Shown here: positions 1 through 64,000 of the stretch, in pieces
Layout of the letters: every line of letters starts with the position of its first letter
Numbering within the stretch: the stretch's first letter is position 1
Source: a bacterium HR21
GTDB taxonomy: Bacteria > Bacteroidota > Ignavibacteria > Kapaibacteriales > HRBIN21
Reading direction: 5' to 3'
DNA: 64,000 bases
Assembly (NCBI GenBank): GCA_002898295.1
Contig: BEHX01000001.1
Coordinates: forward strand, 115,790-179,789
Position numbers and translations under genes: made by a program
Notes under the pieces: model-generated
What the model was told of the DNA's origin: nothing
Databases searched by the model: none
What the model saw: only the letters and a program-made list of their open reading frames with translations

Positions 1-948
1 TTTATGACCCGCCACGGGATTCCTACGGCACGCTCTCGGGTCTTCACCGCGGAGGAATGGCGGGAAGCAGTGCGCTACCTCGAAGAGCACCCCTTGCCTG
101 TTGTGCTCAAAGCCAGCGGACTAGCAGCGGGGAAAGGGGTAACGATCGCATGGACACGTGAGGAAGCTCTCCAGGCATTGACGGCACTGTTTGAAGGGGC
201 TTTCGGCGAAGCGGGGAAAGTCGTGGTTGTCGAAGAGTACCTTGCCGGCGAGGAGCTCTCGGTGCTGGCTCTCTGCGATGGCAATCAGTACGTTCTGCTG
301 GCACCTGCCCGGGATTACAAGCGGGCGCTCGACGGGGACCGTGGGAAAAATACCGGTGGCATGGGGGCGTATGCTCCCGTTCCATGGGCAAGGGGAGCGT
401 TCCTGGAACGGGTTGAGCAACGGATTCTGCGTCCAACTCTTGCGGGCATGCGGGCAGCGGGGACACCCTTCGTGGGCTGTCTCTACGTTGGACTCATGGT
501 GGTGCAGGGAGAGCCATACGTGCTGGAATTCAACGTGCGTTTCGGAGATCCGGAAGCGCAAGTTGTCCTGCCGATTGCCGATGCCGATTGGCTCACGCTG
601 CTGGGGACAGCAGCACAGGGACGTCTGGCGCGGAGTGCCCTGCGGCACAGAGCGCGGCAAGTTGCCTGCTGTGTGGTGCTCGCCTCTGAAGGGTATCCCG
701 AGCAATACCGGACGGGATTCCGGATTACGGGGCTGGAGGCAGCGCAGCAGCACGGTGTGCTGATTTTCCACGCGGGCACTCGTTGGGAACAGGGAGCTCT
801 CTGGACCGCTGGCGGGCGGGTCCTCAATGTGGTGAGCCTCGCGCCGACTCTGGAGGAAGCACGGCGCCGCTGCTATGCAGCCCTTGAGTGCATCCAGTTC
901 GAGGGGAAGACCTACCGACGAGATATTGCGGCGGGCGTGGAGCCATGA
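1..948 (+). CDS. purD: phosphoribosylamine--glycine ligase (GAR synthetase), C-terminal part; 5' end lies outside the window
   Basis: ORF 4..948 translates to an ATP-grasp PurD C-terminal region (VLKASGLAAGKGV, PVVLKA, FNVRFGDPE). There is no start codon in the window because the frame runs from nt 1. Confidence 0.85.
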   Translation, partial: FMTRHGIPTARSRVFTAEEWREAVRYLEEHPLPVVLKASGLAAGKGVTIAWTREEALQALTALFEGAFGEAGKVVVVEEYLAGEELSVLALCDGNQYVLLAPARDYKRALDGDRGKNTGGMGAYAPVPWARGAFLERVEQRILRPTLAGMRAAGTPFVGCLYVGLMVVQGEPYVLEFNVRFGDPEAQVVLPIADADWLTLLGTAAQGRLARSALRHRARQVACCVVLASEGYPEQYRTGFRITGLEAAQQHGVLIFHAGTRWEQGALWTAGGRVLNVVSLAPTLEEARRRCYAALECIQFEGKTYRRDIAAGVEP

Positions 949-1874
949 GAATTGCCCTCACCGGTGGTGCTGGCTTCATCGGCTCGCACGTTGCAGAAGC
1001 CTATCTCCGGGCGGGGCACGAGGTGCTCATCGTTGATAATCTCTCGACCGGACAGCGGGCAAACGTGCCCGAAGGAGCTGAGCTGGTGCGCATGGACGTC
1101 ACTGACCCAGGACTTGTAGAGCTTTTCACCGAACGGCGTATTGAGGTTGTCAATCACCATGCAGCACAGGTCTCTGTCAGTGTGTCCGTCGCAGACCCGC
1201 TGCGGGATGCTCGGGACAATGTGCTCGGAAGCCTCAATGTCTATGAAGCCGCGCGCCGTAGTGGGGTTCGGCGCATTATCTTGGCTTCCTCCGGTGGGAC
1301 GGTCTACGGGGAGGTTACTGATGGTCCGGCAACAGAGGAGTCTCCCGTGCAACCATTTTCCCCGTATGGAGCGGCGAAAGTTGCCGCCGAGCAGTACTTG
1401 CTCGCTTATAGCCGGCTCTACGGGATTGAGGCGGTGGTGCTGCGCTACACGAACGTCTACGGTCCTCGGCAAAATCCAGTGGCTGAGGCGGGGGTGGTGG
1501 CAATCTTTGCCTCCTGCCTTCTGCGGGGGCAGCAACCGACGGTGTACGGCGATGGGGAGCAAACGCGCGATTACGTCTACGTTGAAGATGTGGCAGAGGC
1601 CAATGTGCTCGCACTCCAGCCGCATGCTCGGGGGATTTACAACTGCTGCACTGGCAGGGAGACCAGTGTCAATGCACTGCTGAGGATGCTGCAGGAGCTC
1701 CTCGGGAGTGTCCAGCCTCCGCGGTTTGCTCCGCTGCGTCCGGGGGAAATTCGGCGCAGTGTCTGTTCGTACGCTCGCATTGCGCGGGAGTTAGGATGGT
1801 TCCCCCGCACGCCGTTGCCGGAGGGATTGCAGCGGACTGTGAAGGCGTTTCGGAGCCTTCAATGCTGCAGCTAA
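945..1874 (+). CDS. NAD-dependent epimerase/dehydratase (UDP-glucose 4-epimerase-like)
   Basis: MRIALTGGAGFIGSH Rossmann motif and the SPYGAAK catalytic YxxxK motif. The ATG at 945 overlaps the purD stop (ATGA). Confidence 0.8.
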   Translation: MRIALTGGAGFIGSHVAEAYLRAGHEVLIVDNLSTGQRANVPEGAELVRMDVTDPGLVELFTERRIEVVNHHAAQVSVSVSVADPLRDARDNVLGSLNVYEAARRSGVRRIILASSGGTVYGEVTDGPATEESPVQPFSPYGAAKVAAEQYLLAYSRLYGIEAVVLRYTNVYGPRQNPVAEAGVVAIFASCLLRGQQPTVYGDGEQTRDYVYVEDVAEANVLALQPHARGIYNCCTGRETSVNALLRMLQELLGSVQPPRFAPLRPGEIRRSVCSYARIARELGWFPRTPLPEGLQRTVKAFRSLQCCS

Positions 1875-3277
1875 CGCTGGAGGACTGGGGCGTTGTGCTG
1901 GCTTACGTGCTGGCTCTCCTCGGGGTGGGCTTTGGGGTCGCTCCGCGGTGGCTCAAGGGGAAGGAGACCGAAGCGGAAGGATATCTCCTGGCTGGTCGGC
2001 GCCTGACGTTGCCATTTCTGGTGGCAACTCTGGTGGCAACCTGGTATGGTGCCATCCTCGGGGTTGGAGAGTTTGTCTACCGCTACGGGGTGGTGAGCTG
2101 GCTCTGTGTCGGGGTGCCGTACTACATCGTGGCGCTCCTGTTTGCCGTCTTCCTTGCTGGGCGGATCCGGCAGGAGCAGACCCGGACGATCCCGGAGCAG
2201 ATGCGGCTCTTCTATGGACAGAGGGCCGGGCGAATTGCTGCTGCCGTGATGTTGGTGGTGACTATCCCAGCCTCGTATGTGCTCATGTTCGCAGTGCTGC
2301 TGCGTGCTCTCACTGGGTGGTCGCTCGAGGCGGCAATTGTGCTCGGGGTGGTGTTTTCGGTGGCATACCTCTACACTGGGGGATTTCGGGCAGATGTGCT
2401 CACGAACGCGCTGCAGTTCGTGTTCATGTATGCTGGCTTTGCTGCGCTGACGTACTTCAGTATCGAGCGTTTCGGGGGCTTGCCGCAGATGTGGCAGGCA
2501 TTGCCGCCGGAGCACCGCGAAGTCCCGGGCGCGCTGGGCTGGGGAGCCGTCGCTGTATGGTTCGTGATTGCTTTGCAGACGTTCGTGGACCCGAGCTTCT
2601 ACCAGCGCTGTGCGGCAGCACGCTCACCGGCAACGGCTCGCCTTGGAGTTGCGGTGTCGGTCCTCTTCTGGCTGCTCTTCGACGCAATGACCATCTTGAC
2701 GGGCTTGTATGCCCGGGCATTTGTCCCGGCAGAGCCGCTCGATGCCTATCCGGCGCTGGCGCAGGCAGTGTTGCCAGGAGGCTGGAAAGGGATGTTCGTG
2801 GCAGCACTCTTCGCCACGGTGATGTCCACTCTGGAGAGCTACGCTTTCTTGAGCGCTGCCACGGTGGGCTACGATATTCTGGGGAGCTTTCCGGGGATAG
2901 CACGGCGGTTTTCCGTGCGCCGGCGTACGCAACTGGGCTTGCTCGGGACACTGTCTGTGGCGGCTGTCTTGGCGTGGGCGCTGCCTTCGGCGGTCGAGCT
3001 CATCGTGCGAACAGCTTCCATTGCGGTTCCGGCGCTTCTATTCCCTTTCCTGTTCGGCTACTTTGGCAAGCGTCGACTGCCGGCACGGCGGGCGGAAGCA
3101 GTCATGCTGCTGACAGCAGCTTCCAGCGCGCTGTGGATGGGTATCCGGGAAGGGGGAATCCTGCCGGAAGCACTGCGCTGGGTGGAGCCGGCGTTTGTCG
3201 GTATTGTGGTTGGAATGTGGGGCAGTCTGTTTTGGAGCCAACGGCGTCATGCGGCAGTGGGCGTGGACAGTTTCTAA
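1862..3277 (+). CDS. sodium:solute symporter family transporter
   Basis: About 470 aa, polytopic and hydrophobic, with SSS-type N-terminus (LAGRRLTLPFLVATLVATWYGA). Start chosen at MLQLTLEDW. The longer upstream reading overlaps the epimerase. Confidence 0.7.
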   Translation: MLQLTLEDWGVVLAYVLALLGVGFGVAPRWLKGKETEAEGYLLAGRRLTLPFLVATLVATWYGAILGVGEFVYRYGVVSWLCVGVPYYIVALLFAVFLAGRIRQEQTRTIPEQMRLFYGQRAGRIAAAVMLVVTIPASYVLMFAVLLRALTGWSLEAAIVLGVVFSVAYLYTGGFRADVLTNALQFVFMYAGFAALTYFSIERFGGLPQMWQALPPEHREVPGALGWGAVAVWFVIALQTFVDPSFYQRCAAARSPATARLGVAVSVLFWLLFDAMTILTGLYARAFVPAEPLDAYPALAQAVLPGGWKGMFVAALFATVMSTLESYAFLSAATVGYDILGSFPGIARRFSVRRRTQLGLLGTLSVAAVLAWALPSAVELIVRTASIAVPALLFPFLFGYFGKRRLPARRAEAVMLLTAASSALWMGIREGGILPEALRWVEPAFVGIVVGMWGSLFWSQRRHAAVGVDSF

Positions 3278-3815
3278 TACGCTGAGCCTTTTCCGGCTTG
3301 TGCTGGGTATTCCATTGGCATGGGCAATCCTCCAGGAAGCAACGGGCTGGGTCATCGTGCTCGGGCTTGCCGCCTTTATTTCCGACGTACTCGATGGTGC
3401 CCTCGCACGGCAGCACCAGGCAGTGACGGAGCTGGGAAAGATTCTGGACCCGGTTGCCGATAAACTTGTTGCCGGCGTGGCAGCACTGTTGCTGGTTGCG
3501 CAGCAGAAGTTGCCGATCTACTTTGCCGTGCTCGTCATCGGGCGGGATCTGCTGCTCCTGCTCGGAGGATGGCTGGCGTGGCGATGGAGCGGTTCAGTGC
3601 TGCCGGCGCTTCCACCGGGCAAGTGGACGGCAATGGCGATTGCTGGCACACTGGTTGCGGCGTATCTGCGCTGGGAAGATTGGCTGGCGGTGGGAATTGC
3701 CCTGAGCATCGTTGGCATGATCTCCTCAACCGGGGTCTACCTACGACGGTGGTGGGAGGTCCTCCGACGGCGCCGGGATAACGGTGCCAGCTCTCGGCAG
3801 GTGCGCGCGCTGTGA
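3249..3815 (+). CDS. CDP-alcohol phosphatidyltransferase (PgsA-like)
   Basis: D-x2-DG-x2-AR ... G-x3-D-x3-D motif (DVLDGALAR ... LDPVADK) and an N-terminal NTLSLFRLVLGIPL segment typical of PgsA. Overlaps the symporter 3' end. Confidence 0.75.
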   Translation: MRQWAWTVSNTLSLFRLVLGIPLAWAILQEATGWVIVLGLAAFISDVLDGALARQHQAVTELGKILDPVADKLVAGVAALLLVAQQKLPIYFAVLVIGRDLLLLLGGWLAWRWSGSVLPALPPGKWTAMAIAGTLVAAYLRWEDWLAVGIALSIVGMISSTGVYLRRWWEVLRRRRDNGASSRQVRAL

Positions 3816-3901
3816 CGAGCCCCAGGGGTAGCTGTGGGTAACGGTGGCGGTGGAAGCGGTATTTTGCAGCGTGGTTTGTGCCCATCGCAGGGGAATCTAC
3901 C

Positions 3902-5392
3902 ATGCAGCGGCGGGAATTCCTCTCAGCACTGGTGGAGCCTGTGCGGCAGGGGATCGGGGCACTGGAACGGGTGCTGGCAGGGCGTCCGATCCGGGTCAGC
4001 GCAGGGCTGGAACCCTATGTGCCATCTGCGGAAGTCCCGTGGGATGAGCGGAGTGCGGGACATCTGCTTCGGCGTGCCGGATTCCAGTGTACGAAGGCAG
4101 AGCTCGACTGGGCACTTGCCCGTTCACCGCAGGAGGTCGTGGAAGCACTCCTGGAGGAGCTTCCCTTGCCGGAGCCACCTGGACAATGGGTGAGCGAAGA
4201 ACCCCGGCGCCCGCCCGATGCAACGCTGGATGCCCAGCGCATGGCAGAGCTGCAGCGGTGGTGGTTCCGCCTCATGATGCAGACCGGGCGCTCACTGCGG
4301 GAGAAGATGGTGTTCTTCTGGCACAACCACTTCACGACGGACCGTGAGAAGGTGCGTACCCCACAGTACCACTACATCCAGCACACCACCTTCCGCCGGA
4401 TGGTCTGGGGGAACATCCGGGCGTTGACTCGGGCAATGGTTTTGGATCCCGCAATGCTGATTTACTTGGACAACAACGAGAACATGGTCGGGGCACCCAA
4501 TGAGAACTTTGCCCGAGAGCTGCTGGAGCTCTTCACCCTGGGGGTGGGGAATTACACCGAGTGGGACGTTGTCGCGGCGACTCGGGCGTTGACTGGCTGG
4601 CGTGTGGTTGGGCTGCGCTCGGTGTTTGTCCCACAGCGCTTCGATGACGGGGTCAAAACGTTCCTGGGGCAGACCGGGCGCTGGGGCACCGACGACGTCA
4701 TCCGCATCATCTTCGAGCAGCCTGCCTGTGCCCGGTTCTTCGCCCGCAAACTCTACCGCTTCTTCGTCTACGCCGTGCCCGATGAGCGGATTGTCGAGCA
4801 ATTGGCGCAGCTCCTGGTTGCGCACGACTTCGAACTGAAGCCCGTGTTGCGCATTCTGCTGAGCAGTGCGCACTTCTTCGACCCGCAGTTCTACGGAGCA
4901 CAGATCAAGTCACCCCTGGACTTCATGGTGGGGCTCTTCCGGCAATTCGGGATAGACCATCCGGAAGCCCCCGGCTACGGAGTCCGGGCAGCAGCGGCGT
5001 TGGAATTGGAAGTGCTCAATCCGCCGACGGTGGAAGGCTGGAAGGGGCATCGGCTGTGGATAACGAGCATGACGCTGCCACTCCGGCAGCGTATTGCGGA
5101 AGCCCTCATCGAGGGGCAGAGCGTCAACGGTGGCACGCTCCCCCTCCGGGTCGACGTTCTACAGTTTGCCCGCCAGTTTGTCTCGCACAACCAGGCGCGG
5201 CAGTTCGTACGGGATGTGGCACGCTTCCTTCTTGCCTTCCCGCTCTCAGCTGAGCAGGAGGAGGGGCTTTTGCAGGAGCTGCTGCAGGGGGCAGCCGAGT
5301 ACGAGTGGAGCCTGGATGCCCCAAATGCCGACGCCCGCCTTCGGTTGCTGCTGAAAGCAATTGTGCGCTTGCCTGAGTACCAGCTGACGTAG
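3902..5392 (+). CDS. DUF1800 family protein with a twin-arginine-like signal
   Basis: MQRREFLSAL RR-motif N-terminus. Size and architecture match DUF1800 proteins that pair with DUF1501, which is encoded immediately downstream. Confidence 0.6.
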   Translation: MQRREFLSALVEPVRQGIGALERVLAGRPIRVSAGLEPYVPSAEVPWDERSAGHLLRRAGFQCTKAELDWALARSPQEVVEALLEELPLPEPPGQWVSEEPRRPPDATLDAQRMAELQRWWFRLMMQTGRSLREKMVFFWHNHFTTDREKVRTPQYHYIQHTTFRRMVWGNIRALTRAMVLDPAMLIYLDNNENMVGAPNENFARELLELFTLGVGNYTEWDVVAATRALTGWRVVGLRSVFVPQRFDDGVKTFLGQTGRWGTDDVIRIIFEQPACARFFARKLYRFFVYAVPDERIVEQLAQLLVAHDFELKPVLRILLSSAHFFDPQFYGAQIKSPLDFMVGLFRQFGIDHPEAPGYGVRAAAALELEVLNPPTVEGWKGHRLWITSMTLPLRQRIAEALIEGQSVNGGTLPLRVDVLQFARQFVSHNQARQFVRDVARFLLAFPLSAEQEEGLLQELLQGAAEYEWSLDAPNADARLRLLLKAIVRLPEYQLT

Positions 5393-5414
5393 CAGCAAGC
5401 AGAGGGAGACGACC

Positions 5415-6977
5415 ATGGAACGCCGAGACTTCCTCAAACAGTCGCTCCGGGCAGGACTCCTCCTGTCGGCTCTTCCCGCGCTGGGACGCTTCCCTGTGCA
5501 AGCCCTGGCTGCCTCGCCAGCGGTGGAGCGCCTGCGCCGGCTTGTATCGCAGGGTGACCGCATCTTCGTCCTCATCCAGCTTCAGGGCGGCAACGACGGG
5601 CTCAATACCCTGGTGCCGGTTGAAAATCCGCTCTACTACCGAGCGCGCCCGACCCTTGCAATCCCGAAAGCGCAAACTCTCCCCCTGACCGATACCCTGG
5701 GATGGCATCCGGCACTGGAAGGATTCAGAGAGCTCTACGACCGCGGCGAGCTGGCGATTGTCCAGGGGGTGACGTATCCCAACCCTGACCGCTCGCACTT
5801 CCGGGGAACCGACATCTGGGTGACGGCAACCGACGCCAATGTCTTCCTGGGCACAGGCTGGATGGGGCGTTACTTCGATACCCTCCTGGAGGAGCTCCCG
5901 CCGGGGGAGATTCCGCCCGAGCCGCTGGCGGTGCGGATCGGTGGAGCATCCTCGTTGATCCTGCAGAGCGAGCGTGGTCCGATCGGGATCAGCTTTACGA
6001 ACCCTCGTGAGTTCTACCGCCTTGTCTCTCAGGGCAGCAGCTTCGACAACTCTTCCGTTCCCGATACACCAGCCGGTGAGGAGTTGCTCTTCGTGCGTTC
6101 CGTTGCCCAGGCTGCGCAACGCTATGCCCAGAATGTCCGGCAGGCTGCCGAGCGGGGGACAAATCGGGTGGCATATCCCGAGACCGACCTTGGGCAGAAG
6201 CTCCGCATCGTGGCACAGCTCATCAGCGGTGGACTTGGGGCAAAACTCTACGTTGTCGGCATTGAGCGTAATGCCTTCGATACCCACGCCTATCAGGGCG
6301 GGATCACAGGTGTTCACGCCTCGCTCCTCCGGGAGCTGGGCGATGCGGTGAAAGCCTTCGTGGATGACCTCAAAGCGCTTGGGGTTGCAGACCGCGTTGC
6401 TGGTATGACCTTCTCGGAGTTTGGACGCCGAGTCCAGGAGAATGTGACGGCGGGCACTGACCACGGCACAGCAGCGCCGCTGTTTGTTTTCGGAACACAG
6501 GTACTCGGAGGGCGCCTCCATGGGCATGACCCTGACTTGGCAAATCTGGACGACCGGGGCGATTTGCTGATGCAGTATGACTACCGCCAGGTCTACGCTG
6601 CAGCACTCCTCCAATGGTTCGGAGCACCGCAGACCACAGCGCAACGAGTGCTGCTGCGGGAGTTTTCGCCACTGCCCCTCTTCCAGCCGGCAAGCAGCGT
6701 GGAGGAGTGGCAAAGCACGGAATTGGCACTGGAGGCATTCCCGAATCCTGCGTCTCACCAGGTCATCATCTCGTTCCGCTTACCGGAGAGCGCTGCCGTT
6801 GAGCTCCTCGTACTCGATCTGGCCGGACGCGTCGTGCGGCATGTCCTCAGCGGCGATTATGCCCCGGGTCCGTATCGAGTGCAGGTCCGGGTGTCAGACC
6901 TTGCCCCCGGCGTCTACCTCTACCGCCTGCGGGTTGGACGCCGGACAGCCATCCGTGCCCTCCAGGTGGTTCGATAA
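5415..6977 (+). CDS. DUF1501 (sulfatase/alkaline-phosphatase-like) protein with TAT signal and T9SS C-terminal sorting domain
   Basis: MERRDFLKQSLRAGLLLSALP TAT-type leader. The C-terminal ~80 aa (FPNPASHQVIISFRL...GVYLYRLRVGRRTAIRALQVVR) looks like a Por_Secre_tail domain. Confidence 0.65.
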   Translation: MERRDFLKQSLRAGLLLSALPALGRFPVQALAASPAVERLRRLVSQGDRIFVLIQLQGGNDGLNTLVPVENPLYYRARPTLAIPKAQTLPLTDTLGWHPALEGFRELYDRGELAIVQGVTYPNPDRSHFRGTDIWVTATDANVFLGTGWMGRYFDTLLEELPPGEIPPEPLAVRIGGASSLILQSERGPIGISFTNPREFYRLVSQGSSFDNSSVPDTPAGEELLFVRSVAQAAQRYAQNVRQAAERGTNRVAYPETDLGQKLRIVAQLISGGLGAKLYVVGIERNAFDTHAYQGGITGVHASLLRELGDAVKAFVDDLKALGVADRVAGMTFSEFGRRVQENVTAGTDHGTAAPLFVFGTQVLGGRLHGHDPDLANLDDRGDLLMQYDYRQVYAAALLQWFGAPQTTAQRVLLREFSPLPLFQPASSVEEWQSTELALEAFPNPASHQVIISFRLPESAAVELLVLDLAGRVVRHVLSGDYAPGPYRVQVRVSDLAPGVYLYRLRVGRRTAIRALQVVR

Positions 6978-6981
6978 GGAC

Positions 6982-7629
6982 TTAGGCTGCTTCCTCCAAG
7001 AGCGGGTAGACCTCCAGGGCGCGTTCCAGTCCTGCTCCTCGCCGGAGGATGCGGAATGGCTCGCGGGTGAGGTCAATGATGGTGGAAGGACCGACGAAGG
7101 CAGGGGTGTCCGTTTCGACGATGATATCCACCTGCGAGGAATAGCGCTCCAGGAGGTCCTCAAGGGGGAGCACCTCCTCTTCATCGCTGAGGGCGCTAAT
7201 GGAGACCAGCGGGGAACCGAACGTGCGCAGCAGTGCCAGGCAGACGGGGAAATCCGGTACTCGGATGCCGGCAGTTTTCCGCTTGAGGTCTTGAGCATAG
7301 TATGGCACTGCTCGCGTTGCGGGCAAGATGAAGGTATACGGGCCCGGCACCAAGCGCTTCAGGAGCCGATAGGCAGCGTTCGAGACGTAGGCGAAGTCTG
7401 CCAGGTGCTTGAGCGAATCGCACAGGAAGGTCAGAGGTTTTCCAGCAGGGAGGCGGCGGATGAGGCGCAGACGGTCAATTGCGAGCTTATTCCCCAGCTG
7501 GCATCCCAGAGCGAAGCCCGTATCAGTCGGGTAGAGAATGAGCGCCCCCTGGCGGAGGGCTTCGGCGATCCGCTCTAGCTTGTGACGCTCAGGGGTGACA
7601 GGATGGAGATGGAGGCGAAGTGCCTTCAT
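6982..7629 (-). CDS. tsaC: L-threonylcarbamoyladenylate synthase (YrdC/TsaC type)
   Basis: YPTDTGFALGC motif; 215 aa, which is YrdC size rather than Sua5 size. Confidence 0.8.
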   Translation of the reverse strand: MKALRLHLHPVTPERHKLERIAEALRQGALILYPTDTGFALGCQLGNKLAIDRLRLIRRLPAGKPLTFLCDSLKHLADFAYVSNAAYRLLKRLVPGPYTFILPATRAVPYYAQDLKRKTAGIRVPDFPVCLALLRTFGSPLVSISALSDEEEVLPLEDLLERYSSQVDIIVETDTPAFVGPSTIIDLTREPFRILRRGAGLERALEVYPLLEEAA

Positions 7630-7638
7630 TGCAGGACA

Positions 7639-8853
7639 CTACTGCTGGGAAACTGCAGCTGAAGTCGCTACCTGGAGAGGGAAACGGACGCAGACCGTGG
7701 TGCCCTTGCCGGGTCCATCGGACGAGATGGAGAGCTCTGCCCCGTGGAGTCGAGCGATGGTGCGGATGATCTGCAGCCCAAGTCCAGTCGACCCCTCGCC
7801 TCCGGTCGGTCTGGTAGATGGACGCCCGATGCCGGAGAGCGCCGCGGCGATATCCTCGGCTGTCATGCCGACGCCGGTGTCGGAGACCGACAGTTCGAGG
7901 GCATCTTCCCGCACGGTAAGGGACAAGGTGACATCCCCGCCCGGGGGCGTGTATTTGAGCGCATTTTCCACAATGTTGGCGATCAAGCGTTCCAGCAGTG
8001 CGGGATCGCCGGACAGAGGGGGCGCTTTGGGATCGAGCCGAACGTGGAGCTTGATGGTTTTCGAGCGGGCAAGTCTGTCGAAGCGCTGGATCACACGGGA
8101 GGCAAGCTGCCGGAGGTCCACGGTTTCTCGGCGTATGGGCAGAGTATTGCTCTCGAGCGTGAGGACCAGGAGCATGTCCGAGGCAAGCTGCTGCAAGGTC
8201 TGAATGAGATCCTCGCCAACCGTGAGCAGTTCCTGCAAATGATCGGCAGCGCCTGCCAGGGCATGGGTGAGTTCGCCCCAGAGCATTTGCAGGTTGGCAA
8301 GCGGGGCTTTGAGGTCGTGCAGCAGGAAGCGGAGCATCTGCTCGCGGAGAGCCATCAGGTGCTGGAGTTCCGCGTGTGCTTGCTGGAGCGTCCGTGTCCG
8401 TTCAGCGACACGTTCTTCCAGCTGGCGGTAGTAGTCCTGCAGCTGTGCCTGCAGCTCGCGGTGGGAGCGGCGAAGCAGAAGGGTATACCAGAGCTGCTGG
8501 AGCAGGAGCTGGAGCTGGGGCAGTTCAACGGGCTTGGCAATGTAGTATGCGATACCGAGCGTGTTGATTGCCTCCTGCAGGACGTCTGGCTCGGTATATG
8601 CCGTGATCAGCACGCGAGCCGTCTCCGGGCAGTTTTCCCGGGCAAAGCGGAGCAGGGAGAGTCCATCACCGTCGGGGAGACGTTGGTCGACTACCACAAT
8701 GTCGGGGCAGCGTTGCTGCAGGAGCCGAAGCCCTTCGGTTGCAGTGGTGGCAACCACTACCTCTGCCCAGCTTTCGAGATAGGTGGCAACGGCGGTGCCG
8801 AAATCGAGCTCGTCATCGACCAGGAGGATGTGGGCACGCTCCGATGCCGTCAT
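7639..8853 (-). CDS. hybrid response-regulator/histidine kinase (REC-HisKA-HATPase) without a sensor or TM domain
   Basis: N-terminal REC domain (ILLVDDE...D...K); H-box LLHDLKAPL; HATPase N and G boxes (ENALKYT, DTGVGM, GLGLQI). Start at the MTASERAHILLVDDE Met. The ORF track's longer reading would run through the upstream permease. Confidence 0.8.
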   Translation of the reverse strand: MTASERAHILLVDDELDFGTAVATYLESWAEVVVATTATEGLRLLQQRCPDIVVVDQRLPDGDGLSLLRFARENCPETARVLITAYTEPDVLQEAINTLGIAYYIAKPVELPQLQLLLQQLWYTLLLRRSHRELQAQLQDYYRQLEERVAERTRTLQQAHAELQHLMALREQMLRFLLHDLKAPLANLQMLWGELTHALAGAADHLQELLTVGEDLIQTLQQLASDMLLVLTLESNTLPIRRETVDLRQLASRVIQRFDRLARSKTIKLHVRLDPKAPPLSGDPALLERLIANIVENALKYTPPGGDVTLSLTVREDALELSVSDTGVGMTAEDIAAALSGIGRPSTRPTGGEGSTGLGLQIIRTIARLHGAELSISSDGPGKGTTVCVRFPLQVATSAAVSQQ

Positions 8854-10334
8854 TGGGGTGACCTCAGGCTGGAGGAGGAAAGATGGGCTTGCCGAGCGTC
8901 TCGGCGGCGGAGCACAAAGTAGATGGGCACACCGGCGGCAACCAGCACTAAACCGAGCACCGTTCGCATGAGAGGAATCTCCCCGCGAGCATAGGCTTGA
9001 AGATCTTCGGTGAGGTTGAGAACCACAAAAGCTGCAGCAAACATAGTGAATGCAAGCGGAACGAAAGGGTACCCCGGGACGCGCCATGGGCGCGGCGCTT
9101 CGGGGAATTTCCGTCGCAGCACGAAAATGCCGGCAGCACCAGCGGCGTAGAATCCCCAGCTGACAACGATGAGCATATCGGTCAGGATGTCGAACGTCCC
9201 GCTTATGACAAGGAGGCTTGCCCAGAGGGCTTGCAGCAGGAGGGCTCCGCTGGGGGTGTGGTAGCGCGGATGGACACGTCCGAAGAGTGCCGGCAGTCGT
9301 CCTTGTGCCGCCATTGCGTAGAAGAGCCGAGCGCTGGAGAGGATTGTCCCGTTTGTTGTCCCCAGGGTGGAGAGCATGACGGCGGCTGCAACGAAAGCAG
9401 CTCCGGCAGAGCCGAGCACCGCGCCGGCAGCCTCAACCCCAACGAGCTCCGACCGTGCCAGAACCTCAATAGGCAAGGCGCTTACGTAGCTTACGTTGAC
9501 CAGGAGGTAAATGCCCGTGACCATCAGCATGCCAACAACGAGCGCCCGTGGGATAGTGCGTTCTGCCGCGCGGATCTCTCCAGCAACGTAGGTGATGTTG
9601 TTCCACCCATCATATGCCCAGAATGCTCCAGCCAGAGCCGTGGCGAAAGCACCGATCAGTCCCCAGGAGCTGTTCGGTGGAGACAGCGCTGCGGATGTTC
9701 CCCCATGGGGCATCCCGAACCCCTCAGCAAGGGCAGAGAGTCCCATAGCCACGAGCATGAGGATAGCAGCAACCTTCAGGGCTGTTAGCACTACCTGAAC
9801 TCCGCCTCCGAGGTGCACACCGCGGTAGTTGATCGCTGTCAGCACAACGATGGCAGCGATTGTCAAGAGCTTGACTCCCGCATTCTCCAGCGGGTATATT
9901 GTCCCGATGCCCGGCAGCCAGGCTGCAAGGCGGTGTTCTACTGCAGCCGGGAAGCGCGGCAGAGGGATGAAGTACTGCGTGTGTTCGGCAAAGACGTAGG
10001 CAATCGAGGCGATAGAACCGGTCTGCACCACGCTAACCATCGCCCAGCCGTAGAGGTAGGCGAAGAAGTCCCCGTACATCGCCCGGAAGAAGACGTACTG
10101 TCCGCCGGTGTACGGGAGCATGCTGGCGATTTCTGCGTTGGTTAGCACGCCCAGGAGCGTCATCAAGCCTGCTACTGCCCATGCCAGCAGGAGGAGTTCT
10201 GCCGAACCCAGCTGTGCCGCCATGACAGAGGACTTCTTGAAAATGCCGGAGCCGATCACGCTCCCGATGACCAGCGCCAGGGCACTCCACCAGCCGAGTC
10301 GGCGAAGCAATGGCAAGGAAGCTGCCTGCTCCAT
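8850..10334 (-). CDS. APC-family amino acid permease
   Basis: About 12 TM helices and APC-type N-terminus (GSVIGSGIF). Its stop overlaps the start of the hybrid kinase (ATGA on the minus strand). Confidence 0.75.
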   Translation of the reverse strand: MEQAASLPLLRRLGWWSALALVIGSVIGSGIFKKSSVMAAQLGSAELLLLAWAVAGLMTLLGVLTNAEIASMLPYTGGQYVFFRAMYGDFFAYLYGWAMVSVVQTGSIASIAYVFAEHTQYFIPLPRFPAAVEHRLAAWLPGIGTIYPLENAGVKLLTIAAIVVLTAINYRGVHLGGGVQVVLTALKVAAILMLVAMGLSALAEGFGMPHGGTSAALSPPNSSWGLIGAFATALAGAFWAYDGWNNITYVAGEIRAAERTIPRALVVGMLMVTGIYLLVNVSYVSALPIEVLARSELVGVEAAGAVLGSAGAAFVAAAVMLSTLGTTNGTILSSARLFYAMAAQGRLPALFGRVHPRYHTPSGALLLQALWASLLVISGTFDILTDMLIVVSWGFYAAGAAGIFVLRRKFPEAPRPWRVPGYPFVPLAFTMFAAAFVVLNLTEDLQAYARGEIPLMRTVLGLVLVAAGVPIYFVLRRRDARQAHLSSSSLRSPQ

Positions 10335-10440
10335 GGAAGGCTCCCAGAGACAGGTGCGAAAATACGCGGACTCGCAGGGGAAGGAGCGGGGATCAGTGTT
10401 CGTAATTTCGCAGTTGGTTCAAAGACTGTCGGCGCCCTCG

Positions 10441-10800
10441 ATGGATGCCTACGTTCCGGTGCTGGTCATGATCGCCAGTGGCGTGCTCTTCGGGGTGACC
10501 AACCTCGTGGCAGCGGAGCTGCTCGGTCCGCGTCGTCCCAACTGGCGGAAGCTCACCACGTACGAGAGCGGGATGGAACCTATCCGGACTGCCCGCGAGC
10601 GCTTCTCGGTCAAGTTCTACATGGTGGCGATGGTCTTCATCGTGTTCGACATCGAGATTGTCTTCATGTACCCCTGGGCGGTGCAGTTTCGACAGTTGGG
10701 TACGGTGGGGTTGATCGGGATGGCGCTCTTCATCGCGGTGCTCCTGGTCGGACTTGTCTACGTCTGGCAGAAGGGCATTCTGGAGTGGAGCAGGGAATGA
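10441..10800 (+). CDS. nuoA: NADH-quinone oxidoreductase subunit A
   Basis: 119 aa with three TM helices and the NuoA C-terminal motif (FDIEIVFMYPWAV). The ORF track's N-terminal extension would overlap the divergent permease. Confidence 0.85.
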   Translation: MDAYVPVLVMIASGVLFGVTNLVAAELLGPRRPNWRKLTTYESGMEPIRTARERFSVKFYMVAMVFIVFDIEIVFMYPWAVQFRQLGTVGLIGMALFIAVLLVGLVYVWQKGILEWSRE

Positions 10801-10827
10801 AAAGCGGCCTTCCTTCGTCACATAGCT

Positions 10828-11448
10828 GTGAACTGTCTGTCAGGGGAAACCATGGGACCGCTCGGTGAGATCTTGCAGCGTGATGGCTTTCTGACCACAA
10901 CCGTAGAAGCGTTGGTCAAATGGGCGCAGCGCAATGCGCTCTGGCCGATGCCGTTGGGGATTTCGTGCTGTGCCATTGAGATGATGGCCTTTGCGGGTCC
11001 TCGCTTCGATGTCGCCCGGTTTGGTGCGGAGGTTTTCCGCTTCTCGCCTCGGCAGTCAGATCTGCTCATTGTGGCAGGGACGGTTACTTACAAGATGGCG
11101 TGGGTGGTGCGGAAGATCTACGACCAAATGCCTGAGCCGAAGTGGGTCATTTCCATGGGAGTCTGTGCCTCCACCGGGGGAATGTTCCGCAGCTACTCGG
11201 TGGTGCAGGGGATTGACCTATTCTTGCCGGTGGATGTCTACGTCTCGGGCTGTCCGCCGCGTCCGGAGGCGCTTATCAAAGCGCTGATGACTATCCAGGA
11301 GAAGATTCGCCGCCCAGAGTACCGCCCTGTCCTCATTGACGAGAGAGGGCGTGCCGAGGAGCTGCCTCAGCGGCTTCCCCGACGGTGGTACCTGGAACCG
11401 AGAGAGGTTGTGGAGGCAGCACCCCTGTCGGGCGGGGCTACCGCGTAG
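10828..11448 (+). CDS. nuoB: NADH-quinone oxidoreductase subunit B
   Basis: Fe-S cluster N2 ligand motifs ([26 protein letters not shown]). An alternative start is at 10849 (MGPLGE). Confidence 0.9.
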
Positions 11449-13684
11449 ACGAGGAGGCAATAGACTGTGCCGGGCTGGCGGAAGCTGACACAGCGTCTTC
11501 GTGTCCGCTGGGGCATGGGACTGGCGACGAGAGGGGAAGCCGAATCGTAAAGCGTGTTCCTGCTCCGACCGTGCTTTCCACCTGAACTGTCCCGCCGTGG
11601 AGTTCGACGAAGTGCTTCACAATAGGTAAGCCCAGCCCTGTTCCCCTCTCTCCGGCGGTACCAGGGCGCTGGTGAGGTCCGAACTTCTCAAAGACATGGG
11701 GCAGATGTTCCGGTGGAATGCCAATGCCGGTATCCTCAACCTGGAGCTCTACAGCATCGGGAAGCGGGCGGATACGGAGCCAAATCTGCCCCCCGCTGGG
11801 AGTGAACTTGATGGCGTTGCTGAGCAGGTTATTGACCACCTGGGTGAGCTTGGGGGCGTCGAGCAAGGTCACTACCGGTGTTTCCGGGCACTCGAGAGTG
11901 AGCTTCACACCTTTCGAGCGTACGTTCCCCTCGAAGAGGCGGAGAGCGCCCCGGGCAAGCTCGCAGAGGTCTGTCGGGGAGAGCTGGAGCCGAACCCGAC
12001 CTGACTCCAGCCGGGCAACTTCCAAGAGGTCGTTGACCAGAGAAAGGAGCTGCTCGGTTGCCTCCTGGATGAGCTGGGCAAATTCTCGAACCAGTTCTGG
12101 GTTCTCCGCTTCTGCACCGCGCAACAGCTCAGCCAATCCTCGGATGCCGCTCAGTGGGGAGCGCAAGTCGTGGGAGACAATGGACATAATGCGGTCCTTC
12201 TCGGCGTTCCGCTCCCGTAGCTCTTCGTTTGCCTGTCGGAGTTCTTCGGCATATGTTTCCAGTGCCGTGCGGGCTTCGAGCAAGTCTTCTGTCAAGCGCT
12301 GGAGTTGGCGGTAGGCCTGCGTCCGTTCAAGGGCGGTCAGGAAGCTACTGGCGAACCACTCCAGCACCGTCCGCTCAACCGGGCTCCAGAGTCGTGTGCG
12401 GCTCCAGTCCTCGGCTCCAATGAAGCCCCAGAGCTGCCCGTAACGGGTTAGCGGGATCCACAAGAGAGAGGCAACCCCACGCTGGTGCCAGCAGGCAGGC
12501 ACTTCCTCCTGATAAGCTTCCACAATGGCAATGGCGCGGATGCGTTCGAGGAGCTCGGCGCACCCTTCCCTCCAGCAGTTCTCCTGAAAGCTTGCCTCCA
12601 CGGCAGGGCGGAGCTCTTCCTGGTGCACCCAGAGCCCAACGAGCTGGGCTGTGTTTTCCACAAGCGCAACCAGGTAGAGGGCATCAGTGTTGAGCACTTC
12701 CGCTAACTGGGCAGCAAGCTCGGGGAAATGGCGTTCGGGTTCAAGCTCAGCCAGGAGCTGCCGGACAATGCGCACGGTGGCGTTGGAGAGCGCCTCCTGG
12801 TACTGGAGCACCTCCATCTGGTGGTGCTGGGTAGTGACGTCCCGGAAGAGGGCTCGAGTAACGAGCTCCCCCGTGATGGGATCGGGATGGACGGTCACAT
12901 TCCCGCTGACGTAGAGTTCCTCGCCGTGCTTGGTGAGGAAGACGGTCTCCACATTGAATAGCTGCCGGTCTTGGAAAGCGCGTTCGAAAAGGTATCGGCA
13001 CTTCGGCAGCTGGTCCGGGCGGAGGATATCCCAGATACGCAGCTGCTGGAGCTCCTCGTCACTGTAGCCCATCACTTGACGCCAGTACCGGTTGACGTAC
13101 ACGAAGCGCCCGTCAGCAGCGACAGACTGGATGAGGTCGGGCATGTGCTCGACGAGCTCCCGGTACCGCGTTTCGCTCAGCTGCAGCTGGTGAAAGAGGC
13201 GAAGGCGGTGGGCAGCATCGCGCCAGTATATGAGGAGAATGCCCGGCAGGATGAGGGCAAGCACCAGGGCAACCCCGAAGAGAAGCGTCTGCTGGGTATC
13301 CAGCCGTTGAATCTCTGCCAGGAGCTTGAGTTGGTAGTCCCCGATAGCGGCTATCTCACGGCGGCAAGCGGTGAGGAACTCTGCCGCCGGAAAGGAACCC
13401 AGCGCAGAAAGAAACTCCGGTGTTCCTCGGTAAGGGGTTGGACGGGAGCGGGTCAGGAAGGCTTTCAGCGCGTGCTGGTGTCTTGCTGTCCACTCCGGAG
13501 CTGCTGTGGTGGAGTCCCGGTAGCGGGAAATGCTGATGATGTCGTTGCCATTTTCCCGAAGCTCTCGCTGCTGCTGGTGTTTGCGCACCAGATTCCATAC
13601 TCCCCCGACAACCAGCCCTGTGACAGCGGCGGTAACCAGGACCAGTACCCACGGCTGCCGTATGAGACGCCGGATCGGGGGCAT
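11438..13684 (-). CDS. sensor histidine kinase with N-terminal TM anchor and PAS/GAF-type domains
   Basis: HisKA H-box (HDLRSPL) and HATPase motifs (NAIKFT, DTGIGI, GTGLGL); PAS-like segment ([12 protein letters not shown]). Its 3' end overlaps the nuoB 3' end (convergent). Confidence 0.8.
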
Positions 13685-13719
13685 TGCAGTTCAGATATAT
13701 CGGGCGGAGCCGACAGAAC

Positions 13720-15279
13720 TCAAGTCAGCTTCTCGCTGACGCTCTTGCCTTGCAGGAAAAGGAGGAGGTAGTCCGGTCCGCCGGCTTTGGAGTCTGTCCC
13801 GCTCATGTTGAAGCCGCCGAAGGGATGCCCGCCCACGAGTGCTCCGGTACACTTGCGGTTGAAGTAGAGGTTGCCTACGTGGAATTCTTCCCGTGCCATC
13901 CGGAGCTTGTCAGGGTTGCGGGAATAGACCGACCCAGTCAGCCCGTAGATCGTCCCGTTGGCAATACGGAGTGCATCCACGAAGCTATTCGCCTTGATGA
14001 CCGCCAGGACGGGACCGAAGATTTCCTCTTGGGCAATCCGAGCCCGCGGAGGGACGTTGACGAAGACGGTCGGTTCGATGTAGTGCCCGTCGAGGTCACC
14101 GACGGGATTGCCACCGAGGAAGAGCTTGGCTTCCTTCTTCCCGATGGCGATGTAGGAGAGGATGCTCTCTTTGGCACGCTCGGAGATGACTGGACCGACG
14201 TCGAAGTTGTCCGCGGGGTCACCGATGCGCAGGGCGTGGACTGCCGGTTTGAGGCGGTGGAGGAATTCCTCATAGACGGCTTTGTCCACAATGGCGCGGG
14301 AGCATGCCGAGCATTTCTGCCCCTGGTAGCCGTAGGCAGAGACCACAACACCCTGGACAGCGGCATCGAGGTCTGCCTCGGAATCCACGATAATGGCATC
14401 TTTGCCTCCCATTTCCAGGATGGTGCGCTTGATCCACAGTTGCCCGGGTTGCCGCTTGGCAGCCAGTTCATGGATGTGCAACCCAACTTCCATCGAACCG
14501 GTGAAGGCGATAAAGCGCGTGCGGGGGTGCGCCACGAGGAAGTCGCCGATATTGCTGCCGCTGCCGATGACGAGGTTGAGGACACCATCGGGCAGACCCA
14601 CGCTGCGGAAGATATCTGCCAGCAACCAGCCCATCATGGGGGATTCTGAGGAGGGCTTGACTACCACGGTGTTCCCGGCGGCGATAGCAGCCGAGGTCAT
14701 GCCCGTCAGAATCGCCAGCGGGAAATTCCACGGTGGGATGATGACGCCAGCACCCAAGGGGATGTAGAAGTACTCGTTGCGTTCCCCCGGAACTGGGGTC
14801 ACAGGCTGCGGCTGGGCGTAGCGGATGGCTTCCCGGGCGTAGTATTCCAGGAAGTCAATTGCCTCGCACGTATCGGCATCGGCTTCGGCGTAGTTTTTCC
14901 CCACCTCGCAGATCATCCAGGCGTTGAGCTCCAGGCGCCGGCGGCGCATCTCTTGGGCAGCCTTCAGGAGGTACTGGGCACGCTCTTCTGCTGGGACACG
15001 CTTCCACTCCTCAAATGCCCGCCAGGCAGCCTGGAGTGCTCGCTCGGCATCGCGCTGAGTGGCTTTCTGGAAAACGCCGATCACCTCGTGTGGATGGGCG
15101 GGATTGAATGACGGGAGCTTTTCCCGGTTGTAGACTTCCTTGCCGTCGATCAGATTCGGGTACTCCTGCCCGAGCTGCTTGCGGACTTCCTCGATGGCTT
15201 TCCGCTGTTTGCGCACGTTTTCCGGCTTGCTAAAGTCGAGGTGCGGCTCGTTCCGGAAGGGCTTCAGACGGAGTGCCAT
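13720..15279 (-). CDS. pruA: 1-pyrroline-5-carboxylate / L-glutamate gamma-semialdehyde dehydrogenase (ALDH family)
   Basis: ALDH catalytic motifs (ELGGKD-like EMGGKD; FxxQGQxCxA as GYQGQKCSA). Family and length fit PruA/RocA. Start chosen at MALRLKPF. Confidence 0.75.
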   Translation of the reverse strand: MALRLKPFRNEPHLDFSKPENVRKQRKAIEEVRKQLGQEYPNLIDGKEVYNREKLPSFNPAHPHEVIGVFQKATQRDAERALQAAWRAFEEWKRVPAEERAQYLLKAAQEMRRRRLELNAWMICEVGKNYAEADADTCEAIDFLEYYAREAIRYAQPQPVTPVPGERNEYFYIPLGAGVIIPPWNFPLAILTGMTSAAIAAGNTVVVKPSSESPMMGWLLADIFRSVGLPDGVLNLVIGSGSNIGDFLVAHPRTRFIAFTGSMEVGLHIHELAAKRQPGQLWIKRTILEMGGKDAIIVDSEADLDAAVQGVVVSAYGYQGQKCSACSRAIVDKAVYEEFLHRLKPAVHALRIGDPADNFDVGPVISERAKESILSYIAIGKKEAKLFLGGNPVGDLDGHYIEPTVFVNVPPRARIAQEEIFGPVLAVIKANSFVDALRIANGTIYGLTGSVYSRNPDKLRMAREEFHVGNLYFNRKCTGALVGGHPFGGFNMSGTDSKAGGPDYLLLFLQGKSVSEKLT

Positions 15280-15283
15280 GAGT

Positions 15284-17800
15284 TCAGTGCGTGCTGTGGG
15301 ACACATCCGATCCCGGTGTCACAAGCTCAGCGTTGTATCCGCGCTCGTGGAGCACGCGGAGCACAGCGGCTGTGACATCGCTATCGGCTTCAACGGACAA
15401 GAGTTTGTCGGGATGCTCTAGCTGAACCTGCCAGCGGCGAATCCCGGGAATCTGTTCCAAGGCAGAGCTGATAGCAGCAACGCAACCTTGGCAGTGCAAA
15501 GTGGTACGGAAGACAAAGCGGTGCATGGATGGTGACCTCTGTACGGTTAGTCGACGCAGGCGCAAACTATTGAGAACGACGGACATAGAGCTTAGCCCCA
15601 TGGCAATACCGGCAACCATCGGGGTCAGCAGCAGACCGGTGAAGGGATAGAGCAGTCCGGCAGCAAGGGGGAGAGCAAGCACGTTGTAGGCGAATGCCCA
15701 TCCGAGGTTCTGTGCAATCGTGCGGCGCAGGGCGCGGGAGAGCTGCCAGGCGAAGACGAGCCGGTGGATGTTGCCCCCACTCAGGACGAGCGAGGCAGTC
15801 TCCAGCGCTACGTCGATGCCTGTGCCGACGGCAACGCCGACGTCGGCAACGGCAAGCGCTGGAGCGTCATTGATGCCGTCTCCGACAACCACGACGCGAT
15901 GTCCCTGCTGCTGGAGCAAGCGGACGTACTCGGCTTTCTCCTGGGGCAAGACACGAGCTCGGACGTGCGTGATCCCTACAGCGCGGGCAACACGCTCGGC
16001 TGCCTCAGGCTGGTCGCCAGTCAGCATATGGAGCGCAATGCCGCGCTGGCGGAAAAATGCCGTTGCTTCAACAGCTCCAGGGCGGAGAGCATCGGCAAAG
16101 GCGAAGGCTGCCACAACGTGCTCATTGACGGCGGCGACAACGGTGGTATAGCCCTGCTGGTGCCACTGCTGCAGCTGATGTTCAAGGAAATCAGGCAGCC
16201 GAATACCGGAGTCCCGGAGGAACTCCGGGCTTCCGACCCGGTAGAGCTCGCCTGCAATGCGTCCGCTGACGCCCCGCGCCGGGATGCTGACGAAATCCTC
16301 TACCTCCGGGAGCTCGGCAGCTGAGACACGCAGTGTCGGCAGCAATGCCCGTGCCAGTGGGTGCTCCGAGCGCACTTCGAGTGCAGCCAATGCACGCCGC
16401 CGCTCGGGGGTGTCCTCAAACCAGCGGTCGTCCACAAGGCGCGGAGCGCCCTCGGTCAGGGTACCGGTTTTGTCCAACACGATTGCCGTACAGCGGGAAA
16501 GCTGCTCCAGCGCTGTGGGATCTTTGACCAGTACGCCCTCTTCGGCAGCTCGTCCAATGCCGATGAGGAATGCTAAGGGAGTTGCCAATCCGAGGGCGCA
16601 GGGGCAGGCAATCAAGAGCACGGAGATGCCCGTCAGCAGGGCATACGACAGGCGCGGTTCTGGTCCACTGCTCAGCCACACTGCGATGGTCAGCGCTGCC
16701 ACGAGGAGAACGCTCGGGACGAAGACAGCAGCGATGCGATCCACCAGCCGGTGGATCGGTGCCTTGTGGCTTTGGGCGTGCCGGATGAGTTCGATAATGT
16801 GCGCCAACACAGTGGCGTGCCCGACTTGCTCGGCGCGCAGCAGGAAGCTCCCCGTGGTGTTGAGTGTGCCTGCCCAGACACGCATGCCGGGGAGTTTCTC
16901 CACAGGGAAAGGCTCGCCGGTGAGGGCACTTTCGTCGACAGCAGAGCTGCCTTCAAGGACAATGCCATCGACAGGAATGCGTTCCCCGGGGCGGATACGA
17001 ATGCGGTCGCCCGGCTGCAAGAGCTCAATGGGGACATCATCCTCCCTGCCGTTGAGCACACGGCGAGCCGTTCGGGGCTGGAGTGCGAGCAGGCGTTCGA
17101 TCGCGCGGGACCCCTCCAGGCGAGCCCGTTCCTCAAGGAAGCGCCCGAGCAAGACGGCGGCAATAACCGCGGCAGCGGCTTCGTAGTAGAGCGGTGGCTC
17201 CATGCCCAGAGCGGTGAAACTCTGCGGTGCAAGGGTTGCCCAGAGGCTGAGCAGCACAGCGGCACCGCTGCCGAGGGCGATGAGGGTGTCCATCGTGGCG
17301 CGCCCATGCCGAGCCTGTTTCCAGGCATTCAGGAAAAACTCCCGTCCTGCCCAGAGTGCCGGCAGGGTAAGCACCAGGAGCAACAGCGCCGGGACCTGCC
17401 CATGAAAGCCCATTGAGAGCACCCCCACCGGAATAGCCCCGCTAAGAGCTAGCCAGAGACGGCGTCGAAGGGAGGCAAGCTGTTCCTCATGGGTGATTCG
17501 TGAAGGGGGCTGTGTCAGCGCAAGGTCGTAGCCCAGCTGCTGGAGCAGGCGGCGTAGCTCCGCCGGCGTGTAGCGCTGGGCATCGTACGTGATGGTCAGC
17601 GTCTGGGCTGCGAAATTGACCTCGGCGGCATGGATGCCGGGCTGCGCACGGAGGAAGCTCTGGATGCTCTGCGCACAGCTGGCACAGTGCATCCCGCGGA
17701 CGGCGTACACTTCCGTCCGCTCCTCTGGAGGCGTCAGGGTAGGAGCCGCTCCGTCACTGGGGACGGTATCGGCAGCACTTGGGGAGCTTCGCATAGGCAT
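15284..17800 (-). CDS. copA: copper-translocating P1B-type ATPase with N-terminal and C-terminal HMA-like metal-binding domains
   Basis: N-terminal GMHCASCA; transmembrane CPC; DKTGTLT; GDGINDAP; C-terminal [11 protein letters not shown] domain. Start at MPMRSS (17800, alternative 17794). It overlaps the upstream HMA gene by about 45 nt in a different frame. Confidence 0.85.
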
Positions 17801-18143
17801 CGTCAGGGGCTGGAATCTCTTCCGTATCGTGCCCGACAGCTGCGAGGCGCTCCTGGATGGTCCGCCGGTTGAGACGCTCGGGGTCGTATGTGACAACGAG
17901 GCGTTTGGAGGCAACATCCCACTCTGCCTGGGAAACCCCTTCGAGTTCCCGGAGCGTCTGCTCAATGCGCTTCTTGCAGTGCTTACAGCGCCCAGCAACC
18001 GCAATGGTGTCGGTGCGCAGCACCACGGGCTGTGGAGCAAGAGCAGGCTCAGGAGCCTGTCGTGATGGGGGTTCCGGACTCTGTTGCTGTGCCAGCACTG
18101 CGCCGGAGAAGAGAAGGCAGCAGAAGAACATGCGCAGCGTCAT
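17754..18143 (-). CDS. secreted or periplasmic heavy-metal-associated (HMA) domain protein, copper chaperone-like
   Basis: Signal peptide [23 protein letters not shown] fold with a CxxC site ([12 protein letters not shown]). Confidence 0.65.
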
Positions 18144-18243
18144 TGGGAAAACCTCGGCTTCTGTTGTCCTGACCGAGAGCGGTGACGATGCTTGAGAAAA
18201 GACAGTGTGAGCTGAGGGCATGGAGTCTGGGGGCATTTTCTGC

Positions 18244-18251
18244 TAATTTTG
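18244..18251 (+). promoter_or_regulatory. Bacteroidota-type -7 promoter element (TAATTTTG, consensus TAnnTTTG) upstream of ldh
   Basis: Exact match to the TAnnTTTG consensus, 37 nt upstream of the ldh ATG in the divergent intergenic region. Confidence 0.3.
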
Positions 18252-18287
18252 TCGCTGTGCGACCGGTGTGGGAGCCTCAGGGAAGGA

Positions 18288-19373
18288 ATGGGCATCTTTG
18301 ACGCGGTACAGCTTTACGGGCATGAGCAGGTGGTCTTCTGCTCGGAGCCGGCAGTTGGATTGCGCGCGATTATCGCCATCCATGACACGACGTTGGGACC
18401 TGCTCTCGGGGGTGTCCGGATGTGGATGTACCGGGATGAGGAGGAAGCACTCACCGATGTTCTGCGCCTTTCCCGAGCGATGACCTACAAGGCAGCTGTT
18501 GCCGGACTCAATCTCGGGGGCGGGAAGGCAGTCATTATCGGAGACCCGCGAACGCAGAAATCCGAAGCTCTCTTCCGTGCCTTCGGGCGCTTCGTGGAGT
18601 CCCTCGGCGGACGGTACATTACGGCGGAAGATGTCGGGACAACAACGGCGGAGATGGAGTGGATCCGAATGGAGACACGCTACGTCACCGGTGTTCCGGG
18701 GCGGAGCGGTGATCCTTCGCCTTTCACGGCACATGGGGTCTACTACGGCATGAAGGCGTGTGCCAAGGTGGTCTTCGGAGCCGATTCGCTGGCGAATCGG
18801 ACGATCGTGGTGCAGGGAGCTGGCAACGTTGCCCGCCATTTGGTCGAACACCTCCTGCGGGAAGGGGCGCATGTCTACGTTGCCGACATTTTCCCGGAGA
18901 AGGCTCAGCAGCTCTGCCATGACATTGGCGGAACGCCCGTTGAGGCAGACGCTGTCTACGATATCCCGTGCGACATTTTCTCCCCCAACGCGCTGGGGGG
19001 TGTGCTCAACGAGGAGACCATTCCCCGGCTGCGGTGTGCCATTGTCGCAGGGGCGGCGAACAATCAACTGCGGGAGGAGCACGCCGATGCGCAGCGGCTC
19101 CACGACCGTGGCATCCTCTATGCTCCCGACTATGTCATCAATGCCGGTGGGCTGATGAACGTCGCGGCAGAGCTGGAAGGGACCTACGACCCTCGCCGTG
19201 TCCTGGAGAAGGCGAGCGATATTTACAACACCCTCCTGAAGCTGTTCCGCATGGCACGGGAGCGCAATCTGCTTCCGACCGAGGCAGCGGCTGCGATTGC
19301 TGAAGAGCGTCTGGCAGCGATTCGCTCGCTGCGGGTCATGTCCCATGCTCGGGTATGCCCATCTCTTCCATGA
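18288..19373 (+). CDS. Glu/Leu/Phe/Val dehydrogenase family enzyme (leucine dehydrogenase-like)
   Basis: GGGK catalytic motif (LNLGGGKAVI) and Rossmann motif (VQGAGNVA); about 360 aa. A GGAAGG sequence lies just upstream of the ATG at 18288. Confidence 0.8.
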   Translation: MGIFDAVQLYGHEQVVFCSEPAVGLRAIIAIHDTTLGPALGGVRMWMYRDEEEALTDVLRLSRAMTYKAAVAGLNLGGGKAVIIGDPRTQKSEALFRAFGRFVESLGGRYITAEDVGTTTAEMEWIRMETRYVTGVPGRSGDPSPFTAHGVYYGMKACAKVVFGADSLANRTIVVQGAGNVARHLVEHLLREGAHVYVADIFPEKAQQLCHDIGGTPVEADAVYDIPCDIFSPNALGGVLNEETIPRLRCAIVAGAANNQLREEHADAQRLHDRGILYAPDYVINAGGLMNVAAELEGTYDPRRVLEKASDIYNTLLKLFRMARERNLLPTEAAAAIAEERLAAIRSLRVMSHARVCPSLP

Positions 19374-19441
19374 CGCCCCGTATGTCATCCCGCCGTCGGC
19401 AAGCTCCTGAAGGACTCCAGGCGGCTTTCCCTTTGCGCCGG

Positions 19442-20080
19442 ATGAAGAGCCTGCGCGGGAGCCGCCGCCTGGCACGCGAGAAGGTGCTGCAGATTTTCGC
19501 CGCGGCAACAGCGGCGCAGGTTCCCTGGGACACGGTCTTTGAGCACATCTTCTACCGCGATTTCACCGTGGACATCCCCACCCCGGTCCGTCCGTTACTT
19601 ACTCCGGAGGAGCTCCAGGAGGTCGAAGCTGATACCCCGATTCACTGGGAGGAAGACGAGCTGCGCTTTGCCCGGCAGCTTCTGGAGGCAGCAGAGCGCT
19701 TCCGAGAGGTTGCGGCAGAGGCTCTCTGCAACGTCTTGCAGCATTGGGATATAGAGCGCCTGGTGCCTATTGACCGGCTGATCTTGCAGCTCGGCATCGC
19801 TGAGATGCTGGCGTTCCCACAAACGCCAGTACCGGTCGTCATTGACGAGGCAGTGGAGCTGGCAAAGAAGTACTCCACCGAGCACAGTGGGCAGTTTGTC
19901 AACGGGGTGCTTGAGGCAGCCTACTACTGGCTCGTCGAGCGTGGACTGCGTGCTCCTTCCCCGGAGATGCGCCCGCGGACGGCACAGGAGGCGTTGCAGG
20001 CATTCGAGCTTCCGCAGGGGTACAATGCCGAGGTCTTTCACACACTTCCCGGCTCATCTGGGCAGGGATCATCGCAGTAA
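19442..20080 (+). CDS. nusB: transcription antitermination factor NusB
   Basis: REKVLQILFAA-type N-terminus and all-helical NusB fold signatures, with a C-terminal extension. Confidence 0.7.
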   Translation: MKSLRGSRRLAREKVLQIFAAATAAQVPWDTVFEHIFYRDFTVDIPTPVRPLLTPEELQEVEADTPIHWEEDELRFARQLLEAAERFREVAAEALCNVLQHWDIERLVPIDRLILQLGIAEMLAFPQTPVPVVIDEAVELAKKYSTEHSGQFVNGVLEAAYYWLVERGLRAPSPEMRPRTAQEALQAFELPQGYNAEVFHTLPGSSGQGSSQ

Positions 20081-21121
20081 CTCTTCCGGCTGCCATGCCT
20101 CCGGCGGGAGGATGAGTACTTCCGGTTCCAGCGCGATACCGAAGCGCTCATAGACCGAGCGCCAAAGCTGGGCAGCGAAACGCAGCAGCTCCCTCCCCGT
20201 TGTTGGACCGTAGGCAACCAGAACCAGGGCATGGTGCTGCCACGTCCCAACGGAGCCCTGCCGGATGCCTTTCCAGCCGCATTGTTCTAAGAGCCAGCCA
20301 GCGGGAATTTTGACCATCCCCTCCCCCTGTGGGAAGCAGGGCACCTGCGGGTAGCGGCGGCGGAGTTCTTCGGCATACTCCTGCGGGACAATCGGGTTTT
20401 TGAAGAAGCTACCGGCATTCGGAAGCTGGTGGGGGTCCGGGAGCTTGCGCCGGCGGAGGGTAACAACGGCGTGGAAGACGTCGAGCGCAGAGGGATGGAA
20501 GACGTGCGCAGCACGGAGAAAGCCATGGAGCTCCGGATAGTCCCAGCGAGGACAGGCACGGCGCAAGAGACGGAAGCGAACGTGGGTGATGACCAACTGC
20601 CCGAGAAACTGGGTCCGCAGGAGGCTGCTGCGATAACTCAATCCAGCGGCAGAAGCAGGCAGCCAGTAGAAAGCGTTCTGAGTTCGGTCCCAGACCTGGA
20701 GCCCTTCGAGGAACTGCTGGACTTCCACGCCATAAGCGCCGATGTTGTGCACTGGGGCAGCCCCAACTGTCCCAGGGATGAGGGCGAGATTTTCCAGCCC
20801 ATACCATTGGTTCCGGAGGCAGGTGACGACGAACTCATGCCAGGGTTCGCCGGCAGCAGCTTCAATGCAAACGGTGTCCTCTTCTGCCTCGATACAGCGG
20901 ATGCCCCGGAACTCAGCCCGGAGAACAATCCCGGGGTAGTCGTCGGCAAAAACAACATTGCTCCCATTGCCCAACGGGAGCACGGGAAGCTCCTCCAGGG
21001 GGAAGAGCTCCGGCAAGCGGAGGAGCTCCTCGGGCTGTGTACACCGCAGACGATAGGCTGCCTTTGCCGGGAGGCGAAAGCTCGTCCAGGATTGGAGCGA
21101 GGCGTTCGGTTCCCACTCCAT
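20069..21121 (-). CDS. murB: UDP-N-acetylenolpyruvoylglucosamine reductase
   Basis: FAD-binding GNGSNV motif and MurB C-terminal motifs (NAGSFFKNP). Convergent with nusB. Confidence 0.85.
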   Translation of the reverse strand: MEWEPNASLQSWTSFRLPAKAAYRLRCTQPEELLRLPELFPLEELPVLPLGNGSNVVFADDYPGIVLRAEFRGIRCIEAEEDTVCIEAAAGEPWHEFVVTCLRNQWYGLENLALIPGTVGAAPVHNIGAYGVEVQQFLEGLQVWDRTQNAFYWLPASAAGLSYRSSLLRTQFLGQLVITHVRFRLLRRACPRWDYPELHGFLRAAHVFHPSALDVFHAVVTLRRRKLPDPHQLPNAGSFFKNPIVPQEYAEELRRRYPQVPCFPQGEGMVKIPAGWLLEQCGWKGIRQGSVGTWQHHALVLVAYGPTTGRELLRFAAQLWRSVYERFGIALEPEVLILPPEAWQPEELLR

Positions 21122-21125
21122 CAGG

Positions 21126-23657
21126 TCACGAGCGTGAGGATCCTGCAGAGCTGCTTTTGCGGGTGGAGCTCAGACGTGTCCGCAGCTGCTCCTCCATCGC
21201 TTCCAGAAGCCGATACCATGCCTGGTCCGAGCCATCCAGCGGGATGCCTAGCGCGTGTGCTGCCTCGGCAGCATCTCTGTACCCGAGCCAGTAGAGGAGC
21301 GCTTGAACCGCGTTGCGTGCCTCCTCAGCGGAGAGGTGGTCGGAGGAAGTCCGGACCGTGTCGGAGAGCGGGCGGGAGAGGAGTGTTTCGGCATGCTTCC
21401 ACAACTGCGCGAGGGCAGCCTCGCGGAGGTGCCACCAGAGGCGCTGCCAGTCTTCGCGCTGGGAGTCTGTCGGCAGCGCTAGACTGAGAGCTTCAGCAGC
21501 GTGGCGTACGTCGGAGAAGCCCAGGACGGCGGCGAATTCCCGCACTTGGGCTTGGAGCTCCTCCAGAGAGGTCGGCGGACTTTCCCAGGACAGGATGCGG
21601 GCACCGGGATGTCCCGAGCGGGTCAGGAGCTCAGCAGCTGAGGAGAAGCCTTGACTTCGGGCCAGGGCATCGGCTCTTGCCTGAAGCTGTGTGCTGGGAG
21701 TTTGCTCCCGAGCCGCGGGGATATCCGCCCTCTGTGGGCGGAGGCTGCCGTCGGTCTGCGGCGGGAGTGGCTCGTTACGCAGCAGGCGATCCAGCTCCTG
21801 ACCGGAGAGGACTTCGCGCTCGAGCAGTGCCTGGGCAATGCGGTGGAGAGCATCGAGGTGGTCTCGCAGCAGGCGCTCGGCTTTCTCCATCGCTTCGGTG
21901 ACAATGCGGCGCACTTCAGCATCAATTAGCCGCGCTGTTTCCTCGCTGTAATCGCGCGGTTGCACAATTTCCCGTCCCAAAAAGACTTCTTCGTGCCGGT
22001 TGCTGAGGGCAACAGGACCGAGCACCTCGCTCATGCCCCATTCGCAGACCATCTTCCGGGCAAGGCGAGTGGCTTGCTCGAGGTCGTTAGCAGCGCCGGT
22101 GGTGACCTGGTTGAAGACGACTTTTTCCGCTGCTCGCCCGCCCAGAATTATCACGATGCGGTCTTCGATGTACTGCTTGGTCAGCGTGTAGCGGTCTTCC
22201 TCAGGCAACTGGGCAGTGACTCCGAGTGCGCGTCCGCGCGGGATGATGGTGACCTTGTGGATGGGATCAGCTGTTGGCAGCAGCTTGGCCACCAGGGCGT
22301 GTCCGGCTTCGTGGTAGGCGGTGACACGGCGTTCGTGGTCGGAGAGGACCACGCTGCGGCGCTCGATGCCCATGAGGATTTTGTCTTTGGCGTCCTCGAA
22401 ATCGCGCATGGTGACCATGCGGCTATTGCGGCGGGCGGCAAGGAGCGCGGCTTCATTGACCAGATTGGCGAGATCAGCACCGGAAAAGCCGGGCGTGCTT
22501 TTCGCCAGCGTTGCCAGATCAACATCGGGTGCCAGCGGGATGCGCCGTGTATGGACACGCAGAATCTGCTCCCGACCGCGCACATCGGGGAGGTCTACCA
22601 CGATCCGCCGGTCAAAGCGCCCTGGGCGCAGCAGAGCTGGGTCCAGGATATCGGGACGGTTGGTCGCAGCCAAGACGACGATCCCGCTGTTTTGCTCAAA
22701 GCCGTCCATCTCCACCAGGAGCTGGTTGAGGGTCTGTTCCCGTTCGTCGTGCCCGCCTCCGAGTCCTGCACCACGCTGGCGTCCGACGGCATCCAGCTCG
22801 TCAATGAAGACGATGCAGGGGACATGGCGTTTGGCTTGCTCGAAGAGGTCCCGGACACGGGCAGCACCGACGCCCACGAACATCTCCACGAAGTCTGCTC
22901 CGGAGATGGAGAAGAAGGGGACACCTGCTTCGCCCGCCACTGCCCGCGCGAGCAACGTTTTACCCGTTCCCGGCGGACCGACCAGGAGGACGCCTTTGGG
23001 GACTTTCGCTCCGAGGGCTCGGAAGCGCTCGGGATTGCGCAGGAATTCGATGATTTCCCGTAGCTCCTCCTTTGCCTCTTCCGCCCCTGCAACGTCATCG
23101 AAGGTAACTCGGGGTTGCGAAGGATCGCTGATACGGACGCGGGCTTTATTGAAGGAGAAGATGTTGCGCGTTGCCCCAATCTGCATGCGCTGCAACAGCA
23201 GAAAGTAAATGGCAATGAGCGCCACCCAGGGCAGGATCGTGATGAGGCTGTCCCACCAGGGGTTATCGCCGGATTCGTACGTCCAGGTAATGCCTTTCTC
23301 CGCCCAGAGCCGCTCGGTTTCAGCGTCGAGGACTCCGAGCTTCGTCACAATGTACTGCACCTGGCGCGGGCGCCCATCGCGGATGAGCGTGATGGGCTCT
23401 TTGAGGACGCCGTGGAACTCGTAGTCATTGAAGCGGGATTTGACAATGGTAGCGGAGGCAATCTTGCCCTCCTCCAGGAGCTGGCGGTACTCGGTATATG
23501 TGACCGGCCACTCCGGACGATCTGTCCCGCGCAGGAGGATGTAGAGCACGAGGATGCCCATCAGGAGGAACATCCACCCCAGAACCGTCCGGAAGAGGCG
23601 TCCAAATGAGGGAGTCCTATCCGACGGTGGATGCGGTGAGCGTGTCGGCTGCGTCAT
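21126..23657 (-). CDS. ftsH: ATP-dependent zinc metalloprotease FtsH with a ~230 aa C-terminal extension
   Basis: Walker A (GPPGTGKT), SRH, and HEAGH zinc site, plus two N-terminal TM segments. The canonical FtsH portion is ~610 aa and the protein continues to 843 aa. Confidence 0.9.
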
Positions 23658-23696
23658 GGAGTTCCAGCTCTTGATGACACCGCGAAGGACGTACGT

Positions 23697-24263
23697 TTAC
23701 AGCCCCGATTGCCCTTCTGCGATGGGCTCGGCAGCGTAGATATCGGGCAGGTTGCGTCCCGCCTCGGCGTAGTCCATACCGTAGCCGACAACGAAGACAG
23801 GTGGGATCTGGAGCCCAATGTACGCCAGCGGGAGCCCGAGGTGGTGGGCAGCGGGCTTTGCCAGCAGAGTGACAATCCGCAGCGATGCTGGCTGCTGTGC
23901 CTCCAGGAAGCGGACCAGTTCTTGCAACGTCAGCCCGGTGTCCACAATGTCTTCAATGAGCAGCACATCCCGTCCGCGGAGTTCCAGCGCGGGAGCCTCA
24001 ATGTGAACAGTGCCCGAGGAGACCATGGCAGCCCCGTAGCTGCGGGCGCGGATAGTCTCGATAGTACACGCCAGAGGCAGCTGGCGCAACAGATCAGCCG
24101 CGAAGACGAAGGCACCCTTCAGTACGATGAGGCAAACCGGCTCAGTACCGGCGTAGTCGTGCCGGAGCTGCTCGGCAAGGGCGCGAACCCGCTCGGCAAT
24201 CTCGTCGCGCCGCACAAATAGGCGGAAGGCTCTGCCGCGCAGTTCAATCCGTTCTGGAACCAT
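23697..24263 (-). CDS. hpt: hypoxanthine phosphoribosyltransferase
   Basis: PRPP-binding motif (VLLIEDIVDTGLT). Start at MVPERIELRG. Sits in the conserved tilS-hpt-ftsH arrangement. Confidence 0.85.
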   Translation of the reverse strand: MVPERIELRGRAFRLFVRRDEIAERVRALAEQLRHDYAGTEPVCLIVLKGAFVFAADLLRQLPLACTIETIRARSYGAAMVSSGTVHIEAPALELRGRDVLLIEDIVDTGLTLQELVRFLEAQQPASLRIVTLLAKPAAHHLGLPLAYIGLQIPPVFVVGYGMDYAEAGRNLPDIYAAEPIAEGQSGL

Positions 24264-25665
24264 GCTCTGGCTGGGCGGAATATCCGACAAACAGGAGGCG
24301 GAGCCGCAGGCAGCGGCGAGTCTGCGGGGTAAGCTTGACGGTATCGCTGAGCCGGACGCCGCAAACCCAGAGGACGCGCTGTCCATCGGCGAGTACGGTC
24401 AGGAGGCGTCGGCGCCAGAAGGGAAGGCGCTGGTTTGTCAGGAAATCGCCCAGCTTGATCTCCTTGGGCATCCCCAGGGGGTGGAACCGATCGCCCGGCT
24501 GGGGAGGGCGCCATTGGAGCAGCGGCGGCAGGCGCTCGGCGTCGAGCACTTCCGTGGTGGGATCGTCGCCGAAGCGGACAGCGGCGCATTCCACCGGCTC
24601 GAACTCTAGCATCCACGGACCGACCCGATGGCGTCCCCGAGGCTCAAGGGTCAGCGAAGGCAGCGGCGGTGCTGGTGGCAGGAGGCTCAGCCCAGCATGC
24701 TCCCGCACCAGGAGCACGCCCTGGGTGAGCACAAGGCGCTTGCCCGTGGGGGCATTCCGCAAATCCAGCGCTCGCAGCGCATGCTCGGCTGGAGGACCGT
24801 AGGGGACACCCAGCTGCCGTAGTCCCAGCCGGAGCAGTTCCAGACGGAAGAACGGTGGGAGAGCATCCCAGGAGCTGTCCGCGAAGAAGAAGCCGCCACC
24901 GGGAAGAGCTGCCTGCTGCAGCAGGGGGCGGAGCAGCTGCTCGATGCCTTCGAGAGCTTGCCGGAGCAGGCTGCTGCAGCGGGCAATGTTCGTAATGGCA
25001 GCAGGGACAAGCTCCTCCAATCGAGGGAGCACATCCCACCGGAGACGATTGCGCCGGAAGCGTCGGTCGCGGTTGCTGGCATCGTCTCGCCATGGAATCC
25101 CGCGGGTGCGGGCATACGCGTAGAGCTGCTCTTTGCGCACCGATAGCAGTGGTCGGATGAGCCAGCAGCCGGGAAAGAGTTCTCGACACGGGGGGATGCC
25201 CGCTAGCCCTTCTAGCCCACTGCCTCGCAGGAGGTTCAGGAGAACGGTTTCGGCGTTGTCGTCCAGCGTGTGTGCCAGGGCAACGTGTGTCGCACCGAAG
25301 GAGCGGGCACTGCGCTGGAGAAACTCGTAGCGTAATGTCCGCGCCGCAACCTGCAGTGAGCAACGGTGAGTACGTGCATACTCCCGAACAGGAAGGCGCT
25401 CCAGCATTACGGAAAGCCCGCGTTCGCCGGCGAGCTGGCGGACGAATTCGGCGTCCTCCTCCGATGCCCGACCGCGAAGTCCATGATCAGCATGGGCAAC
25501 GGCAAGCAGAAATCCCAGCTCAGAGGAGAGCTCGAAGAGTAGCTCCAGGAGCACAACGGAATCCACCCCACCGCTGACGGCACACAGGACTCGGCTCCCG
25601 TTCCCGATACCCCAGGGACGCAAGCGTTCCCGGACATGCGCGCGCAGAACCTCTACGATAGACAT
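24244..25665 (-). CDS. tilS: tRNA(Ile)-lysidine synthetase
   Basis: PP-loop SGGVDS motif. Its 3' end overlaps the hpt start. Confidence 0.85.
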   Translation of the reverse strand: MSIVEVLRAHVRERLRPWGIGNGSRVLCAVSGGVDSVVLLELLFELSSELGFLLAVAHADHGLRGRASEEDAEFVRQLAGERGLSVMLERLPVREYARTHRCSLQVAARTLRYEFLQRSARSFGATHVALAHTLDDNAETVLLNLLRGSGLEGLAGIPPCRELFPGCWLIRPLLSVRKEQLYAYARTRGIPWRDDASNRDRRFRRNRLRWDVLPRLEELVPAAITNIARCSSLLRQALEGIEQLLRPLLQQAALPGGGFFFADSSWDALPPFFRLELLRLGLRQLGVPYGPPAEHALRALDLRNAPTGKRLVLTQGVLLVREHAGLSLLPPAPPLPSLTLEPRGRHRVGPWMLEFEPVECAAVRFGDDPTTEVLDAERLPPLLQWRPPQPGDRFHPLGMPKEIKLGDFLTNQRLPFWRRRLLTVLADGQRVLWVCGVRLSDTVKLTPQTRRCLRLRLLFVGYSAQPEHGSRTD

Positions 25666-26714
25666 CGGAGGCTAGTGACTGGTTCTGTGACCTGCTGCCC
25701 GGTCCGGAGAGCTCGGTGCTGCTCTTCCCAGAAAGCGAGTGCGTCGGCGTAGGAGTGGAGGATGTCCTCCACCGCGCTGAAGGAACAGGCGCTCATGAGC
25801 CGATGTCGGACCGCGGCAGAGTGGGGCAATCCCCGGAGGTAGCCAGCGTAGAACTTGCGGAATTCCCGCACGGCACGCTCTTCGCCCTTGAAAGTGATGG
25901 CAAGCTGCAAGTGACCAAGGCACGTCTGAATGCGCTCCTGCGGAGTTGGTACGGAGTAGCTCCCCGTTGCGAGCATCTGCTTTGCCTGCTGGAAGATGAA
26001 GGGATTGCCAATAGCGGCGCGCCCGATCATGACCGCATCGCAGCCTGTCTCTGCGAAGGCACGCACGACATCCTCCGGCGAGGACACATCCCCATTGAGG
26101 ATGACTGGGATGGAAACGGCTTCCTTGATGCGGGGGATCCACGACCAATCGGCTTTCCCCGAATGCCCCTGGTCTCGGGTACGACAATGGACGCAGAGTG
26201 CAGCAATGCCTGCCTCTTGTTCCAGACGTCGGGCAATGTTCACGATGTGGATAGAGTCAGCAGACCATCCCAGTCGGGTCTTGACCGTCACAGGTAACCG
26301 GACAGCCCGGACCATTGCACGTGCCAGGGCAACCATTCGGTCGGGGTCTTTCAAGAGGGCAGCTCCCGCATTGCGGGCAACCACGTTCTGTACCCAGCAG
26401 CCGCAGTTGAGGTCCAGAAAGTCGGGTCCACACTCTGCCGCCCTGCGAGCAGCTTCAACGACGGTAGAGAGCTCCCCACCGAAGATTTGGATCGCGACCG
26501 GATGTTCCTCAGGATGCAGGCGCAGCTTCTGCAGGGCTTTCCATGCTCCGCGGACGATCCCGTCAGAGGAGGTGAACTCCGTGTACACGATATCGGCCCC
26601 CATCTGCCGGCAGAGCAGTCGGAAGGCAAGGTCTGTGACATCCTCCATCGGTGCCAGCACGACAGCATTGGCAACCTGCACAGAGCCAATGCGCAGGACA
26701 GCGTACGAGGTCAT
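25653..26714 (-). CDS. dusB: tRNA-dihydrouridine synthase
   Basis: Dus TIM-barrel motifs (LAPMEDVTD, catalytic Cys region NCGCW). Start at MTSYAVLRIG. The longer ORF-track reading overlaps mpg on the opposite strand. Confidence 0.8.
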   Translation of the reverse strand: MTSYAVLRIGSVQVANAVVLAPMEDVTDLAFRLLCRQMGADIVYTEFTSSDGIVRGAWKALQKLRLHPEEHPVAIQIFGGELSTVVEAARRAAECGPDFLDLNCGCWVQNVVARNAGAALLKDPDRMVALARAMVRAVRLPVTVKTRLGWSADSIHIVNIARRLEQEAGIAALCVHCRTRDQGHSGKADWSWIPRIKEAVSIPVILNGDVSSPEDVVRAFAETGCDAVMIGRAAIGNPFIFQQAKQMLATGSYSVPTPQERIQTCLGHLQLAITFKGEERAVREFRKFYAGYLRGLPHSAAVRHRLMSACSFSAVEDILHSYADALAFWEEQHRALRTGQQVTEPVTSLRCLS

Positions 26715-26753
26715 CGTCACAGGCAAGCTGAACAAACCCGGGGTAGAAGACGG

Positions 26754-27386
26754 ATGAGCGTACGGGAAGTGTTTGAGCCGGACCCGCAGAGAGCCTTGCC
26801 GTGCCAGATTTTCCGGCGTCCGACGCGAGAGGTAGCGCGGAGCCTCCTTGGAGCGATTCTGGTCAAGCGGGAACCCGAAGGGTGGTGCGCTGCCCGGCTG
26901 GTGGAGGTGGAGGCGTATCTTCCCGAGGGGGATCCCGCAAACCACGCCTTCCGCGGGAAGACGCGGCGGAATGCCGCGATGTTCGAGCCTGGAGGGGTGC
27001 TCTACGTCTACGCTATCTATGGGCGCCATCGCTGCGTCAACATCGTCACCGAAGGGGCGGGACAGGGAGCTGCTGTCCTGCTGCGAGCAGCCGAGCCCGT
27101 GCTCGGGCTTGAGCTCTTCCGCCGTCGTCGGGGCGACGTGCCGCCGGAGGAGCTCTGCCGTGGACCGGCGCATCTTGCTCGAGCTTTCGGCTTCGATCTC
27201 TCGGATAATTTTCGCTCGATCTGTACCGCGGAGCTCTTCGTGCAAGCCCCGCCCGAACCGGTGCCCGAGGAGCTCATCGGCTGTGGACCGCGTATTGGGG
27301 TCAGTCGCGGACGCGAGCTCCTGTTGCGCTTCTTCCTGCGCACCTCTGCGTGCCTTTCGGGTCCACGCCGCTGGAGCGGGCTATAG
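26754..27386 (+). CDS. mpg: DNA-3-methyladenine glycosylase (Mpg/AAG family)
   Basis: AAG-family motifs ([23 protein letters not shown]-like AIYG). Confidence 0.75.
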
Positions 27387-27456
27387 CTCCGAGGACTTTT
27401 TCAGATATTCGCGCCGGTTCAGGCGACTGCGTCGGTTGGACAGGAGGAGGAACGCC

Positions 27457-28734
27457 GTGGTGGATCTCTTCGAACGCTGTTATGCCTTCCGGCGGGCAGA
27501 TGAAGTCAAGGCGTTGGGGCTCTATCCGTACTTCCACCCGATTGAGGAGAACGAGGGACCGGTGGTGACCATCGGGGGACGCAAAATCATCATGGCAGGC
27601 TCCAACAACTACCTGGGGCTGACCACGCACCCGAAAGTCAAGGAAGCGGCAATGGCAGCAATCCGGAAGTACGGCACGGGCTGTTCCGGCTCGCGCTACT
27701 TGACCGGGACGCTCGACTTGCACGTTGAGCTGGAAGAACGGCTGGCGAAGTTTCTCGGCTATGAAGCTGTGTTGCTCTTCAGCACGGGCTTCCAGACAGC
27801 GCTGGGCACCATTGCCGGACTGGTGCAGAAAGGCGATTACGTCATCAGTGACCGAGAAAACCATGCCTCGATCGTTGCCGGTGCCCTCATGGCGAAGGGG
27901 ATGGGAGCGGAATTCATCCGCTATCGGCACAACGACATGGACGACCTGGAGCGGGTCCTCTCCAGACTGCCCGAGTCTGCTGCGAAGCTGGTCGTCTCCG
28001 ATGGGGTCTTCTCGGTGACCGGAGAAATTGTGGATCTGCCGCGTCTGCTGGAGATTGCGCATCGGTACAATGCACGGGTACTCATCGATGATGCGCACGC
28101 CATAGGAGTCATCGGGATTGGAGGGCGCGGGACGGCGAGCATGTTCGGGCTCACTGAGCAGACTGACCTGACCATGGGCACGTTCTCGAAGACCTTTGCG
28201 TCGCTGGGTGGTTTTGTGGCAGGTCCGGAGCGGGTGATCAACTACCTCAAGCACCACTCCTCGGCACTCATCTTCAGTGCCAGCCCGACACCGGCGTCGT
28301 GTGCAGCAGCCCTAGCGGCACTGGAAATCCTCGAAGAGCATCCTGAGCTGGTGGATAAGCTCCTCCGGAACGCCAACAAGATGCGGCAGGGCTTCAAGGA
28401 GATGGGCTTCCACACGCTCGACGGGCAGACCGCTATTGTCCCTGTCATTGTCGGCGATGTGCAGACAGCGCTCCTGTTCTGGCGCAAGCTCTTCGATGCG
28501 GGCGTCTATGTCAACACCTTTATCCCGCCTGGCGTTCCGCCGAACATGAGCATGATGCGTACCAGCTACATGGCAACGCACGAGGATGAGCACCTGGATC
28601 GGATTCTGGAGGTCTTCGAGAAGGTCGGGCGTGAGCTCGGTTTGCTGAGCGCGGAGGCCCGGGAGCGCATTGCTGCGGGCATTGCTCAGGATCGGCTCGC
28701 GCGCATTCCGGAATCAGATCGTCAAGTCCCGTAA
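27457..28734 (+). CDS. PLP-dependent alpha-oxoamine synthase family acyltransferase (serine palmitoyltransferase / BioF / KBL-like)
   Basis: AOS family motifs ([11 protein letters not shown]-lysine motif [12 protein letters not shown]). No ATG lies upstream in frame. A GTG at 27457 sits 9 nt downstream of an AGGAGG sequence. Confidence 0.7.
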
Positions 28735-28738
28735 GCGG

Positions 28739-29500
28739 ATGCAAGGGCGGCGGGAGCGTGGGCTTCAGGGGCGGGTTTCCTTGGTGACCGGCGCAGCCAT
28801 TGGGAATGGGCGAGCCTTCTGCGAGCGTCTGGCCGAAGAGGGCAGTCGGATTGTCATTGCTGACATCGCTGATGCCAGTGACACCGCAGAAGCTGTCCGC
28901 CGCCTCGGTGCCGAGGTGCTCACCATCCGGGCTGACCTGACCAAGCCCGACGATGTGGCAACGATGATGGAGACCATCCGTGCCCAATGGGGTGGGGTGG
29001 ATATCCTCGTCCACAATGTCGGACTCTACGAGGAGGAGCCTTTCGAGCTGCTGAGCTTCGAGCAGTGGAAGCGGATGCTGGAAATCACGCTCAACAGCCT
29101 CTTCCTGACTGTCAAGGCGGTGTTGCCCTCGATGAAAGAGCGCGGCTTCGGGCGGATCATTGCGCTATCGTCTGATACGGTTTGGCTGGGAATGCCGTAC
29201 CTGGTGCACTACGTGACAGCGAAGATGGGCATCATCGGCTTTGTGCGTTCGCTGGCAGCCGAGGTAGGGCGCTACGGCATCACTGTCAACGCCATCACCG
29301 TTGGGCTGACAGCCACGCAGCGTCCGGACGCCGCTCCGCTGTCGCAGACGATTCTGCAGCATATCTTGCCCACGCAGGCAGTCCATCGGGCTGATGAGCC
29401 CGAGGACATTGCCAATGTGGTTGCCTTCCTCGCATTGCCAGAATCGGGCATTATTACCGGGCAGACGATCAACGTAGACGGTGGTGTTGCACGGCACTGA
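28739..29500 (+). CDS. classical short-chain dehydrogenase/reductase (FabG-like)
   Basis: TGAAIGNG cofactor motif, NVG, and a YVTAK catalytic dyad. It lies 5 nt after the AOS stop. Confidence 0.8.
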   Translation: MQGRRERGLQGRVSLVTGAAIGNGRAFCERLAEEGSRIVIADIADASDTAEAVRRLGAEVLTIRADLTKPDDVATMMETIRAQWGGVDILVHNVGLYEEEPFELLSFEQWKRMLEITLNSLFLTVKAVLPSMKERGFGRIIALSSDTVWLGMPYLVHYVTAKMGIIGFVRSLAAEVGRYGITVNAITVGLTATQRPDAAPLSQTILQHILPTQAVHRADEPEDIANVVAFLALPESGIITGQTINVDGGVARH

Positions 29501-30498
29501 TGGGCAAGCGTGCCTTGCTGCTGACCGCTGTGCTTGCCTGCCCACTCCTGGGGCAGATCCTGCCCCGGTTTGGAGAAGAGCGCGTGGGCAGTTCTGCGGC
29601 GAGCGCGTTGAAAGCGCTCGGGAGTGCCCGAAGTGCCGGGCTGGTTTCTGCCACGACAGCTCTGCCTGAGCCGGGGAGCGTGTGGCTCAACCCTGCTGTT
29701 GCCGCAGAGCAGCAAGGGCGCTACGCTCTCGTGCTTGCCAGCCAACGCTTGATTGCAGAGGTATGGCACCATGCTCTCTGTGTGGGCTATCGCTTCTGGG
29801 AGCCGGGGACGGTGGCGCTGTCCTTCTCGGTGGTGAGCCTGCCGCCCATTGAGGAGACCACAGAGTTTCGCCCCTACGGCACGGGGCGCCAGTTCCGGTT
29901 CGGGCAATGGACTGCAGCGCTGAGCTATGCCCACCGCTTCACAGAGCAGTTCGCCGCTGGGGTGACGCTCCGCTACGTCCAGGAAAACTGGGCGGAAGTC
30001 ACTCTCCGGGGGATCACGTGGGATGCTGGAACCTTTTATTGGACCGGCATCGGAAGCCTGCGCCTGGCGGTTGCGGTATCCCATTTCGGATTGCCCCTCC
30101 GTGCCGTTGGTCCTCTGCCGGAACAGGGCGCTCCCGCAAGGGATTTCCGCGAGTTTGCTCCGCCGACGGTTTTCCGAATTGGGCTCGCTGGGGAGTTGCT
30201 GCACGATGCTCTGCAGCGCTGGACATGGGTTGCCTCGGTGGAGCATCCCAGCGATCAGTCCGAAAGCTACGCGGTTGGCAGTGAGTACGCGGTCCGATTC
30301 TCCTCAGCCTTCCCGGCAGAACTCCTTGTGCGGGCAGGGCTGCGAGCGCAAGCAGCCCAGTGGTGGGCAGTCGGTGTTGGAGTCCGTCTCCCCCTTGCTC
30401 CCTTCACGCTGCAGCTGGACTACGCTCTTACCGCGCAGCCTCCCTTCGGACTTGCGCATCGCTTCGGATGTACGGTGGAGCCCTTCCGAGGACCGTAG
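29500..30498 (+). CDS. PorV/PorQ-family outer-membrane beta-barrel protein (T9SS-associated family)
   Basis: Signal peptide, then an alternating beta-strand pattern that ends in an aromatic residue. The N-terminal ALKALGSARSAG ... NPAVAA motif resembles the PorV N-terminal signature. Its start overlaps the SDR stop (TGATG). Confidence 0.5.
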   Translation: MGKRALLLTAVLACPLLGQILPRFGEERVGSSAASALKALGSARSAGLVSATTALPEPGSVWLNPAVAAEQQGRYALVLASQRLIAEVWHHALCVGYRFWEPGTVALSFSVVSLPPIEETTEFRPYGTGRQFRFGQWTAALSYAHRFTEQFAAGVTLRYVQENWAEVTLRGITWDAGTFYWTGIGSLRLAVAVSHFGLPLRAVGPLPEQGAPARDFREFAPPTVFRIGLAGELLHDALQRWTWVASVEHPSDQSESYAVGSEYAVRFSSAFPAELLVRAGLRAQAAQWWAVGVGVRLPLAPFTLQLDYALTAQPPFGLAHRFGCTVEPFRGP

Positions 30499-30500
30499 CC

Positions 30501-31565
30501 ATGGGCAGGCATGACGCTGCCGCCGGTGTTCTTGTACTGGGACTTGCTCTCGGGGGAAGCAGTGGTTGCCTCGTAGAACGTCCGCCGCTGCCGACCGCAC
30601 CGCCAGTGGATACAACGCGTGTTGGCGATACCGTCTACGTTCCCCTGGAGCCAGCGTGGACAGGCTTCCGGAACCCAGCCGATGTCCTCGTTGGGCGAGA
30701 GCCTTTCATCTACGTTGCCGATACAGACAACGACCGCATCGTGATGCTGGACCTTGCCGGGCGCCTCCTTGGGGTCTCCGGGCGTATTCGCCGTCCGGTT
30801 GCGCTGGCGCAGGATGGGCATTTCGACCTACTGGTCTGTGCTGAGCTGGATACGCTGCTGCCTGCCGGGCAGATGACCATCGGGGCAGTCTTCCGCATCA
30901 AGCTGCGGCAGGCTCACCATAACCTCGCACAAGCCCCCATCGTCCTTGCGTATGCTGAACCGGAGCGCCCGCAGCGCCGCTTCACCGGCGTTGCCGTACT
31001 GCCGGACAACAGCTACCTCCTGGCACGCACCGGACCGCAGAACACCTCTGCTGTTGACCCGGACGAGGCTGTCCTCCACATTGGTCCAGATGATCGGCTC
31101 CGCTCGCCTATTGCAACACTGCGTCCTATCGGCGTCGCTCTCAACTCTCTGGGCAAGCTCAGCGGACTGGCACTCTCTGCCGATGGTCAGGAGTTGGTTC
31201 TGACCCAGCGCGGGGAGACCATGCAATACCGCGTGCAATGGCTGCGCTACGTGACCGGCGAGGGTGCAGGATGGGCGCAGAAATTCGACCCAGCACGCCA
31301 GAGCCCAACTGTGCTACAGCCCGGGCGGTTCCGTGCTCCTGAAGGTGCTGCCTTTGACGGCAACGGGGCAGTCTATGTGGTGGATGCGGAAGCCGATAGC
31401 CTCTTGGTACTCTCTCCCTCGGGCATGCTCGTGCGGGGATACCAGGGCGAAGGGCTCTCGCGGCTCCGCCGTCCCAGCGGGGTTTCGGTGTACAACCGCA
31501 CTGTCTACATTGCCGATGCAGGCAACGGACGCATTCTGCGCCTCCGCCTCTCCACGGATATGTAA
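30501..31565 (+). CDS. NHL/beta-propeller repeat lipoprotein
   Basis: Lipobox LGGSSGC. Repeated [VI]Y[VI]AD...[RS][IL]..L NHL-like blades (YVADTDNDRIVMLD, VYVVDAEADSLLVL, VYIADAGNGRILRL). Confidence 0.55.
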   Translation: MGRHDAAAGVLVLGLALGGSSGCLVERPPLPTAPPVDTTRVGDTVYVPLEPAWTGFRNPADVLVGREPFIYVADTDNDRIVMLDLAGRLLGVSGRIRRPVALAQDGHFDLLVCAELDTLLPAGQMTIGAVFRIKLRQAHHNLAQAPIVLAYAEPERPQRRFTGVAVLPDNSYLLARTGPQNTSAVDPDEAVLHIGPDDRLRSPIATLRPIGVALNSLGKLSGLALSADGQELVLTQRGETMQYRVQWLRYVTGEGAGWAQKFDPARQSPTVLQPGRFRAPEGAAFDGNGAVYVVDAEADSLLVLSPSGMLVRGYQGEGLSRLRRPSGVSVYNRTVYIADAGNGRILRLRLSTDM

Positions 31566-31569
31566 GGAC

Positions 31570-32010
31570 ATGGTGGGAGTGACGATGTGGCATCTCGGTG
31601 TCCTCTTGCTGGCGGTGGTGATGGGATGTCGGAGTACAACGCCGGAGCCGCCTGTGGAAGGGGAAATCCTCCTCGGGCAGGGAGGCGGGTTTACGGGCAT
31701 GTATTCCGGACACCTGCTGCGCTCCGATGGGCTGGTCTTCCGCTGGAGCCAGATGCCCGGACAGCCGGAGCGGACGGAAGAAGCCGGTCGTGTCCCTGCC
31801 GATAGCCTCCAGCCATTTTTCCGCAAACTGGCACGCTGGCAGCAGGAAGGAAAGACAGTGCTCAGTACGGGCAACATGGTGGCTTTCCTCGAATTCCGCC
31901 ATGCCGGGACGCGCTACCGGCTCCAGTGGGGGCTCGGTGAGACCAATGAGCCAGAGGTCCAGGAACTCTACCAGGAGCTCCTCCGCTTTCTCCGGCGGCA
32001 TCTCCCTTAG
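31570..32010 (+). CDS. small lipoprotein of unknown function
   Basis: Signal peptide with lipobox (LLAVVMGC). 146 aa with no recognisable domain. Confidence 0.45.
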   Translation: MVGVTMWHLGVLLLAVVMGCRSTTPEPPVEGEILLGQGGGFTGMYSGHLLRSDGLVFRWSQMPGQPERTEEAGRVPADSLQPFFRKLARWQQEGKTVLSTGNMVAFLEFRHAGTRYRLQWGLGETNEPEVQELYQELLRFLRRHLP

Positions 32011-32729
32011 GTATTCCGGAGCAGCTGAGAGAGCGCTTCGGGGTCCAGAAGCCGGATCCGGTTGTCAGCACAGCGAATCAGATTCCGGCGCTCCAGGACC
32101 GACAGCGTGCGACGGACGGCAGAGATAGAGGTACGGAGGAGCTCAGCAATGCTGCTTGGCGTTGCTGGGAAGCGGAGAGAACCCTCCTCGTCGGCTCCAT
32201 AGGTCCGGAAAAGCAGCAGCAGAAAGTGGATCACGCGCTCACGCACGGAGCGGCGCTGGAAGAGGAGAAATTGCTCTTCGATGGCTTCGATCTCGCGGGC
32301 AAGGAGCTGCACGACTCGCACCCAGAACGAGAGATGTTCCCGGGCAAAGCGCTCTACGAGCTCTGCCGGGAACAGACACGCGCGGAGCTCCTCGAGCGCG
32401 ATGACGCTGACACTATGCCGCCGCTCACCGAAGAGGTCTCGGAGTCCGAGGAGATCCCCTGGTTTGTGGAGGGCAACCAAGAGCTCTTCGCCGTCATCCC
32501 CGACAGAGAGCACAGCTTTCGCCGTCCCGCTGGCGATGCAGTAGAGCTGCGTTACTGGTTCCCCGGCTCGCACAATCGGAGTGCCAGGCGCGAAGAGAAC
32601 CGTCTGCCGGGCACGCGCCAGCGTCTGCTGTGCCTCCTCTCCGAGCTGTCCAAGAGGGCTAAGCCAGCCGTGCGGGCACTGGCTGCAGAGGCGAAGCTGT
32701 TCCCGAGTTTGGGACAGCATAAGGCTCAA
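32007..32729 (-). CDS. Crp/Fnr family transcriptional regulator
   Basis: cNMP-binding-like beta-roll followed by a C-terminal HTH (SIAELLRTSISAVRRTLSVLE). Confidence 0.75.
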   Translation of the reverse strand: MSLMLSQTREQLRLCSQCPHGWLSPLGQLGEEAQQTLARARQTVLFAPGTPIVRAGEPVTQLYCIASGTAKAVLSVGDDGEELLVALHKPGDLLGLRDLFGERRHSVSVIALEELRACLFPAELVERFAREHLSFWVRVVQLLAREIEAIEEQFLLFQRRSVRERVIHFLLLLFRTYGADEEGSLRFPATPSSIAELLRTSISAVRRTLSVLERRNLIRCADNRIRLLDPEALSQLLRNT

Positions 32730-32783
32730 GATAGGTGGAACACAGGCACGCTACGAAGCTCGCGCTCTTGGGAACCGATGCCA

Positions 32784-32797
32784 ATGATTTTTATCGT
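32784..32797. promoter_or_regulatory. candidate FNR/CRP-type palindrome (aTGAT-N4-ATCgt) in the divergent intergenic region
   Basis: Matches 8 of 10 positions of the TTGAT-N4-ATCAA consensus. Located between the crp/fnr gene and the Fe-S oxidoreductase gene. Confidence 0.3.
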
Positions 32798-32898
32798 ACT
32801 CCGATGTGACAACGCACGGCACAGCCGGCAAGGGTGAGGAAGGGTGGAGAGGGAGCTACCTATTTTTGCAGCGGTGGTCAGGATACCGTGGAGAGTGG

Positions 32899-34944
32899 AT
32901 GCGGGCCTGGATTTTCGTCCCGATGTTCCTCGGTGCGGTGGGGATTTTCGCCTTCAATGCCTGGCGCCTGTTCCAGTTTCTCCGGCTTGCGCGTCCGGAG
33001 AACCGCTGGGACCGTGTGGGACAGCGCCTATGGCAGACACTTGTGGTAGCGTTTGGGCAGAGTCGGATCCTGCGAGATCGGGTTGCTGGACCAATCCATG
33101 CGGGAATCTTTTGGGGATTCCTGGTGTTGCTGAGTTCGGCAGTGGAAGCGGTATTGGAGGGATTCAATCCCCGCTGGTCATTGAGTTTCCTGGGACCGCT
33201 GTATTCGGTCAGTACGATTGCCGTGGACCTCTTCTGTGCCATTGTGTTCGTGGCGGTCCTCTGGGCAGCGTGGCGGCGGTGGGTCCAGCGAGTGGCGCGC
33301 CTTCAGGGACCTGCAGAGGAGCAACGGGATGCTGTGATTGTCCTGGGCTTGATTGCCGTAATTGTCACCGCGCTCTTGCTGCAAAACAGCACGCGCATTG
33401 CTCTGCAGGCAGACCACGCTTGGGCGGTGCGTCCGGTTTCTACTCTCTTGGCTCAGCTCTTTGCCCCGAACCAGACAACCCGTATCCTCTTCGAGGTGGG
33501 CTGGTGGGTTCACATCGGCTTCATCCTCATCTTCCTCAACTACCTTCCGTTCTCGAAGCACTTGCACGTGCTGACCTCTGTGCCGAATGTCTTCTTTGCC
33601 CGTTTGGGACCTGTCAATGTGCTCGACCCGCTTGACTTTGCGCGGGAGGATGCCACGGTCTTCGGTGCCACCGATGTGGAGCACTTGAGCTGGAAAAGCA
33701 TTCTGGATAGCTACTCGTGTACGCACTGTGGGCGCTGCACCAGTGTTTGTCCGGCCAACCAGACGGGCAAGATTCTCGACCCCCGAGCAATTGTCGTCGC
33801 TGTGCGGCAGCGGACGCTCGATCGGATGCCCCTGCTACTCAAGCAGCGCCGCGGCGGGCAGCTCAGCCCCGAGGAAGAGGCACTGCTGAACAAACGCTTC
33901 GTCGGGGACTACATTCCAGAGGAGGCGCTGTGGCAATGCACGACGTGTGGAGCATGCATGGAGGAGTGCCCGGTTCTGATCGAGCACGTGCCCGTCATTG
34001 TCGAGCTGCGGCGGGGGTTGGTCATGATGGAGGCGCGCTTCCCTACGGAACTCCAATCGGCGTATGGGAACTTGGAAATCCAAGCTACGCCGTGGGCATT
34101 TGCGGCTTCAGACCGTGCTGCATGGGCGGCAGGGCTGCCGGTGAAGACCCTAGCGGAGGAGAGCACCACCTACGATGTCCTCTTCTGGGTTGGCTGTGCG
34201 GGAAGCTACGATCAGCGGGCGCAGCGCGTTGCCCGCTCCATTGTCCAGCTGCTGACTGCTGCCGGGGTACAGGTGCGCATCCTGGGGGCGGAAGAACGGT
34301 GTACAGGGGACCCGGCACGCCGGACGGGCAACGAGTACCTCGCCGATGGGCTCGTTCGGGCAAATGTGGAGACGCTGAACCGCTACGGCGTGCGAACAAT
34401 TGTGACAATGTGCCCGCATTGCTACAACACCCTCAAAAACGAGTATCCCCGCTTCGGGGGCTTCTACCAGGTGTACCACCACACGCAGTACCTGCGCCGC
34501 CTTCTGGAAGAGGGGCGCCTGCAGCTCACTGGGGAGCATGTGCAAACCTTGCTACACACGGTGGTCTACCACGATTCGTGCTATCTGGGACGCTACAATG
34601 GAGAGTACGAAGCGCCGCGAGTACTGCTGGAGGTCCTCCCAACGGTTCAGCTCTCTGAACCGGAGCGGGCGCGGGATCGGGGCTTCTGCTGTGGTGCCGG
34701 CGGCGGACGCATGTTCCTGGAGGAGCGCGTTGGCAAGAAGGTCAACCTGGAGCGAACCGAAGAGTTGCTCGCCACAGGAGCAGAAACCATTGCTGTCAAC
34801 TGCCCATTCTGCTTGACCATGCTCACCGATGGGGTCAAAGCGCTGGGGAAAGCCGATACCGTCCGTGTCCGTGATGTAGCGGAAATCCTCGCTGAGCATC
34901 TCCCTGCGGGAGATCCGCCGGCGGAAGGCGGACTTCCTGCGTGA
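32899..34944 (+). CDS. membrane-anchored Fe-S oxidoreductase: NarI/DsrM-like polytopic domain fused to an HdrD/DsrK/GlpC-like domain (2x[4Fe-4S] + 2 CCG domains)
   Basis: N-terminal ~5 TM helices; two ferredoxin motifs (CTHCGRCTSVCP, CTTCGACMEECP); two cysteine-rich CCG motifs (CPHCYNT...; CCGAGGG...NCPFC). Confidence 0.7.
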   Translation: MRAWIFVPMFLGAVGIFAFNAWRLFQFLRLARPENRWDRVGQRLWQTLVVAFGQSRILRDRVAGPIHAGIFWGFLVLLSSAVEAVLEGFNPRWSLSFLGPLYSVSTIAVDLFCAIVFVAVLWAAWRRWVQRVARLQGPAEEQRDAVIVLGLIAVIVTALLLQNSTRIALQADHAWAVRPVSTLLAQLFAPNQTTRILFEVGWWVHIGFILIFLNYLPFSKHLHVLTSVPNVFFARLGPVNVLDPLDFAREDATVFGATDVEHLSWKSILDSYSCTHCGRCTSVCPANQTGKILDPRAIVVAVRQRTLDRMPLLLKQRRGGQLSPEEEALLNKRFVGDYIPEEALWQCTTCGACMEECPVLIEHVPVIVELRRGLVMMEARFPTELQSAYGNLEIQATPWAFAASDRAAWAAGLPVKTLAEESTTYDVLFWVGCAGSYDQRAQRVARSIVQLLTAAGVQVRILGAEERCTGDPARRTGNEYLADGLVRANVETLNRYGVRTIVTMCPHCYNTLKNEYPRFGGFYQVYHHTQYLRRLLEEGRLQLTGEHVQTLLHTVVYHDSCYLGRYNGEYEAPRVLLEVLPTVQLSEPERARDRGFCCGAGGGRMFLEERVGKKVNLERTEELLATGAETIAVNCPFCLTMLTDGVKALGKADTVRVRDVAEILAEHLPAGDPPAEGGLPA

Positions 34945-34989
34945 GCCTATACCCCGTGGGTTGAACAAGTGCAGGGAAGGCATACGGCG

Positions 34990-35466
34990 ATGCTTCTCTA
35001 CCTTATGCGCCATGCGCATGCCGAAAGTGGAGGTGAGGACTTGCAGCGCCCTTTGAGTGCCGCAGGACAGGAGCACATTCAGCGGCTCCTCCCACTGCTG
35101 CGGCTGCTCCAGGTAGAGCCCGACTGGATCCTGAGCAGCCCTTATCGACGGGCTTTCCAAACGGCACAGCTTGTTGCCGAAGGGCTTGGATATTCTCGGG
35201 AAATTGTCACTGATCCGGCGCTCACTCCGGCAGGCTCTACCGTCGGGGTACAGGCACTGGTGCTGGCCTTTGCTCAGAGTCAGCAGTTGCTGCTGGTTGG
35301 GCATGCTCCCAGTATCCTGAATTGGCTCAGCGAGCTCTGTGGTGCCCGGCAGTTCCGTTTCCGCTTCCCTGCTGGTGCAATCGGCTGTATCGAGCTTCCG
35401 GACCCGCGCCGCTGGGCGGGAACCCTCTGCTGGTTGATTGGGACCGACCAACTGCAAGGAGCGTAG
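34990..35466 (+). CDS. sixA: phosphohistidine phosphatase SixA-like (histidine phosphatase superfamily)
   Basis: RHA catalytic motif (LYLMRHAHAE) and the small SixA size. Confidence 0.65.
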   Translation: MLLYLMRHAHAESGGEDLQRPLSAAGQEHIQRLLPLLRLLQVEPDWILSSPYRRAFQTAQLVAEGLGYSREIVTDPALTPAGSTVGVQALVLAFAQSQQLLLVGHAPSILNWLSELCGARQFRFRFPAGAIGCIELPDPRRWAGTLCWLIGTDQLQGA

Positions 35467-35471
35467 CCTCC

Positions 35472-36680
35472 TCAAGGGTGAGACAGGAGCTGCTGTGCTC
35501 GCTCCAATGCTTTCTCAGGGGAGTGGATGCCGTAGAGGGCTTCAACGACGGCGTTCTCGAAGGCAGCCTCCAGTTCGAGCCACTGAGGATGGACAGGGGT
35601 CATCCGCGCCCGGCGTAACTGCTCGGCGAAGTGCCTCCGGTACGGGATACTGAGCAAGAGCGAGTCCTGCACGAAACGCTGGTCGGCAGGGAACCCTGCC
35701 TCTGGTACGGCACGGCAGAACCGCACGGCGGTTTCTCCGGCAGTCAAGAAACGGACGAGGGCAAGTGCCAGCTCTTTCCGCGGGGAAGCAGCACTGATGG
35801 CAAGGTACTCCCCACCGGCGAAGGAGATCCCGGGCTGCAGTGGAGTCTGCCCGGGAAGCAGGGCAAGACTGTACTCCCAGCGCGGCTGCTGCTGCCGCAG
35901 TTTCTCCGCCAGCCATGCTCCCGAGACCCAGAAGCCGAGCTTGCCTTGGAGGAAGAGGTCGTCGAGCTGCCGTTGGGTTTCAATGAGCCCCACACGGGCA
36001 AGCTCTGTATAGAAGCGTACCGCTCTCACAACGGGAGGCGCCGTCAGCTGTGGGCGTCCGGTGCTGTCCAGCAAATCGCCACCGAAGCTCCATACGAGCG
36101 GGAGCACCTTCTTGTAGAGCCGGTGTGGGTCAGCGCCGTTGACTCCGCAACCGTACAGAGACGGCGGGGAATGGAGCTGGGATGCCCGCTGCAGGAGCTC
36201 TTCCCACGTCTGGGGCGGCGTCTGCGGGAGCCCAGCCCGCTGGAGAGCCGTTCGATTGAGGAACAGCACACGGGTATCCACAATCCACGGGACAGCGTAG
36301 AGCTTGCCCTGCCAGAAACACGGTGGGTGAGTGGCAGCCAGGAAGTGCTCCAGCGGAATGCTGTCTCGGGGCAGTTCCCAGAGAACGCCAGCGCTGGAAA
36401 ACTGGGCAACCCAATCGGAGCCGAGCTCCAACACGTCAGGAGGCTTTCCTGCATTGAAAGCAGCCAGCAGCTTGGTTTTCCCTTCGTTCCAGGTCAACTC
36501 CGTGACGTCCACCCGACAGTGGAAGCGCTGCTCAAATTCAGCAATCAGCTCCTGCAGAGCAGCGCGGTGTCGTGGTTCACTCCAGAAATGCCAGAAGCTG
36601 ATGCGGCGCTCCTCGGGCACGTTCCCGGGACGGCATGCACTCAGCAACACAAGGATGCTCAGCACTGCTCTGGCACTCAT
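35472..36680 (-). CDS. ABC transporter substrate-binding lipoprotein (family 1, sugar/oligosaccharide type)
   Basis: Lipobox (LLSAC) and SBP_bac_1-like composition. Its start overlaps the stop of the upstream SLBB gene. Confidence 0.6.
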   Translation of the reverse strand: MSARAVLSILVLLSACRPGNVPEERRISFWHFWSEPRHRAALQELIAEFEQRFHCRVDVTELTWNEGKTKLLAAFNAGKPPDVLELGSDWVAQFSSAGVLWELPRDSIPLEHFLAATHPPCFWQGKLYAVPWIVDTRVLFLNRTALQRAGLPQTPPQTWEELLQRASQLHSPPSLYGCGVNGADPHRLYKKVLPLVWSFGGDLLDSTGRPQLTAPPVVRAVRFYTELARVGLIETQRQLDDLFLQGKLGFWVSGAWLAEKLRQQQPRWEYSLALLPGQTPLQPGISFAGGEYLAISAASPRKELALALVRFLTAGETAVRFCRAVPEAGFPADQRFVQDSLLLSIPYRRHFAEQLRRARMTPVHPQWLELEAAFENAVVEALYGIHSPEKALERAQQLLSHP

Positions 36681-37216
36681 CGCCCTCCGCGGAAGAAGAG
36701 AACCAGCGTGACCGCTGCCTGCAAGATGAGGAGGACATCCCGGACAACCCCGACGACGACCTCCAGCGTACTGAGTGCTCCGCCGGGGACGATGACTGTA
36801 TCACCGGGATACAGCAGTGGATTCTGGCTCGGGTCGCCGGTGCGCTGGTAGAGTTCCAGGTTGTAGACCAGCACTCGCTCGACGATGGTGGTATCCACCC
36901 GCACATCCCGGATGACGCGGACATCGGTCAGCCGGGCGTACTCGGTTGGTCCGCCACCGAAGGAGATGAGCTGGACCAGCGTGGTAGAGCTGGGGACCAA
37001 GTAGCGCCCTGGGACACGGACGTAGCCCCAGAGGTTGACCGGAATGGTCAGTCCAGCCCCGAAGCTGAGGTCGTAGTATGCAGCCCCGCCCAGCCCAGTG
37101 TACGGCATCGAACGGGGTTGGGACTGTTCCTGCCCTGGAGGAGCAAAGAGGTTGCGGGGATGCTGTGCCCAGAGCAGCGGCGCTGCCAGGAGGAGCAGTC
37201 CGAAGCGCAGGCTCAT
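36677..37216 (-). CDS. SLBB/polysaccharide-export (Wza-like) domain protein
   Basis: Signal peptide; SLBB beta-grasp motif (GYVRVPGRYLVP...TLVQLISFGGG...RVIR); PES-like PGDTVIVP motif. Confidence 0.55.
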   Translation of the reverse strand: MSLRFGLLLLAAPLLWAQHPRNLFAPPGQEQSQPRSMPYTGLGGAAYYDLSFGAGLTIPVNLWGYVRVPGRYLVPSSTTLVQLISFGGGPTEYARLTDVRVIRDVRVDTTIVERVLVYNLELYQRTGDPSQNPLLYPGDTVIVPGGALSTLEVVVGVVRDVLLILQAAVTLVLFFRGGR

Positions 37217-37241
37217 GACCCGTTGGGAGTCGAGTAAGACA

Positions 37242-38006
37242 TCATCGCAGCCAGAACGTGCGCCAGACCGAACTTGCTCCGCGTTCGGGGCGTCCAGGTG
37301 TTACGCGGCTGATACGCCAGCGGTAGAGCTTCCCCGGCTGCAGTGGCTCGGCCCGTCCGTCCTGATTGTAGCGAATTTGAGGGCGTGAGTAATCGAGCGG
37401 GACCCCGGCGAAGACCCACACGGGGCGTCCTCCAATGTCAGGGTTGAGCGAGTCTGCCTCGAAGACGCGAAGGACCACGTACCCAACATTGTTGCTCCAG
37501 CGGAAGATGACCGAATCGGGAGCGACAGCCCCGATCGGTGCCAGAGGCACAGGGGGAGGCTCCAGCGTGAAGCGTACGGTGTCTGAGGGAGGACCTTCGC
37601 GCCGCTGCGGCGAGCGGTCCAGCGCATGGACACGGTAGTAGTACGTGCGCCAGGGGGTAACAGCCAGGTCAACGTACGCCGTATCTTCCGCCGTAGTGCC
37701 GTACTCGATCGTGACCAACTCGTGGAAGTTGATGGGACGTCCACTGGAATCGGTCGTGTCGCTGCGGTAGAGTCGATAGCCGCCGACTTTGAGCGGGTCG
37801 AGAGCATGCCACTCCAGCCGAATGCCTCCCACGCCGTTTGCAGCGGCGTCGGGCCATGGGCGAACGCCCGTCTCGAAAGCAGCCGTATCGGCACTGCGGG
37901 TAACCCAGCGCGGAGCCTCCAGCGGAGTCGGGGGTGACTCTGTCGGAGTCCCGCATCCGCTCACTGCCAGGAGAAGGAGGCACCAGGAACAGAGCTGCAT
38001 CATCAT
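37242..38006 (-). CDS. lipoprotein with fibronectin-III-like repeats
   Basis: Lipobox (LLAVSGC). Two repeats ending in Y(R/Y)(W/Y)R-type FN3 strands (YRLYRSD, YYYRVHALD, YRWRISRV). Confidence 0.5.
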   Translation of the reverse strand: MMMQLCSWCLLLLAVSGCGTPTESPPTPLEAPRWVTRSADTAAFETGVRPWPDAAANGVGGIRLEWHALDPLKVGGYRLYRSDTTDSSGRPINFHELVTIEYGTTAEDTAYVDLAVTPWRTYYYRVHALDRSPQRREGPPSDTVRFTLEPPPVPLAPIGAVAPDSVIFRWSNNVGYVVLRVFEADSLNPDIGGRPVWVFAGVPLDYSRPQIRYNQDGRAEPLQPGKLYRWRISRVTPGRPERGASSVWRTFWLR

Positions 38007-39100
38007 CGGAGGCGTTCCAGTATAGGTCCGAGCCGGAGACTGACAGCCAGTCGGTGGACATTGCCCAGCTGTGCGTCGGAGTCAGCTAGGAAGCCATAGT
38101 CGGCGCTGAGGAAGCCGACATCCACACCGGCGCCGAGTGTCAGAACCCCGTGGTATGCCCCGAGCCGGAGGGCAAAACTACGGCGATAGGTTACTTCGAT
38201 GCCGTAGTTGCTGGCACCGCTGTAGCGGCTGTCGCGGTCGTAGGCAATGGTAGCTTCCATGTGCCACATTTCCAGCGGTTGCGTCAGAGCAATCCCCCAC
38301 TGGACCGAGCTTGGGATGCGGTGTGGACGCTGGGTGCTCCACAGAAGCCGTGTTCCCCCGAGGTCGCGCACGAATAGCCCCAGAGCTAGTCGGGGCCAGC
38401 GTTCATCGAAGGCGATGTCCTTGAGGTTGACCCGCAGTGCTGCTCCAAGGTCTAAGCCCAGCCCTGAAGCGGTGTGCTCGGCAATGCGCTGGTGAAGGAG
38501 TTTGAGGTTGACTCCGATGGGGAATTCTACCGGGACGGCAAAGCGCATCCAGCCGAAATCCACCGGGATGACGAACAAGTGCGCTAGGCTCAGCCAGAGA
38601 GCGTCATCGGCATTGGGGATGAATTCACCCTGTCCAGCACGTCGGACGAGCTCTTCCCGCTCTTGCGGCGAGAGCACCCGCGTCAGGTCCGGATACCGGC
38701 GGAGGTCTGGGACGGTGAAGCGTACCCAATTGATGCCCAGCTGTGCCCGGGATACCGGCACGGTAAGCCCGGTGTGGAAGAAATGCGCCAGCGGTGAACC
38801 GAGCGAGCCATACTGCGAACTGTACATGCCTGACACGAGCGGAGTCGGGGGAAGCAGCGCCAAGCCCGCAGGATTCCAGGCAAATCCCCATGCGTCATCG
38901 GCAACGGCGCTGAAGGCTCCACCCATGCCCAGTGCTCGGGCTCCGAGCGGAATCTCCAGAAAAGCCCCCGCATAGGGCTCCTCTTGTGCCCACAGCGTCA
39001 GGCACATGCCGAGAATGCTAACGAACCCGCGCCACACTGCCGCGCCGCTCAATGACAGTCTCACCTGCTCGGACACGGACTCGGTAGAAGTATACCCCAT
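38003..39100 (-). CDS. porV: T9SS outer-membrane protein PorV (LptO) family
   Basis: Directly downstream of porU. N-terminal GARALGMGGAFSAVADD...NPAGLA signature and beta-barrel periodicity. The start is uncertain: Met codons at 39121 and 39100, and Met109 at 39007. Confidence 0.7.
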   Translation of the reverse strand: MGYTSTESVSEQVRLSLSGAAVWRGFVSILGMCLTLWAQEEPYAGAFLEIPLGARALGMGGAFSAVADDAWGFAWNPAGLALLPPTPLVSGMYSSQYGSLGSPLAHFFHTGLTVPVSRAQLGINWVRFTVPDLRRYPDLTRVLSPQEREELVRRAGQGEFIPNADDALWLSLAHLFVIPVDFGWMRFAVPVEFPIGVNLKLLHQRIAEHTASGLGLDLGAALRVNLKDIAFDERWPRLALGLFVRDLGGTRLLWSTQRPHRIPSSVQWGIALTQPLEMWHMEATIAYDRDSRYSGASNYGIEVTYRRSFALRLGAYHGVLTLGAGVDVGFLSADYGFLADSDAQLGNVHRLAVSLRLGPILERLR

Positions 39101-42100
39101 TGGCCACCGGACGCCCCTCATCGTCGGTGCCATCCCACCAGATTTCGTGGTACCCTGGGGCGGTCGGCAGCCCGGTCCCGCCGCGCAAGAAGCCAAAAGC
39201 TTCCGTCGGGGAGGAGGTCGGGAAGACCATACGCCGGATTGAACGCCCGGAAGCGGTGTAAAAGCGGACTTCAATCTCATCCACGTTACTGGCACCCAGC
39301 AGCTCGTAGGCGATAAACATCTCCTCGGCAAACGGGTTGGGAAAGGTGCCCAGGAGACGCAGCTCTAGCGTTGTGGAAACTTCCACCTGGATGCAGGTGC
39401 GTTCGCTCGTGTTCCCGTTGCAGTCGGTGAGTGTCGCACAGATGATGTGGGTCCCACTTTCCAACCGCGGACGGTAGCTGATGCTGGCAGCCGTTGGGGT
39501 CTGCGCGGTATCCAGTACGGCGTACTGACTTGCTGGGACGGGCTGCCCGTTGAGTGTCAGCTGGATCGAGCCGGTGTCGGTGGCAATTCCGTTTTCATCA
39601 ACGCCGACGATGCCAATGCGGGGGTATGCCGAGAGGACCGTCCGCGTCGGCAGAGAGCGCCCTTCTGCCGTAAGTCGGACCTGCGGTGGGCGCCGGTCTG
39701 TTGTTACTCCTACGGCGAAGACCCCGGGCAGAGTCACTTCAGCGGTGAGCACTCCCGGGCTGAGCTCGGAGCTAGGTAAACGCTGCCACAGGTCTAGCCG
39801 GGAGTGCTTCCGGTAGAGTGCCGGGGTCCCACGCTGGAGGGAACTATCCTGGCGGTCATACCAGAGCTGCAAGGTTGCGCGAAGTGGCTGCGCAGTGGTG
39901 ATGGCAAGAGCGCGTGAGCTATCGGCAAGGCGGAGGAGGAAGACATCGGGCTGGACCGTGCGGGCAGAATCCAGCACCTGCAAGCAGAGGAGCACAGGGG
40001 TTGAGGGAGCCGCTGCCGCGGGGACTTCCACCACGGCAATCCCAGGGACGCCCACGGCGGTAGCCTGTACCCCGTCTGGAGTTGTCCCCAGCCCCGGCAT
40101 GACGGCAAAGCATCCAAGCAGCAGGCTGTCTTCGGCAGCGTTGTTTGCCTGGATGCGGTCCCCACCGGTGGAGAGAGTGTCGCTGAGTACCTCAAGCCGG
40201 AGCCAACGAGGACGGAGCGCCGGGGGAGGACGGAGGAGCCAGTCCGTGAAGCCGTTTCCTGGGATATCCAGCCGCTGCGCTGCCAGCAGTTGGAGCCCGC
40301 CGCCGGGTTGCCGTTGCCAGAGCCGAGCAAGAACTGCCCCCGCGGGCGTCTCCGACCAGTTGTAAAGGCGCGCCTGAAGCTGTGCCCCTTGCCCGGTGAC
40401 AACCATCCGCAGCCAGGGTAGAGCTGTCCGGAGACTGTCCCCGGCGAGGGGAAGCAGTACGGCTGGGTCGGCAATCCCGGGGACACGGAAAGTGGCAAGC
40501 CACGAGCTGACGCTCTGCCCAGTGGAGAGTGTCACTGTGAAAAGCACGCGGAATTCCGCACCGGCAACCACGGATGCTGCGGGAACCGGAGGCTGGGTCT
40601 GGTAGAGCTCCGGAGCAACAAGCTGGCACGGCAGAGTCCCTAACGAAGAGAGCGTTCCATCGGGCAGGAGTACGCTCACCGTTGCCGTCACTGTCTGGAC
40701 CGGAGTACGGCTGCGGACGCTGATGCGGAATGCCAGAGGCTGTCCCGGTACGGGGGGCGAAGGATTCGACTGGATTTCTCCAAGCAGGACAGCCCCGGTG
40801 CTCAGTGTCACACCACCGCTGAGGGCGCGGGTGCCATCGGCGGAGACGACGTAGAGACGCACGGAGAGCCGCGAGCCGGTGTAGGTGGCAGGGATGCGGA
40901 CCGACCAGCGGAGCCTCGTGCCTGAAAGCGACACCACCTGCTCACTTCCCGGCAGATCGTTCCCGCGCTCGTCAGTGAGCAGGAGGCGGGCAGTGCCGGA
41001 GCCGAACGGGAGTACTGCCTGCACGGTGAGAGAGTCGCCGGGATATGCCGTTGCCGGCTCAGCCTCCAGCCTGAGGGTATCGGGAGGCAGCCGGAGAAGC
41101 ATTGCTGGATCGCCCAGGAGGGTGGACTGCAGCAGCATGGAGAGAACAATCTCGTTTTGCAGCCCGTACGCTCGGGCAGCGTAGAGGAGCTTGCCACCGC
41201 GGAAGACGTCGCCCAAACGCTGTTCCGTACCCGTTGGACGGGTCAGCACCTCCAGGAGGGCGGTGGAAAGCAGGAAGCTATTCTCCAGCCAGCCGTAACC
41301 GGAATTGCCCCAGGCTGCCACGGCGCCGCGCCGAGGAGCAATGACAAGGCTGGTGAGCAACCCGCGGCGGTAGACCTGCTGCTCGAAAGCCCCGGTAAAG
41401 CATGTCAGGCTGGAGACAATCGGGTAGCGCCCTCGATTTTGGAGGAGCTCCACATCCTCATCGCGGAGGAGTCCGGCGTCTTCCCAAATGCCGCCTCCGC
41501 CGTGCCCGAGGAAGTTGACCACAGCGGCTCCCTCGGCGAAGAGTTGGAGCAGCTCGCTGGTGTGCCCGGAATACGGTGTGCCAGGGGCAACGTAGAGACG
41601 CCGCTGGGAAATCCCTGGTGGCAGGCGCTCGGCAAGGAGTTCGGTCTGCTGCTGAAAGCCGTTGAGCCCTGCCAGGAGCAGGACTCGGGGGTGAAAGTAC
41701 TCGGTGGCGTAGCGCCCTTCGTGTTCTTCCAGCTTGGAGATCACGGCGTCAGCCTCTGCGAGGGTTTCAGCCGGAATGCGCCCGATGGCAATTTCCGCAA
41801 AGGGATCGTCAGTCAGCGCTCCTGTTGGGGTCTGATACGTTCCTTCAACGCAGCCGTAGGGGTAGTCGGTCGGTGTCATGCCCCAGCGCCGGGTCTGCCA
41901 GAGCTGTGGCGGAAGGGGACGAGCAGATCCGAGCAGCAAGACGTAGCGCGGGGGAACGCTCCAGGTATGCCATGCGTACCGGAGGAAACGGCGGAGAGCT
42001 TCCCGGGAGGCAATGCCGTAGTTGAATTCGTCGTAGATGTCTTCGATGTCTACCGCCATTGCACGCAAGCCCTGGCGCTGGCGGAGCTGCAGCAGGCGCT

Positions 42101-43958
42101 GTACCGGATGGGTCGGTGAGACAGCTTCGGGTGTTTGCCGATCCCAGAGCCCCTTGTGGGTGATGAGCAGATAGTCGGCAGCGTTTGCAGGATTGACAAG
42201 ATCGGACGGGAAGTCTCGCACCAGGCGCCGAGGGGTCCGGACACTGTCGGCTGCAATGGCGTAGAAGAGCTCCTCGGGCGAGGCAACGTAACTCTGGAAG
42301 CGGACTGTGTAGCGGACTCCGCCGAACGGGAGCGTCACTCGTTCGAGGCTGAAATTGACAATTCGGGAGACTCCGTAGCGGAAGAGCAAGATGTTCGGGG
42401 TCCGGAAGCCTTCAAGGGCAAATGTATACAGTCCCGGTGGGGAGCCTTCGGGGGTGCGAAAGAGCAGCTCGTCATCGGTTGCGACGTAGAGCCGGGGATA
42501 GCGAATGCGGACCCAGTTGAGGAAGAAGCTCGGGGCACGGTCGGCCGCCTCTGGGCAGTCGAAGATGTTCGCAACGGTCAGGGTGCTGCTGTCAGCCTCG
42601 GCAAGGAGGGAAGCGGGGATAGGCGCAATCTGGTCCCGAGGGGAACGCACCAGGAACGGACGCGCATCGGACCAGGAAGCGCGCAGGATCCGCCGTCGGT
42701 TGAGGTAAATCTCGGCAGTGTACGGCGGAATTGGGCACGGCAGAGGGCGTGCCAAGGCGCCACAGAGCATGACTTCAACCTCGACCGGGTCAGGTGCCAG
42801 GAGCGCCGGTGCAGGAAGCCGAATAGGTACCGTGACACTCGTGTTGGCAGGTACGCGTGCCCAGAAGAGCTGGTCCCCACGGAAGCTCGGCAGCAGGAGA
42901 TCGCGGTCCAGCTCTTCGACCGCACCGAAGCGCTCTTCGAGGCGGTTTTCCTCCACGATGACCGTGCTGAGGAAGGCCCTGCCGCGCAGGTCTACCATCC
43001 GTCGAGGGTCGCTGATACGGATGTCCCCGGATTCTTCCACCATCCGCTGCCCTTTGCCCGGAGCCCAGGTCAGGACGTAGACGTTTTCGTCGGTCTCCGG
43101 GTCGCGGTACATGTCGCCGTAGGGGTTCTGGAAGCTAACTCGGTTGGCTTCTGCGAAGAACGCCAGGTAGTCCGGGTCAGGGGGATAGTCGTCCAATCGT
43201 CCGTTGTTGTTGCGGTCGTAGACGTAGAGGGGGATTTCACGCCCACGGTTCCACAAGCGGAAGGATTCTACCGGGATCGTTGCAAGCGGTATACCGAGCT
43301 CCTGCAGCTGGCGAGCGGTGACCCTGTAGAGCCCATCCCGATCCACGATGAGCTTGTACTGATAGCCGTCAGGTGCTGTTGGGATGCGGTGAGGTTCTCC
43401 CTGCAGGAGCTCTCTCCCTGCCGTGCTGCGGGCGGATGCTGGCACGGAGGATGGCTCAATGACGGGAATACCTGCCGAGAAGGGAACAGGGCTGCGGAAA
43501 CGGACGCGAAACTCCCGGGCGATGCGCACGCGGTGTCTCTCGGTATCCAGGGTGTAGGGGAAAAGTTGGAGCGCTGCGATGGAGTGCTCGCCCGTGCTAC
43601 CCAGCGGGAGGAGGCGTGCCAGCGGAGGATCCTCCGGACGGCACTCGGTACAGCGGCGCTGGGCAAGCGGAGCTTCAAGCGGCAGCTCTTGCCAGCGCAG
43701 TACTTCAGTGGAAAGCTCCGTCTGCGGCGGGAGGCGCAACAGGAGCGCAAAGCCATAGAGGGCTCGATCAGGCAGAGCAAATGCCCAGCGGGAAAGCGGT
43801 GGCAGTTGCCGCATGCCGTCTGCTGTGGGAACGAAGCTCGGGGCATCGAGCTGGACGGTCAGTACCAGCTCGCCGGTACTGGAGCGCTCCCAGGAGGTGC
43901 GGAGTTCTTCGCCGACAGCACTTCCGACAGCGAGGAGGAAGAAAACGCCCCAGAGCAT
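39018..43958 (-). CDS. porU: T9SS C-terminal signal peptidase/sortase PorU (peptidase C25 family), unusually long at 1646 aa
   Basis: Signal peptide MLWGVFFLLAVGSAVG. Gingipain-like catalytic His (VNFLGHGGGG) and Cys (SSLTCFTGAF) motifs. C-terminal Por_Secre_tail-like domain. Conserved porU-porV adjacency. Confidence 0.8.
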   Translation of the reverse strand: MLWGVFFLLAVGSAVGEELRTSWERSSTGELVLTVQLDAPSFVPTADGMRQLPPLSRWAFALPDRALYGFALLLRLPPQTELSTEVLRWQELPLEAPLAQRRCTECRPEDPPLARLLPLGSTGEHSIAALQLFPYTLDTERHRVRIAREFRVRFRSPVPFSAGIPVIEPSSVPASARSTAGRELLQGEPHRIPTAPDGYQYKLIVDRDGLYRVTARQLQELGIPLATIPVESFRLWNRGREIPLYVYDRNNNGRLDDYPPDPDYLAFFAEANRVSFQNPYGDMYRDPETDENVYVLTWAPGKGQRMVEESGDIRISDPRRMVDLRGRAFLSTVIVEENRLEERFGAVEELDRDLLLPSFRGDQLFWARVPANTSVTVPIRLPAPALLAPDPVEVEVMLCGALARPLPCPIPPYTAEIYLNRRRILRASWSDARPFLVRSPRDQIAPIPASLLAEADSSTLTVANIFDCPEAADRAPSFFLNWVRIRYPRLYVATDDELLFRTPEGSPPGLYTFALEGFRTPNILLFRYGVSRIVNFSLERVTLPFGGVRYTVRFQSYVASPEELFYAIAADSVRTPRRLVRDFPSDLVNPANAADYLLITHKGLWDRQTPEAVSPTHPVQRLLQLRQRQGLRAMAVDIEDIYDEFNYGIASREALRRFLRYAWHTWSVPPRYVLLLGSARPLPPQLWQTRRWGMTPTDYPYGCVEGTYQTPTGALTDDPFAEIAIGRIPAETLAEADAVISKLEEHEGRYATEYFHPRVLLLAGLNGFQQQTELLAERLPPGISQRRLYVAPGTPYSGHTSELLQLFAEGAAVVNFLGHGGGGIWEDAGLLRDEDVELLQNRGRYPIVSSLTCFTGAFEQQVYRRGLLTSLVIAPRRGAVAAWGNSGYGWLENSFLLSTALLEVLTRPTGTEQRLGDVFRGGKLLYAARAYGLQNEIVLSMLLQSTLLGDPAMLLRLPPDTLRLEAEPATAYPGDSLTVQAVLPFGSGTARLLLTDERGNDLPGSEQVVSLSGTRLRWSVRIPATYTGSRLSVRLYVVSADGTRALSGGVTLSTGAVLLGEIQSNPSPPVPGQPLAFRISVRSRTPVQTVTATVSVLLPDGTLSSLGTLPCQLVAPELYQTQPPVPAASVVAGAEFRVLFTVTLSTGQSVSSWLATFRVPGIADPAVLLPLAGDSLRTALPWLRMVVTGQGAQLQARLYNWSETPAGAVLARLWQRQPGGGLQLLAAQRLDIPGNGFTDWLLRPPPALRPRWLRLEVLSDTLSTGGDRIQANNAAEDSLLLGCFAVMPGLGTTPDGVQATAVGVPGIAVVEVPAAAAPSTPVLLCLQVLDSARTVQPDVFLLRLADSSRALAITTAQPLRATLQLWYDRQDSSLQRGTPALYRKHSRLDLWQRLPSSELSPGVLTAEVTLPGVFAVGVTTDRRPPQVRLTAEGRSLPTRTVLSAYPRIGIVGVDENGIATDTGSIQLTLNGQPVPASQYAVLDTAQTPTAASISYRPRLESGTHIICATLTDCNGNTSERTCIQVEVSTTLELRLLGTFPNPFAEEMFIAYELLGASNVDEIEVRFYTASGRSIRRMVFPTSSPTEAFGFLRGGTGLPTAPGYHEIWWDGTDDEGRPVANGVYFYRVRVRAGETVIERRGSVARVR

Positions 43959-44007
43959 TCCCGCAGGACGCCGCAGCTGGATGGCAGGACAGCTTACCGG
44001 ACGCAAA

Positions 44008-44667
44008 TTACGGCGAGCGGTTACCACGGGCGGCGCTCTCGTGCCGGAATTCTGCGTAGAGCCAGAGCAGTTCTGCCAGGATCATTGCAGTGGCTCCCCA
44101 CAGGGGGACAGGGGAGGAAAGCCGCCACAGCGGGACATACAGCAGGCGCCCGTCCCGGGACCAGGTTTCCATCTGCGGCGGGTGTTGAGCCAGCTCGTCG
44201 AGCGATAGAAGCCGTAGCTCCTCGACCTCTTCAGGGTTGAGTCGGAACTCCTCCGGCGGAGACAGCGCAGCGATCACCGGGATGACAGCCGCATGCGATG
44301 CCGGCACATACAGCGGAGTTGCTCGTCCGAGAAGCTCTACCTGATCGGGAACAATGCCGATTTCTTCTGTCGCCTCCCGGACAGCAGCCTCTTCGGGTGC
44401 CTCCCCAGCATGGAGCATTCCGCCGGGGAAGCTCCACTCACCCCGATGATGCAGGAGCCGGGAGCTCCGAAGGGTGAGCAGACATGTCGGAGAGGGTACG
44501 TTCCGCAAGAAAGCAACCAGAACAGCTGCGGGGCGGCTTCCAGGAGGAGGGGTAAGCGGACGCTGGCGACCCGGTGCGTGTGGCATGAGCCGCTGGTGAG
44601 CTGCATGCCCCGGTAGAGGCTCCTGCAGCCGACGACGGAGAAAGCTAACCCACGCGTGCTCGTCCAT
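44008..44667 (-). CDS. NUDIX hydrolase, CoA pyrophosphatase-like (NudL)
   Basis: Nudix box (GEWSFPGG...EAAVREATEEIG). The N-terminal FLRRRLQ segment fits the NudL N-terminus. An alternative upstream start is at 44757. Confidence 0.7.
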   Translation of the reverse strand: MDEHAWVSFLRRRLQEPLPGHAAHQRLMPHAPGRQRPLTPPPGSRPAAVLVAFLRNVPSPTCLLTLRSSRLLHHRGEWSFPGGMLHAGEAPEEAAVREATEEIGIVPDQVELLGRATPLYVPASHAAVIPVIAALSPPEEFRLNPEEVEELRLLSLDELAQHPPQMETWSRDGRLLYVPLWRLSSPVPLWGATAMILAELLWLYAEFRHESAARGNRSP

Positions 44668-44771
44668 GATATTGACGACAGCATAGCCAAAGACGAAGAC
44701 GGGAGCCGCTTCTGGCTGCTCACGGAGGTACGCCGTAGTTTTGCTCTTCGGTAGCATGGGGAGTCGCCGAC

Positions 44772-46382
44772 ATGTACCTCCTTCTCTGGGTGGTGGCATC
44801 GTGCTCTGCCTTGGCAGCTTGGTGCGGTGCCACGGTCAGTCCCGACACGCTCGACTTCGGCTCGTTGCCGCTCGGACGTGTACAGAGCCGGAGCCTCACC
44901 CTCACCAATGGTGGGAGCGGGGAGCTGGTGCTCCTGGGAGCGGACATCCGCCAGTGGGCGTGGGGTGGATTCGCCGTCGCGACTACGGTACCGCAGACGC
45001 TCCAGCCCGGAGAGAGCCTCTCGCTTGAGGTGAGGGCGCTCTTCGTGCATAACCTCCCCTGCCAGGGGATCCTGCTGCTACGGCTCCGGTGTGAAGAGGC
45101 AGAGTGGACATACCCGTGCCTGCTCCAGGCGCATCCGCAGGACCCTGATTCTGTGTACGCTCTCACCGACGGGCTCTGGGGCGAGGCACTCCGGCAGCGG
45201 CTACAGGAATTGGTACAGCAGCAGCGGGTTCTCCCCTACGATAGTGCGCGCCGTGCCATTTTCTTCGACGTGGATAATCGCGGCGGGAAGGTCGAGTGCG
45301 TCTACACCGGGCAAACCATTGCGGTCCCGCCGATGCCCTCACCGACAGTTTTCAACGTCGAGCATACCTGGCCGCGGAGCCGCGGCAGCGATACTCTCCC
45401 GCCGTTGAGCGATCTGCACCATCTTTTCCCAACCCGGGCAGAAGCGAACGAGCAACGCCGGGATTTGCGCTTCGGGCTTGTCCGTACCGTTCTCTGGCAG
45501 CTGGGCGGCTCTCGCTACGGGCTGGATTCGACCGGTGCGGAAGTCTTCGAGCCCCGCGATCGTCACAAAGGTGATGCTGCTCGTGCGCTTTTCTACGTAG
45601 CGCTCCGCTACGGGAACATGACCGGCTGGCTGACGGCGCCGTACGAGGCACTCCTCCGTCGCTGGCATGAGCAGGATACGGTGGATGAGTGGGAACGGGA
45701 GCGCACACACCGGATTGCCCGTCTTCAAGGGCGGGCGAATCCCTTTGTGGAGCGTCCGCAGCTGCTTGAGCGGCTCTCCCGCGTCGGTGGCACTGCAGCG
45801 TTTCCGGACATTGCGCAGCCTGTGCTCTCCGATACCGTGCTGGAGTACCGGGGAAGAGAGCCCTCGGCAGAGGTGCGGTTAGGGATTCTCAACCTCGGCT
45901 GGGGAGCAGCACAGCTGCGGGCACTCGACATACTCGAACTCCCTGCAGGGGTTGAAATCACGCCGCGTCTGCTCGATAGCCTCATTGCCCCTGGCAGGAC
46001 TGGTTGGGTTGTGGTACGGCTGCAGGGGATAGCGGGCTCGTCAGGGAATGTGCGGATGCGCCTTCGGTTTGCTGCTGGGGTCCGACCACTGGAGGTCGTG
46101 CTGCGGCTTACCCCGAGCGGCATTGCTTCCCCGTGGGCTATCAGGCTTGTGGAGGGAGATGAGCTTGTGGTGCATTGGGCAGGACCGGTGCCTGCGGACA
46201 TCCCACGGCTGACGGTATTCACCGTAGCAGGGCAGGCGCTGGCGTGCCCTGCCAGGTTCCGAGCGCTGGCGGACGGCTCTGTGGAAGTGCGCCTCCCGCG
46301 TGACAGGCTTCCCCGTGGACTGCTCCTGCTGCGTGTCAATGTTGGACAGCAGGTCTGGTGGACATGGAGGCTGAACCCGTAA
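44772..46382 (+). CDS. secreted endonuclease I family nuclease with T9SS C-terminal sorting domain
   Basis: Signal peptide. Endonuclease-I catalytic motif (NVEHTWPRSRG, the EHxWP motif). C-terminal ~90 aa with a Por_Secre_tail pattern (LTVFTVAGQ...GLLLLRVNVGQQVWWTWRL). Confidence 0.65.
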   Translation: MYLLLWVVASCSALAAWCGATVSPDTLDFGSLPLGRVQSRSLTLTNGGSGELVLLGADIRQWAWGGFAVATTVPQTLQPGESLSLEVRALFVHNLPCQGILLLRLRCEEAEWTYPCLLQAHPQDPDSVYALTDGLWGEALRQRLQELVQQQRVLPYDSARRAIFFDVDNRGGKVECVYTGQTIAVPPMPSPTVFNVEHTWPRSRGSDTLPPLSDLHHLFPTRAEANEQRRDLRFGLVRTVLWQLGGSRYGLDSTGAEVFEPRDRHKGDAARALFYVALRYGNMTGWLTAPYEALLRRWHEQDTVDEWERERTHRIARLQGRANPFVERPQLLERLSRVGGTAAFPDIAQPVLSDTVLEYRGREPSAEVRLGILNLGWGAAQLRALDILELPAGVEITPRLLDSLIAPGRTGWVVVRLQGIAGSSGNVRMRLRFAAGVRPLEVVLRLTPSGIASPWAIRLVEGDELVVHWAGPVPADIPRLTVFTVAGQALACPARFRALADGSVEVRLPRDRLPRGLLLLRVNVGQQVWWTWRLNP

Positions 46383-47128
46383 AGCCGGGAACGCTCTACG
46401 TGGTCGGTACCCCTATCGGGGACTTGGACGACATCACCCTCCGGGCACTTCGCGTGCTGAAGGGGTGCTCGGTGGTCTTCTGCGAGGAATTCAAGGTCGG
46501 TGCCCGGCTCCTGCGCGCCCATCGGATTGACAAGCCGCTGGAGACGCTCAACGAGCACAATGAGCCGGAGGCAACCGAACGGGTTCTTGCCTATTTGCGT
46601 CAGGGCAAGGATGTCGCGCTCATTTCCGATGCCGGCATGCCGCTCATTGCTGATCCGGGCTTGCTCCTTGTCCGGCGTGTGCTGCAGGAAGGGTTGCCAT
46701 TGGTCGTTGTCCCGGGACCGTCGAGCATCGTGACGGCGCTGGTTCGGAGCGGCTTTTCTACCGACCAATTCCTCTTCGCCGGGATGCTCAGTCGTAGACC
46801 CGAAGAGCGTCGCCGTCAGCTCCAGGCATTGGCAGAGGAGACCCGAACGGTGGTGTTGCTGGAGACACCGTACCGACTGCGGCAGCTCCTCAGCGACGCT
46901 GCTGCCATTATGCCCGAGCGCCGGGCATACGTGGGGTGCAATCTGACGCTGCCGTACGAAACGCACCACTACGGGACGTTCGCTCAGCTGTGGGAACGTT
47001 TCCGCCAGAGCCGCTTCCGAGGGGAATTCGTCCTCTGCTTCGAAGGACGGTCAGTACTCGAGCCGCACCGTGCTGTCCGGAAGGCTCGGACACCCTTCCC
47101 GAGACGGCAACGGAGGCGGCGGGTGTAA
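46358..47128 (+). CDS. rsmI: 16S rRNA (cytidine1402-2'-O)-methyltransferase
   Basis: Tetrapyrrole-methylase-fold motifs (LYVVGTPIGDLDDIT, ETPYRL). Confidence 0.85.
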   Translation: MDMEAEPVKPGTLYVVGTPIGDLDDITLRALRVLKGCSVVFCEEFKVGARLLRAHRIDKPLETLNEHNEPEATERVLAYLRQGKDVALISDAGMPLIADPGLLLVRRVLQEGLPLVVVPGPSSIVTALVRSGFSTDQFLFAGMLSRRPEERRRQLQALAEETRTVVLLETPYRLRQLLSDAAAIMPERRAYVGCNLTLPYETHHYGTFAQLWERFRQSRFRGEFVLCFEGRSVLEPHRAVRKARTPFPRRQRRRRV

Positions 47129-47159
47129 TTTTGTACGTGGTGCGGCACGGGAATCCACA

Positions 47160-49319
47160 ATGGCACGCATCCTCATCACAGCGGCTCTGCCTTATGCCAA
47201 CGGATACATCCATCTGGGGCACTGTGCTGGGGCATATCTGCCGGCGGATCTCTACGCACGCTACGCGCGGCTCCGAGGACATCAGGTGCTCTTCCTCTGC
47301 GGTTCTGACGAGCATGGCGCCCCGATCACCATCGCTGCGGAGCAAGAAGGGGTCTCTCCCCAGGAACTCGTTGAGCGGTATCACCGTGCCAATGCCGAGG
47401 CGTTTGCTCGTCTGGGCATGAGCTTCGACTACTACGGGCGTACGACCGATCCGCTGCACTATGAGTTTGCCCAGAGCTTTTTCCTGACCCTCCTCCAGCG
47501 GGGATACCTGGAACAACGGGAGGAAGAGCAGTTCTACGACCCGGATGTCGGGATATTCTTGCCGGATCGGTACGTGGAGGGCACCTGTCCGAACTGCGGC
47601 TACGAAGCTGCTCGCGGCGACCAGTGCGAGCGTTGCGGGGCTTACTACAACCAGTTGGAGTTGCGAAATCCTCGGAGCCGTATTACGGGCAAGCCTCCGG
47701 TGGTCCGCCGGACGGTGCACTGGTATTTCCTGCTGAGCCGTTTCCAGCATGCGCTCCAGGAGTACATCGAGGCGAAGAGCACCGAGTGGAAGGAGAACGT
47801 CGTGCAGCAGACCCGCAGTTGGCTCCGCCAAGGGCTCTCCGACCGCCCGATTACCCGCGACTTGGATTGGGGGGTGCCCGTGCCGCTGCCCGATGCCCGC
47901 GGGAAGGTGCTCTACGTCTGGTTTGAAGCCTTGCTGGGCTACATCTCTATTGCCCAGCGCTGGGCGCTCGAACGGGGCGAGCCGGAGCTCTGGCGTTGCT
48001 GGTGGCAGGAGCCAGAGACCCGCTACCTTGCCTTCATCGGCAAGGACAACATCGTGTTCCATACGCTCATGTTCCCCGCTATGCTGATGGCGCATGGCGG
48101 CTACATTCTGCCGGCAAATGTGCCGGCAAATGAGTTTCTCAACCTCGAAGGGCGGAAGTTCTCCAAGTCGCGCAACTGGAGCATCGACGTCCTGGAGTTC
48201 TTGTCCGATTTCCCCGAAGAACACGCCGTCGATGCACTGCGCTACACACTGGCGGCGAACCTCCCAGAGACGCGGGATGCGGACTTCACCTGGCAGGAAT
48301 TCGGCTCCCGTACCAATAACGAGCTGGTGGCAGCATTCGGGAATTTCGTCAATCGGACGCTGCAGTTTCTCCACCGCTACTGGGACGGGCGCATTCCGGA
48401 GCTTTCCCCCGAAGGTGAGGAGTTCCGTCGAGAGTGGGAGCAGTGTGCTGCAGAAGCCCGCAATGGGCGAGAACTCTCGCTCAGCCCGCGGTGGCGTGCA
48501 GAGGAGCGAGCCATTGTGGAGAGCCTCTTCCATGCCGTTGCCCGGATTGCTTCGCTCTATGAGCGCTTCCGCTTCCGCGATGCGGTTGCGGAGACAATGG
48601 CTCTGGCGCGGGCAGCGAACAAATTCTTCACCGATATGGCGCCGTGGCAGACAGTGGTGGAAGCACCAGAGCTTTGTGCCCGGACGCTCTACATCTGCGC
48701 TCAGCTCCTCCGGAGTTTCGCGGTGGTATTTGCTCCCGTGGTGCCCTTCGCAGCGCGCCGCCTCTGGGAGTTGCTGCAGTGTTCCCCGGCGGTGGGCGAT
48801 CCCGGGGAAAATGCTGCCGGCGAGGACTTCTGGCACCACGCACGTGTGCCGGCGTTGCCCTCTGGGCACCGACTCGGGGAGCCGCGGCTCCTTTTTGCGA
48901 AGTTGCCACCGGAACGCATTGAACGCCAACGACAGAAGTTGTACACCATGGCGCATGCTCCGATGGAAGCCTCTGCTGAGATTGCGGGCAATGCCTACGC
49001 GACGGTGGAGGACCTGCAGCGGCTCGGACTGCGGATCGGACGCATTGTGGCTGCCGAGCCAATTCCGGGAACGCAGAAGCTCCTACGCCTCCAGGTAGAG
49101 CTTGGGACAGAGGTGCGACAGATTGTTGCCGGTATTGCCCAGCGCTACCGCCCAGAGGAGTTGCTGGGACGAGCAATTGTTGTGGCAACGAATCTCAAGC
49201 CGGCGGTCATCCGCGGGGTGGAATCCCAGGGCATGCTCCTGGCAGCCACTGCCCCTGATGGAACCCCGGTCCTTTTGACCCCCGATGCCGAGGTGCCCAG
49301 CGGAGCAGAGGTGCGATGA
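47160..49319 (+). CDS. metG: methionine--tRNA ligase with C-terminal tRNA-binding domain
   Basis: HIGH motif (YANGYIHLGH), KMSKS motif (KFSKS), zinc knuckle (CPNCGYEAARGDQCERCG), and a Trbp111-like C-terminus. Confidence 0.9.
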   Translation: MARILITAALPYANGYIHLGHCAGAYLPADLYARYARLRGHQVLFLCGSDEHGAPITIAAEQEGVSPQELVERYHRANAEAFARLGMSFDYYGRTTDPLHYEFAQSFFLTLLQRGYLEQREEEQFYDPDVGIFLPDRYVEGTCPNCGYEAARGDQCERCGAYYNQLELRNPRSRITGKPPVVRRTVHWYFLLSRFQHALQEYIEAKSTEWKENVVQQTRSWLRQGLSDRPITRDLDWGVPVPLPDARGKVLYVWFEALLGYISIAQRWALERGEPELWRCWWQEPETRYLAFIGKDNIVFHTLMFPAMLMAHGGYILPANVPANEFLNLEGRKFSKSRNWSIDVLEFLSDFPEEHAVDALRYTLAANLPETRDADFTWQEFGSRTNNELVAAFGNFVNRTLQFLHRYWDGRIPELSPEGEEFRREWEQCAAEARNGRELSLSPRWRAEERAIVESLFHAVARIASLYERFRFRDAVAETMALARAANKFFTDMAPWQTVVEAPELCARTLYICAQLLRSFAVVFAPVVPFAARRLWELLQCSPAVGDPGENAAGEDFWHHARVPALPSGHRLGEPRLLFAKLPPERIERQRQKLYTMAHAPMEASAEIAGNAYATVEDLQRLGLRIGRIVAAEPIPGTQKLLRLQVELGTEVRQIVAGIAQRYRPEELLGRAIVVATNLKPAVIRGVESQGMLLAATAPDGTPVLLTPDAEVPSGAEVR

Positions 49320-49645
49320 GTGCGGAGCTGCTGCACGAGCTGCCCTCCGTGCGCCGTCAGCGGCGGCGCTTGACCCGCTGGAGCCTGCTCGGGATTGTGG
49401 TCGGCAGTGCACTCATGCTGGTAGGCTACGTGTACAACGTCATTGCCATTGAGGAACGCATTCGGCAGATCGCCAGACTCCAGCGGGCATGCGATTCTCT
49501 GGAGGCGCTCGTTGCGTATCGCCGCCAACAGCTGGCGCAGCTCGAGGCGCCCGAGCGGATTATCCCAGCAGCGCACCGCTTGGGCTTGGAGCTGCCGGCG
49601 CGCCCCCCGCAGGTGCTCTCTTCTCCAGAGGCAGGTTCCCCGTAG
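49316..49645 (+). CDS. FtsB/FtsL-like septum formation protein (single TM helix plus coiled coil)
   Basis: TM helix followed by a coiled coil and a C-terminal ERIIPAAHRLGLELP motif (FtsB/FtsL/DivIC signature). The start overlaps the metG stop (ATGA). Confidence 0.5.
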   Translation: MSAELLHELPSVRRQRRRLTRWSLLGIVVGSALMLVGYVYNVIAIEERIRQIARLQRACDSLEALVAYRRQQLAQLEAPERIIPAAHRLGLELPARPPQVLSSPEAGSP

Positions 49646-49655
49646 CCTTGCTGCA

Positions 49656-50849
49656 ATGCGACCGGAGGTCCAACGCTGGTTTGCCGAGCAAGCGTACTCT
49701 CCTGAGCGCTACGCGCGCTTCCGTACAGCGTTGGAAGAGGCAGTAGGCTGCCGGATTGAGTTCCGCGTCTGTGAAGCACCCATTTTCGTCGCACATCCGT
49801 TCCGGGAGCAGTTAGAGAGGGCAGCACGGGAAATCACGCTCCAGTGCGCAACGGCACACTACCGGGCACTCTCCGAGGCAGCCATTCCGGGGCCGTACCG
49901 TGTACCCAATGAACCGGACCGCCCACTCTTCGCGGTGGTCGACTTCGCCGTCGTCGAGGAAGCGCCAGGAAAGTGGGGGCTGCGCTTAGTGGAGCTCCAG
50001 GGCTTCCCCTCGCTTTTCGGCTACCAGTACTTCTACGCTCGCCTTGCTCGGGAAATCTACATGTTGGGAGAGCAGTGGAGCTATACCTTCAGCGGGCTTT
50101 CCGACCAGCAGTACTGGGACATCCTGCGCCGGGCGATTCTGGCAGAGTATGCCCCAGAAGAGGTAGTGCTCCTCGACTACCGACCGGAGCAGCAGAAGAC
50201 GCGTCCGGATTTCACGGCGCTGGAGCGGCAGTTGGGGATCGACGCGGTAGACATCTGCAGCCTCCGCAAGGAAGGGCGTCGCCTGTTGCGCCGGCGCAAG
50301 GGAAGGTGGATACCGGTCCGGCGCATTTTCAACCGAGTCATTGTGGACGAACTCGAAGAGCACCGTGTCCAGCTGCCCTTCTGCTGGACCGAAGAGCTGG
50401 AGGTAGAATGGGCAGGACATCCGAACTGGTACTTCCGCATGAGCAAGTTTGCTCTGCCTTACCTGCGTCATTCTACCGTCCCCCGAGCTTATCGGCTCTC
50501 GGAGGTGGAGGAGCTCCCGCCGGGGGAAGTGCGTCGCTTCGTTCTCAAGCCGCTCTTTTCGTTTGCAGGCAAGGGCATCGTCCTGGAGCCAACGGAAGAA
50601 GACCTGCGGGCAATTCCGCCGCAGAGGCGGCACCTCTACGTGCTCCAGGAGCGCATCACCTATGCACCGTGTGTGTATACCCCTGCGGGGATGAACGCGG
50701 TGGAGTTGCGTGTCATGTTGGTCTGGCTGCCCGAATGGGAGGAACCGCTGCCGGTTATGTCGCTGGCGCGGACCGGGCGGGCTGCGATGATGGGCGTACG
50801 CTACAACGACATGCCCTGGGCGGGCTCGTCGGGCTGCCTGTTTGGCTGA
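49656..50849 (+). CDS. hypothetical protein, possibly a circularly permuted ATP-grasp family member
   Basis: 398 aa with no N-terminal signal. A KPLFSFAGKGI segment and GMNAVELRVM resemble glutathionylspermidine-synthase-like/CP-ATP-grasp cores. Family assignment is weak. Confidence 0.35.
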   Translation: MRPEVQRWFAEQAYSPERYARFRTALEEAVGCRIEFRVCEAPIFVAHPFREQLERAAREITLQCATAHYRALSEAAIPGPYRVPNEPDRPLFAVVDFAVVEEAPGKWGLRLVELQGFPSLFGYQYFYARLAREIYMLGEQWSYTFSGLSDQQYWDILRRAILAEYAPEEVVLLDYRPEQQKTRPDFTALERQLGIDAVDICSLRKEGRRLLRRRKGRWIPVRRIFNRVIVDELEEHRVQLPFCWTEELEVEWAGHPNWYFRMSKFALPYLRHSTVPRAYRLSEVEELPPGEVRRFVLKPLFSFAGKGIVLEPTEEDLRAIPPQRRHLYVLQERITYAPCVYTPAGMNAVELRVMLVWLPEWEEPLPVMSLARTGRAAMMGVRYNDMPWAGSSGCLFG

Positions 50850-50919
50850 GGGCAACTCTGGAAAGGCTCGTAAATTCGCGTGCCTACGCTTTCTGTCCCA
50901 TTGCCCGTTGTGTAGTGCA

Positions 50920-51681
50920 ATGGCTGGTCATAGCAAGTGGGCAAATATCCGCCATCGGAAAGCCGTTGTTGATGCCCGCCGGGGCAAGCTCTTTACGCGG
51001 CTTGCGCGGGAGATTACCATTGCTGCTCGGCTCGGAGGAGGCGACCCAGAGGCAAACCCGCGACTGCGCATCGCGATTGAAAATGCCCGTGCTGCCAACA
51101 TGCCTATGGAGAACATCCGCCGTGCCATCATGCGCGGCACGGGCGAACTCCAAGGTGAAGGCGGGCAGCTGGAGGAGATTCTCTACGAGGGCTACGGTCC
51201 CTTCGGGGTTGCCCTCATCATCGAGGTCGCAACGGACAACCGCAATCGGGCAGTTTCCCAACTGCGGGCGACGCTGAGCCGCTTGGGCGGGAGCCTCGGA
51301 GAGAGTGGCTCTGTGCTGTGGAACTTCGAGCGCAAGGGAGTGCTCTACGTGGAAGGGGAAGACCTGACTGAGGAAGCGATGCTGGAACACGCTCTGGAAG
51401 CCGGTGCAGATGACGTCGTCCGGGGCGATGGGAATTACATCGTCTACTGTGCTGCCGCACAGCTGGCTTCCTGCCAGAGAGTGCTCCAGGAGCGGGGACT
51501 GTACGTCAAGGAAGCCAAGCTGGAGTGGATTCCCAAGAGCACCGTTCGGATCGAAAGCCGTGACCAAGCCGAGCGCTTGCTGAAGTTCCTCGAAACGCTC
51601 GAAGAGCTGGACGACGTGCAGAACGTGTACTCCAACTTTGAGATGGACGACGCCCTCATGGAGGAGCTCCAGCATGCCTGA
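50920..51681 (+). CDS. yebC: YebC/PmpR family DNA-binding transcriptional regulator
   Basis: MAGHSKWANIRHRK N-terminus, which is diagnostic of the family. Confidence 0.9.
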   Translation: MAGHSKWANIRHRKAVVDARRGKLFTRLAREITIAARLGGGDPEANPRLRIAIENARAANMPMENIRRAIMRGTGELQGEGGQLEEILYEGYGPFGVALIIEVATDNRNRAVSQLRATLSRLGGSLGESGSVLWNFERKGVLYVEGEDLTEEAMLEHALEAGADDVVRGDGNYIVYCAAAQLASCQRVLQERGLYVKEAKLEWIPKSTVRIESRDQAERLLKFLETLEELDDVQNVYSNFEMDDALMEELQHA

Positions 51682-52240
51682 GGGGCTCCGTATCATCGGG
51701 GTTGATCCGGGGAGCATCCGCTGTGGGTATGGCGTCATTGAGCTGCGGGCGACGGAGCTTCGGGTGGTTGACTACGGTGTCATTGAGGTGCGGCGTCGCG
51801 CAGAGGCAGTGGGTGCGCGTCTCCACTTCATCTTCACCCACCTGCAGGCGATTCTGGCACGGACAGTCCCCCAGGAGGCAGCAATCGAGAGCCTCTTCTA
51901 CGCCCGCAATGCGCAATCGCTGGCAAAGCTCGCGCAAGCCCGCGGCGTTGCCGTGCTGGCATTGGCCTGTGCTGGGCTTCCCATCGCGGAGTACGCCCCG
52001 CGGCGGATCAAGCAGGCAGTGGTTGGGCATGGCAACGCTACCAAGGAACAAGTTCGTTACATGGTGCGGGCTCTCCTAGGGCTGGAGGAAACACCGCGGC
52101 TTTACGATGCCACGGACGCCCTAGCGGTTGCCCTCTGTCACAGTTTCCGCCGTGTGCAGCCCGCGACGTTGGGTGCTCCGCGCACGTGGAAGGAGTTCAT
52201 CGAGCGCTTCCCTGAGCGGGTTGTGTCTGCAGCGCCGTAA
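51674..52240 (+). CDS. ruvC: crossover junction endodeoxyribonuclease RuvC
   Basis: IIGVDPGS catalytic Asp motif. The conserved yebC-ruvC pair overlaps by 8 nt. Confidence 0.9.
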   Translation: MPEGLRIIGVDPGSIRCGYGVIELRATELRVVDYGVIEVRRRAEAVGARLHFIFTHLQAILARTVPQEAAIESLFYARNAQSLAKLAQARGVAVLALACAGLPIAEYAPRRIKQAVVGHGNATKEQVRYMVRALLGLEETPRLYDATDALAVALCHSFRRVQPATLGAPRTWKEFIERFPERVVSAAP

Positions 52241-53087
52241 TCACCAGCGGTTCTCCGGCAACGAAGCCTTTCGCCGTTGGCTGCAGCCGCGCAGCTTGCA
52301 CGAAGGCATCGTGTTCAAAGCAGAGGATCCAGCCTTCCTCGTACGCCTGCGGGAGGATGCGCTTTTTCTCCTCCAGCGTGGTCAAGGGGAAGTTGTCGTA
52401 CGCCATGATGTATGGGTATGGCACGTGTGCTGCTGTGGGGCACAAGTCGGCGCAATACAGCAGGCTCTGCCCCGCATCGTGGACAAGCACCAGCTGCATT
52501 GCCCGGGTATGTCCATGCACCACCAGCAGGCGGATGCCGGGGAAGAGTTCGCCTTCACCGTCGAGCAGTTCCAGAACTCCGGCAGAGGCGAGCGGCTCGA
52601 AATCCTCAGCGCGGAAGGAAGCACGGTCTTTCTCCGTCGGCTGCCGTGCCCAGCGCAGATGGTCCTGCTGCACGTAGTAGCGTGCCTGAGGGAAGGTGGG
52701 GATGAGCTCGCCGCGGGCATCGACGCGGGTGCTGCCACCGGCATGGTCGAAGTGGAGGTGGGTGAGGATAACGGCGGTAATGTCCTCTGGACGGAGCCCG
52801 AGCTGCTGCAGCGAGCTTTCAAGGGAGAAACACGAGGTATCCAGGGCGTATATCTGCCGCTCTTTCTCCGACATCTTCGTGCCATTGCCAGTGTCTACCA
52901 AAACGGCATTCTCGTCCCAGCGAATCAAGAGAGCTCGGGCAGCCATGGGGATCCGGTTTGCAGCGTCGGCAGCGTGGTATGCCCGCTCCCAGAGCGGCTT
53001 GGGGACAACCCCGAACATTGCCCCACCGTCCAGCCCGAAGCGCCCGGTTTCGACCACGTCGAGGCAGAAGCGTCCAATGCGCAGCAT
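52197..53087 (-). CDS. MBL-fold metallo-hydrolase
   Basis: HxHxDH motif (LTHLHFDHAGG). Confidence 0.75.
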   Translation of the reverse strand: MLRIGRFCLDVVETGRFGLDGGAMFGVVPKPLWERAYHAADAANRIPMAARALLIRWDENAVLVDTGNGTKMSEKERQIYALDTSCFSLESSLQQLGLRPEDITAVILTHLHFDHAGGSTRVDARGELIPTFPQARYYVQQDHLRWARQPTEKDRASFRAEDFEPLASAGVLELLDGEGELFPGIRLLVVHGHTRAMQLVLVHDAGQSLLYCADLCPTAAHVPYPYIMAYDNFPLTTLEEKKRILPQAYEEGWILCFEHDAFVQAARLQPTAKGFVAGEPLVITALQTQPAQGSAR

Positions 53088-53095
53088 GAGACACC

Positions 53096-53920
53096 TCACT
53101 CTTCGAGCACAAACGTCGGCTCAGGATAGTAGCGCATCCGGTGGTGGCGTAGACGTTCGTGCCACCACTGCTGGAGCCACTGTGTCTTCTCCTCCATCGA
53201 GGTCGGGGAGAGGAGCTCTGCCAATGGGATATTGACCTGGAGCAGACGCCCTGCGATGATATGGCGGGTAATCCCCGCCGGGAGCCTCTCGCCACTGAGC
53301 GCCAGTTGCCGGATTTCCAAGGGGGTAAACGATGGGAAAACGACCAGAACTCCCGGCAGCTGAGCTGCCTGGTGCCGGAGCAGCGCTATCTCTTCCTCAC
53401 TGACTCGCTGGAAGGTTCCGGTGCTGGCATAGGCATGGACGAGGCGGCGCAGGGAGGATGCCACGGAGAGTCCTTCCGGGGGTTGCAGCGCGAGCATCTG
53501 TTCGCCGTCCATGGTTGCTGCCGCAACGAAAGCACGGTTGGCAAGGGCATGCCGTGCCTGGGCAGCAGAACACCGATGGGGACGAAACCCAAGCCGGCGG
53601 ATGTGCTCTTCGAATTCCTCGAGCTCCCACTGCGGGAGGAAGTGGGACCATGTCCGCAGCTCAACTCCTGCCCCGGGATAGTCTACAAGCTGGGCAACGA
53701 TAGCAGAACAGCCCAAGCGCTGCAGTGCAGTCACCCGCGTTGCCCCATCCAGGAGGACAAACCGCCCATGTTCCAGCGGTGCTGCAATCGGAGGATTCCG
53801 GAGCAGCCCGCTCTGCATGAGCTGGGCGCGGAGCCGTTCCACCCGCTCGGCTCCTACCTCTTCGTGGAAGAGCACTTCCTCGAGTGCAAGTAGCTGCAGT
53901 CGGGGAAACTCCGCATGCAT
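53096..53920 (-). CDS. ParB-like nuclease (ParB/Srx N-terminal) domain protein
   Basis: FVLLDGATRVTALQRLG matches the ParB N-terminal domain DGxxR motif. Start at MHAEF. There is no HTH partition-type C-terminus. Confidence 0.5.
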   Translation of the reverse strand: MHAEFPRLQLLALEEVLFHEEVGAERVERLRAQLMQSGLLRNPPIAAPLEHGRFVLLDGATRVTALQRLGCSAIVAQLVDYPGAGVELRTWSHFLPQWELEEFEEHIRRLGFRPHRCSAAQARHALANRAFVAAATMDGEQMLALQPPEGLSVASSLRRLVHAYASTGTFQRVSEEEIALLRHQAAQLPGVLVVFPSFTPLEIRQLALSGERLPAGITRHIIAGRLLQVNIPLAELLSPTSMEEKTQWLQQWWHERLRHHRMRYYPEPTFVLEE

Positions 53921-54081
53921 ACGGTACCGCGGTTCATGTCCGGCGGCTGCTGACGGATGAGAGCAAAATTTGGTGACTGCTCCACGGCTGCTGGCAACGC
54001 GCTGCTTGAGACTCCTAGGGCTGAGGAGCTTCGTAAGTTTGTATACATGTTGAGGCTCGTTCAACCCTTCGAGAGCGACGC

Positions 54082-56256
54082 ATGGGGGTGATTTCGCGAA
54101 TGCGGGAGGTTTCGCCGTACCTCCTTGCCCTGTTCGCGCTTGTCTTCATTGGCTTTATGGTCGCAACCGATGCTGATATCCAGCGGGTACTCCACTTGGG
54201 TGAGAACCCGGCAACGGCGGTGATCGGGGTGGTCAACGGGGAGAAGATCCGGTATGCCGAGTTCAACGAGCGCGTGCAGCAGCAAGTCGAGCAACAGCGG
54301 AAGAGCGCCGGCGGCGACATCGAGATTGACGAAGCGGGCATTCGGCAGAGCATCTGGGACATGATGGTGGAGGAAATCCTGCTGCGCCAGGCAGCCGAGA
54401 AGGCTGCTTTCCCCGTGACCCGTGAGGAGCTGCTCGACGTTTTGCTGGACAATCCCCCGGACTACCTGCGGCAACCCTTCACGGATTCAGCCGGGGTCTT
54501 CCATCGGGAGCGCTACATTGAGCTCATTACGCAGCCGGAACGCCTTGCTGATTACGTTGACCCGAATTCCGGCGTTGATCCCGTGGAGGTTGTCGAACGG
54601 TGGAAACGGGACCTGGTGCGCATTGAGGACTTCTTGCGGCAGAACCGCACGCGGGAGCACCTGCGCTCGCTGGTCAACGCCGTCGGGAGCATTGTCTCCC
54701 CGAGCTACGTGCGGCGCCAGTACGTGGTGGAAAACAGCTCCGCGGAGGTGCACTACGTTGTCTACTCGATCGATCGCATTCGCGATCGCGAGATCACGAT
54801 CAGCGACGCGGAGATCGAAGCCTACTACCGGCAGCACCGGGACGCTTTCCGGCAGAAGAAGCCGGCACGGAAGCTCAAATACGTCATCTTCCCGCTGGAG
54901 CCGACCTCCCAAGATTCAGCAAACTTCCGCAAGCGGCTGGCGCGCATTCGGCAGGAGCTGGAGCAGACCCCGCCGGAGCGCCGAGACTCGCTTTTCAGCC
55001 TCCTGCTGTCCGAATACCAAGGGCGCAGCTACGGACTGAGTTCCCTGGCAGCGATCGAGCCGCAGAAAGCACAGTACTTGGCTTCTCAGCCAGTCGGCGC
55101 TGTCCTCGGTCCGGTAGAGCTTGCAGGAAAGACCTACTTCTTCCGTGTGGATCAGCGCCAGCCCGGGGATACGCTGCTGGTTCACGCTAGCCACATCCTC
55201 ATCGGCTTTGGCGGCAATAAAGACAGTGCTCGGGCGCAAGCGCAGGAAATTGCCCGCAGAGCTCGCAGTGGAGAGAATTTCGCCGAGCTTGCCCGGCTCT
55301 ATTCACAGGACCGCGCAACAGCAGAACGAGGCGGTGATTTGGGGTGGTTTCCCCGTGGACGCATGGTCAAACCCTTTGAAGAAGCAGCCTTCGCTGCCCA
55401 ACCAGGCAGCATCGTCGGACCCGTGGAAAGCCCCTTCGGCTTCCACATCATTGCTGTCCACGCCAAGAGCGCAGACCGGATTGCCTATAGCGAAATTGAA
55501 CTCAGTGTCACCCTCGGGACAGCGGGACGGAACCAGATTTTCCGCGAAGCCTATAGCTTCAAGCAGCAGGTCGAGAAGGGCACACCCTTCGACACGCTGG
55601 CACGACGCCTGAAGAAGAACCCGGTCGAGACCGCTTTCTTCGAGGAGACTACCCCTGTGCTGGGCTCGCGCACGTTGACCCAGTTCGCTTTCTCTCATCC
55701 CATCGGCACGGTCTCCGACCCCATCGAACTGAAGCCCTACGGTGTTGTCGTTGCTCAAGTGATCGATGAGCGCAAACCGGGCTACAAACCGTTGGAGGAT
55801 GTTCGCTCCGAGATTGTAGAGAAGCTCCGCCGGAGCAAAAAGCTCGATCTGCTCCGGGCACATGTCGACAGCGTCTATGAGCGCCTCAAGGGTGCTGATA
55901 TCCTCGCGCGCATCGTCGAGATTGACTCCAGTGTCCAGGTGCAGACCGCGACGATGGTCAAGGACAATGGCTTCCTGCAGGGCTATGGACAAGACCCCAT
56001 CGTGACGGCGATGATCTACCGCGTGCCGGTCGGAGTGATTGCCCCGCCTGTCCGCGGAGAGCGAGCGTACTTCCTGCTTCAGGTAACCAAGCGCGAAGTC
56101 GCTGACCCGAAGACGATGGACTCCACGCGGTTTGTCGAGCTGTATCGCCGCCTCTACAATACGGCGAAAGCCTCGGCGTACTACTACTGGTACACGGCTC
56201 TCCGGGACCGTTCCGATATTGAGGACCGGCGGGTCAAGTTCTACCGCGAGTTCTAA
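54082..56256 (+). CDS. periplasmic PpiD/SurA-like peptidyl-prolyl isomerase (parvulin domain) with N-terminal membrane anchor
   Basis: N-terminal TM anchor. Parvulin core (ASHILIGFGGN...GGDLGWFPRGRMVKPFEEAAF...GFHII). An alternative start is at 54100. Confidence 0.75.
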   Translation: MGVISRMREVSPYLLALFALVFIGFMVATDADIQRVLHLGENPATAVIGVVNGEKIRYAEFNERVQQQVEQQRKSAGGDIEIDEAGIRQSIWDMMVEEILLRQAAEKAAFPVTREELLDVLLDNPPDYLRQPFTDSAGVFHRERYIELITQPERLADYVDPNSGVDPVEVVERWKRDLVRIEDFLRQNRTREHLRSLVNAVGSIVSPSYVRRQYVVENSSAEVHYVVYSIDRIRDREITISDAEIEAYYRQHRDAFRQKKPARKLKYVIFPLEPTSQDSANFRKRLARIRQELEQTPPERRDSLFSLLLSEYQGRSYGLSSLAAIEPQKAQYLASQPVGAVLGPVELAGKTYFFRVDQRQPGDTLLVHASHILIGFGGNKDSARAQAQEIARRARSGENFAELARLYSQDRATAERGGDLGWFPRGRMVKPFEEAAFAAQPGSIVGPVESPFGFHIIAVHAKSADRIAYSEIELSVTLGTAGRNQIFREAYSFKQQVEKGTPFDTLARRLKKNPVETAFFEETTPVLGSRTLTQFAFSHPIGTVSDPIELKPYGVVVAQVIDERKPGYKPLEDVRSEIVEKLRRSKKLDLLRAHVDSVYERLKGADILARIVEIDSSVQVQTATMVKDNGFLQGYGQDPIVTAMIYRVPVGVIAPPVRGERAYFLLQVTKREVADPKTMDSTRFVELYRRLYNTAKASAYYYWYTALRDRSDIEDRRVKFYREF

Positions 56257-56257
56257 A

Positions 56258-56331
56258 GCGCCCGTAGCTCAGCTGGATAGAGCATCGGCCTTCTAAGCCG
56301 AGGGTCGCAGGTTCGAATCCTGCCGGGCGCG
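56258..56331 (+). tRNA. tRNA-Arg (anticodon TCT)
   Basis: Hand-folded cloverleaf: acceptor GCGCCCG/CGGGCGC, D arm GCTC/GAGC, anticodon stem TCGGC/GCCGA with loop CTTCTAA, and T arm GCAGG-TTCGAAT-CCTGC. It starts 1 nt after the ppiD stop. CCA is not encoded. Confidence 0.8.
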
Positions 56332-56334
56332 CGC

Positions 56335-57966
56335 ATGATTGCCCACCGGGAAACGCTCCAACGGCTTTTGGGAGAACTCAGCCCGAGGGTGTGTGCGGCT
56401 TCCCTCGTGGCTCTGCGGCGTCGTGGTCAGTATGAACTGTTCCTGTGGTTCGCATCCCCAGCAGCCCCGACGGTCATTGTGGAGGCGCACTTCCGTGCGG
56501 GGTTGAGCACAGTCTTTTGCCGCCCCTCCACGTGGAAAGAGCCCGAGCGAACTGTCCCATGGGCAGAGGAGCTCTGGGGCAAGCGCCTTGTCCACCTGGA
56601 GCTTCACCCGACAGAGCGGCAGCTCCGCTGGGTGCTGGAGACAGGACAGGAGCTGCTCTTTTTCCTCTACGGTACGGCTCAGAGCGGCGTGTTGCTCCGT
56701 GAAAGGGATGGGCAGATCCGGGCATCGCTCGGGGCACCGAGAGCCGTACTGGAAAAGCTCGCCGACGCTCCCCCACGCCGACTCCCTGGCTGGGAGGAAT
56801 ATCCTGCCGAGACGCCGCTTGTCCGTGCGCTGGCGCAGGATCGGCATCAGCTCGGGAGCTTCTACGCGCACGAGCTCTGCCAGCGCTGCGGTATTGCGCC
56901 GGATACGCCGCTGGGACAGCTCTCCGAGCACGAGCGAGAGCGCCTCCGGCAGATGCTGTCGGAGTTCTGCCGGGAGTTGACCGAAAGTTCCTCCGCCTTT
57001 CTCTTCCGGCGTCCGGAGGGACCTCCCCTGGTGTCACTGCTCCCCTTGCGAGGGTACTCAGAGCCGATTGCGGTCTTCTGCAGCATCTCCGATGCCGTTG
57101 CAGAGCGGGTCCGACAAACTCTCCTGTGGGAAGAATTCCGCCGGGAGCGTCTCCAGCTCCAGCAGCGCTTAGAACGCCATGCGCGGCAGCTGGCGCGTTG
57201 GCGCCAGGAAGCGGAGCAGTGCCTGCACCATGCCCCGGTGAGTGAGCGCGAGCGCCTCTGGGGGAACCTCCTGCTCATGCAACCCGGGCTCCACGAGCGG
57301 GGCAGGAGCGAAATCGTCCTTCCCGATTGGGAAGGCAATCCCCAGCGGATTCCGCTCGACCCGGCGAAGAGCTTGCGCGAGAATGCAGAAGCCTATTTCC
57401 AGCGAGCACGTCGTCGAGACGAAGCCGGCAGAAGGGCACGCCACAATCTGCCGCTTCTGCAGGAGCGGGAACACTTCGTCCACGAATTGCTTGCCCAGCT
57501 CCAGCAGGTAACCACACGGCGGCAGCTGCGGGAAATTGCCCAACGGCTCCAGGAGCTCTTCCCTCCGCGGGAGATGACGACCCGGACAGGAGAACGTCTC
57601 CGGGTCTTCCACCTGGCAGCTGGCTTCGTGCTCTATCTCGGCACAGATGCTCGCAGTAACGAGGCGCTGACCTTCCGCTTTGCCCGCCCCCACGATGTCT
57701 TCCTGCACGTCCGTGGTACCTCCGGAGCACATGGCATCCTGCGGGGACCGCGGAAAGGAGAACTTCCCCCGATGCCAATTCTGGAGCAGGCAGCGGCAGT
57801 GGTTGCCTACTACTCTCGGGCGCGCTCTGCCTCCCTGGTGCCAGTGCTCTACACCTGGCGGAAGTATGTGCGCAAGCTCAAAGGAACTCTGGGAGCAGTG
57901 CGGTTGGAACGGGAACAGCTCGTATGGGTCCGACCCCTGCCACCGACAGCCTCGGAGAGCCCGTAA
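56335..57966 (+). CDS. RqcH/NFACT-family protein (FbpA-like; ribosome quality-control homolog)
   Basis: NFACT-R/DUF814 motif (LHVRGTSGAHGIL). NFACT-N-like N-terminus and a central coiled coil. The ATG lies 3 nt after the tRNA 3' end. Confidence 0.6.
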   Translation: MIAHRETLQRLLGELSPRVCAASLVALRRRGQYELFLWFASPAAPTVIVEAHFRAGLSTVFCRPSTWKEPERTVPWAEELWGKRLVHLELHPTERQLRWVLETGQELLFFLYGTAQSGVLLRERDGQIRASLGAPRAVLEKLADAPPRRLPGWEEYPAETPLVRALAQDRHQLGSFYAHELCQRCGIAPDTPLGQLSEHERERLRQMLSEFCRELTESSSAFLFRRPEGPPLVSLLPLRGYSEPIAVFCSISDAVAERVRQTLLWEEFRRERLQLQQRLERHARQLARWRQEAEQCLHHAPVSERERLWGNLLLMQPGLHERGRSEIVLPDWEGNPQRIPLDPAKSLRENAEAYFQRARRRDEAGRRARHNLPLLQEREHFVHELLAQLQQVTTRRQLREIAQRLQELFPPREMTTRTGERLRVFHLAAGFVLYLGTDARSNEALTFRFARPHDVFLHVRGTSGAHGILRGPRKGELPPMPILEQAAAVVAYYSRARSASLVPVLYTWRKYVRKLKGTLGAVRLEREQLVWVRPLPPTASESP

Positions 57967-57981
57967 TTTTGCCTCAGCACC

Positions 57982-58055
57982 GCGCCCGTAGCTCAAGTGG
58001 AGAGAGCACCAGACTTCGGATCTGGGGGTTGCGGGTTCGAGTCCTGCCGGGCGCG
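57982..58055 (+). tRNA. tRNA-Arg (anticodon TCG)
   Basis: Cloverleaf with the same acceptor stem (GCGCCCG/CGGGCGC), anticodon stem CCAGA/TCTGG with loop CTTCGGA, and T arm GCGGG-TTCGAGT-CCTGC. CCA is not encoded. Confidence 0.75.
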
Positions 58056-58078
58056 CAGGCGAAAAAGAGGGGAAAGGG

Positions 58079-60706
58079 ATGCGACGGGTCGTGCTGGGGA
58101 TCATCGGTAGTGTCGGGATACTTCTGGGACAGCCGACGGTGGAGTGGTCAACCTTTCTGGGATCAACAGCACAGGATGAGCTGCGGGCTGTTGCCCGGGC
58201 ACAGGATGGTTCTGTTGTCCTGGCAGGGTGGACTCTCGGGGTCAATTTCCCCGTGCTGAATGCGTGGCAGCCGCAGAAGGCGGGAGGAGAAGATGCCGTT
58301 GTTGCGAAGTTCAGCCCTACCGGTTCTCTCCTGTGGGCGACCTACTTCGGTGGAAGTGGCAATGAACGTGCCCTGGGCGTTGCCCTCGATGGGGAGGGCA
58401 ATGTGTATGTGGTCGGGGTTACAACGAGTACCGATCTCCCTGTTGCCAATGCGGTGCAGAGCACGAAGTCGGGTGGGAGCGACGCGTTTGTGGTGAAATT
58501 CTCCCCTAGCGGACAGCGCCTCTGGGCAACGTACTACGGAGGCAATGGCGACGATGCGGCAACCGCTGCGGTGGTGGATGCCCAGGGAATGCTCGATGTC
58601 ACCGGCTTTACTGCGAGCACGGACTTCCCCACCACGTCAAATGCGGTACAGCGGACATTAGCCGGCTATACCGACGCCTTCCTCCTTCAACTGCGTCCCG
58701 ATGGCATGCGCGTATGGGCCAGCTACTTCGGTGGAACGGCACCTGATTACGCTTCTGGAATTGCCGTTGACTCCCGGCGCCGGATATACCTTTGTGGGGA
58801 AACCAGCAGCCCTAACTTCCCCGTGCGCAATGCCTTCCAGACCAATATCGCCGGAGGAACGGATGCCTTCGTGGCGAGCTTTGGTCCTTTCGGCGCGTGG
58901 AACTGGTCGAGCTACTACGGCGGTAGCGATAATGACCGCGCCACTGCTGTGACGGTGACCCCGGAGGGGTTTGTCACCGTCGTGGGCATGACTGCCAGTG
59001 GGGATCTCCAGGTGACGCCCGTATGGCAGTTCCAGCATGGGGGAGGCAGCTCGGATGCATTCGTGCTCCAGCTCTCCTCTGATGGGCAATTCCGCTGGGC
59101 GAGCTTTCTGGGCGGCGCAGAGAGCGATGCCGCTCTAGGGTGTGCCAGCGATCCGGTCGGGAATCTCTACGTGACCGGGCGAACTGCGAGCTCCAATTTC
59201 CCACGGCTGGGTACGGATCGAGAGCATGCCGGAGGGGATGATCTCTTTGTGGTCAAACTGCATCGGAGCGGCATGCCACAGTGGAGCATACTCGTGGGAG
59301 GAAGCTCAAATGAGCAAGCATTTGCCCTGGCAGTGGATAGCTCCGGTGGCATTGCCTTCGTTGGAGTCAGTGGGAGCGATGATTTCCCTGTCTCTGCTGG
59401 TGCATACCAGACAACGCTTGCAGGGCTCAACGATGGGATTGTCGGGGTGCTCGGGGGCTACCTTCTGAGCCTTGAGCTGGAGCCTCTGCCAGGTCCGGTG
59501 CTCTGTACCGGAGGGAGTCTCTGGCTGCGGTGGCGCGTCCGGGGTGGGATGTTCGCTCCGGAGAATCTCTTCGTTGTCGAGCTCTCCGATGCGGGCGGGA
59601 GCTTCCAGTCCCCGCTCCGCCTGGATTCCCTGCGAGCACGGAGTGATACAGCCATGCACGTGTTCATCCCGGAACAGCCACCGGGGGGACAGTACCGGCT
59701 CCGCGTCGCAGCCACGCACCCACTGGCCTACAGCAATGATGGAGGCAGCTTCCCGTCGCAGCCGCATCCGAAAGAACCCCGCATCGCGCGTGATGGAGAT
59801 ACGGTTTTCTGCGAGGGGCGTCGCGTTGTGTTCTATGTCATTGAACCACAGCCGGGGGTGCACTACCGCTGGTGGCGCGATACACTTCCCGTTGCGGAGG
59901 ATGCTCTGATGTATGCAGCAATGGAATCGGGACTGTACACTGTTGAAGCCTACAACGCCTGTGGGAGCGTCCGCTCGCCGCAGAGTTTTCGGGTCACTGT
60001 GCAGCCTCTTCCACGTCGCCCTGTGATTACCCCGTCAGGGGAGGTCCGTCTCTGTAGTGGCGATACGTTGCAGCTCCGGATTGCCGGTGAGCCGGGAGTG
60101 AGCTACCTGTGGTTTCGGAACGACACAGCGCTGGCTGGGGCGCAGGACACGCTGCTCCGTGTCTGGCAGGCGGGGACGTATACCGTGGAGGCACGCAATG
60201 CGTGCGGGAGCCTACGAGCACAGCCTGTCTCGGTCCGAGTGGTTCCGCGTCCACCAAAGCCCGTGATTGGACGGCGTGGGGATACACTGGTCTCCAGCGC
60301 CTTGACGGGCAACCAGTGGCTCGATGAGAACAAGCAGCCCATACCGGGAGCAACACGGCGGGAATTCGTCCCGCCGCGGGATGGTACGTACTATGTCCAG
60401 GTTACTGTGGACAGCTGCAGCTCAATTTCCGAGCCGTATGTCTTTGTGCGGAGTGCTGTCGAGGAGGGCAGGGGAGGTCTGCCGCGGTGGCGCCTTGAGT
60501 CCTCGCTTCCGGGCGAGCTGCGCCTTGTTTTCGAAACTGTTGGGAAGGTCCGCATCCGAGTTGTGGACCTCTTGGGGCGCTGTGTCTGGGAACAGGAAGC
60601 GGTGGGAGAAGCTGTGCTGCCGAGCGCTCGATGGGCACCGGGCATCTACCTCCTCCAGCTCGGGGAGAGCGGATACTGGGAGGCTCGCCTCCTGCTGATT
60701 CGGTAG
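58079..60706 (+). CDS. secreted SBBP/beta-propeller-repeat protein with T9SS C-terminal sorting domain
   Basis: Signal peptide. At least eight ~50 aa repeats of the W(A/S)TY(F/Y)GG...D...A..(V/I)DxxGNxYVxGxT type. Ig-like repeats. C-terminal Por_Secre_tail pattern (RIRVVDLLGR...GIYLLQL). Confidence 0.65.
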   Translation: MRRVVLGIIGSVGILLGQPTVEWSTFLGSTAQDELRAVARAQDGSVVLAGWTLGVNFPVLNAWQPQKAGGEDAVVAKFSPTGSLLWATYFGGSGNERALGVALDGEGNVYVVGVTTSTDLPVANAVQSTKSGGSDAFVVKFSPSGQRLWATYYGGNGDDAATAAVVDAQGMLDVTGFTASTDFPTTSNAVQRTLAGYTDAFLLQLRPDGMRVWASYFGGTAPDYASGIAVDSRRRIYLCGETSSPNFPVRNAFQTNIAGGTDAFVASFGPFGAWNWSSYYGGSDNDRATAVTVTPEGFVTVVGMTASGDLQVTPVWQFQHGGGSSDAFVLQLSSDGQFRWASFLGGAESDAALGCASDPVGNLYVTGRTASSNFPRLGTDREHAGGDDLFVVKLHRSGMPQWSILVGGSSNEQAFALAVDSSGGIAFVGVSGSDDFPVSAGAYQTTLAGLNDGIVGVLGGYLLSLELEPLPGPVLCTGGSLWLRWRVRGGMFAPENLFVVELSDAGGSFQSPLRLDSLRARSDTAMHVFIPEQPPGGQYRLRVAATHPLAYSNDGGSFPSQPHPKEPRIARDGDTVFCEGRRVVFYVIEPQPGVHYRWWRDTLPVAEDALMYAAMESGLYTVEAYNACGSVRSPQSFRVTVQPLPRRPVITPSGEVRLCSGDTLQLRIAGEPGVSYLWFRNDTALAGAQDTLLRVWQAGTYTVEARNACGSLRAQPVSVRVVPRPPKPVIGRRGDTLVSSALTGNQWLDENKQPIPGATRREFVPPRDGTYYVQVTVDSCSSISEPYVFVRSAVEEGRGGLPRWRLESSLPGELRLVFETVGKVRIRVVDLLGRCVWEQEAVGEAVLPSARWAPGIYLLQLGESGYWEARLLLIR

Positions 60707-60797
60707 GCAGGTACCCCTGGAGATGGCGTCCTTTCGGCACAGTCGGATGCAGGACTCCGCTTCGGCTGGACAAGACGCTGTAATCAAGCACGACAGC

Positions 60798-62024
60798 ATG
60801 CGCGTAGCCATTGTCTGCGGGCATTTTATGCCAGAGGTCGGCTACCAGGAAGTGTGGATTGCCCGAACGCTTGCGCGCCTGGGTGCTCGCGTGCGAGTGG
60901 TGACTTCCGTGGCGGTTTCTTCCAGCGTACGCTGGCTGCGGCGTGCGCCGTATCCGGCAGGTCGCAGCTGGGTGCCCGAAGGGTATGAGATTGTGCGCTT
61001 GCCGGTTGCCTTCCGCTTTCGCTCGGCAGTGCTTTCCCGCGGGGTGGCAGAGGTTGTTGCAGAGTGGAGCCCGGAGCTCATCTGTCTGCTTGGCATCGGG
61101 AAGGTGTTCGGAACCAGGGTGCTGACCGAACCCGCCCTGCGGGATGTCCCAATTGTATGCTTTTTCAGCGAGTTAGATGAATACCGACGGCATCACTCTC
61201 TTCCAGCCCGACTTGTCTCCTGGCTCCAGGATCGAGGCTTGGAGCTATTCAAGGAATCGCTCTACCGGCGGGCGATTCGGCGCGCACAGCTGCTGGTGTG
61301 CAATTCCCCAGGAACTCTCCAGTGGCTGCATGCGCGCTGCCGTACGACCGAGGAGCGAGAAGCCTTGACCGCAAAGGCTCGTGTACTGACGTTGGGCTAT
61401 GACAGCCGGCTGTTTTTCTTCGATGCTACCGAACGCGAGCAGACACGTCAAGCTCTCGGCGTTGCGCCGGGAGATGTGGTGCTGGTAACGGTGACCCGCG
61501 TGGTGCCACAGAAGGGCTTGGAACGTATTGTCGATGCAGTTGGCGCTCTCCAGCACGCGGGGCTTCCCGTCTGGTATCTCCTCATTGGGGGCATGGGGAA
61601 TGCCTACGAGCGCGAGCTGCGTCGGCGCATGCAGGCGCAGCCTCGGCCAGAGCGCTTCCAATTGCTGCCTTTTGGGCAGGCAGAGGAGGTGCGGCAGCTC
61701 CTGGCAGGGGCGGATCTCGGGATCTGGATGCAGATCGCCATTTCAGCACACGAGGCGATGGGAACGGGATTGCCTGTGCTGCTCCCGCGCCGTTTCTCTC
61801 TGAGCCATCTCCTCACAGACGGTGTCACCGGCTGGTACTGGGATGAACCGGAGGGATTCGAAGAAGCGCTGGCGCAGGCTGTGGGACAGCTTGCACAGCT
61901 TTCCGAGCAGGAGCGCGTGCGGCAGCGACGACAGTTGGCACAGGAAAATGCTCGGCGGTTCGCCTATGAGGCGATTCTCCACCAGATTTTCCAAGAGCTC
62001 GGCATCCCACCATGGTGGCGCTAG
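60798..62024 (+). CDS. glycosyltransferase family 4 (group 1 GT)
   Basis: GT-B C-terminal domain with E-x7-E-like motif region (FGQAEEV...HEAMGTGLPVL). Confidence 0.65.
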   Translation: MRVAIVCGHFMPEVGYQEVWIARTLARLGARVRVVTSVAVSSSVRWLRRAPYPAGRSWVPEGYEIVRLPVAFRFRSAVLSRGVAEVVAEWSPELICLLGIGKVFGTRVLTEPALRDVPIVCFFSELDEYRRHHSLPARLVSWLQDRGLELFKESLYRRAIRRAQLLVCNSPGTLQWLHARCRTTEEREALTAKARVLTLGYDSRLFFFDATEREQTRQALGVAPGDVVLVTVTRVVPQKGLERIVDAVGALQHAGLPVWYLLIGGMGNAYERELRRRMQAQPRPERFQLLPFGQAEEVRQLLAGADLGIWMQIAISAHEAMGTGLPVLLPRRFSLSHLLTDGVTGWYWDEPEGFEEALAQAVGQLAQLSEQERVRQRRQLAQENARRFAYEAILHQIFQELGIPPWWR

Positions 62025-63688
62025 AGGGAAAGGAGCAGAAGCTGCCCTACGAGCTACTCCTGGGCTGCGCTCTGGGATGGGCTGGGGTGCTTATGGTCGG
62101 GCAGAGTTGGAACTTCCTCTACGCCGATGATGCGCTTCCATTTGTAGTGCGGGTATTCCAAGGACAGACACACCCACACCATCTCATCCTCGGGGTGCTG
62201 GCGGGGCTCAACGCGATGATAGGGTGGAGAGAGCCTCCGCAGTTTGTCTGGACCCTGGGGTTGGTGCGGGCATACGTGGTGCTCATGAGTATCCTGGGAC
62301 TTGTCGGGCTGGGGTATCTAGCATGGCGCTGGTTTCAGACACGGTGGGCAGTGGGGGTGGCTGTGCTTGTCACTGCGGGTAGCTATGGGTACTGGTCCTA
62401 CAGTGTTGTGCCGGACTTCTATGTGCCGGGGATCGCGGCGGTTATAGGGGCGGCGATTGCATTGGAGCACTTCCAGGTGACTGGACAGAGGTGGTGGCTC
62501 GCCGGGGTTGTGGGATGTGTGTGGTTGGCGGCGATGAATCATCAGAGTTACGCCGTTTTTGCCGTTATTGCAGCTTCCGTCCTCCTCCACGCCAAACAGC
62601 ACCGGAGCGCTACCTTCTTCCTCGCCTCCAGCCTCCTCCTGCTCGGAGCGACTTACGTTAGTGCCTTCCTCCTGCAGCATGAGTACCAAAGCCTTTGGCA
62701 CTTTGTGCTGGGATATGCCTCGCACATGCAGTTTACCCCCTATGATCACCTGCAGTGGCTGACACCCCTTTACGCTCTGGTTGGGATCGTGCGGGCGTGG
62801 ACGTTCCCCGAGTATTTCCTCCGCCTTGATCCCGTTGCGAGCTGGGCTCAGGAGCGTTGGAGGATGAAGCTTTTCCTCGATGAGCGCTTCCTGCTCCGGG
62901 GAATTGACCCCTTTCTCGCTGTACTACTCGGTGTTCTTGGGATTCTGGCGACCCTCTTCCTCGTTGGACTTGCTCTCCGGGAGGTGGGGAAGAGGAGGGA
63001 GCAGTTCCGAGGGCGATGGAGTTTCTCCGCGCTGCTCGGATGGGCATGCGTGTTGGGGGTTGTGGCTGTGTTCTGGGAGCCGAGCTCGAACGAATTCTGG
63101 CTCTGGATGCCTCCGGTAGGTGCCCTGCTTGTTGCCGGAGTCCGGGATAGATGGCGGTGGGCTGTCGCGGGAGCCGGGGGAGCGCTGGTGTTGACGACGG
63201 CGCCGGTGATTTGGCTGTACCGTTCGCCTGACAACGACATCTATAGCGTCAACAAGCAGTATCGTGAGCGCTTGAGCTCGGACGATGTCCTCCTCACGGC
63301 GGATTTCCAGCAGGTGCGTGCGCTCAACTGGCTTTATCCTACCCGAGCACGAGTCCTGGAGTTCGAGTTGGGGCGTCTTGAGTGGGAGGATCGGAGGCTG
63401 CAGCAGGTACTATGGGAGCTGGCTCGTCCGGAGGCGCGCGGGCGTCTTGTGCTTGACCCGTTGATTGTCATGCCTCATCCGTCGGAGAGTGCGCTCCGCA
63501 TGAAGCTGCCGCGGTACACGGAAGCCCATGTTGAGGGAGTGCTCCAGCGGATTGCGGCTTTTTGCCAGGCTGAGGCAGTGGGGACAGAGCCGCGCCGGCG
63601 TGTTCCGCTGCTCGGGGTGTGGCGGGACGGTGGGGGAGTGGTAGAGTTCCAGAGACGCCAGCTGCCTGGGATGCAATGGGTGCAGTGA
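62012..63688 (+). CDS. polytopic integral membrane protein (about 12 TM helices, GT-C/polymerase-like), function unknown
   Basis: Highly hydrophobic with a large C-terminal soluble domain. Overlaps the GT4 stop. Confidence 0.5.
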   Translation: MVALEGKEQKLPYELLLGCALGWAGVLMVGQSWNFLYADDALPFVVRVFQGQTHPHHLILGVLAGLNAMIGWREPPQFVWTLGLVRAYVVLMSILGLVGLGYLAWRWFQTRWAVGVAVLVTAGSYGYWSYSVVPDFYVPGIAAVIGAAIALEHFQVTGQRWWLAGVVGCVWLAAMNHQSYAVFAVIAASVLLHAKQHRSATFFLASSLLLLGATYVSAFLLQHEYQSLWHFVLGYASHMQFTPYDHLQWLTPLYALVGIVRAWTFPEYFLRLDPVASWAQERWRMKLFLDERFLLRGIDPFLAVLLGVLGILATLFLVGLALREVGKRREQFRGRWSFSALLGWACVLGVVAVFWEPSSNEFWLWMPPVGALLVAGVRDRWRWAVAGAGGALVLTTAPVIWLYRSPDNDIYSVNKQYRERLSSDDVLLTADFQQVRALNWLYPTRARVLEFELGRLEWEDRRLQQVLWELARPEARGRLVLDPLIVMPHPSESALRMKLPRYTEAHVEGVLQRIAAFCQAEAVGTEPRRRVPLLGVWRDGGGVVEFQRRQLPGMQWVQ

Positions 63689-64000
63689 TACGCCTCCTGG
63701 CAGCCGTGCCAACGCCTCCGCCCTATGCCGGACCGGAGGTTGGGATGGAGCTCTTGATGCGATACTGGAGTTCGGAGCGGGTCGAGCTTGTCCATGTGCG
63801 TACCACGGTTCGTCGGAGCAATGCCGAGAAAGGGCGCTGGGATGTGCACGGAATCAGACGGGGCATAGGAGTGTGGTGGCGATACTGTGTTGCGCTCTGG
63901 CGCTGGCGTCCGCACGTTGTGTTCGTGCTGCTCTCTTCGAGCTGGGTAGGGTTCGTGCGAGATGTGCTCATGATTGTCACGGCACGGCTTTTCGGTGCAC
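63685..64000 (+). CDS. putative glycosyltransferase, N-terminal fragment (GTG start; continues past the window end)
   Basis: Open frame from the GTG at 63685 that overlaps the preceding stop (GTGA). The translation VIRLLAAVPTPPPYAGPEVGMELLMRYW... resembles a GT4-type N-terminus. It is absent from the supplied ORF track because that track lists only ATG-started ORFs. Confidence 0.3.
   Translation, partial: MIRLLAAVPTPPPYAGPEVGMELLMRYWSSERVELVHVRTTVRRSNAEKGRWDVHGIRRGIGVWWRYCVALWRWRPHVVFVLLSSSWVGFVRDVLMIVTARLFGA

Follow-up and report, generated by a model that had tools for sequence, protein, structure and literature searches.

Six co-directional genes at positions 26754-32010 of the window (a 64,000-nucleotide stretch of the genome of HR21, a hot-spring member of the Kapabacteria) form a row in which unrelated units of a very compact genome have probably been placed side by side in this lineage alone. 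The first unit would serve the synthesis of a sphingoid long-chain base: a PLP enzyme resembling serine palmitoyltransferase (Spt; the gene is termed AOS below) would convert serine and an acyl thioester to 3-ketosphinganine, and the SDR encoded next to it would reduce the 3-keto group. The second unit, a PorV/PorQ-family barrel and an NHL-repeat lipoprotein, joined in this clade by a small lipoprotein, would form an outer-membrane complex of predicted composition and topology. Co-transcription, if it occurs, would then reflect gene packing and not a common pathway. The initial annotation had proposed that the row couples a lipid-biosynthetic step to T9SS-type outer-membrane components, a proposal that we do not retain, since the barrel and NHL lipoprotein occur without AOS and SDR in many lineages of the FCB superphylum, AOS occurs without the barrel, and the two are fused in a single collinear clade.

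Layout, spacing and transcription signals

The features to which we refer, taken from the open reading frames of the window unless another start is given, are the following:

26754-27386, plus strand: mpg, DNA-3-methyladenine glycosylase (PF02245, 196 bits; NF002003, 198 bits with a cutoff of 182)
27372-27391, plus strand: weak terminator-like hairpin with a T-run, lying across the mpg stop codon (6 pairs, 4 of them G-C; 8-nt loop)
27457-28734, plus strand: AOS, serine-palmitoyltransferase-like, 425 aa (GTG start, with the ribosome-binding site AGGAGGAGG just before it)
28739-29500, plus strand: classical SDR, 253 aa (adh_short and adh_short_C2)
29500-30498, plus strand: PorV/PorQ-family barrel, 332 aa, with signal peptide (NF033709)
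30501-31565, plus strand: NHL-repeat beta-propeller lipoprotein, 354 aa, lipobox ...GGSSGC (PF01436)
31570-32010 (146 aa) or 31585-32010 (141 aa, database start), plus strand: small lipoprotein
32007-32729, minus strand: Crp/Fnr-family regulator, convergent with the row (cNMP_binding and HTH_Crp_2)
38003-39100, minus strand: porU-linked PorV-family paralog (NF033709, 75 bits, below the cutoff; PorV2, 64.5 bits)
39018-44027: PorU (Peptidase_C25), with an ortholog in locus L003

The order and common strand of the six genes are as first described, and so is the presence of two lipoproteins after the barrel. The gene at the head of the row, mpg, is a bystander whose function is unrelated to that of the other members; at the 3' end the row is bounded by the convergent Crp/Fnr gene, which occupies the same place in all members of the clade. 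The mpg-AOS and AOS-SDR gaps measure 70 and 4 nt, not 71 and 5 as initially given, while the remaining three values stand: a 1-nt overlap between SDR and barrel (TGATG), 2 nt between barrel and NHL lipoprotein, and 4 nt before the small lipoprotein if the latter starts at 31570. This last gap becomes 19 nt with the start at 31585, which follows from the 141-aa length of the database entry, HRbin21_00123. Such tight spacing says little about shared function, since about half of the co-directional pairs in the window can lie this close: at least 17 of 32 such neighbour pairs may be no more than 10 nt apart (a lower-bound estimate; median 4 nt). In public gene calls, unrelated genes are likewise packed together, with overlaps of 20 nt for Hpt/TilS and 13 nt for TilS/Dus, and a distance of 5 nt between MurB and FtsH.

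Consensus-only scans gave no exact match to the Bacteroidota-type -7 motif TAnnTTTG within 26300-32100, where all matches with one mismatch fell inside coding sequence, and they gave no convincing terminator in the row, in which no Rfam element was found either. These scans thus found no promoter or terminator between SDR and barrel, where either would have spoken against a single transcript. The hairpin at the end of mpg is the sole candidate for a transcript break, and compared with shuffled sequence the 101-nt mpg-AOS spacer region shows no excess of structure (z = +0.72). The single transcript that had been predicted for the whole row is therefore plausible for the part from AOS to the small lipoprotein, with a weak hairpin that might set mpg apart, and the transcripts of the row probably number one or two. 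As the row yielded neither promoter nor terminator in its interior, the two modules are probably co-expressed.

The barrel and its lipoprotein partner

That the row encodes a PorV/PorQ-family barrel, and that this is a second paralog apart from the porU-linked one, was borne out. The protein scores 102.3 bits with the family model NF033709 (cutoff 90; its relatives score 160-200 bits), and it is only very distantly related to the porU-linked paralog (24% identity over part of its length, E = 0.016). The structural check suggested at the outset gave a 14-stranded FadL-type fold closest to PorV. Sequence matches of the barrel family are restricted to PorV/PorQ models, PorV is the only match of the family profile among solved sequences, and the family carries an invariant motif of its own, ETTE..PYGTGR. 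Of the genes in the row, that of the barrel evolves fastest. Within the wider family, T9SS PorV proper was rejected (NF033710, 23.2 bits vs a cutoff of 250; no linkage to porU), as was T9SS PorQ proper (NF033711, 27.1 bits vs a cutoff of 220; the neighbouring NHL lipoprotein has no PorZ match), and the PorV2 model (cutoff 325) gave no match.

An NHL homolog lies directly downstream of the barrel, as judged by a family HMM, in Kapabacteria-type loci and in L013-L019 (Bacteroidia, Cytophagia), with weaker matches after the barrel in L005, L020 and L021. All of these NHL partners have the lipobox cysteine, and going by this gene order the NHL lipoprotein is a conserved partner of the barrel. The small lipoprotein, on the other hand, was found only in the HR21-like clade.

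By analogy with several known systems (PorV-PorU, PorQ-PorZ, BamG-BamH, and PorP/SprF with type-B cargo), the barrel may serve the adjacently encoded lipoprotein as its partner or dock in the membrane. The T9SS is present in the organism, as PorU and proteins with Por_Secre_tail domains are encoded in the window, and the barrel resembles PorV (LptO) and PorQ in passing the family model and in adjoining the gene of a plausible partner. Unlike them, it comes nowhere near the equivalog cutoffs for PorV, PorQ and PorV2 and has neither porU nor porZ beside it, and the NHL lipoprotein with which it is paired has a lipobox but no T9SS C-terminal sorting domain. In BamG-BamH a FadL-type barrel docks a surface lipoprotein (PMC12611786). 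However, BamH has a carbohydrate-binding fold whereas the partner here is an NHL propeller, and bamG (Fjoh_1412) and bamH (Fjoh_0823) are not adjacent while the genes studied here are (PMC12611786). The barrel is not BamG (Fjoh_1412) itself, to which it has no detectable sequence relationship. PorP/SprF-like barrels whose genes adjoin those of their type-B CTD cargo (PMC9143113) offer a parallel in which a surface protein is anchored by a small barrel of its own, encoded alongside, although that barrel belongs to another family and its partner carries a C-terminal sorting domain and is no lipoprotein.

One may also consider that the barrel and NHL lipoprotein are unrelated to the T9SS and form an accessory of nutrient acquisition left over from a polysaccharide-utilisation (PUL)-type locus, with the barrel as a FadL/porin-type uptake channel and the NHL protein as a substrate-binding or enzymatic partner. 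NHL propellers are frequently enzymes or ligand binders, a TonB-dependent-receptor-like gene precedes the barrel in L005, L013, L020 and L021, and in L021-L042 the barrel lies amid GH38 enzymes and an ABC sugar transporter. Against this stand the exclusive matches of the family to PorV/PorQ models and, among solved structures, to PorV. Moreover, in the PUL-like loci of Rhodothermales, Ignavibacteria, Calditrichia and Zixibacteria the barrel lies between GH38 enzymes and proteins with T9SS C-terminal sorting domains, so that cargo handling fits at least as well, and we consider uptake unlikely. A barrel found beside T9SS cargo elsewhere also fits the preferred reading, in which it would partner surface proteins encoded by its neighbours.

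This barrel subfamily, with its conserved NHL-lipoprotein partner in Kapabacteria, Bacteroidia and Cytophagia, appears to be uncharacterised so far. The pair extends an emerging theme, that of FadL-fold barrels in the FCB superphylum serving as docks for surface proteins, and it is the part of the row worth following.

The AOS-SDR pair

AOS belongs to family PF00155 and by sequence is closest to bacterial serine palmitoyltransferase. Its best solved relative is the Sphingobacterium multivorum enzyme (3a2b, 393 bits, compared with 249-274 bits for solved Kbl and 200-228 bits for cysteate acyltransferases). The alignment to 3a2b contains one 3-residue gap, upstream of the active site, and both the GTFSK motif with the PLP lysine and the DDAH motif are retained. 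SulA has Lys281 at a discriminating position where Spt has Ala (PMC9304779), and AOS has Ala (FSAS) 30 residues after the PLP lysine, matching Spt and not SulA if, as the spacing suggests, the positions are equivalent. Among NCBIfam models the best is NF047600, serine palmitoyltransferase of the CFB type (481 bits), followed by TIGR01825 (388), BioF (375) and Kbl (367). The NF047600 score lies below the equivalog cutoff of 640 bits, a counterpoint to the sphingoid reading.

The SDR scores 162 bits with adh_short and reaches no specific equivalog. Its translation contains the Gly-rich NAD(P) motif (TGAAIGNG) and YxxxK (YVTAK), both common to all SDRs and therefore neutral as to substrate, and its nearest solved relatives act on small alcohols. 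We regard it as a candidate 3-keto-long-chain-base reductase, the one line of support being its adjacency to AOS, which is conserved in two lineages: in L048 an ortholog with 72% identity lies downstream of the AOS ortholog, with no barrel after it. The term "lipid-head-group enzymes" initially used for the pair is a misnomer, as AOS and a keto-reductase would build the long-chain base backbone.

A close known counterpart is the Bacteroides serine palmitoyltransferase with its 3-ketosphinganine reductase (BT_0870/BT_0972; PMC9278070), which the pair resembles in the affinity of AOS to the Sphingobacterium enzyme and in the adjoining classical SDR. Unlike here, the Bacteroides genes are not clustered; AOS falls under the curated SPT cutoff, and in further contrast to that comparison no downstream ceramide genes were found in the window. 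The pathway of SulA/CapB and 3-ketocapnine reductase has the same chemistry, AOS then SDR, and it yields lipids of the outer membrane that in Bacteroidota have a historical association with gliding (PMC9304779, PMC11211663). AOS differs from the cysteate acyltransferases of this pathway in scoring much lower with them than with SPT and in its Ala at the SulA position.

Alternatively, AOS and SDR might be a small-molecule amino-ketone pair, either a Kbl-like glycine C-acetyltransferase with an SDR of the threonine/serine dehydrogenase type, or enzymes of BioF-like chemistry. Operons of kbl and tdh are a known arrangement, the identity of 74-79% among AOS orthologs of different classes is reminiscent of a central-metabolism enzyme, and the sub-cutoff SPT score, the high scores of the competing models (367-388 bits) and the small-alcohol relatives of the SDR point the same way. 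Nevertheless, SPT outranks Kbl and BioF among the NCBIfam models and Kbl among solved structures. In addition, the threonine dehydrogenases known to us are Zn-dependent medium-chain enzymes or extended SDRs, never classical SDRs of 253 aa. The bacterial reductases known to act on 3-ketosphinganine and 3-ketocapnine, in contrast, belong to the classical SDRs (PMC9278070, PMC11211663). We hold an amino-ketone role to be quite improbable, and the sphingoid reading of the pair is preferred. Since the Spt-like enzyme is highly conserved in Kapabacteria and Ignavibacteria, one would predict sphingoid lipids in these little-studied classes.

Occurrence of the two units in other genomes

The full arrangement is confined to one clade, that of the HR21-like Kapabacteria, whose members are collinear over about 20 kb around the row, from FtsH to PorU, so that conservation of the row within the clade can be explained by shared ancestry. 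Elsewhere the units come apart. At least seven other species-level loci, including L013-L019 (Bacteroidia, Cytophagia) and L005, have barrel and NHL lipoprotein with no AOS or SDR nearby, and upstream of such pairs one finds a thiL-like AIRS gene or a TonB-dependent-receptor-like gene. Outside the clade, AOS orthologs of 74-79% identity stand alone in six contexts, whereas in L048 AOS is paired with SDR alone.

These observations weigh on the possibility that lipid and barrel are truly coupled, i.e. that barrel and lipoproteins handle the lipid product of AOS and SDR, be it in export, insertion or organisation within the outer membrane, or that this lipid is needed to attach the client or T9SS cargo, with the operon providing co-expression. 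A lipid role of the barrel is possible, as the FadL fold is a transporter fold for lipids and hydrophobic molecules, and the tight or overlapping junctions are kept across the clade. A link between such lipids and the T9SS or gliding is also not without precedent, contrary to what was first stated: a serine palmitoyltransferase mutant of Porphyromonas gingivalis lost cell-associated gingipain activity and had altered gingipain anchoring (PMC5126122), and a connection of sulfonolipids with gliding is of long standing (Abbanat 1986, cited in PMC9304779). Yet the separate occurrence of the two units and the 20-kb collinearity argue against coupling, and unrelated genes, including mpg within the row, are packed equally tightly; we therefore find it distinctly unlikely. 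Had comparative genomics supported it, coupling would have offered a mechanistic link of a new kind; the lack of such support spares wet-lab effort on the wrong hypothesis. It is very improbable that barrel and NHL lipoprotein are an undescribed and widespread FCB-superphylum module, a third PorV/PorQ-type pair with a lipoprotein client, recruited into a sphingoid-base operon of thermophilic Kapabacteria because the complex needs or handles the lipid.

Side-by-side placement of two unrelated units thus remains the preferred reading. As a counterpoint to it, the row is intact in the clade at barrel identities of 54-67%, with its tight junctions preserved, and in the L003 lineage it has outlasted a rearrangement close by on its downstream side, which could reflect selection for co-expression.

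Gene content of the row and its distribution across genomes

The source, "bacterium HR21", is a hot-spring MAG whose close relatives carry the labels Kapabacteria, Kapaibacterium or Chlorobiota. All six co-directional ORFs of the initial annotation are present, encoding among others an alpha-oxoamine synthase (AOS) and a short-chain dehydrogenase/reductase (SDR):

26754-27386, + strand: mpg, the first gene in the row
27457-28734, + strand: AOS, GTG start with AGGAGGAGG before it; 70 nt gap to mpg
28739-29500, + strand: SDR; 4 nt gap to AOS
29500-30498, + strand: barrel, 332 aa; TGATG overlap (1 nt) with SDR
30501-31565, + strand: NHL lipoprotein; 2 nt gap to barrel
31570-32010, + strand: small lipoprotein; 4 nt gap to the NHL gene

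The database version of the small lipoprotein (HRbin21_00123) has 141 aa, which places its start at 31585 and widens the gap to 19 nt. The last stop codon of the row is overlapped by a convergent Crp/Fnr gene.

A barrel-family scan of species-representative genomes yielded 36 loci, and the full order mpg-AOS-SDR-barrel-NHL-small lipoprotein-crp was observed in only five of them (L008-L012), all Kapabacteria-type; two further handles, L003 and L004, are second names for L012 and L011. Identities within this clade are 89-93% for AOS, 87-89% for SDR, 76-80% for the NHL lipoprotein and 60-68% for the small lipoprotein, and only 54-67% for the barrel. Since the FtsH-PorU stretch, about 20 kb long, is collinear in most of the clade loci, shared ancestry is enough to explain why the adjacency was kept. 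In the L003 lineage the row is intact and the region just downstream is rearranged, which is weak evidence of selection on the row.

Beyond the clade, the gene directly after the barrel encodes an NHL lipoprotein in L013-L019 (Bacteroidia and Cytophagia) and a more divergent NHL lipoprotein in L005, L020 and L021. In none of these loci (L005, L013-L021) is there an AOS or SDR beside the pair, which is preceded outside the clade by a thiL-like AIRS gene or a TonB-dependent-receptor-like gene. AOS orthologs stand alone in six of the contexts examined, and in a Bacteroidota MAG (L048) the AOS is followed, at a distance of 345 nt, by an SDR ortholog of 72% identity, with no barrel after it. Judged by gene order, AOS(-SDR) and barrel-NHL are separable modules that are fused in one lineage only.

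The barrel and its neighbouring lipoprotein

The assignment of the barrel to the PorV/PorQ family holds, with 102.3 bits against a family-model cutoff of 90, as does its description as a second paralog, 24% identical to the porU-linked gene at 38003-39100. It falls far short of the PorV and PorQ equivalogs, and a profile of its family searched against all PDB sequences retrieved PorV only (E 1e-14). The family comprises 1,079 representatives at 50% identity (E 1e-30 or better), and all members tested outside the clade pass PorV_fam (160-200 bits) and fail the equivalogs. The motif ETTE..PYGTGR (residues 119-130; 29854-29889) is invariant in 13 of 13 aligned members, at identities down to 27%; it falls in a lower-confidence segment of the structure model and is a candidate loop for partner or ligand binding.

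The NHL protein is a lipoprotein (lipobox GGSSGC) that has no T9SS C-terminal sorting domain. Neither an HMM made from the compared loci nor a large protein database revealed the small lipoprotein outside the clade; its fold resembles Mago nashi, which provides no functional lead. A ~215-aa protein that shows no clear signal peptide, encoded after the NHL gene in Bacteroidia, was considered as a third module member and rejected, being present in some loci only.

In Rhodothermales, Ignavibacteria, Calditrichia and Zixibacteria (L021-L042) the barrel belongs to a recurrent polysaccharide-utilisation-like locus, in which a TonB-dependent-receptor-like gene (CarbopepD_reg, Plug and barrel domains) and a ~612-aa protein weakly matching the T9SS C-terminal sorting domain precede it, and a GH38 mannosidase-like enzyme carrying Por_Secre_tail and an ABC sugar transporter (SBP_bac_1 and two permeases) follow. 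This arrangement suggests dedicated PorV/PorQ-like barrels for T9SS glycosidases encoded in the same locus. With receptor-like and sugar-transporter genes in these surroundings, one may also consider that the barrel-NHL pair acts in nutrient uptake, a reading that we regard as unlikely beside the T9SS-cargo neighbours.

Most likely, the barrel and the lipoprotein encoded next to it would be partners in an outer-membrane complex, in the HR21 clade possibly together with the small lipoprotein. This reading draws on the strict barrel-NHL adjacency across classes, on the T9SS-cargo neighbours elsewhere and on known precedents. PorV-PorU and PorQ-PorZ are precedents for a barrel with a partner. Likewise, PorP-like barrels pair with type-B cargo (PMC9143113) and BamG docks the lipoprotein BamH (PMC12611786). 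A literature search found no link between NHL proteins and PorV, and what remains of interest is this uncharacterised pair within the PorV/PorQ kind.

The enzymes upstream and the proposed lipid link

Family models identify mpg as a genuine 3-methyladenine glycosylase. The best model for the AOS is the CFB-group serine palmitoyltransferase (SPT), at 481 bits, under the equivalog cutoff of 640, and its nearest solved relative is the SPT of Sphingobacterium multivorum (393 bits), compared with 249-274 bits for Kbl structures and 200-228 bits for cysteate acyltransferases. Thirty residues past the PLP lysine the AOS has an alanine (FSAS), as does SmSpt in the alignment; SulA carries Lys281 at the corresponding position (PMC9304779), an equivalence inferred from spacing. 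On bit scores and this alanine, a sulfonolipid (CapB/SulA) pathway was set aside as less likely than SPT. The SDR is a generic classical SDR that reaches no specific equivalog; the 3-ketosphinganine and 3-ketocapnine reductases known from bacteria belong to this type (PMC9278070, PMC11211663).

AOS and SDR most likely make a sphingoid base, as homology and the recurrent AOS-SDR adjacency suggest: an Spt-type condensation would be followed by 3-keto reduction. The window has no further sphingolipid genes, and a non-lipid amino-ketone pathway is improbable given the SPT scores. A database search returned 8000 AOS matches at E 1e-50 or better, and orthologs 74-79% identical are abundant in Kapabacteria and Ignavibacteria. 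Such identity is unusually strong conservation, and it predicts sphingoid-type lipids throughout both groups.

The initial annotation had proposed a functional coupling of this lipid step to T9SS-type components and called such a link not described. The latter is too strong: cell-associated gingipain activity is strongly reduced in an SPT mutant of P. gingivalis (PMC5126122), and sulfonolipids are classical gliding determinants according to Abbanat 1986, as cited in PMC9304779. Coupling itself is not borne out, the modules being separable and fused in one lineage only, and for all these reports we give a true lipid-outer-membrane coupling little chance.

Spacing, transcription signals and other T9SS-related genes

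Gaps of 10 nt or less are possible in 17 of the 32 co-directional neighbour pairs of the window (median 4 nt), a lower-bound estimate. Public gene calls give overlaps of 20 nt for Hpt/TilS and 13 nt for TilS/Dus, and in a relative 5 nt separate MurB from FtsH. The row itself is headed by a DNA-repair gene, mpg. Its tight spacing is not meaningful by itself.

A scan of the row for sigma-70-type promoters and intrinsic terminators gave none that was convincing, including between SDR and barrel, where they would have spoken against a single transcript; apart from a weak hairpin at the mpg stop, nothing in the row resembled a terminator. Rfam searches of the region revealed no known RNA element, and the mpg-AOS spacer folds no better than shuffled sequence. 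The window contains 10 copies of TAnnTTTG, the Bacteroidota -7 motif, against about 6 expected; as 9 of 100 shuffles reached 10, the count is not significant. Six copies are located shortly before + strand gene starts (18244, 32861, 44736, 47126, 54034 and 57964), a placement suggesting that these Kapabacteria may use Bacteroidota-like promoters. No exact copy falls within 26300-32100, and allowing one mismatch gave nothing convincing in the row. Scans of this kind neither show nor refute co-transcription. Of the single transcript originally proposed, an operon from AOS onward stays plausible, with tight junctions and no convincing internal signal.

Another tight row, with junctions of -4 to 25 nt, occupies the opposite strand:

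35472-44027, - strand: PorU, PorV-family paralog, 254-aa protein, SLBB protein, SBP_bac_1

PorU is a Peptidase_C25 protein of 1669 aa, the 254-aa protein has no family match, the SLBB protein is of polysaccharide-export type and SBP_bac_1 is a sugar-binding protein. A T9SS sortase operon containing SLBB and solute-binding proteins is unusual, and the SLBB protein (90-93% identity in the clade) is the best conserved among the genes downstream of crp. In L003 (12802-16993) PorU is on the same strand as the row, about 1.8 kb downstream of it, after crp, crp and NUDIX, and the Fer4/CCG-to-PorV-paralog block of the window is missing there.

The pair at 3878-6977 consists of a DUF1800 protein and, after it, a DUF1501 protein with a T9SS Por_Secre_tail. 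Such a sorting domain is unexpected, because DUF1501 proteins are usually exported via the Tat pathway. Finally, the 875-aa protein at 58079-60706, which has SBBP beta-propeller repeats and a CHU_C-associated-type Ig_7 domain, is probably another T9SS surface protein.

Follow-up and report, generated by a model that had tools for sequence, protein, structure and literature searches.

Within a 64,000-nt stretch of Kapabacteria DNA, hereafter the window, the gene for an α-oxoamine synthase (AOS) is directly followed by a gene for a classical SDR. The AOS is supported as a bacterial serine palmitoyltransferase (Spt) by its family, structure matches, phylogenetic grouping and active-site signature, and by the gene clusters in which its orthologs lie. 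In the reading that we favor, to which we assign a probability of about 0.55, the AOS would make 3-ketosphinganine and the linked SDR would most likely reduce it to sphinganine. The Spt-SDR operon arranges a known pathway in a modestly new way; it is not a sulfonolipid (capnine) system.

Results

The AOS-SDR pair and its surroundings

Within the FCB group, the source lineage (GC ~62%) belongs to the Ignavibacteria/Chlorobi branch and stands outside the classical Bacteroidia and Flavobacteriia. Both genes named in the initial annotation exist at the positions it gave (Table 1), as confirmed by open reading frames, Pfam matches (Aminotran_1_2, E = 8e-59, for the AOS; adh_short_C2, E = 2.8e-57, for the SDR) and the gene calls of other assemblies. 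Four of these assemblies, processed with independent gene callers, yield products of identical size, 425 aa for the AOS and 253 aa for the SDR. The spacer between the genes, previously put at 5 nt, is 4 nt (GCGG). The remark that a GTG start with a strong Shine-Dalgarno site is notable was correct; AGGAGG-type sites were rare at the gene starts of the 64-kb window in a rough scan.

Table 1. Features in and around the AOS-SDR operon (window coordinates).
Feature	Position	Strand	Details
Methylpurine-DNA glycosylase	26754-27386		Upstream of AOS; Pur_DNA_glyco E = 4e-58; gene also called in loci L168 and L169
Terminator-like hairpin with T-run	27372-27391	+	Where the methylpurine-DNA glycosylase gene upstream of the AOS ends; from hairpin scan
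AGGAGG Shine-Dalgarno-like site	27442-27447	+	9 nt upstream of the AOS GTG; read from the sequence
AOS (assigned Spt, predicted)	27457-28734	+	425 aa; GTG start; stop TAA at 28732-28734
Classical SDR, candidate 3-ketosphinganine (or 3-keto-ceramide) reductase	28739-29500	+	253 aa; ATG start; TGA stop
PorV/PorQ-family outer-membrane beta-barrel protein	29500-30498	+	332 aa; NF033709, 102 bits (cut-off 90)
NHL-repeat protein, lipoprotein-like N-terminus (…GGSSGC)	30501-31565	+	354 aa

The SDR gene, 4 nt behind the AOS gene, is probably co-transcribed with it. The upstream boundary of the Spt operon is probably the hairpin at the end of the glycosylase gene, for which the evidence is weak in that the region contains no more hairpins than its shuffles do. 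A promoter scan returned no sigma-70-type promoter upstream, a result that is expected for the phylum and uninformative. Packed behind the SDR are two genes missing from the initial annotation, one for a PorV/PorQ-family barrel, whose start codon shares 1 nt with the SDR stop (TGATG), and one for an NHL-repeat lipoprotein, which starts 2 nt past the PorV-like stop. Both are co-operonic only in the immediate clade of the window; the PorV-like gene was seen in L001-L004 only.

The AOS groups with serine palmitoyltransferases

The residues that define a fold-type I PLP-dependent AOS, namely the Lys of G-T-F-S-K-S/T and a His/Asp/His/Arg set, are all present in the window protein. Its catalytic Lys245 lies in a GTFSK (GTFSKT) motif, and its other active-site residues are Asn50, His136, Asp211, His214 and Arg368; the motifs recognized were GSNNYLGL (residues 48-55) and a 12-residue stretch (residues 241-252). 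The top NCBIfam model was NF047600, serine palmitoyltransferase (CFB type), with 481 bits, which falls short of its equivalog cut-off of 640 and stands 93 bits ahead of the runner-up (388 bits, BioF/Kbl-related), with bioF at 375 and KBL at 367. Among solved structures, the best matches were those of Sphingobacterium multivorum Spt (SmSpt; 3a2b and 8guh, 393 bits), with the next at 273 bits; the reverse search of the PDB from SmSpt gave a best non-self match of 290 bits.

In an NJ tree (200 bootstraps; built without CFAT, SulA or CapB sequences), the Kapabacteria/Ignavibacteria AOS clade joined SmSpt with 100% bootstrap, then the AOS of a Streptomyces AOS-GNAT-epimerase operon (92.5%) and then Sphingomonas wittichii Spt (SwSpt; 87.5%). 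E. coli Kbl (EcKbl) and the Thermus BioF/KBL formed a separate group, with E. coli BioF as outgroup. The phylogenetic placement proposed in the initial annotation thus puts the AOS with SmSpt and apart from KBL and BioF, the comparison with CFAT being one of pairwise scores and residue 275 only.

The active site points the same way. Seventeen active-site positions are invariant across all 87 of 87 AOS orthologs, and Ser79 and Gly78 of the AOS align with Ser81 and Gly80 of SmSpt, which touch the serine substrate (PMC10196870, also the source for the roles of the SmSpt catalytic residues); KBLs have Val and Ser/Ala at positions 79 and 78. Residue 275, 30 residues past the catalytic Lys, is Ala in the window AOS and in 87/87 orthologs, as it is in SmSpt and SwSpt, and is Asn in EcKbl and Thr in BioF and the Thermus enzyme. 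This position contacts the PLP phosphate and has been proposed as a diagnostic rule for telling Spt from CFAT (PMC9304779): its equivalent is Lys in SulA/CFAT (Radka 2022, PMC9304779), and Lys281 of SulA, supplied by the opposite protomer, is conserved among known CFATs and essential for activity (PMC9304779).

Orthologs in Ignavibacteria lie in bCerS-like/CerR-like clusters

Among the AOS orthologs, those with 70-75% identity to that of the window have a gene for a 372-aa GNAT directly behind them in 16 of 80 loci, and in 14 of 80 a divergent epimerase-family reductase precedes the AOS in the same ortholog group. The identity of the GNAT was taken from plasmid-borne homologs within annotated operons. 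It is 37.5% identical both to its counterpart in the Streptomyces AOS-GNAT-epimerase operon and to a Roseomonas mucosa gene that sits beside LptF/LptG paralogs; cerS of Caulobacter likewise adjoins LptF/LptG paralogs. The CerR-like reductase is 35% identical to the reductase of the Streptomyces operon. An AlphaFold model of the GNAT had a pLDDT of 83, and a sequence search of the PDB with the GNAT gave no match. The gene behind the AOS in these loci, which clustering had labelled a second AOS, is this GNAT; the label was due to a single fused ORF in L080. Ignavibacteria and Kapabacteria entries are absent from the supplements of the Black Sea paper.

A search of the 64-kb window turned up no bCerS-like and no CerR-like gene. 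We considered the sole epimerase-family gene there (888-1874) as a CerR and rejected it, as it is of the sugar-nucleotide type and only 28% identical to the operon-encoded CerR-like protein.

Other activities of the AOS

Two other assignments of the AOS were weighed against Spt. Were the pair a capnine-type sulfonolipid module, the AOS would act as a CapB/SulA cysteate-C-fatty acyltransferase (CFAT) and the SDR as a CapC 3-ketocapnine reductase. The two-step logic would be identical, the organism belongs to the FCB group, type IX secretion components are encoded inside the window, and the CFAT structure 28eh can be aligned along the full length of the AOS. Against this, the AOS has Ala275 where SulA has the CFAT-defining Lys281, and the solved structures of CFAT and SulA scored 228 and 200 bits in the PDB search versus 393 for Spt; 28eh and 7u7h rank 16th or lower among the PDB matches of both the window AOS and SmSpt. 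Searches of the 64-kb window gave no cysteate synthase, and AOS orthologs occur in bCerS-like/CerR-like clusters. The exclusion of CFAT is based on one diagnostic residue (275) and pairwise scores; this option, which the initial annotation had carried alongside the sphingolipid one, is contradicted and very improbable.

Alternatively, the AOS could be a glycine C-acetyltransferase (KBL) or BioF, and the SDR, e.g. a threonine or allo-threonine dehydrogenase, could make or use up the substrate of the AOS. Many orthologs are indeed labelled 8-amino-7-oxononanoate synthase by JGI, and the AOS reaches 367 bits with the KBL model and 375 with that of BioF, but these scores lie below the respective cut-offs of 460 and 426 as well as below that of Spt. 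The AOS clade stands apart from Kbl and BioF in the tree; the Gly78/Ser79/Ala275 set of the window is Ser/Val/Asn in E. coli Kbl, and BioF differs at 275; and the genes of AOS orthologs are linked with those for a GNAT and a lipid-type reductase. No tdh or bio gene (bioA/B/D/C) was found anywhere in the 64-kb window, which bears out the earlier statement that such partners are not nearby. We regard these activities as scarcely credible, and the scores, tree and active-site signature uphold their rejection in the initial annotation. The sulfonolipid, KBL and BioF readings are thus all disfavored by the matches of the AOS, its NJ grouping, Ala275 and the bCerS-like/CerR-like clusters of its orthologs, and the sphingolipid option is the one that family and structure matches, tree, active site and ortholog clusters support.

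Linkage of the SDR to the AOS in Kapabacteria-type genomes

The SDR has the TGAAIGNG and YVTAK motifs first annotated, which lie at residues 17-24 and 158-162, with Ser144/145, Tyr158 and Lys162 as catalytic residues; TGxxxGxG and the Ser-Tyr-Lys triad are generic to SDRs and not specific to 3-keto reductases. It lacks a signal peptide, and Asp42 at the end of β2 suggests that it prefers NAD(H). It is not FabG-like in the narrow sense, contrary to its first description: the nearest characterized relatives are NAD-dependent (S)-1-phenylethanol dehydrogenase (209 bits) and pyridoxal 4-dehydrogenase (169 bits; NCBIfam 227 bits), with no KDSR among them. As a 253-aa classical SDR, it was also rejected as a CerR, which has a ~300-330-aa epimerase/dehydratase (extended SDR) fold.

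An SDR ortholog (66-89% identity) lies directly 3′ of the AOS in 26 of 80 GTDB loci, and does so in six of the eight informative metagenome loci. Across these 32 loci, in which the AOS is 68-91% identical, the spacers measure 0-31 nt. The pair is kept amid two types of flank, MPG/Dus ... PorV-like/NHL and DUF520 ... PNGase-like/arginase-family. The adjacency signal partly reflects plain relatedness, because the whole neighborhood is syntenic within the larger SDR-linked clade. The limits of the SDR orthogroup are sharp: no member falls below 66% identity, the next relatives reach at most 41% over their full length, and as far as sampled the orthogroup is limited to Spt-bearing Kapabacteria-type genomes. 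No locus is both SDR-linked and GNAT/CerR-linked.

In 54 of the 80 loci, no such SDR was found within 6 kb of the AOS ortholog, and two loci (L084 and L087) have SDR orthologs without a nearby AOS. The SDR ortholog is preceded by an OmpA-family protein in L087 and by an HpnB/CruG-like lipid glycosyltransferase in L084. The latter was considered as a ceramide glucosyltransferase on a weak GT21 match and rejected; by NCBIfam it is nearer to HpnB/CruG, and so lends no support to a sphingolipid link.

The strongest rival to our reading accepts the AOS as Spt and places the SDR outside the sphingolipid pathway, as a general NAD-dependent alcohol/ketone dehydrogenase that shares a transcript or neighborhood with it; an unlinked CerR-type or other reductase would then reduce the ketone. 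The phenylethanol and pyridoxal dehydrogenases at the head of the list of relatives would fit such a role, as would the SDR orthologs without an AOS in L084 and L087 and the majority of AOS orthologs without an SDR nearby. Furthermore, 3-keto reductase activity in vitro is promiscuous among SDRs (PMC11211663), so that adjacency is the sole specific evidence. That adjacency, however, is kept with short spacers in all 32 loci despite the divergence of the AOS and the change of flanks, the SDR and an adjacent CerR-like reductase are mutually exclusive, and the tight orthogroup is, as far as sampled, confined to Spt-bearing genomes of the Kapabacteria type. We consider a role outside the pathway possible but rather unlikely. 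The conserved adjacency makes the role of the SDR as a 3-keto reductase, proposed in the initial annotation, plausible; it does not demonstrate it, and no KDSR is among the nearest characterized relatives.

Discussion

A predicted route to sphinganine

In the pathway that we propose from the sequences, 3-ketosphinganine would arise when the AOS condenses L-serine and a long-chain acyl thioester, either acyl-ACP or acyl-CoA. The SDR, cytoplasmic and probably NADH-dependent, would then most likely reduce the C3 ketone to yield sphinganine, a KDSR-type step; alternatively, it might act after N-acylation and reduce 3-keto-dihydroceramide. The N-acyltransferase that completes the ceramide would be encoded outside the 64-kb window, and we infer a sphingolipid as the end product.

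More speculatively, the canonical Spt-bCerS-CerR arrangement, which their Ignavibacteria relatives keep, may have been replaced in Kapabacteria by a cytoplasmic, NADH-type classical SDR translationally linked to Spt. Non-orthologous displacement would thus have produced a KDSR route that, as in eukaryotes, reduces first. In the sub-clade of the window, the operon might also have recruited the PorV/FadL-type barrel and the NHL lipoprotein, which would deal with the sphingoid lipid at the outer membrane. We think that this wider scenario is improbable as it stands.

It is still debated whether bacteria that make ceramide acylate before they reduce, as in the Caulobacter model, or reduce before they acylate, as in the Bacteroides model (BT_0972). 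An spt joined to a cytoplasmic SDR, set against the spt with bCerS-like and CerR-like genes of sister lineages, offers a natural comparison for this question, which two small soluble proteins would then suffice to test. Hot-spring mats, sediments and bioreactors are rich in Kapabacteria and Ignavibacteria, which now join the likely sphingolipid producers, and this bears on the reading of environmental lipid biomarkers. The '8-amino-7-oxononanoate synthase' label common in the AOS orthogroup is also corrected.

Comparison with known systems

The closest known enzyme is SmSpt, a soluble, homodimer-type protein of ~400 aa in the NF047600 family, to which the AOS is 47% identical over the full length. 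Both share the GTFSK Schiff-base motif, the Asn/His/Asp/His/Arg set, the Gly-Ser loop for the serine carboxylate and Ala at +30. The AOS differs in having Ser77 for Ala79, Tyr81 for Phe83 and Ile272 for Met271, in its Kapabacteria lineage, in a family score below the cut-off (481 vs. 640) and in a 28-aa C-terminal extension, which is specific to its sub-clade. SulA/CapB/CFAT (7u7h, 28eh) have the fold, the catalytic residues and the FCB group in common with the AOS, but their active-site Lys is Ala275 in the AOS, and they match it with 200-228 bits versus 393 for Spt.

In Caulobacter, ceramide is made by Spt, bCerS and CerR (Stankeviciute 2022, as cited in PMC11334938, PMC11324152 and bioRxiv 10.1101/2023.11.08.566215), and CerR is an extended SDR of the NDUFA9-like kind with a reported periplasmic location. 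The window shares the first enzyme of this pathway, and Ignavibacteria orthologs of the AOS are clustered with a bCerS-like GNAT and a CerR-like reductase. In the window, by contrast, the neighboring place is taken by a 253-aa classical SDR without a signal peptide, and bCerS-like and CerR-like genes were not found in the 64 kb.

The known reductases of 3-ketosphinganine and 3-ketocapnine (BT_0972, CapC and KCRs; PMC9278070, PMC11211663) are classical SDRs, and the KDSR-type step is known from eukaryotes and, as BT_0972, from Bacteroides (B. thetaiotaomicron). The published 3-keto reductases are mutually only 21-27% identical (PMC11211663), so sequence by itself is weak evidence for orthology among them. 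Like BT_0972, KDSR/Tsc10 and CapC/KCR, the window SDR is a classical SDR with a Gly-rich motif and a Ser-Tyr-Lys triad, and the chemistry proposed for it is theirs, in which a 2-amino-3-keto long-chain base is reduced at its C3 ketone. It differs from KDSR, which uses NADPH, in appearing to prefer NAD(H), and from BT_0972, which is not reported beside spt, in adjoining spt.

A compact gene unit around AOS and SDR

The window (GC ~62% throughout) encodes a PLP-dependent alpha-oxoamine synthase (AOS) and, 4 nt downstream, a classical short-chain dehydrogenase (SDR). The initial annotation had located this pair correctly from its motifs, with a 5-nt spacer. AOS contains GSNNYLGL at residues 48-55 and a second, 12-residue motif at 241-252, and SDR contains TGAAIGNG at 17-24, Ser144/145, Tyr158 and Lys162; the ORFs and Pfam matches agree, and gene callers in four independent assemblies, all with an identical SDR, likewise predict products of 425 and 253 aa. 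Because the two genes are only 4 nt apart, the next gene overlaps the SDR stop by 1 nt, the NHL gene follows after 2 nt, and a terminator-like hairpin ends the upstream glycosylase gene, AOS-SDR-PorV-like-NHL form a compact four-gene unit, presumably co-transcribed. The last two genes occupy this position only in the closest relatives (comparison loci L001-L004 and L166-L169), and a link confined to five very close genomes may be incidental.

The non-ATG start noticed earlier is a GTG with AGGAGG 9 nt upstream (27442-27459). This signal is strong and, by a rough scan, absent from the likely starts of most of the window's other genes; translation of the operon may be unusually efficient or regulated. 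AOS also carries a 28-aa C-terminal extension (residues 398-425; 28651-28731) that is confined to the window's sub-clade; the majority of orthologs are 396-409 aa long. Elsewhere, the window encodes a PorV2-like protein, a PorU/PorU2-like sortase and a Por_Secre_tail cargo protein; type IX secretion is therefore present in this organism.

Features of the window and of the comparison loci (window positions unless a locus is named)
Feature	Position	Strand	Remarks
Por_Secre_tail cargo protein	5415-6977
Methylpurine-DNA glycosylase	26754-27386		upstream of AOS
AGGAGG site	27442-27447	+
AOS	27457-28734	+	GTG to TAA; Aminotran_1_2, E = 8e-59
SDR	28739-29500	+	ATG start; adh_short_C2, E = 2.8e-57
PorV/PorQ-family outer-membrane barrel	29500-30498	+	NF033709, 102 bits (cut-off 90)
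NHL-repeat lipoprotein	30501-31565	+
Crp/Fnr-family regulator	32007-32729	-	divergent from next gene
4Fe-4S/CCG-domain (heterodisulfide-reductase-like) protein, 712 aa	within 32007-34944, with Crp/Fnr gene		just 3' of spt operon
Second PorV2-like protein	38003-39331	-	adjoins next gene
C25-peptidase, PorU/PorU2-like type IX sortase, 1669 aa	39018-44027	-
tRNA-Arg (TCT; TCG)	56258-56332; 57982-58056	+	either side of NFACT-family gene
CerR-like (divergent), Spt, bCerS-like 372-aa GNAT, class IV (IlvE-like) aminotransferase	L037 4802-9443		Ignavibacteria-type genomes; also L018, L023, L045, L050, L051, L056, L057, L059, L061, L062, L073-L076, L080
AOS, GNAT, NAD-dependent epimerase-family, condensation-domain genes	L164 4766-9292		overlapping four-gene operon; Streptomyces sp. 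NBC_01001 plasmid NZ_CP108712.1
bCerS-like GNAT homolog	L165 7926-9083		Roseomonas mucosa plasmid NZ_CP025188.1
SDR ortholog and HpnB/CruG-like membrane GT2 glycosyltransferase	L084 3723-5750		SDR 22 nt past glycosyltransferase

AOS resembles serine palmitoyltransferase

The best NCBIfam model for AOS was NF047600 (Bacteroidota-type serine palmitoyltransferase, Spt; 481 bits), followed by a BioF/Kbl-related subfamily (388), bioF (375) and KBL (367), although none of the matching models reached its curated cut-off. Among solved structures, Sphingobacterium multivorum Spt (SmSpt) matched at 393 bits and the next protein at 273; SmSpt in turn matches nothing else in the PDB above 290 bits, so the window's AOS is closer to it than any other solved protein. 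In a neighbor-joining tree (200 bootstrap replicates, 392 trimmed columns) with few reference sequences and no cysteate acyltransferase, the Kapabacteria/Ignavibacteria AOS clade grouped with SmSpt (100%); next to join were a Streptomyces AOS, from an AOS-GNAT-epimerase operon (92.5%), and Sphingomonas wittichii Spt (SwSpt; 87.5%). E. coli Kbl and Thermus BioF/KBL formed a separate pair, with E. coli BioF as outgroup; this covers the Spt, BioF and KBL part of the placement that the initial annotation had proposed. Identity to AOS was 47% for SmSpt, 41.5% for the Streptomyces AOS, 38% for SwSpt, 36% for Kbl and 32% for BioF. Seventeen active-site positions are invariant in 87/87 collected orthologs and reproduce the residues described in the SmSpt structure (Asn52, Tyr54, Gly80, Ser81, His138, Ser185, Asp210, Ala212, His213, Thr241, Ser243 and Lys244; PMC10196870). 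The most discriminating position lies 30 residues past the catalytic Lys, where the backbone contacts the other protomer's PLP phosphate; residue 275, Ala in AOS and both characterised Spts, is replaced by Asn in E. coli Kbl, by Thr in BioF and the Thermus enzyme, and by Lys in the SulA/CFAT cysteate acyltransferases, which need that Lys for activity (PMC9304779).

Together, the family scores, structures, tree, active site and ortholog gene context make it very likely that AOS is an Spt, which would correct the common 'BioF' annotation of its orthologs. Of the sphingolipid or capnine-type module first proposed, the sphingolipid half is retained and the sulfonolipid half is disfavoured, the cysteate acyltransferase structures 28eh and 7u7h matching at 228 and 200 bits and residue 275 being Ala, not Lys. 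The KBL and BioF readings, which had already been set aside, are disfavoured by their lower scores, their tree positions and residue 275.

Ceramide-type context of AOS orthologs

At 89-92% identity, the nearest homologs of AOS belong to Candidatus Kapabacteria/Kapaibacterium metagenome-assembled genomes; homologs at 68-79% are very numerous in Kapaibacterium, Ignavibacteria, Melioribacteraceae and Chlorobiota genomes. This places the host on the Ignavibacteria/Chlorobi side of the FCB group, outside Bacteroidia and Flavobacteriia. Contigs titled 'uncultured Hyphomicrobiales', 'Patescibacteria group', 'Chitinophaga pinensis', 'Desulfobulbaceae' or 'Didemnitutus' (L007, L008, L010, L019, L021 and others; L041, L044, L049, L052, L072) carry AOS 71-77% identical to these orthologs and are probably mislabelled or contaminated.

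In 16 of 80 GTDB loci with AOS orthologs, a 372-aa GNAT acyltransferase lies directly 3' of AOS (itself 70-75% identical to the window's), usually followed by a class IV aminotransferase, a possible source of branched-chain primers for iso-sphingoid bases; in 14, a divergent 330-aa NAD-dependent epimerase-family reductase lies 5', its best curated matches being HpnA and OleD-type 2-alkyl-3-oxoalkanoate reductases. We call these bCerS-like and CerR-like (bacterial ceramide synthase and ceramide reductase) from operon-borne homologs rather than from comparison with the Caulobacter proteins. Over its full length the GNAT is 37.5% identical to that of the Streptomyces plasmid operon, whose epimerase-family protein is 35% identical to the reductase; that operon has the look of a ceramide-like module to which an NRPS-type condensation enzyme was added. 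A Roseomonas mucosa plasmid gene is likewise 37.5% identical to the GNAT; its annotation as 'dATP pyrophosphohydrolase' is probably wrong, and it adjoins LptF/LptG paralogs and sterol-desaturase-family, CDP-alcohol phosphatidyltransferase and diacylglycerol-kinase-family genes, much as cerS (CC_1154) adjoins lptF2/lptG2 in the Caulobacter sphingolipid locus (PMC11324152). These homologies suggest that, in part of its range, the AOS orthogroup sits in the three-gene module known for bacterial ceramide. The 64-kb window itself contains no bCerS-like or CerR-like gene; an epimerase-family gene at 888-1874 is of the sugar-nucleotide type.

Role of SDR

In the proposed pathway, Spt would join L-serine to a long-chain acyl thioester, yielding 3-ketosphinganine, SDR, presumably co-transcribed and cytoplasmic (no signal peptide was found), would reduce C3 to give sphinganine, and an N-acyltransferase encoded elsewhere would complete dihydroceramide; if N-acylation came first, SDR would instead reduce 3-keto-dihydroceramide. 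Asp42, at the end of beta-2, would by the usual rules for classical SDRs favour NAD(H) over NADP(H).

We put the probability of this whole module at roughly 55%. The main rival, in which Spt is real and SDR is unrelated to sphingolipids, seems rather unlikely, but draws on SDR's nearest characterised relatives: NAD-dependent (S)-1-phenylethanol dehydrogenase (2ew8, 209 bits) and pyridoxal 4-dehydrogenase (3ndr, 169 bits; NCBIfam model 227 bits, cut-off 325). Scores of FabG proteins are lower still, at ~145 bits, so that of the 'FabG-like SDR' first described, the classical fold and TGAAIGNG stand and the FabG likeness, in the narrow sense, does not. Yet the known 3-ketosphinganine and 3-ketocapnine reductases (BT_0972, Tsc10/KDSR, CapC, KCRs) are also classical SDRs (PMC9278070, PMC11211663), even if 3-keto reductase activity is promiscuous in this family (PMC11211663).

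Gene linkage also cuts both ways. Of the 80 GTDB loci, 26 have an SDR ortholog (66-89% identical) immediately 3' of AOS, but 54 have none within 6 kb. A reciprocal metagenome search found nine SDR orthologs at 67-75% identity (next relatives ≤41% over full length), with AOS immediately 5' in 6/8 informative loci. Two orthologs lack a nearby AOS: one (L087) follows an OmpA-family protein, and the other (L084; 74% identical, no AOS within 5 kb) follows a glycosyltransferase, which hints at a possible role for SDR in another lipid pathway in some genomes. Two differing contexts retain the pair, MPG/Dus then AOS-SDR-PorV-like-NHL in the window's sub-clade and DUF520-AOS-SDR-PNGase/LamG-like-arginase-family in a larger clade, although the latter neighbourhood is wholly syntenic, so common descent accounts for some of the adjacency. 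No locus is both SDR-linked and GNAT/reductase-linked, a point in favour of a functional link between SDR and Spt.

Comparison with known sphingolipid systems

Among the hits listed from the searchable literature, none dealt with sphingolipids or Spt in Kapabacteria/Ignavibacteria and none described a conserved spt-SDR operon; nor did we find an earlier account of the contrast between Kapabacteria (spt-SDR) and Ignavibacteria (CerR-like, then spt-bCerS-like). Spt was already known in the FCB group and sphingolipids in Chlorobium, as were the Spt-bCerS-CerR cluster and stand-alone SDR-type 3-ketosphinganine reductases (KDSRs). Set beside these systems, the spt-SDR and spt-bCerS-like lineages offer a natural test bed for a debated point, whether reduction precedes or follows N-acylation in bacteria.

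Follow-up and report, generated by a model that had tools for sequence, protein, structure and literature searches.

Why do genes for an FN3 lipoprotein, a small SLBB protein and a family-1 solute-binding lipoprotein (SBP) follow a PorU-PorV-like pair in Ca. Kapabacteria 'bacterium HR21', a hot-spring Kapabacterium? To our knowledge none of the three has been described as a T9SS component, and no earlier description of PorU and an SLBB protein together was found in the literature searched. The genes were analysed within a 64,000-nucleotide stretch of the genome (the window) and against related loci. The reading developed here, to which we would give an even chance of being right, is that the locus represents a lineage-specific extended T9SS-type cell-surface attachment module, inherited as a unit and including a glycan acceptor step.

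Gene layout and the PorU-PorV-like pair

The original prediction described five packed genes on the same strand, an arrangement borne out by our own list of open reading frames, which agrees with the genes called in three public records of the identical sequence (L085-L087) (Table 1). The C25 and PorV-like genes share a 20-nt overlap, the PorV-like/FN3 and SLBB/SBP junctions are both 4-nt overlaps (ATGA), and the FN3 and SLBB genes are separated by a gap of 25 nt. On the upstream side a co-directional NUDIX hydrolase gene is placed 50 nt from the C25 gene, and on the downstream side a convergent His_Phos_1 gene follows the SBP gene. The NUDIX gene precedes the module in the close relatives L005, L006 and L051 only, SecA or different genes occupying this position in other lineages, and the gene is by this comparison a neighbour lying outside the conserved module.

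Table 1. Features of the locus, in window coordinates
Feature	Position	Strand	Remarks
NUDIX hydrolase gene	44008-44799	minus	CoA-pyrophosphatase-type motif; Pfam NUDIX 5.9e-21
C25 / PorU-like gene	39018-43958	minus	1646 aa
PorV-like gene	38003-39037	minus	344 aa, GTG start
TAGTTTTG (TAnnTTTG match)	38173-38180	minus	candidate internal promoter within PorV-like gene
FN3 lipoprotein gene	37242-38006	minus	254 aa
SLBB gene	36677-37216	minus	179 aa
SBP gene	35472-36680	minus	402 aa

The PorU-like protein carries a signal peptide, a Peptidase_C25 domain (Pfam, 2.7e-68, residues 596-954) and its own C-terminal CTD-like domain, with a weak Pfam FlgD_ig match (1e-4, residues 1600-1629) at the C-terminus. 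Alignment with P. gingivalis PorU (6za2) matched the GHGG and TC motifs, the catalytic His and Cys aligning with the GHGG His and Cys690 of PorU. His819 is kept in 77 and Cys853 in 79 of 81 homologues, and the catalytic dyad is intact. The protein is a putative T9SS-type sortase, about 500 residues longer than P. gingivalis PorU. The PorV-like protein matched the NCBIfam models PorV_fam (4.7e-21; 75.7 bits against a cut-off of 90), PorV2 (6.6e-18), PorQ (39.9 bits) and canonical PorV (22.6 bits against 250), with a weak match to Pfam UPF0164, and PorV of known structure (6h3i) matched it through the N-terminal motif only (E 0.017). By these profiles it is a PorV/PorQ-family outer-membrane barrel.

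The two had been named a PorU-PorV pair. This holds for the families, C25 and PorV/PorQ, but both members fall below the canonical NCBIfam cut-offs, the enzyme with 202 bits against 420 on the T9SS_sortase model and the barrel as given above. These scores beneath the equivalog cut-offs count against the attachment-module reading, and they speak for a sorting system related to PorU/PorV but independent of the T9SS, in which two paralogues would handle a small substrate set of their own, apart from the main T9SS attachment complex. NCBIfam already separates a PorU2/PorV2 pair (NF052324/NF052325), both models of which are matched by the window proteins, and the PorU-type CTD is distinct from the other C-termini in the window. 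The matches to this pair are, however, far under the cut-offs (PorU2, 174 bits against 450, 5.2e-51; PorV2, 64.7 bits against 325), the module C25 proteins favour the canonical sortase model (312-386 bits) over PorU2 (215-249 bits), and the 20-kb loci examined showed no second PorU/PorV pair. We judge a T9SS-independent pair quite unlikely.

In P. gingivalis, PorU, PorV, PorZ and PorQ constitute the attachment complex, in which PorZ supplies A-LPS to PorU (PMC8545088). The module resembles this system, and the porU-porV loci of Bacteroidia, in the adjacency of C25-enzyme and PorV-family genes, and resembles PorU in the aligned His/Cys and the CTD-like tail; by analogy, its expected role would be CTD cleavage and cargo anchoring. 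It differs in having no linked PorZ or PorQ genes and in the three extra genes that follow. Within the 64-kb window no T9SS core gene (SprA, PorK/L/M/N) was found, the PorU-CTD profile gave no other match, and the only sign of T9SS cargo is one borderline Por_Secre_tail match (22.9 against 23); these results also count against the attachment-module reading.

Conservation across lineages

Two sets of loci were compared, 80 genome loci probed with the SLBB protein and a set of metagenome loci probed with PorV, of which 52 had sufficient downstream sequence and 68 had upstream room. The PorV-side search is unbiased with respect to SLBB. For counts by lineage, 19 PorV groups were formed at a minimum of 55% identity. 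A C25 gene is adjacent in 61 of 68 PorV-probed loci; 40 of 52 have an FN3 gene directly 3' of PorV, and 40 of 52 an SLBB gene at most 1.8 kb downstream of it. Counted by lineage group, C25 is present in 18 of 19, SLBB in 13, FN3 in 12 and the SBP in 4, the next commonest neighbour after C25, SLBB and FN3 reaching 5 groups only. Among the SLBB-probed loci, 48 of 80 adjoin a PorV-like gene and 30 are ordinary EPS loci beside a Wzc-type kinase.

The FN3 and SLBB genes follow the PorU/PorV-like genes even at PorV identities as low as 32-45% and between differing flanks (SecA, Era, P-II, ParAB, aminotransferase V, cytidine deaminase or ProRS, according to lineage). Across deep divergence the C25, PorV-family barrel and OPX-like genes lie side by side, FN3 usually between the latter two, and the core conserved in this comparison is C25–PorV–(FN3)–SLBB. 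The unit occurs in Kapabacteria, Kryptonia, Calditrichia and further uncultured relatives. A chance juxtaposition of unrelated genes is contradicted by this order and adjacency, kept in 12-13 lineage groups with unrelated flanks, and is very improbable; the restricted distribution of the SBP is all that speaks for it, with nothing on that side for SLBB or FN3. Six loci have, in place of the C25 gene, one for a small lipoprotein that consists of the PorU-type CTD alone; PorV-SLBB still follows, a retention that points to a CTD-PorV-SLBB core. The absence of FN3 from 8 loci and of the SBP from most lineages counts against the attachment-module reading.

The original prediction had made presence of the accessory genes at the porU-porV loci of relatives a test of its case. 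FN3 and SLBB are kept there, but the SBP only in loci of Kapabacteria type. That the three genes stand outside the canonical porU-porV unit is supported indirectly, by the more distant PorU-PorV pairs of this comparison (L150, L152, L156-L158), which have no accessory genes.

The FN3 and SLBB proteins and a possible glycan step

The predicted identities of the three downstream products were upheld by lipoboxes, fold models and Pfam matches. The FN3 lipoprotein, with lipobox AVSGC, an invariant Cys18 and FN3-type motifs, has no match among Pfam or NCBIfam models. Its AlphaFold model (pLDDT 76.3, pTM 0.71) found tandem FNIII pairs as best Foldseek matches, and a Calditrichia homologue (L170) passes the Pfam fn3 threshold (30.2 against 25). 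The model indicates two FN3-type domains.

An SPI signal peptide, a Gly-rich linker and one SLBB beta-grasp domain make up the SLBB protein together with a hydrophobic helix of 31 residues at the C-terminus, which bears a conserved R-D pair and a basic tail. It matched Pfam SLBB (1.1e-07) and SLBB_2 (2.8e-06) and, weakly, the NCBIfam models of EpsY and a PEP-CTERM export protein; neither of the Pfam domains Poly_export and Wza_C was found. In the AlphaFold model the beta-grasp (residues 49-143) is predicted with pLDDT above 90, and the helix spans residues 147-177. The top Foldseek matches are the small Wza 7xff, the class-3 OPX WzaB 9n9a and E. coli Wza 2j58 (E 4e-7 to 7e-6), and the family profile weakly matches the SLBB of Wza (E 8e-4). 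Like Wza/OPX proteins, it carries the gDxxqNPxLyPGDxixVP motif in its beta-grasp and a long C-terminal helix of Wza_C-like length; unlike them, it has a single SLBB domain, is not a lipoprotein, and has a sortase and PorV pair, not a PCP, for genomic neighbours. OPX proteins of class 1 have the Wza_C helix and those of class 3 do not (PMC9603273). The C-terminal segment of the module protein reaches a Kyte-Doolittle maximum of 2.0-2.4 over 19 residues. This exceeds the hydrophobicity expected of an amphipathic pore helix and, together with the basic tail, would suffice for an anchor in the inner membrane as opposed to a pore of Wza type.

Copies 35-45% identical to this protein are found beside Wzc, Wzy-like and glycosyltransferase genes, and one Kryptoniota MAG has SLBB paralogues (L047, L049) apart from its module copy (L035). 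The earlier description as 'SLBB/Wza-like' is in keeping with the fold, the weak Wza profile matches and these close paralogues next to Wzc kinases in EPS loci. Fold and paralogy both mark the protein as a collapsed relative of Wza, a paralogue dedicated to the module within the small OPX (Wza-type) proteins otherwise used beside Wzc in EPS loci. The lack of Poly_export and Wza_C, the hydrophobic C-terminus, the absence of Wzc, flippase and glycosyltransferase genes from the module, and a crude NJ tree in which PorV-linked and Wzc-linked SLBB copies are not separated count against the attachment-module reading.

In a different and rather unlikely account, the SLBB and FN3 proteins have no glycan role and serve PorU-PorV as accessories of structure or assembly, perhaps by linking the barrel to the peptidoglycan or inner membrane or as a periplasmic dock or plug, and the SBP is an unrelated sugar-uptake gene settled at the operon end in Kapabacteria. 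SLBB is a generic beta-grasp fold that binds ligands or proteins and occurs also in ComEA and NuoF/RnfC-type proteins, the C-terminus resembles a stop-transfer anchor whose basic tail would be cytoplasmic, genes of polysaccharide synthesis are absent from the module, and the SBP is confined to few lineage groups. Yet the SLBB protein has its closest relatives among OPX genes in a working context beside Wzc, its best structural matches are all Wza/OPX, and the SBP keeps its place (see below).

The module could, alternatively, be mainly a composite OPX/beta-barrel polysaccharide outlet, with the PorV-family barrel as conduit for the mini-OPX and the C25 protein a surface enzyme merely anchored on the barrel, by analogy with the class-3 OPX and Wzp porins of Myxococcus. 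Such composite translocons are established (PMC9603273, PMC9601211, PMC12819527), as in M. xanthus, where WzaX/S/B work with WzpX/S/B (PMC9601211, PMC12819527). The module shares with them the genomic pairing of a small periplasmic OPX-type protein with an outer-membrane barrel, its SLBB model matches WzaB, and the PorV-SLBB pair survives where the C25 domain is lost. However, the known partner barrels are of 16-18-stranded PgaA/BcsC/GfcD types (18-stranded and PgaA-like in M. xanthus), not PorV/FadL-type, and the SLBB paralogues of EPS loci have no PorV-like neighbour. The cluster, unlike those of M. xanthus, is without polysaccharide assembly genes, no PCP, flippase or polymerase being linked to it, and the C25 gene is nearly always present with its dyad conserved. 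An outlet as the main function is unlikely.

The retention of the FN3 lipoprotein and the OPX relative beside the pair in very distant lineages suggests that a glycan may be coupled to protein anchoring. The glycan hand-off at cargo attachment put forward in the original prediction would fit these observations. In the attachment-module reading, the PorV-like barrel would retain the PorU-like enzyme at the surface via the CTD of the enzyme, as in P. gingivalis, and the enzyme would cut cargo CTDs and pass the cargo to a glycan acceptor. In the periplasm the mini-OPX may form a ring of SLBB domains, with either a helix in the outer membrane or an anchor in the inner one, that delivers or retains the glycan at the barrel, and the FN3 lipoprotein may act as a scaffold. 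The orphan sugar-binding lipoprotein of Kapabacteria could contribute a periplasmic glycan-binding step, and this step would take the place of PorZ/PorQ and A-LPS in P. gingivalis.

The solute-binding lipoprotein and a candidate internal promoter

The SBP (lipobox LLSAC) matched Pfam SBP_bac_1 (6.2e-31) and SBP_bac_8 (5e-28), and its closest solved relatives are oligosaccharide binders (5ci5, 5ysb Lin1841 and MalE-type proteins). It shares the full-length SBP_bac_1 fold and the lipoprotein nature of the Cluster D-I carbohydrate SBPs (MalE, Lin1841, UgpB). In contrast to the SBPs of Cluster D-I ABC importers, it has no ABC permease or ATPase genes beside it, here or in any related locus, and its fixed place is the last gene of a sortase operon. 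It was found in 18 of 80 genome loci and 1 of 52 metagenome loci, and its distribution marks it as a Kapabacteria-type addition outside the general module. In those 18 genome loci it occupies the same position at 40-77% identity; uptake alone explains poorly an SBP held at this exact position down to 40% identity without a permease.

Two observations weigh against the reading of the five genes as a single operon, namely a gap of 280-295 nt 5' of the SLBB gene in Calditrichia-type loci and a match to TAnnTTTG, the Bacteroidota -7 promoter motif, inside the PorV-like gene. This match, TAGTTTTG, sits 167 nt 5' of the FN3 start. No TTTG -33 partner was found 17-23 nt from a TAnnTTTG match anywhere in the window, where 10 matches were observed against 6.0 expected, several of those on the plus strand lying just 5' of genes.

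Gene order of the cluster and its boundaries

A gene map combining our own ORF list with the public gene calls of three records of identical sequence (L085-L087) revealed five genes in a row, encoding in order a C25 protein related to PorU, a PorV-like protein, an FN3 lipoprotein, an SLBB protein and a family-1 solute-binding lipoprotein (SBP). The ORF list and the three records agree, so that the five-gene arrangement of the original prediction was accurate. GC3-based gene calling did not discriminate the frames at the 62% G+C of the window, and the public calls were taken instead. Neighbouring genes overlap by 20 nt (C25/PorV), 4 nt (PorV/FN3) and 4 nt (SLBB/SBP), and 25 nt separate FN3 from SLBB; this tight packing suggests co-transcription. 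Together with the NUDIX gene ahead of the C25 gene, the row is bounded upstream by a divergent endonuclease I gene and downstream by the convergent gene for His_Phos_1 and one for a CCG/4Fe-4S protein. The database entry 'hypothetical protein HRbin21_00128 [bacterium HR21]' matches the 179-aa SLBB protein with 100% identity, and close homologues of the neighbouring lipoprotein are annotated as Candidatus Kapabacteria.

A scan for sigma-70 promoters and terminators between 34.5 and 45.5 kb gave counts at or below shuffle expectation and was uninformative. The Bacteroidota -7 motif TAnnTTTG occurs 10 times in the window against 6 expected, and on the module strand the cluster has a single match, as chance would allow, which falls within the PorV-like gene 167 nt ahead of the FN3 start; the composite with its -33 partner (TTTG-N17-23-TAnnTTTG) had no match in the whole window. 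Plus-strand copies of the -7 motif lie at 44736-44743, 32861-32868, 47126-47133, 54034-54041, 57964-57971 and 18244-18251, and the motif is found immediately upstream of several plus-strand genes, including those for endonuclease I, the CCG/Fe-S protein, MetRS and a PpiD-like protein. In Calditrichia-type loci the gap before the SLBB gene measures 280-295 nt.

The NUDIX gene upstream of the C25 gene was ruled out as a member of the module, its position there being conserved in close relatives only. Its public call (136 aa) starts at 44418, inside the Nudix box (GGMLHAGE...), and the ORF extends upstream to 263 aa, with relatives of 222-302 aa; the deposited start is probably wrong. We take its LLTLRSSRLLHHRGEWSFPGG motif to resemble the CoA-pyrophosphatase type.

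Coordinates of the module genes, of variant genes in related loci and of other features (window positions unless a locus is given)
Feature	Locus	Position	Strand	Remark
NUDIX protein (ORF)	window	44008-44799	-	upstream of C25 gene
C25 protein, 1646 aa	window	39018-43958	-	Peptidase_C25
PorV-like protein, 344 aa	window	38003-39037	-	PorV/PorQ family model
FN3 lipoprotein, 254 aa	window	37242-38006	-	lipobox and predicted tandem FNIII fold
SLBB protein, 179 aa	window	36677-37216	-	Pfam SLBB
SBP, 402 aa	window	35472-36680	-	SBP_bac_1
386-aa protein	L170	11555-12715		follows SLBB gene
386-aa protein	L168	7987-9138		follows SLBB gene
386-aa protein	L115	8819-9979		follows SLBB gene
386-aa protein	L131	9562-10704		follows SLBB gene
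CTD-only lipoprotein	L001	8349-8825		replaces C25 gene
CTD-only lipoprotein	L010	8270-8728		replaces C25 gene
CTD-only lipoprotein	L011	8101-8688		replaces C25 gene
CTD-only lipoprotein	L012	6350-6787		replaces C25 gene
CTD-only lipoprotein	L014	2339-2881		replaces C25 gene
Second PorV/PorQ-family protein	L108	13489-14553
Second PorV/PorQ-family protein	L147	7362-8426
Second PorV/PorQ-family protein	L151	13308-14342	-
Endonuclease I protein	window	44772-46382	+	beside module
SBBP-repeat protein, 875 aa	window	58079-60706	+
Serine palmitoyltransferase-like gene	window	26848-28734	+
GT4 glycosyltransferase	window	60723-62024	+
558-aa protein	window	62012-63688	+	adjacent to GT4 gene

Conservation of the module across lineages

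The linkage of the module genes is solidly conserved, most of its carriers being uncultured. Probing of one-genome-per-species contigs with an alignment of 27 SLBB homologues (A1) gave 80 loci, onto which the five window proteins were mapped by tblastn and iterated HMMs. The complete order C25-PorV-FN3-SLBB-SBP was present in 18 of these 80 loci (Kapabacteria, plus some MAGs with an Ignavibacteriota or Bacteroidota label), C25-PorV-FN3-SLBB in 16 (Kryptonia and others) and C25-PorV-SLBB in eight; in six a small lipoprotein gene replaces the C25 gene ahead of PorV-SLBB, in 30 the homologue adjoins a Wzc-type tyrosine kinase, and two show other arrangements. One module carrier is annotated as a Calditrichia bacterium.

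A second probe, unbiased for SLBB, used 12 PorV-like proteins (A2) and returned 80 metagenome loci at 27-45% identity. The C25 gene was adjacent in 61 of the 68 loci having upstream room, and among the 52 loci whose sequence extended 1.9 kb or more downstream of PorV the SLBB gene was found in 40, the FN3 gene in 40 and the SBP gene in one. SLBB was missing from 12 loci, for the most part those with the most divergent PorV matches, among them plain C25-PorV pairs (L150, L152, L156-L158). When all 122 PorV-bearing loci were clustered at PorV identities of at least 55%, the resulting 19 lineage groups contained C25 in 18 cases, SLBB in 13, FN3 in 12 and SBP in four, followed by SecA (five) and a 386-aa protein (four) as the next commonest neighbours; genes outside the module are housekeeping genes that depend on the lineage. 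The original prediction had attached all three downstream genes to the porU-porV unit, and held that their absence from close relatives would indicate a chance juxtaposition. On these counts the objection fails for SLBB and FN3 and holds in part for SBP. The SecA gene lies directly upstream of the C25 gene in 37 loci, about 7.9 kb upstream of PorV (e.g. L004, 1-2746), possibly as ancestral synteny.

The fifth position is the variable one: it is occupied by the SBP in Kapabacteria-type loci, by the 386-aa protein in Calditrichia-type loci and by nothing in Kryptonia. The 402-aa SBP has the family-1 fold (SBP_bac_1 at 6.2e-31; 109 bits, cut-off 26) and 487 PDB relatives, and belongs to the carbohydrate type. 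No ABC permease or ATPase gene was found at its locus, the next gene being the convergent His_Phos_1; in the related loci L003 and L004, Era and DUF1015 come after the SBP. The 386-aa protein occurs in about 25 metagenome loci besides L170 and L168, and its family (A5) shows a beta-rich body between a signal peptide and a C-terminal coiled coil of high charge; it had no Pfam match, matched no PDB sequence and showed no relation to PorV in hhalign.

A closer inspection of the six loci lacking the C25 gene ('Chlorobiota/Kapaibacterium') showed that the homology of their 145-195-aa lipoprotein is confined to residues 1513-1646 of the window C25 protein, the CTD-like domain (CTD, T9SS-type C-terminal domain). 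PorV-like and SLBB genes come next, followed in four loci by two CarboxypepD_reg outer-membrane barrels. Since this lipoprotein heads PorV-SLBB in all six, CTD, barrel and SLBB travel together without the protease, and the CTD is thus a separable domain. The barrel-SLBB pair is thereby the most persistent element of the module. In P. gingivalis, an outer-membrane beta-barrel belonging to the attachment complex keeps PorU at the surface (PMC8545088), an arrangement with which the CTD-only variant is compatible.

Relationship of the encoded proteins to known families

The C25 protein contains a full Peptidase_C25 domain (Pfam, 2.7e-68). In its alignment with P. gingivalis PorU (PDB 6za2), NFLGHGG pairs with NYAGHGG and SLTC with TATC, at the position of PorU Cys690, placing a His/Cys dyad in the catalytic domain as in the T9SS sortase PorU (NF033707); homologues from related loci retain His819 in 77 of 81 cases and Cys853 in 79 of 81. 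Its C-terminus aligns with the PorU CTD, with a weak FlgD_ig match at the extreme end (residues 1600-1629), and the protein thus combines a CTD of its own with a gene adjoining a PorV-family gene, as PorU does. The scores on the curated models are lower: 202 bits against a cut-off of 420 on the PorU equivalog (NF033707) and 174 against 450 on the PorU2 model; in other lineages the module C25 proteins reach 312-386 bits with the canonical sortase model and 215-249 with PorU2. The 344-aa protein matches the PorV/PorQ family model (NF033709) at 4.7e-21 with 75.7 bits, below the cut-off of 90, and scores 22.6 bits against 250 on canonical PorV (NF033710). By its sequence family it is a putative outer-membrane barrel of the 14-stranded, CTD-binding FadL type. 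Its counterparts in other lineages give 85-110 bits on the family model, and the relatives L150, L158 and L164 reach the cut-off (90.1-109.5 bits). From these scores, the pair is best described as divergent PorU/PorV relatives outside Bacteroidia and not as members of the curated equivalogs. One of the main rival explanations is a paralogous sorting system independent of the T9SS, with these sub-threshold scores in its favour and, against it, the higher scores of the module C25 proteins on the canonical sortase model than on PorU2. The window contains no T9SS core gene. Some loci (L108, L147 and L151) bear a second, more distant PorV/PorQ-family protein 1-3 kb from the module, which could be a PorQ-like partner.

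The 254-aa protein has no Pfam or NCBIfam match. Its AlphaFold model (pLDDT 76, pTM 0.71), built on a shallower alignment (A4), resembles tandem FNIII pairs; in its family the lipobox Cys is invariant and FN3-type sequence motifs are present, so that both features of an FN3 lipoprotein, fold and lipobox, were found. The Pfam fn3 model is passed by the Calditrichia homologue in L170 (30.2 against 25) and also matches protein P0042, and does not match the window protein. A search of 1.84 billion representatives with the family profile was dominated by giant multi-FN3 proteins, confirming the FN3 nature and giving no usable census. In a check for a lipoprotein export signal, which bears on surface exposure, about half of the family members, judged by eye, carried acidic residues at +2 to +5 after the lipidated Cys.

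In the SLBB protein a signal peptide and a Gly-rich linker precede a single SLBB domain, after which a C-terminal helix of 31 residues is predicted. The domain matches Pfam SLBB and SLBB_2, and the best structural matches of its model are all Wza/OPX proteins (OPX, Wza-type outer-membrane polysaccharide export protein): 7xff, the class-3 OPX WzaB (9n9a) and E. coli Wza (2j58), with Foldseek E-values of 4e-7 to 1e-5 against Wza and WzaB. The family profile matches the SLBB domain of Wza (E 8e-4), sharing the motif gDxxqNPxLyPGDxixVP, and a YxxxxGxxLxIxVW strand aligns with Wza insignificantly. OPX proteins are defined by the Poly_export domain, to which class 1 adds Wza_C (PMC9603273). The 179-aa protein, hereafter mini-OPX, thus has the Wza-type SLBB domain in common with them, but neither Poly_export (no Pfam match at E up to 0.01) nor Pfam Wza_C was detected. 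The C-terminal segment, with a 19-residue Kyte-Doolittle maximum of 2.0-2.4 and a basic tail, would suit an inner-membrane anchor just as well as a pore helix. Another main rival would give the accessory proteins a purely structural role; the possible anchor speaks for it, and the Wza likeness of the SLBB protein against it.

Another main rival takes the module for a composite OPX/barrel polysaccharide outlet, as the similarity to class-3 WzaB might invite. In composite class-3 translocons, however, the partner is a PgaA/BcsC-like barrel of 16-18 strands, and the neighbour here belongs to the PorV/PorQ family, which would join the kinds of barrel found beside OPX proteins (catalogued in PMC9603273). 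The window cluster and all PorV-linked loci lacked a PCP gene (PCP, the Wzc/Wzz partner of OPX proteins) and polysaccharide assembly genes; PCP neighbours were limited to the 30 paralogous SLBB loci. One Kryptoniota MAG holds a module copy (L035) together with separate SLBB paralogues (L047, L049), therefore the module SLBB is a dedicated paralogue. Copies linked to PorV and copies linked to Wzc were intermixed in a crude NJ tree, and for this reason no single origin is claimed.

Among the Wzc-linked copies, that of L064 lies in an EPS locus of the ordinary Wzx/Wzy kind, together with glycosyltransferases, a heparinase-type lyase and a polytopic membrane protein resembling Wzy. Some 1.3 kb ahead of Wzc, the EPS loci L059, L064 (2-6172), L077 and L082 encode a protein of about 2000 aa with Big_1/FN3 domains and a FlgD_ig/Por_Secre_tail C-terminus, without a C25 domain; here a gene for T9SS-type cargo adjoins the EPS genes.

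T9SS setting and a conjectural glycan route

Judged from gene order and homology, the cluster appears to be a form of the T9SS attachment module that includes two new families of conserved accessory proteins, one of them Wza-derived. The literature searched gave no PorU/PorV-SLBB link, no description of the module in Ignavibacteria or Kapabacteria and, on the T9SS in Kapabacteria, only unrelated CAZyme work. To our knowledge, little is understood of the cargo acceptor outside P. gingivalis and of its route to the sortase. A Wza-type gene kept with sortase and barrel genes over class- to phylum-level divergence offers a concrete candidate for the missing acceptor-supply step, with defined partners in the FN3 lipoprotein, the SBP and the Calditrichia-type 386-aa protein.

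In P. gingivalis the acceptor onto which T9SS cargo is transferred for anchoring is A-LPS, delivered by PorZ; T9SS mutants accumulate it in the periplasm (PMC8545088). The glycan mechanism considered here is a conjecture. The PorV-like barrel would anchor the PorU-like enzyme via the CTD of the latter, the enzyme would process CTD cargo and pass it to a glycan, the mini-OPX would supply or position this acceptor, the FN3 lipoprotein would act as a scaffold, and the Kapabacterial SBP would contribute a periplasmic glycan-binding step. In its fullest form, which we regard as rather unlikely, T9SS attachment in Kapabacteria, Kryptonia, Calditrichia and relatives would be hard-wired to its own Wza-type conduit: a mini-OPX ring under the PorV-like barrel would feed exported polysaccharide, captured first by the SBP in Kapabacteria, to the PorU-like transpeptidase, constituting a protein-to-polysaccharide conjugation machine at the outer membrane in place of PorZ/PorQ and A-LPS. 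Even if the glycan idea is wrong, the two accessory families stand as new and conserved in a PorU/PorV-type module.

The only T9SS-cargo sign in the window is the SBBP-repeat protein, with a borderline Por_Secre_tail score (22.9 against 23 bits); a PorU-CTD profile run for cargo in the window matched the PorU-like protein alone. The endonuclease I protein beside the module has a choice-of-anchor D/HYDIN-type Ig domain and, by eye, a CTD-like end, and both proteins are possible T9SS cargo. About 17 kb from the module, the GT4 glycosyltransferase gene and the adjacent gene for a 558-aa protein without family match are the only glycan-synthesis genes noticed in the window. One further gene scores strongly (479 bits, cut-off 640) on the model for serine palmitoyltransferase of the Bacteroidota type, which hints at sphingolipid synthesis in this Kapabacterium; just downstream lie an adh_short/KR gene and a gene for a 332-aa protein of unknown family.
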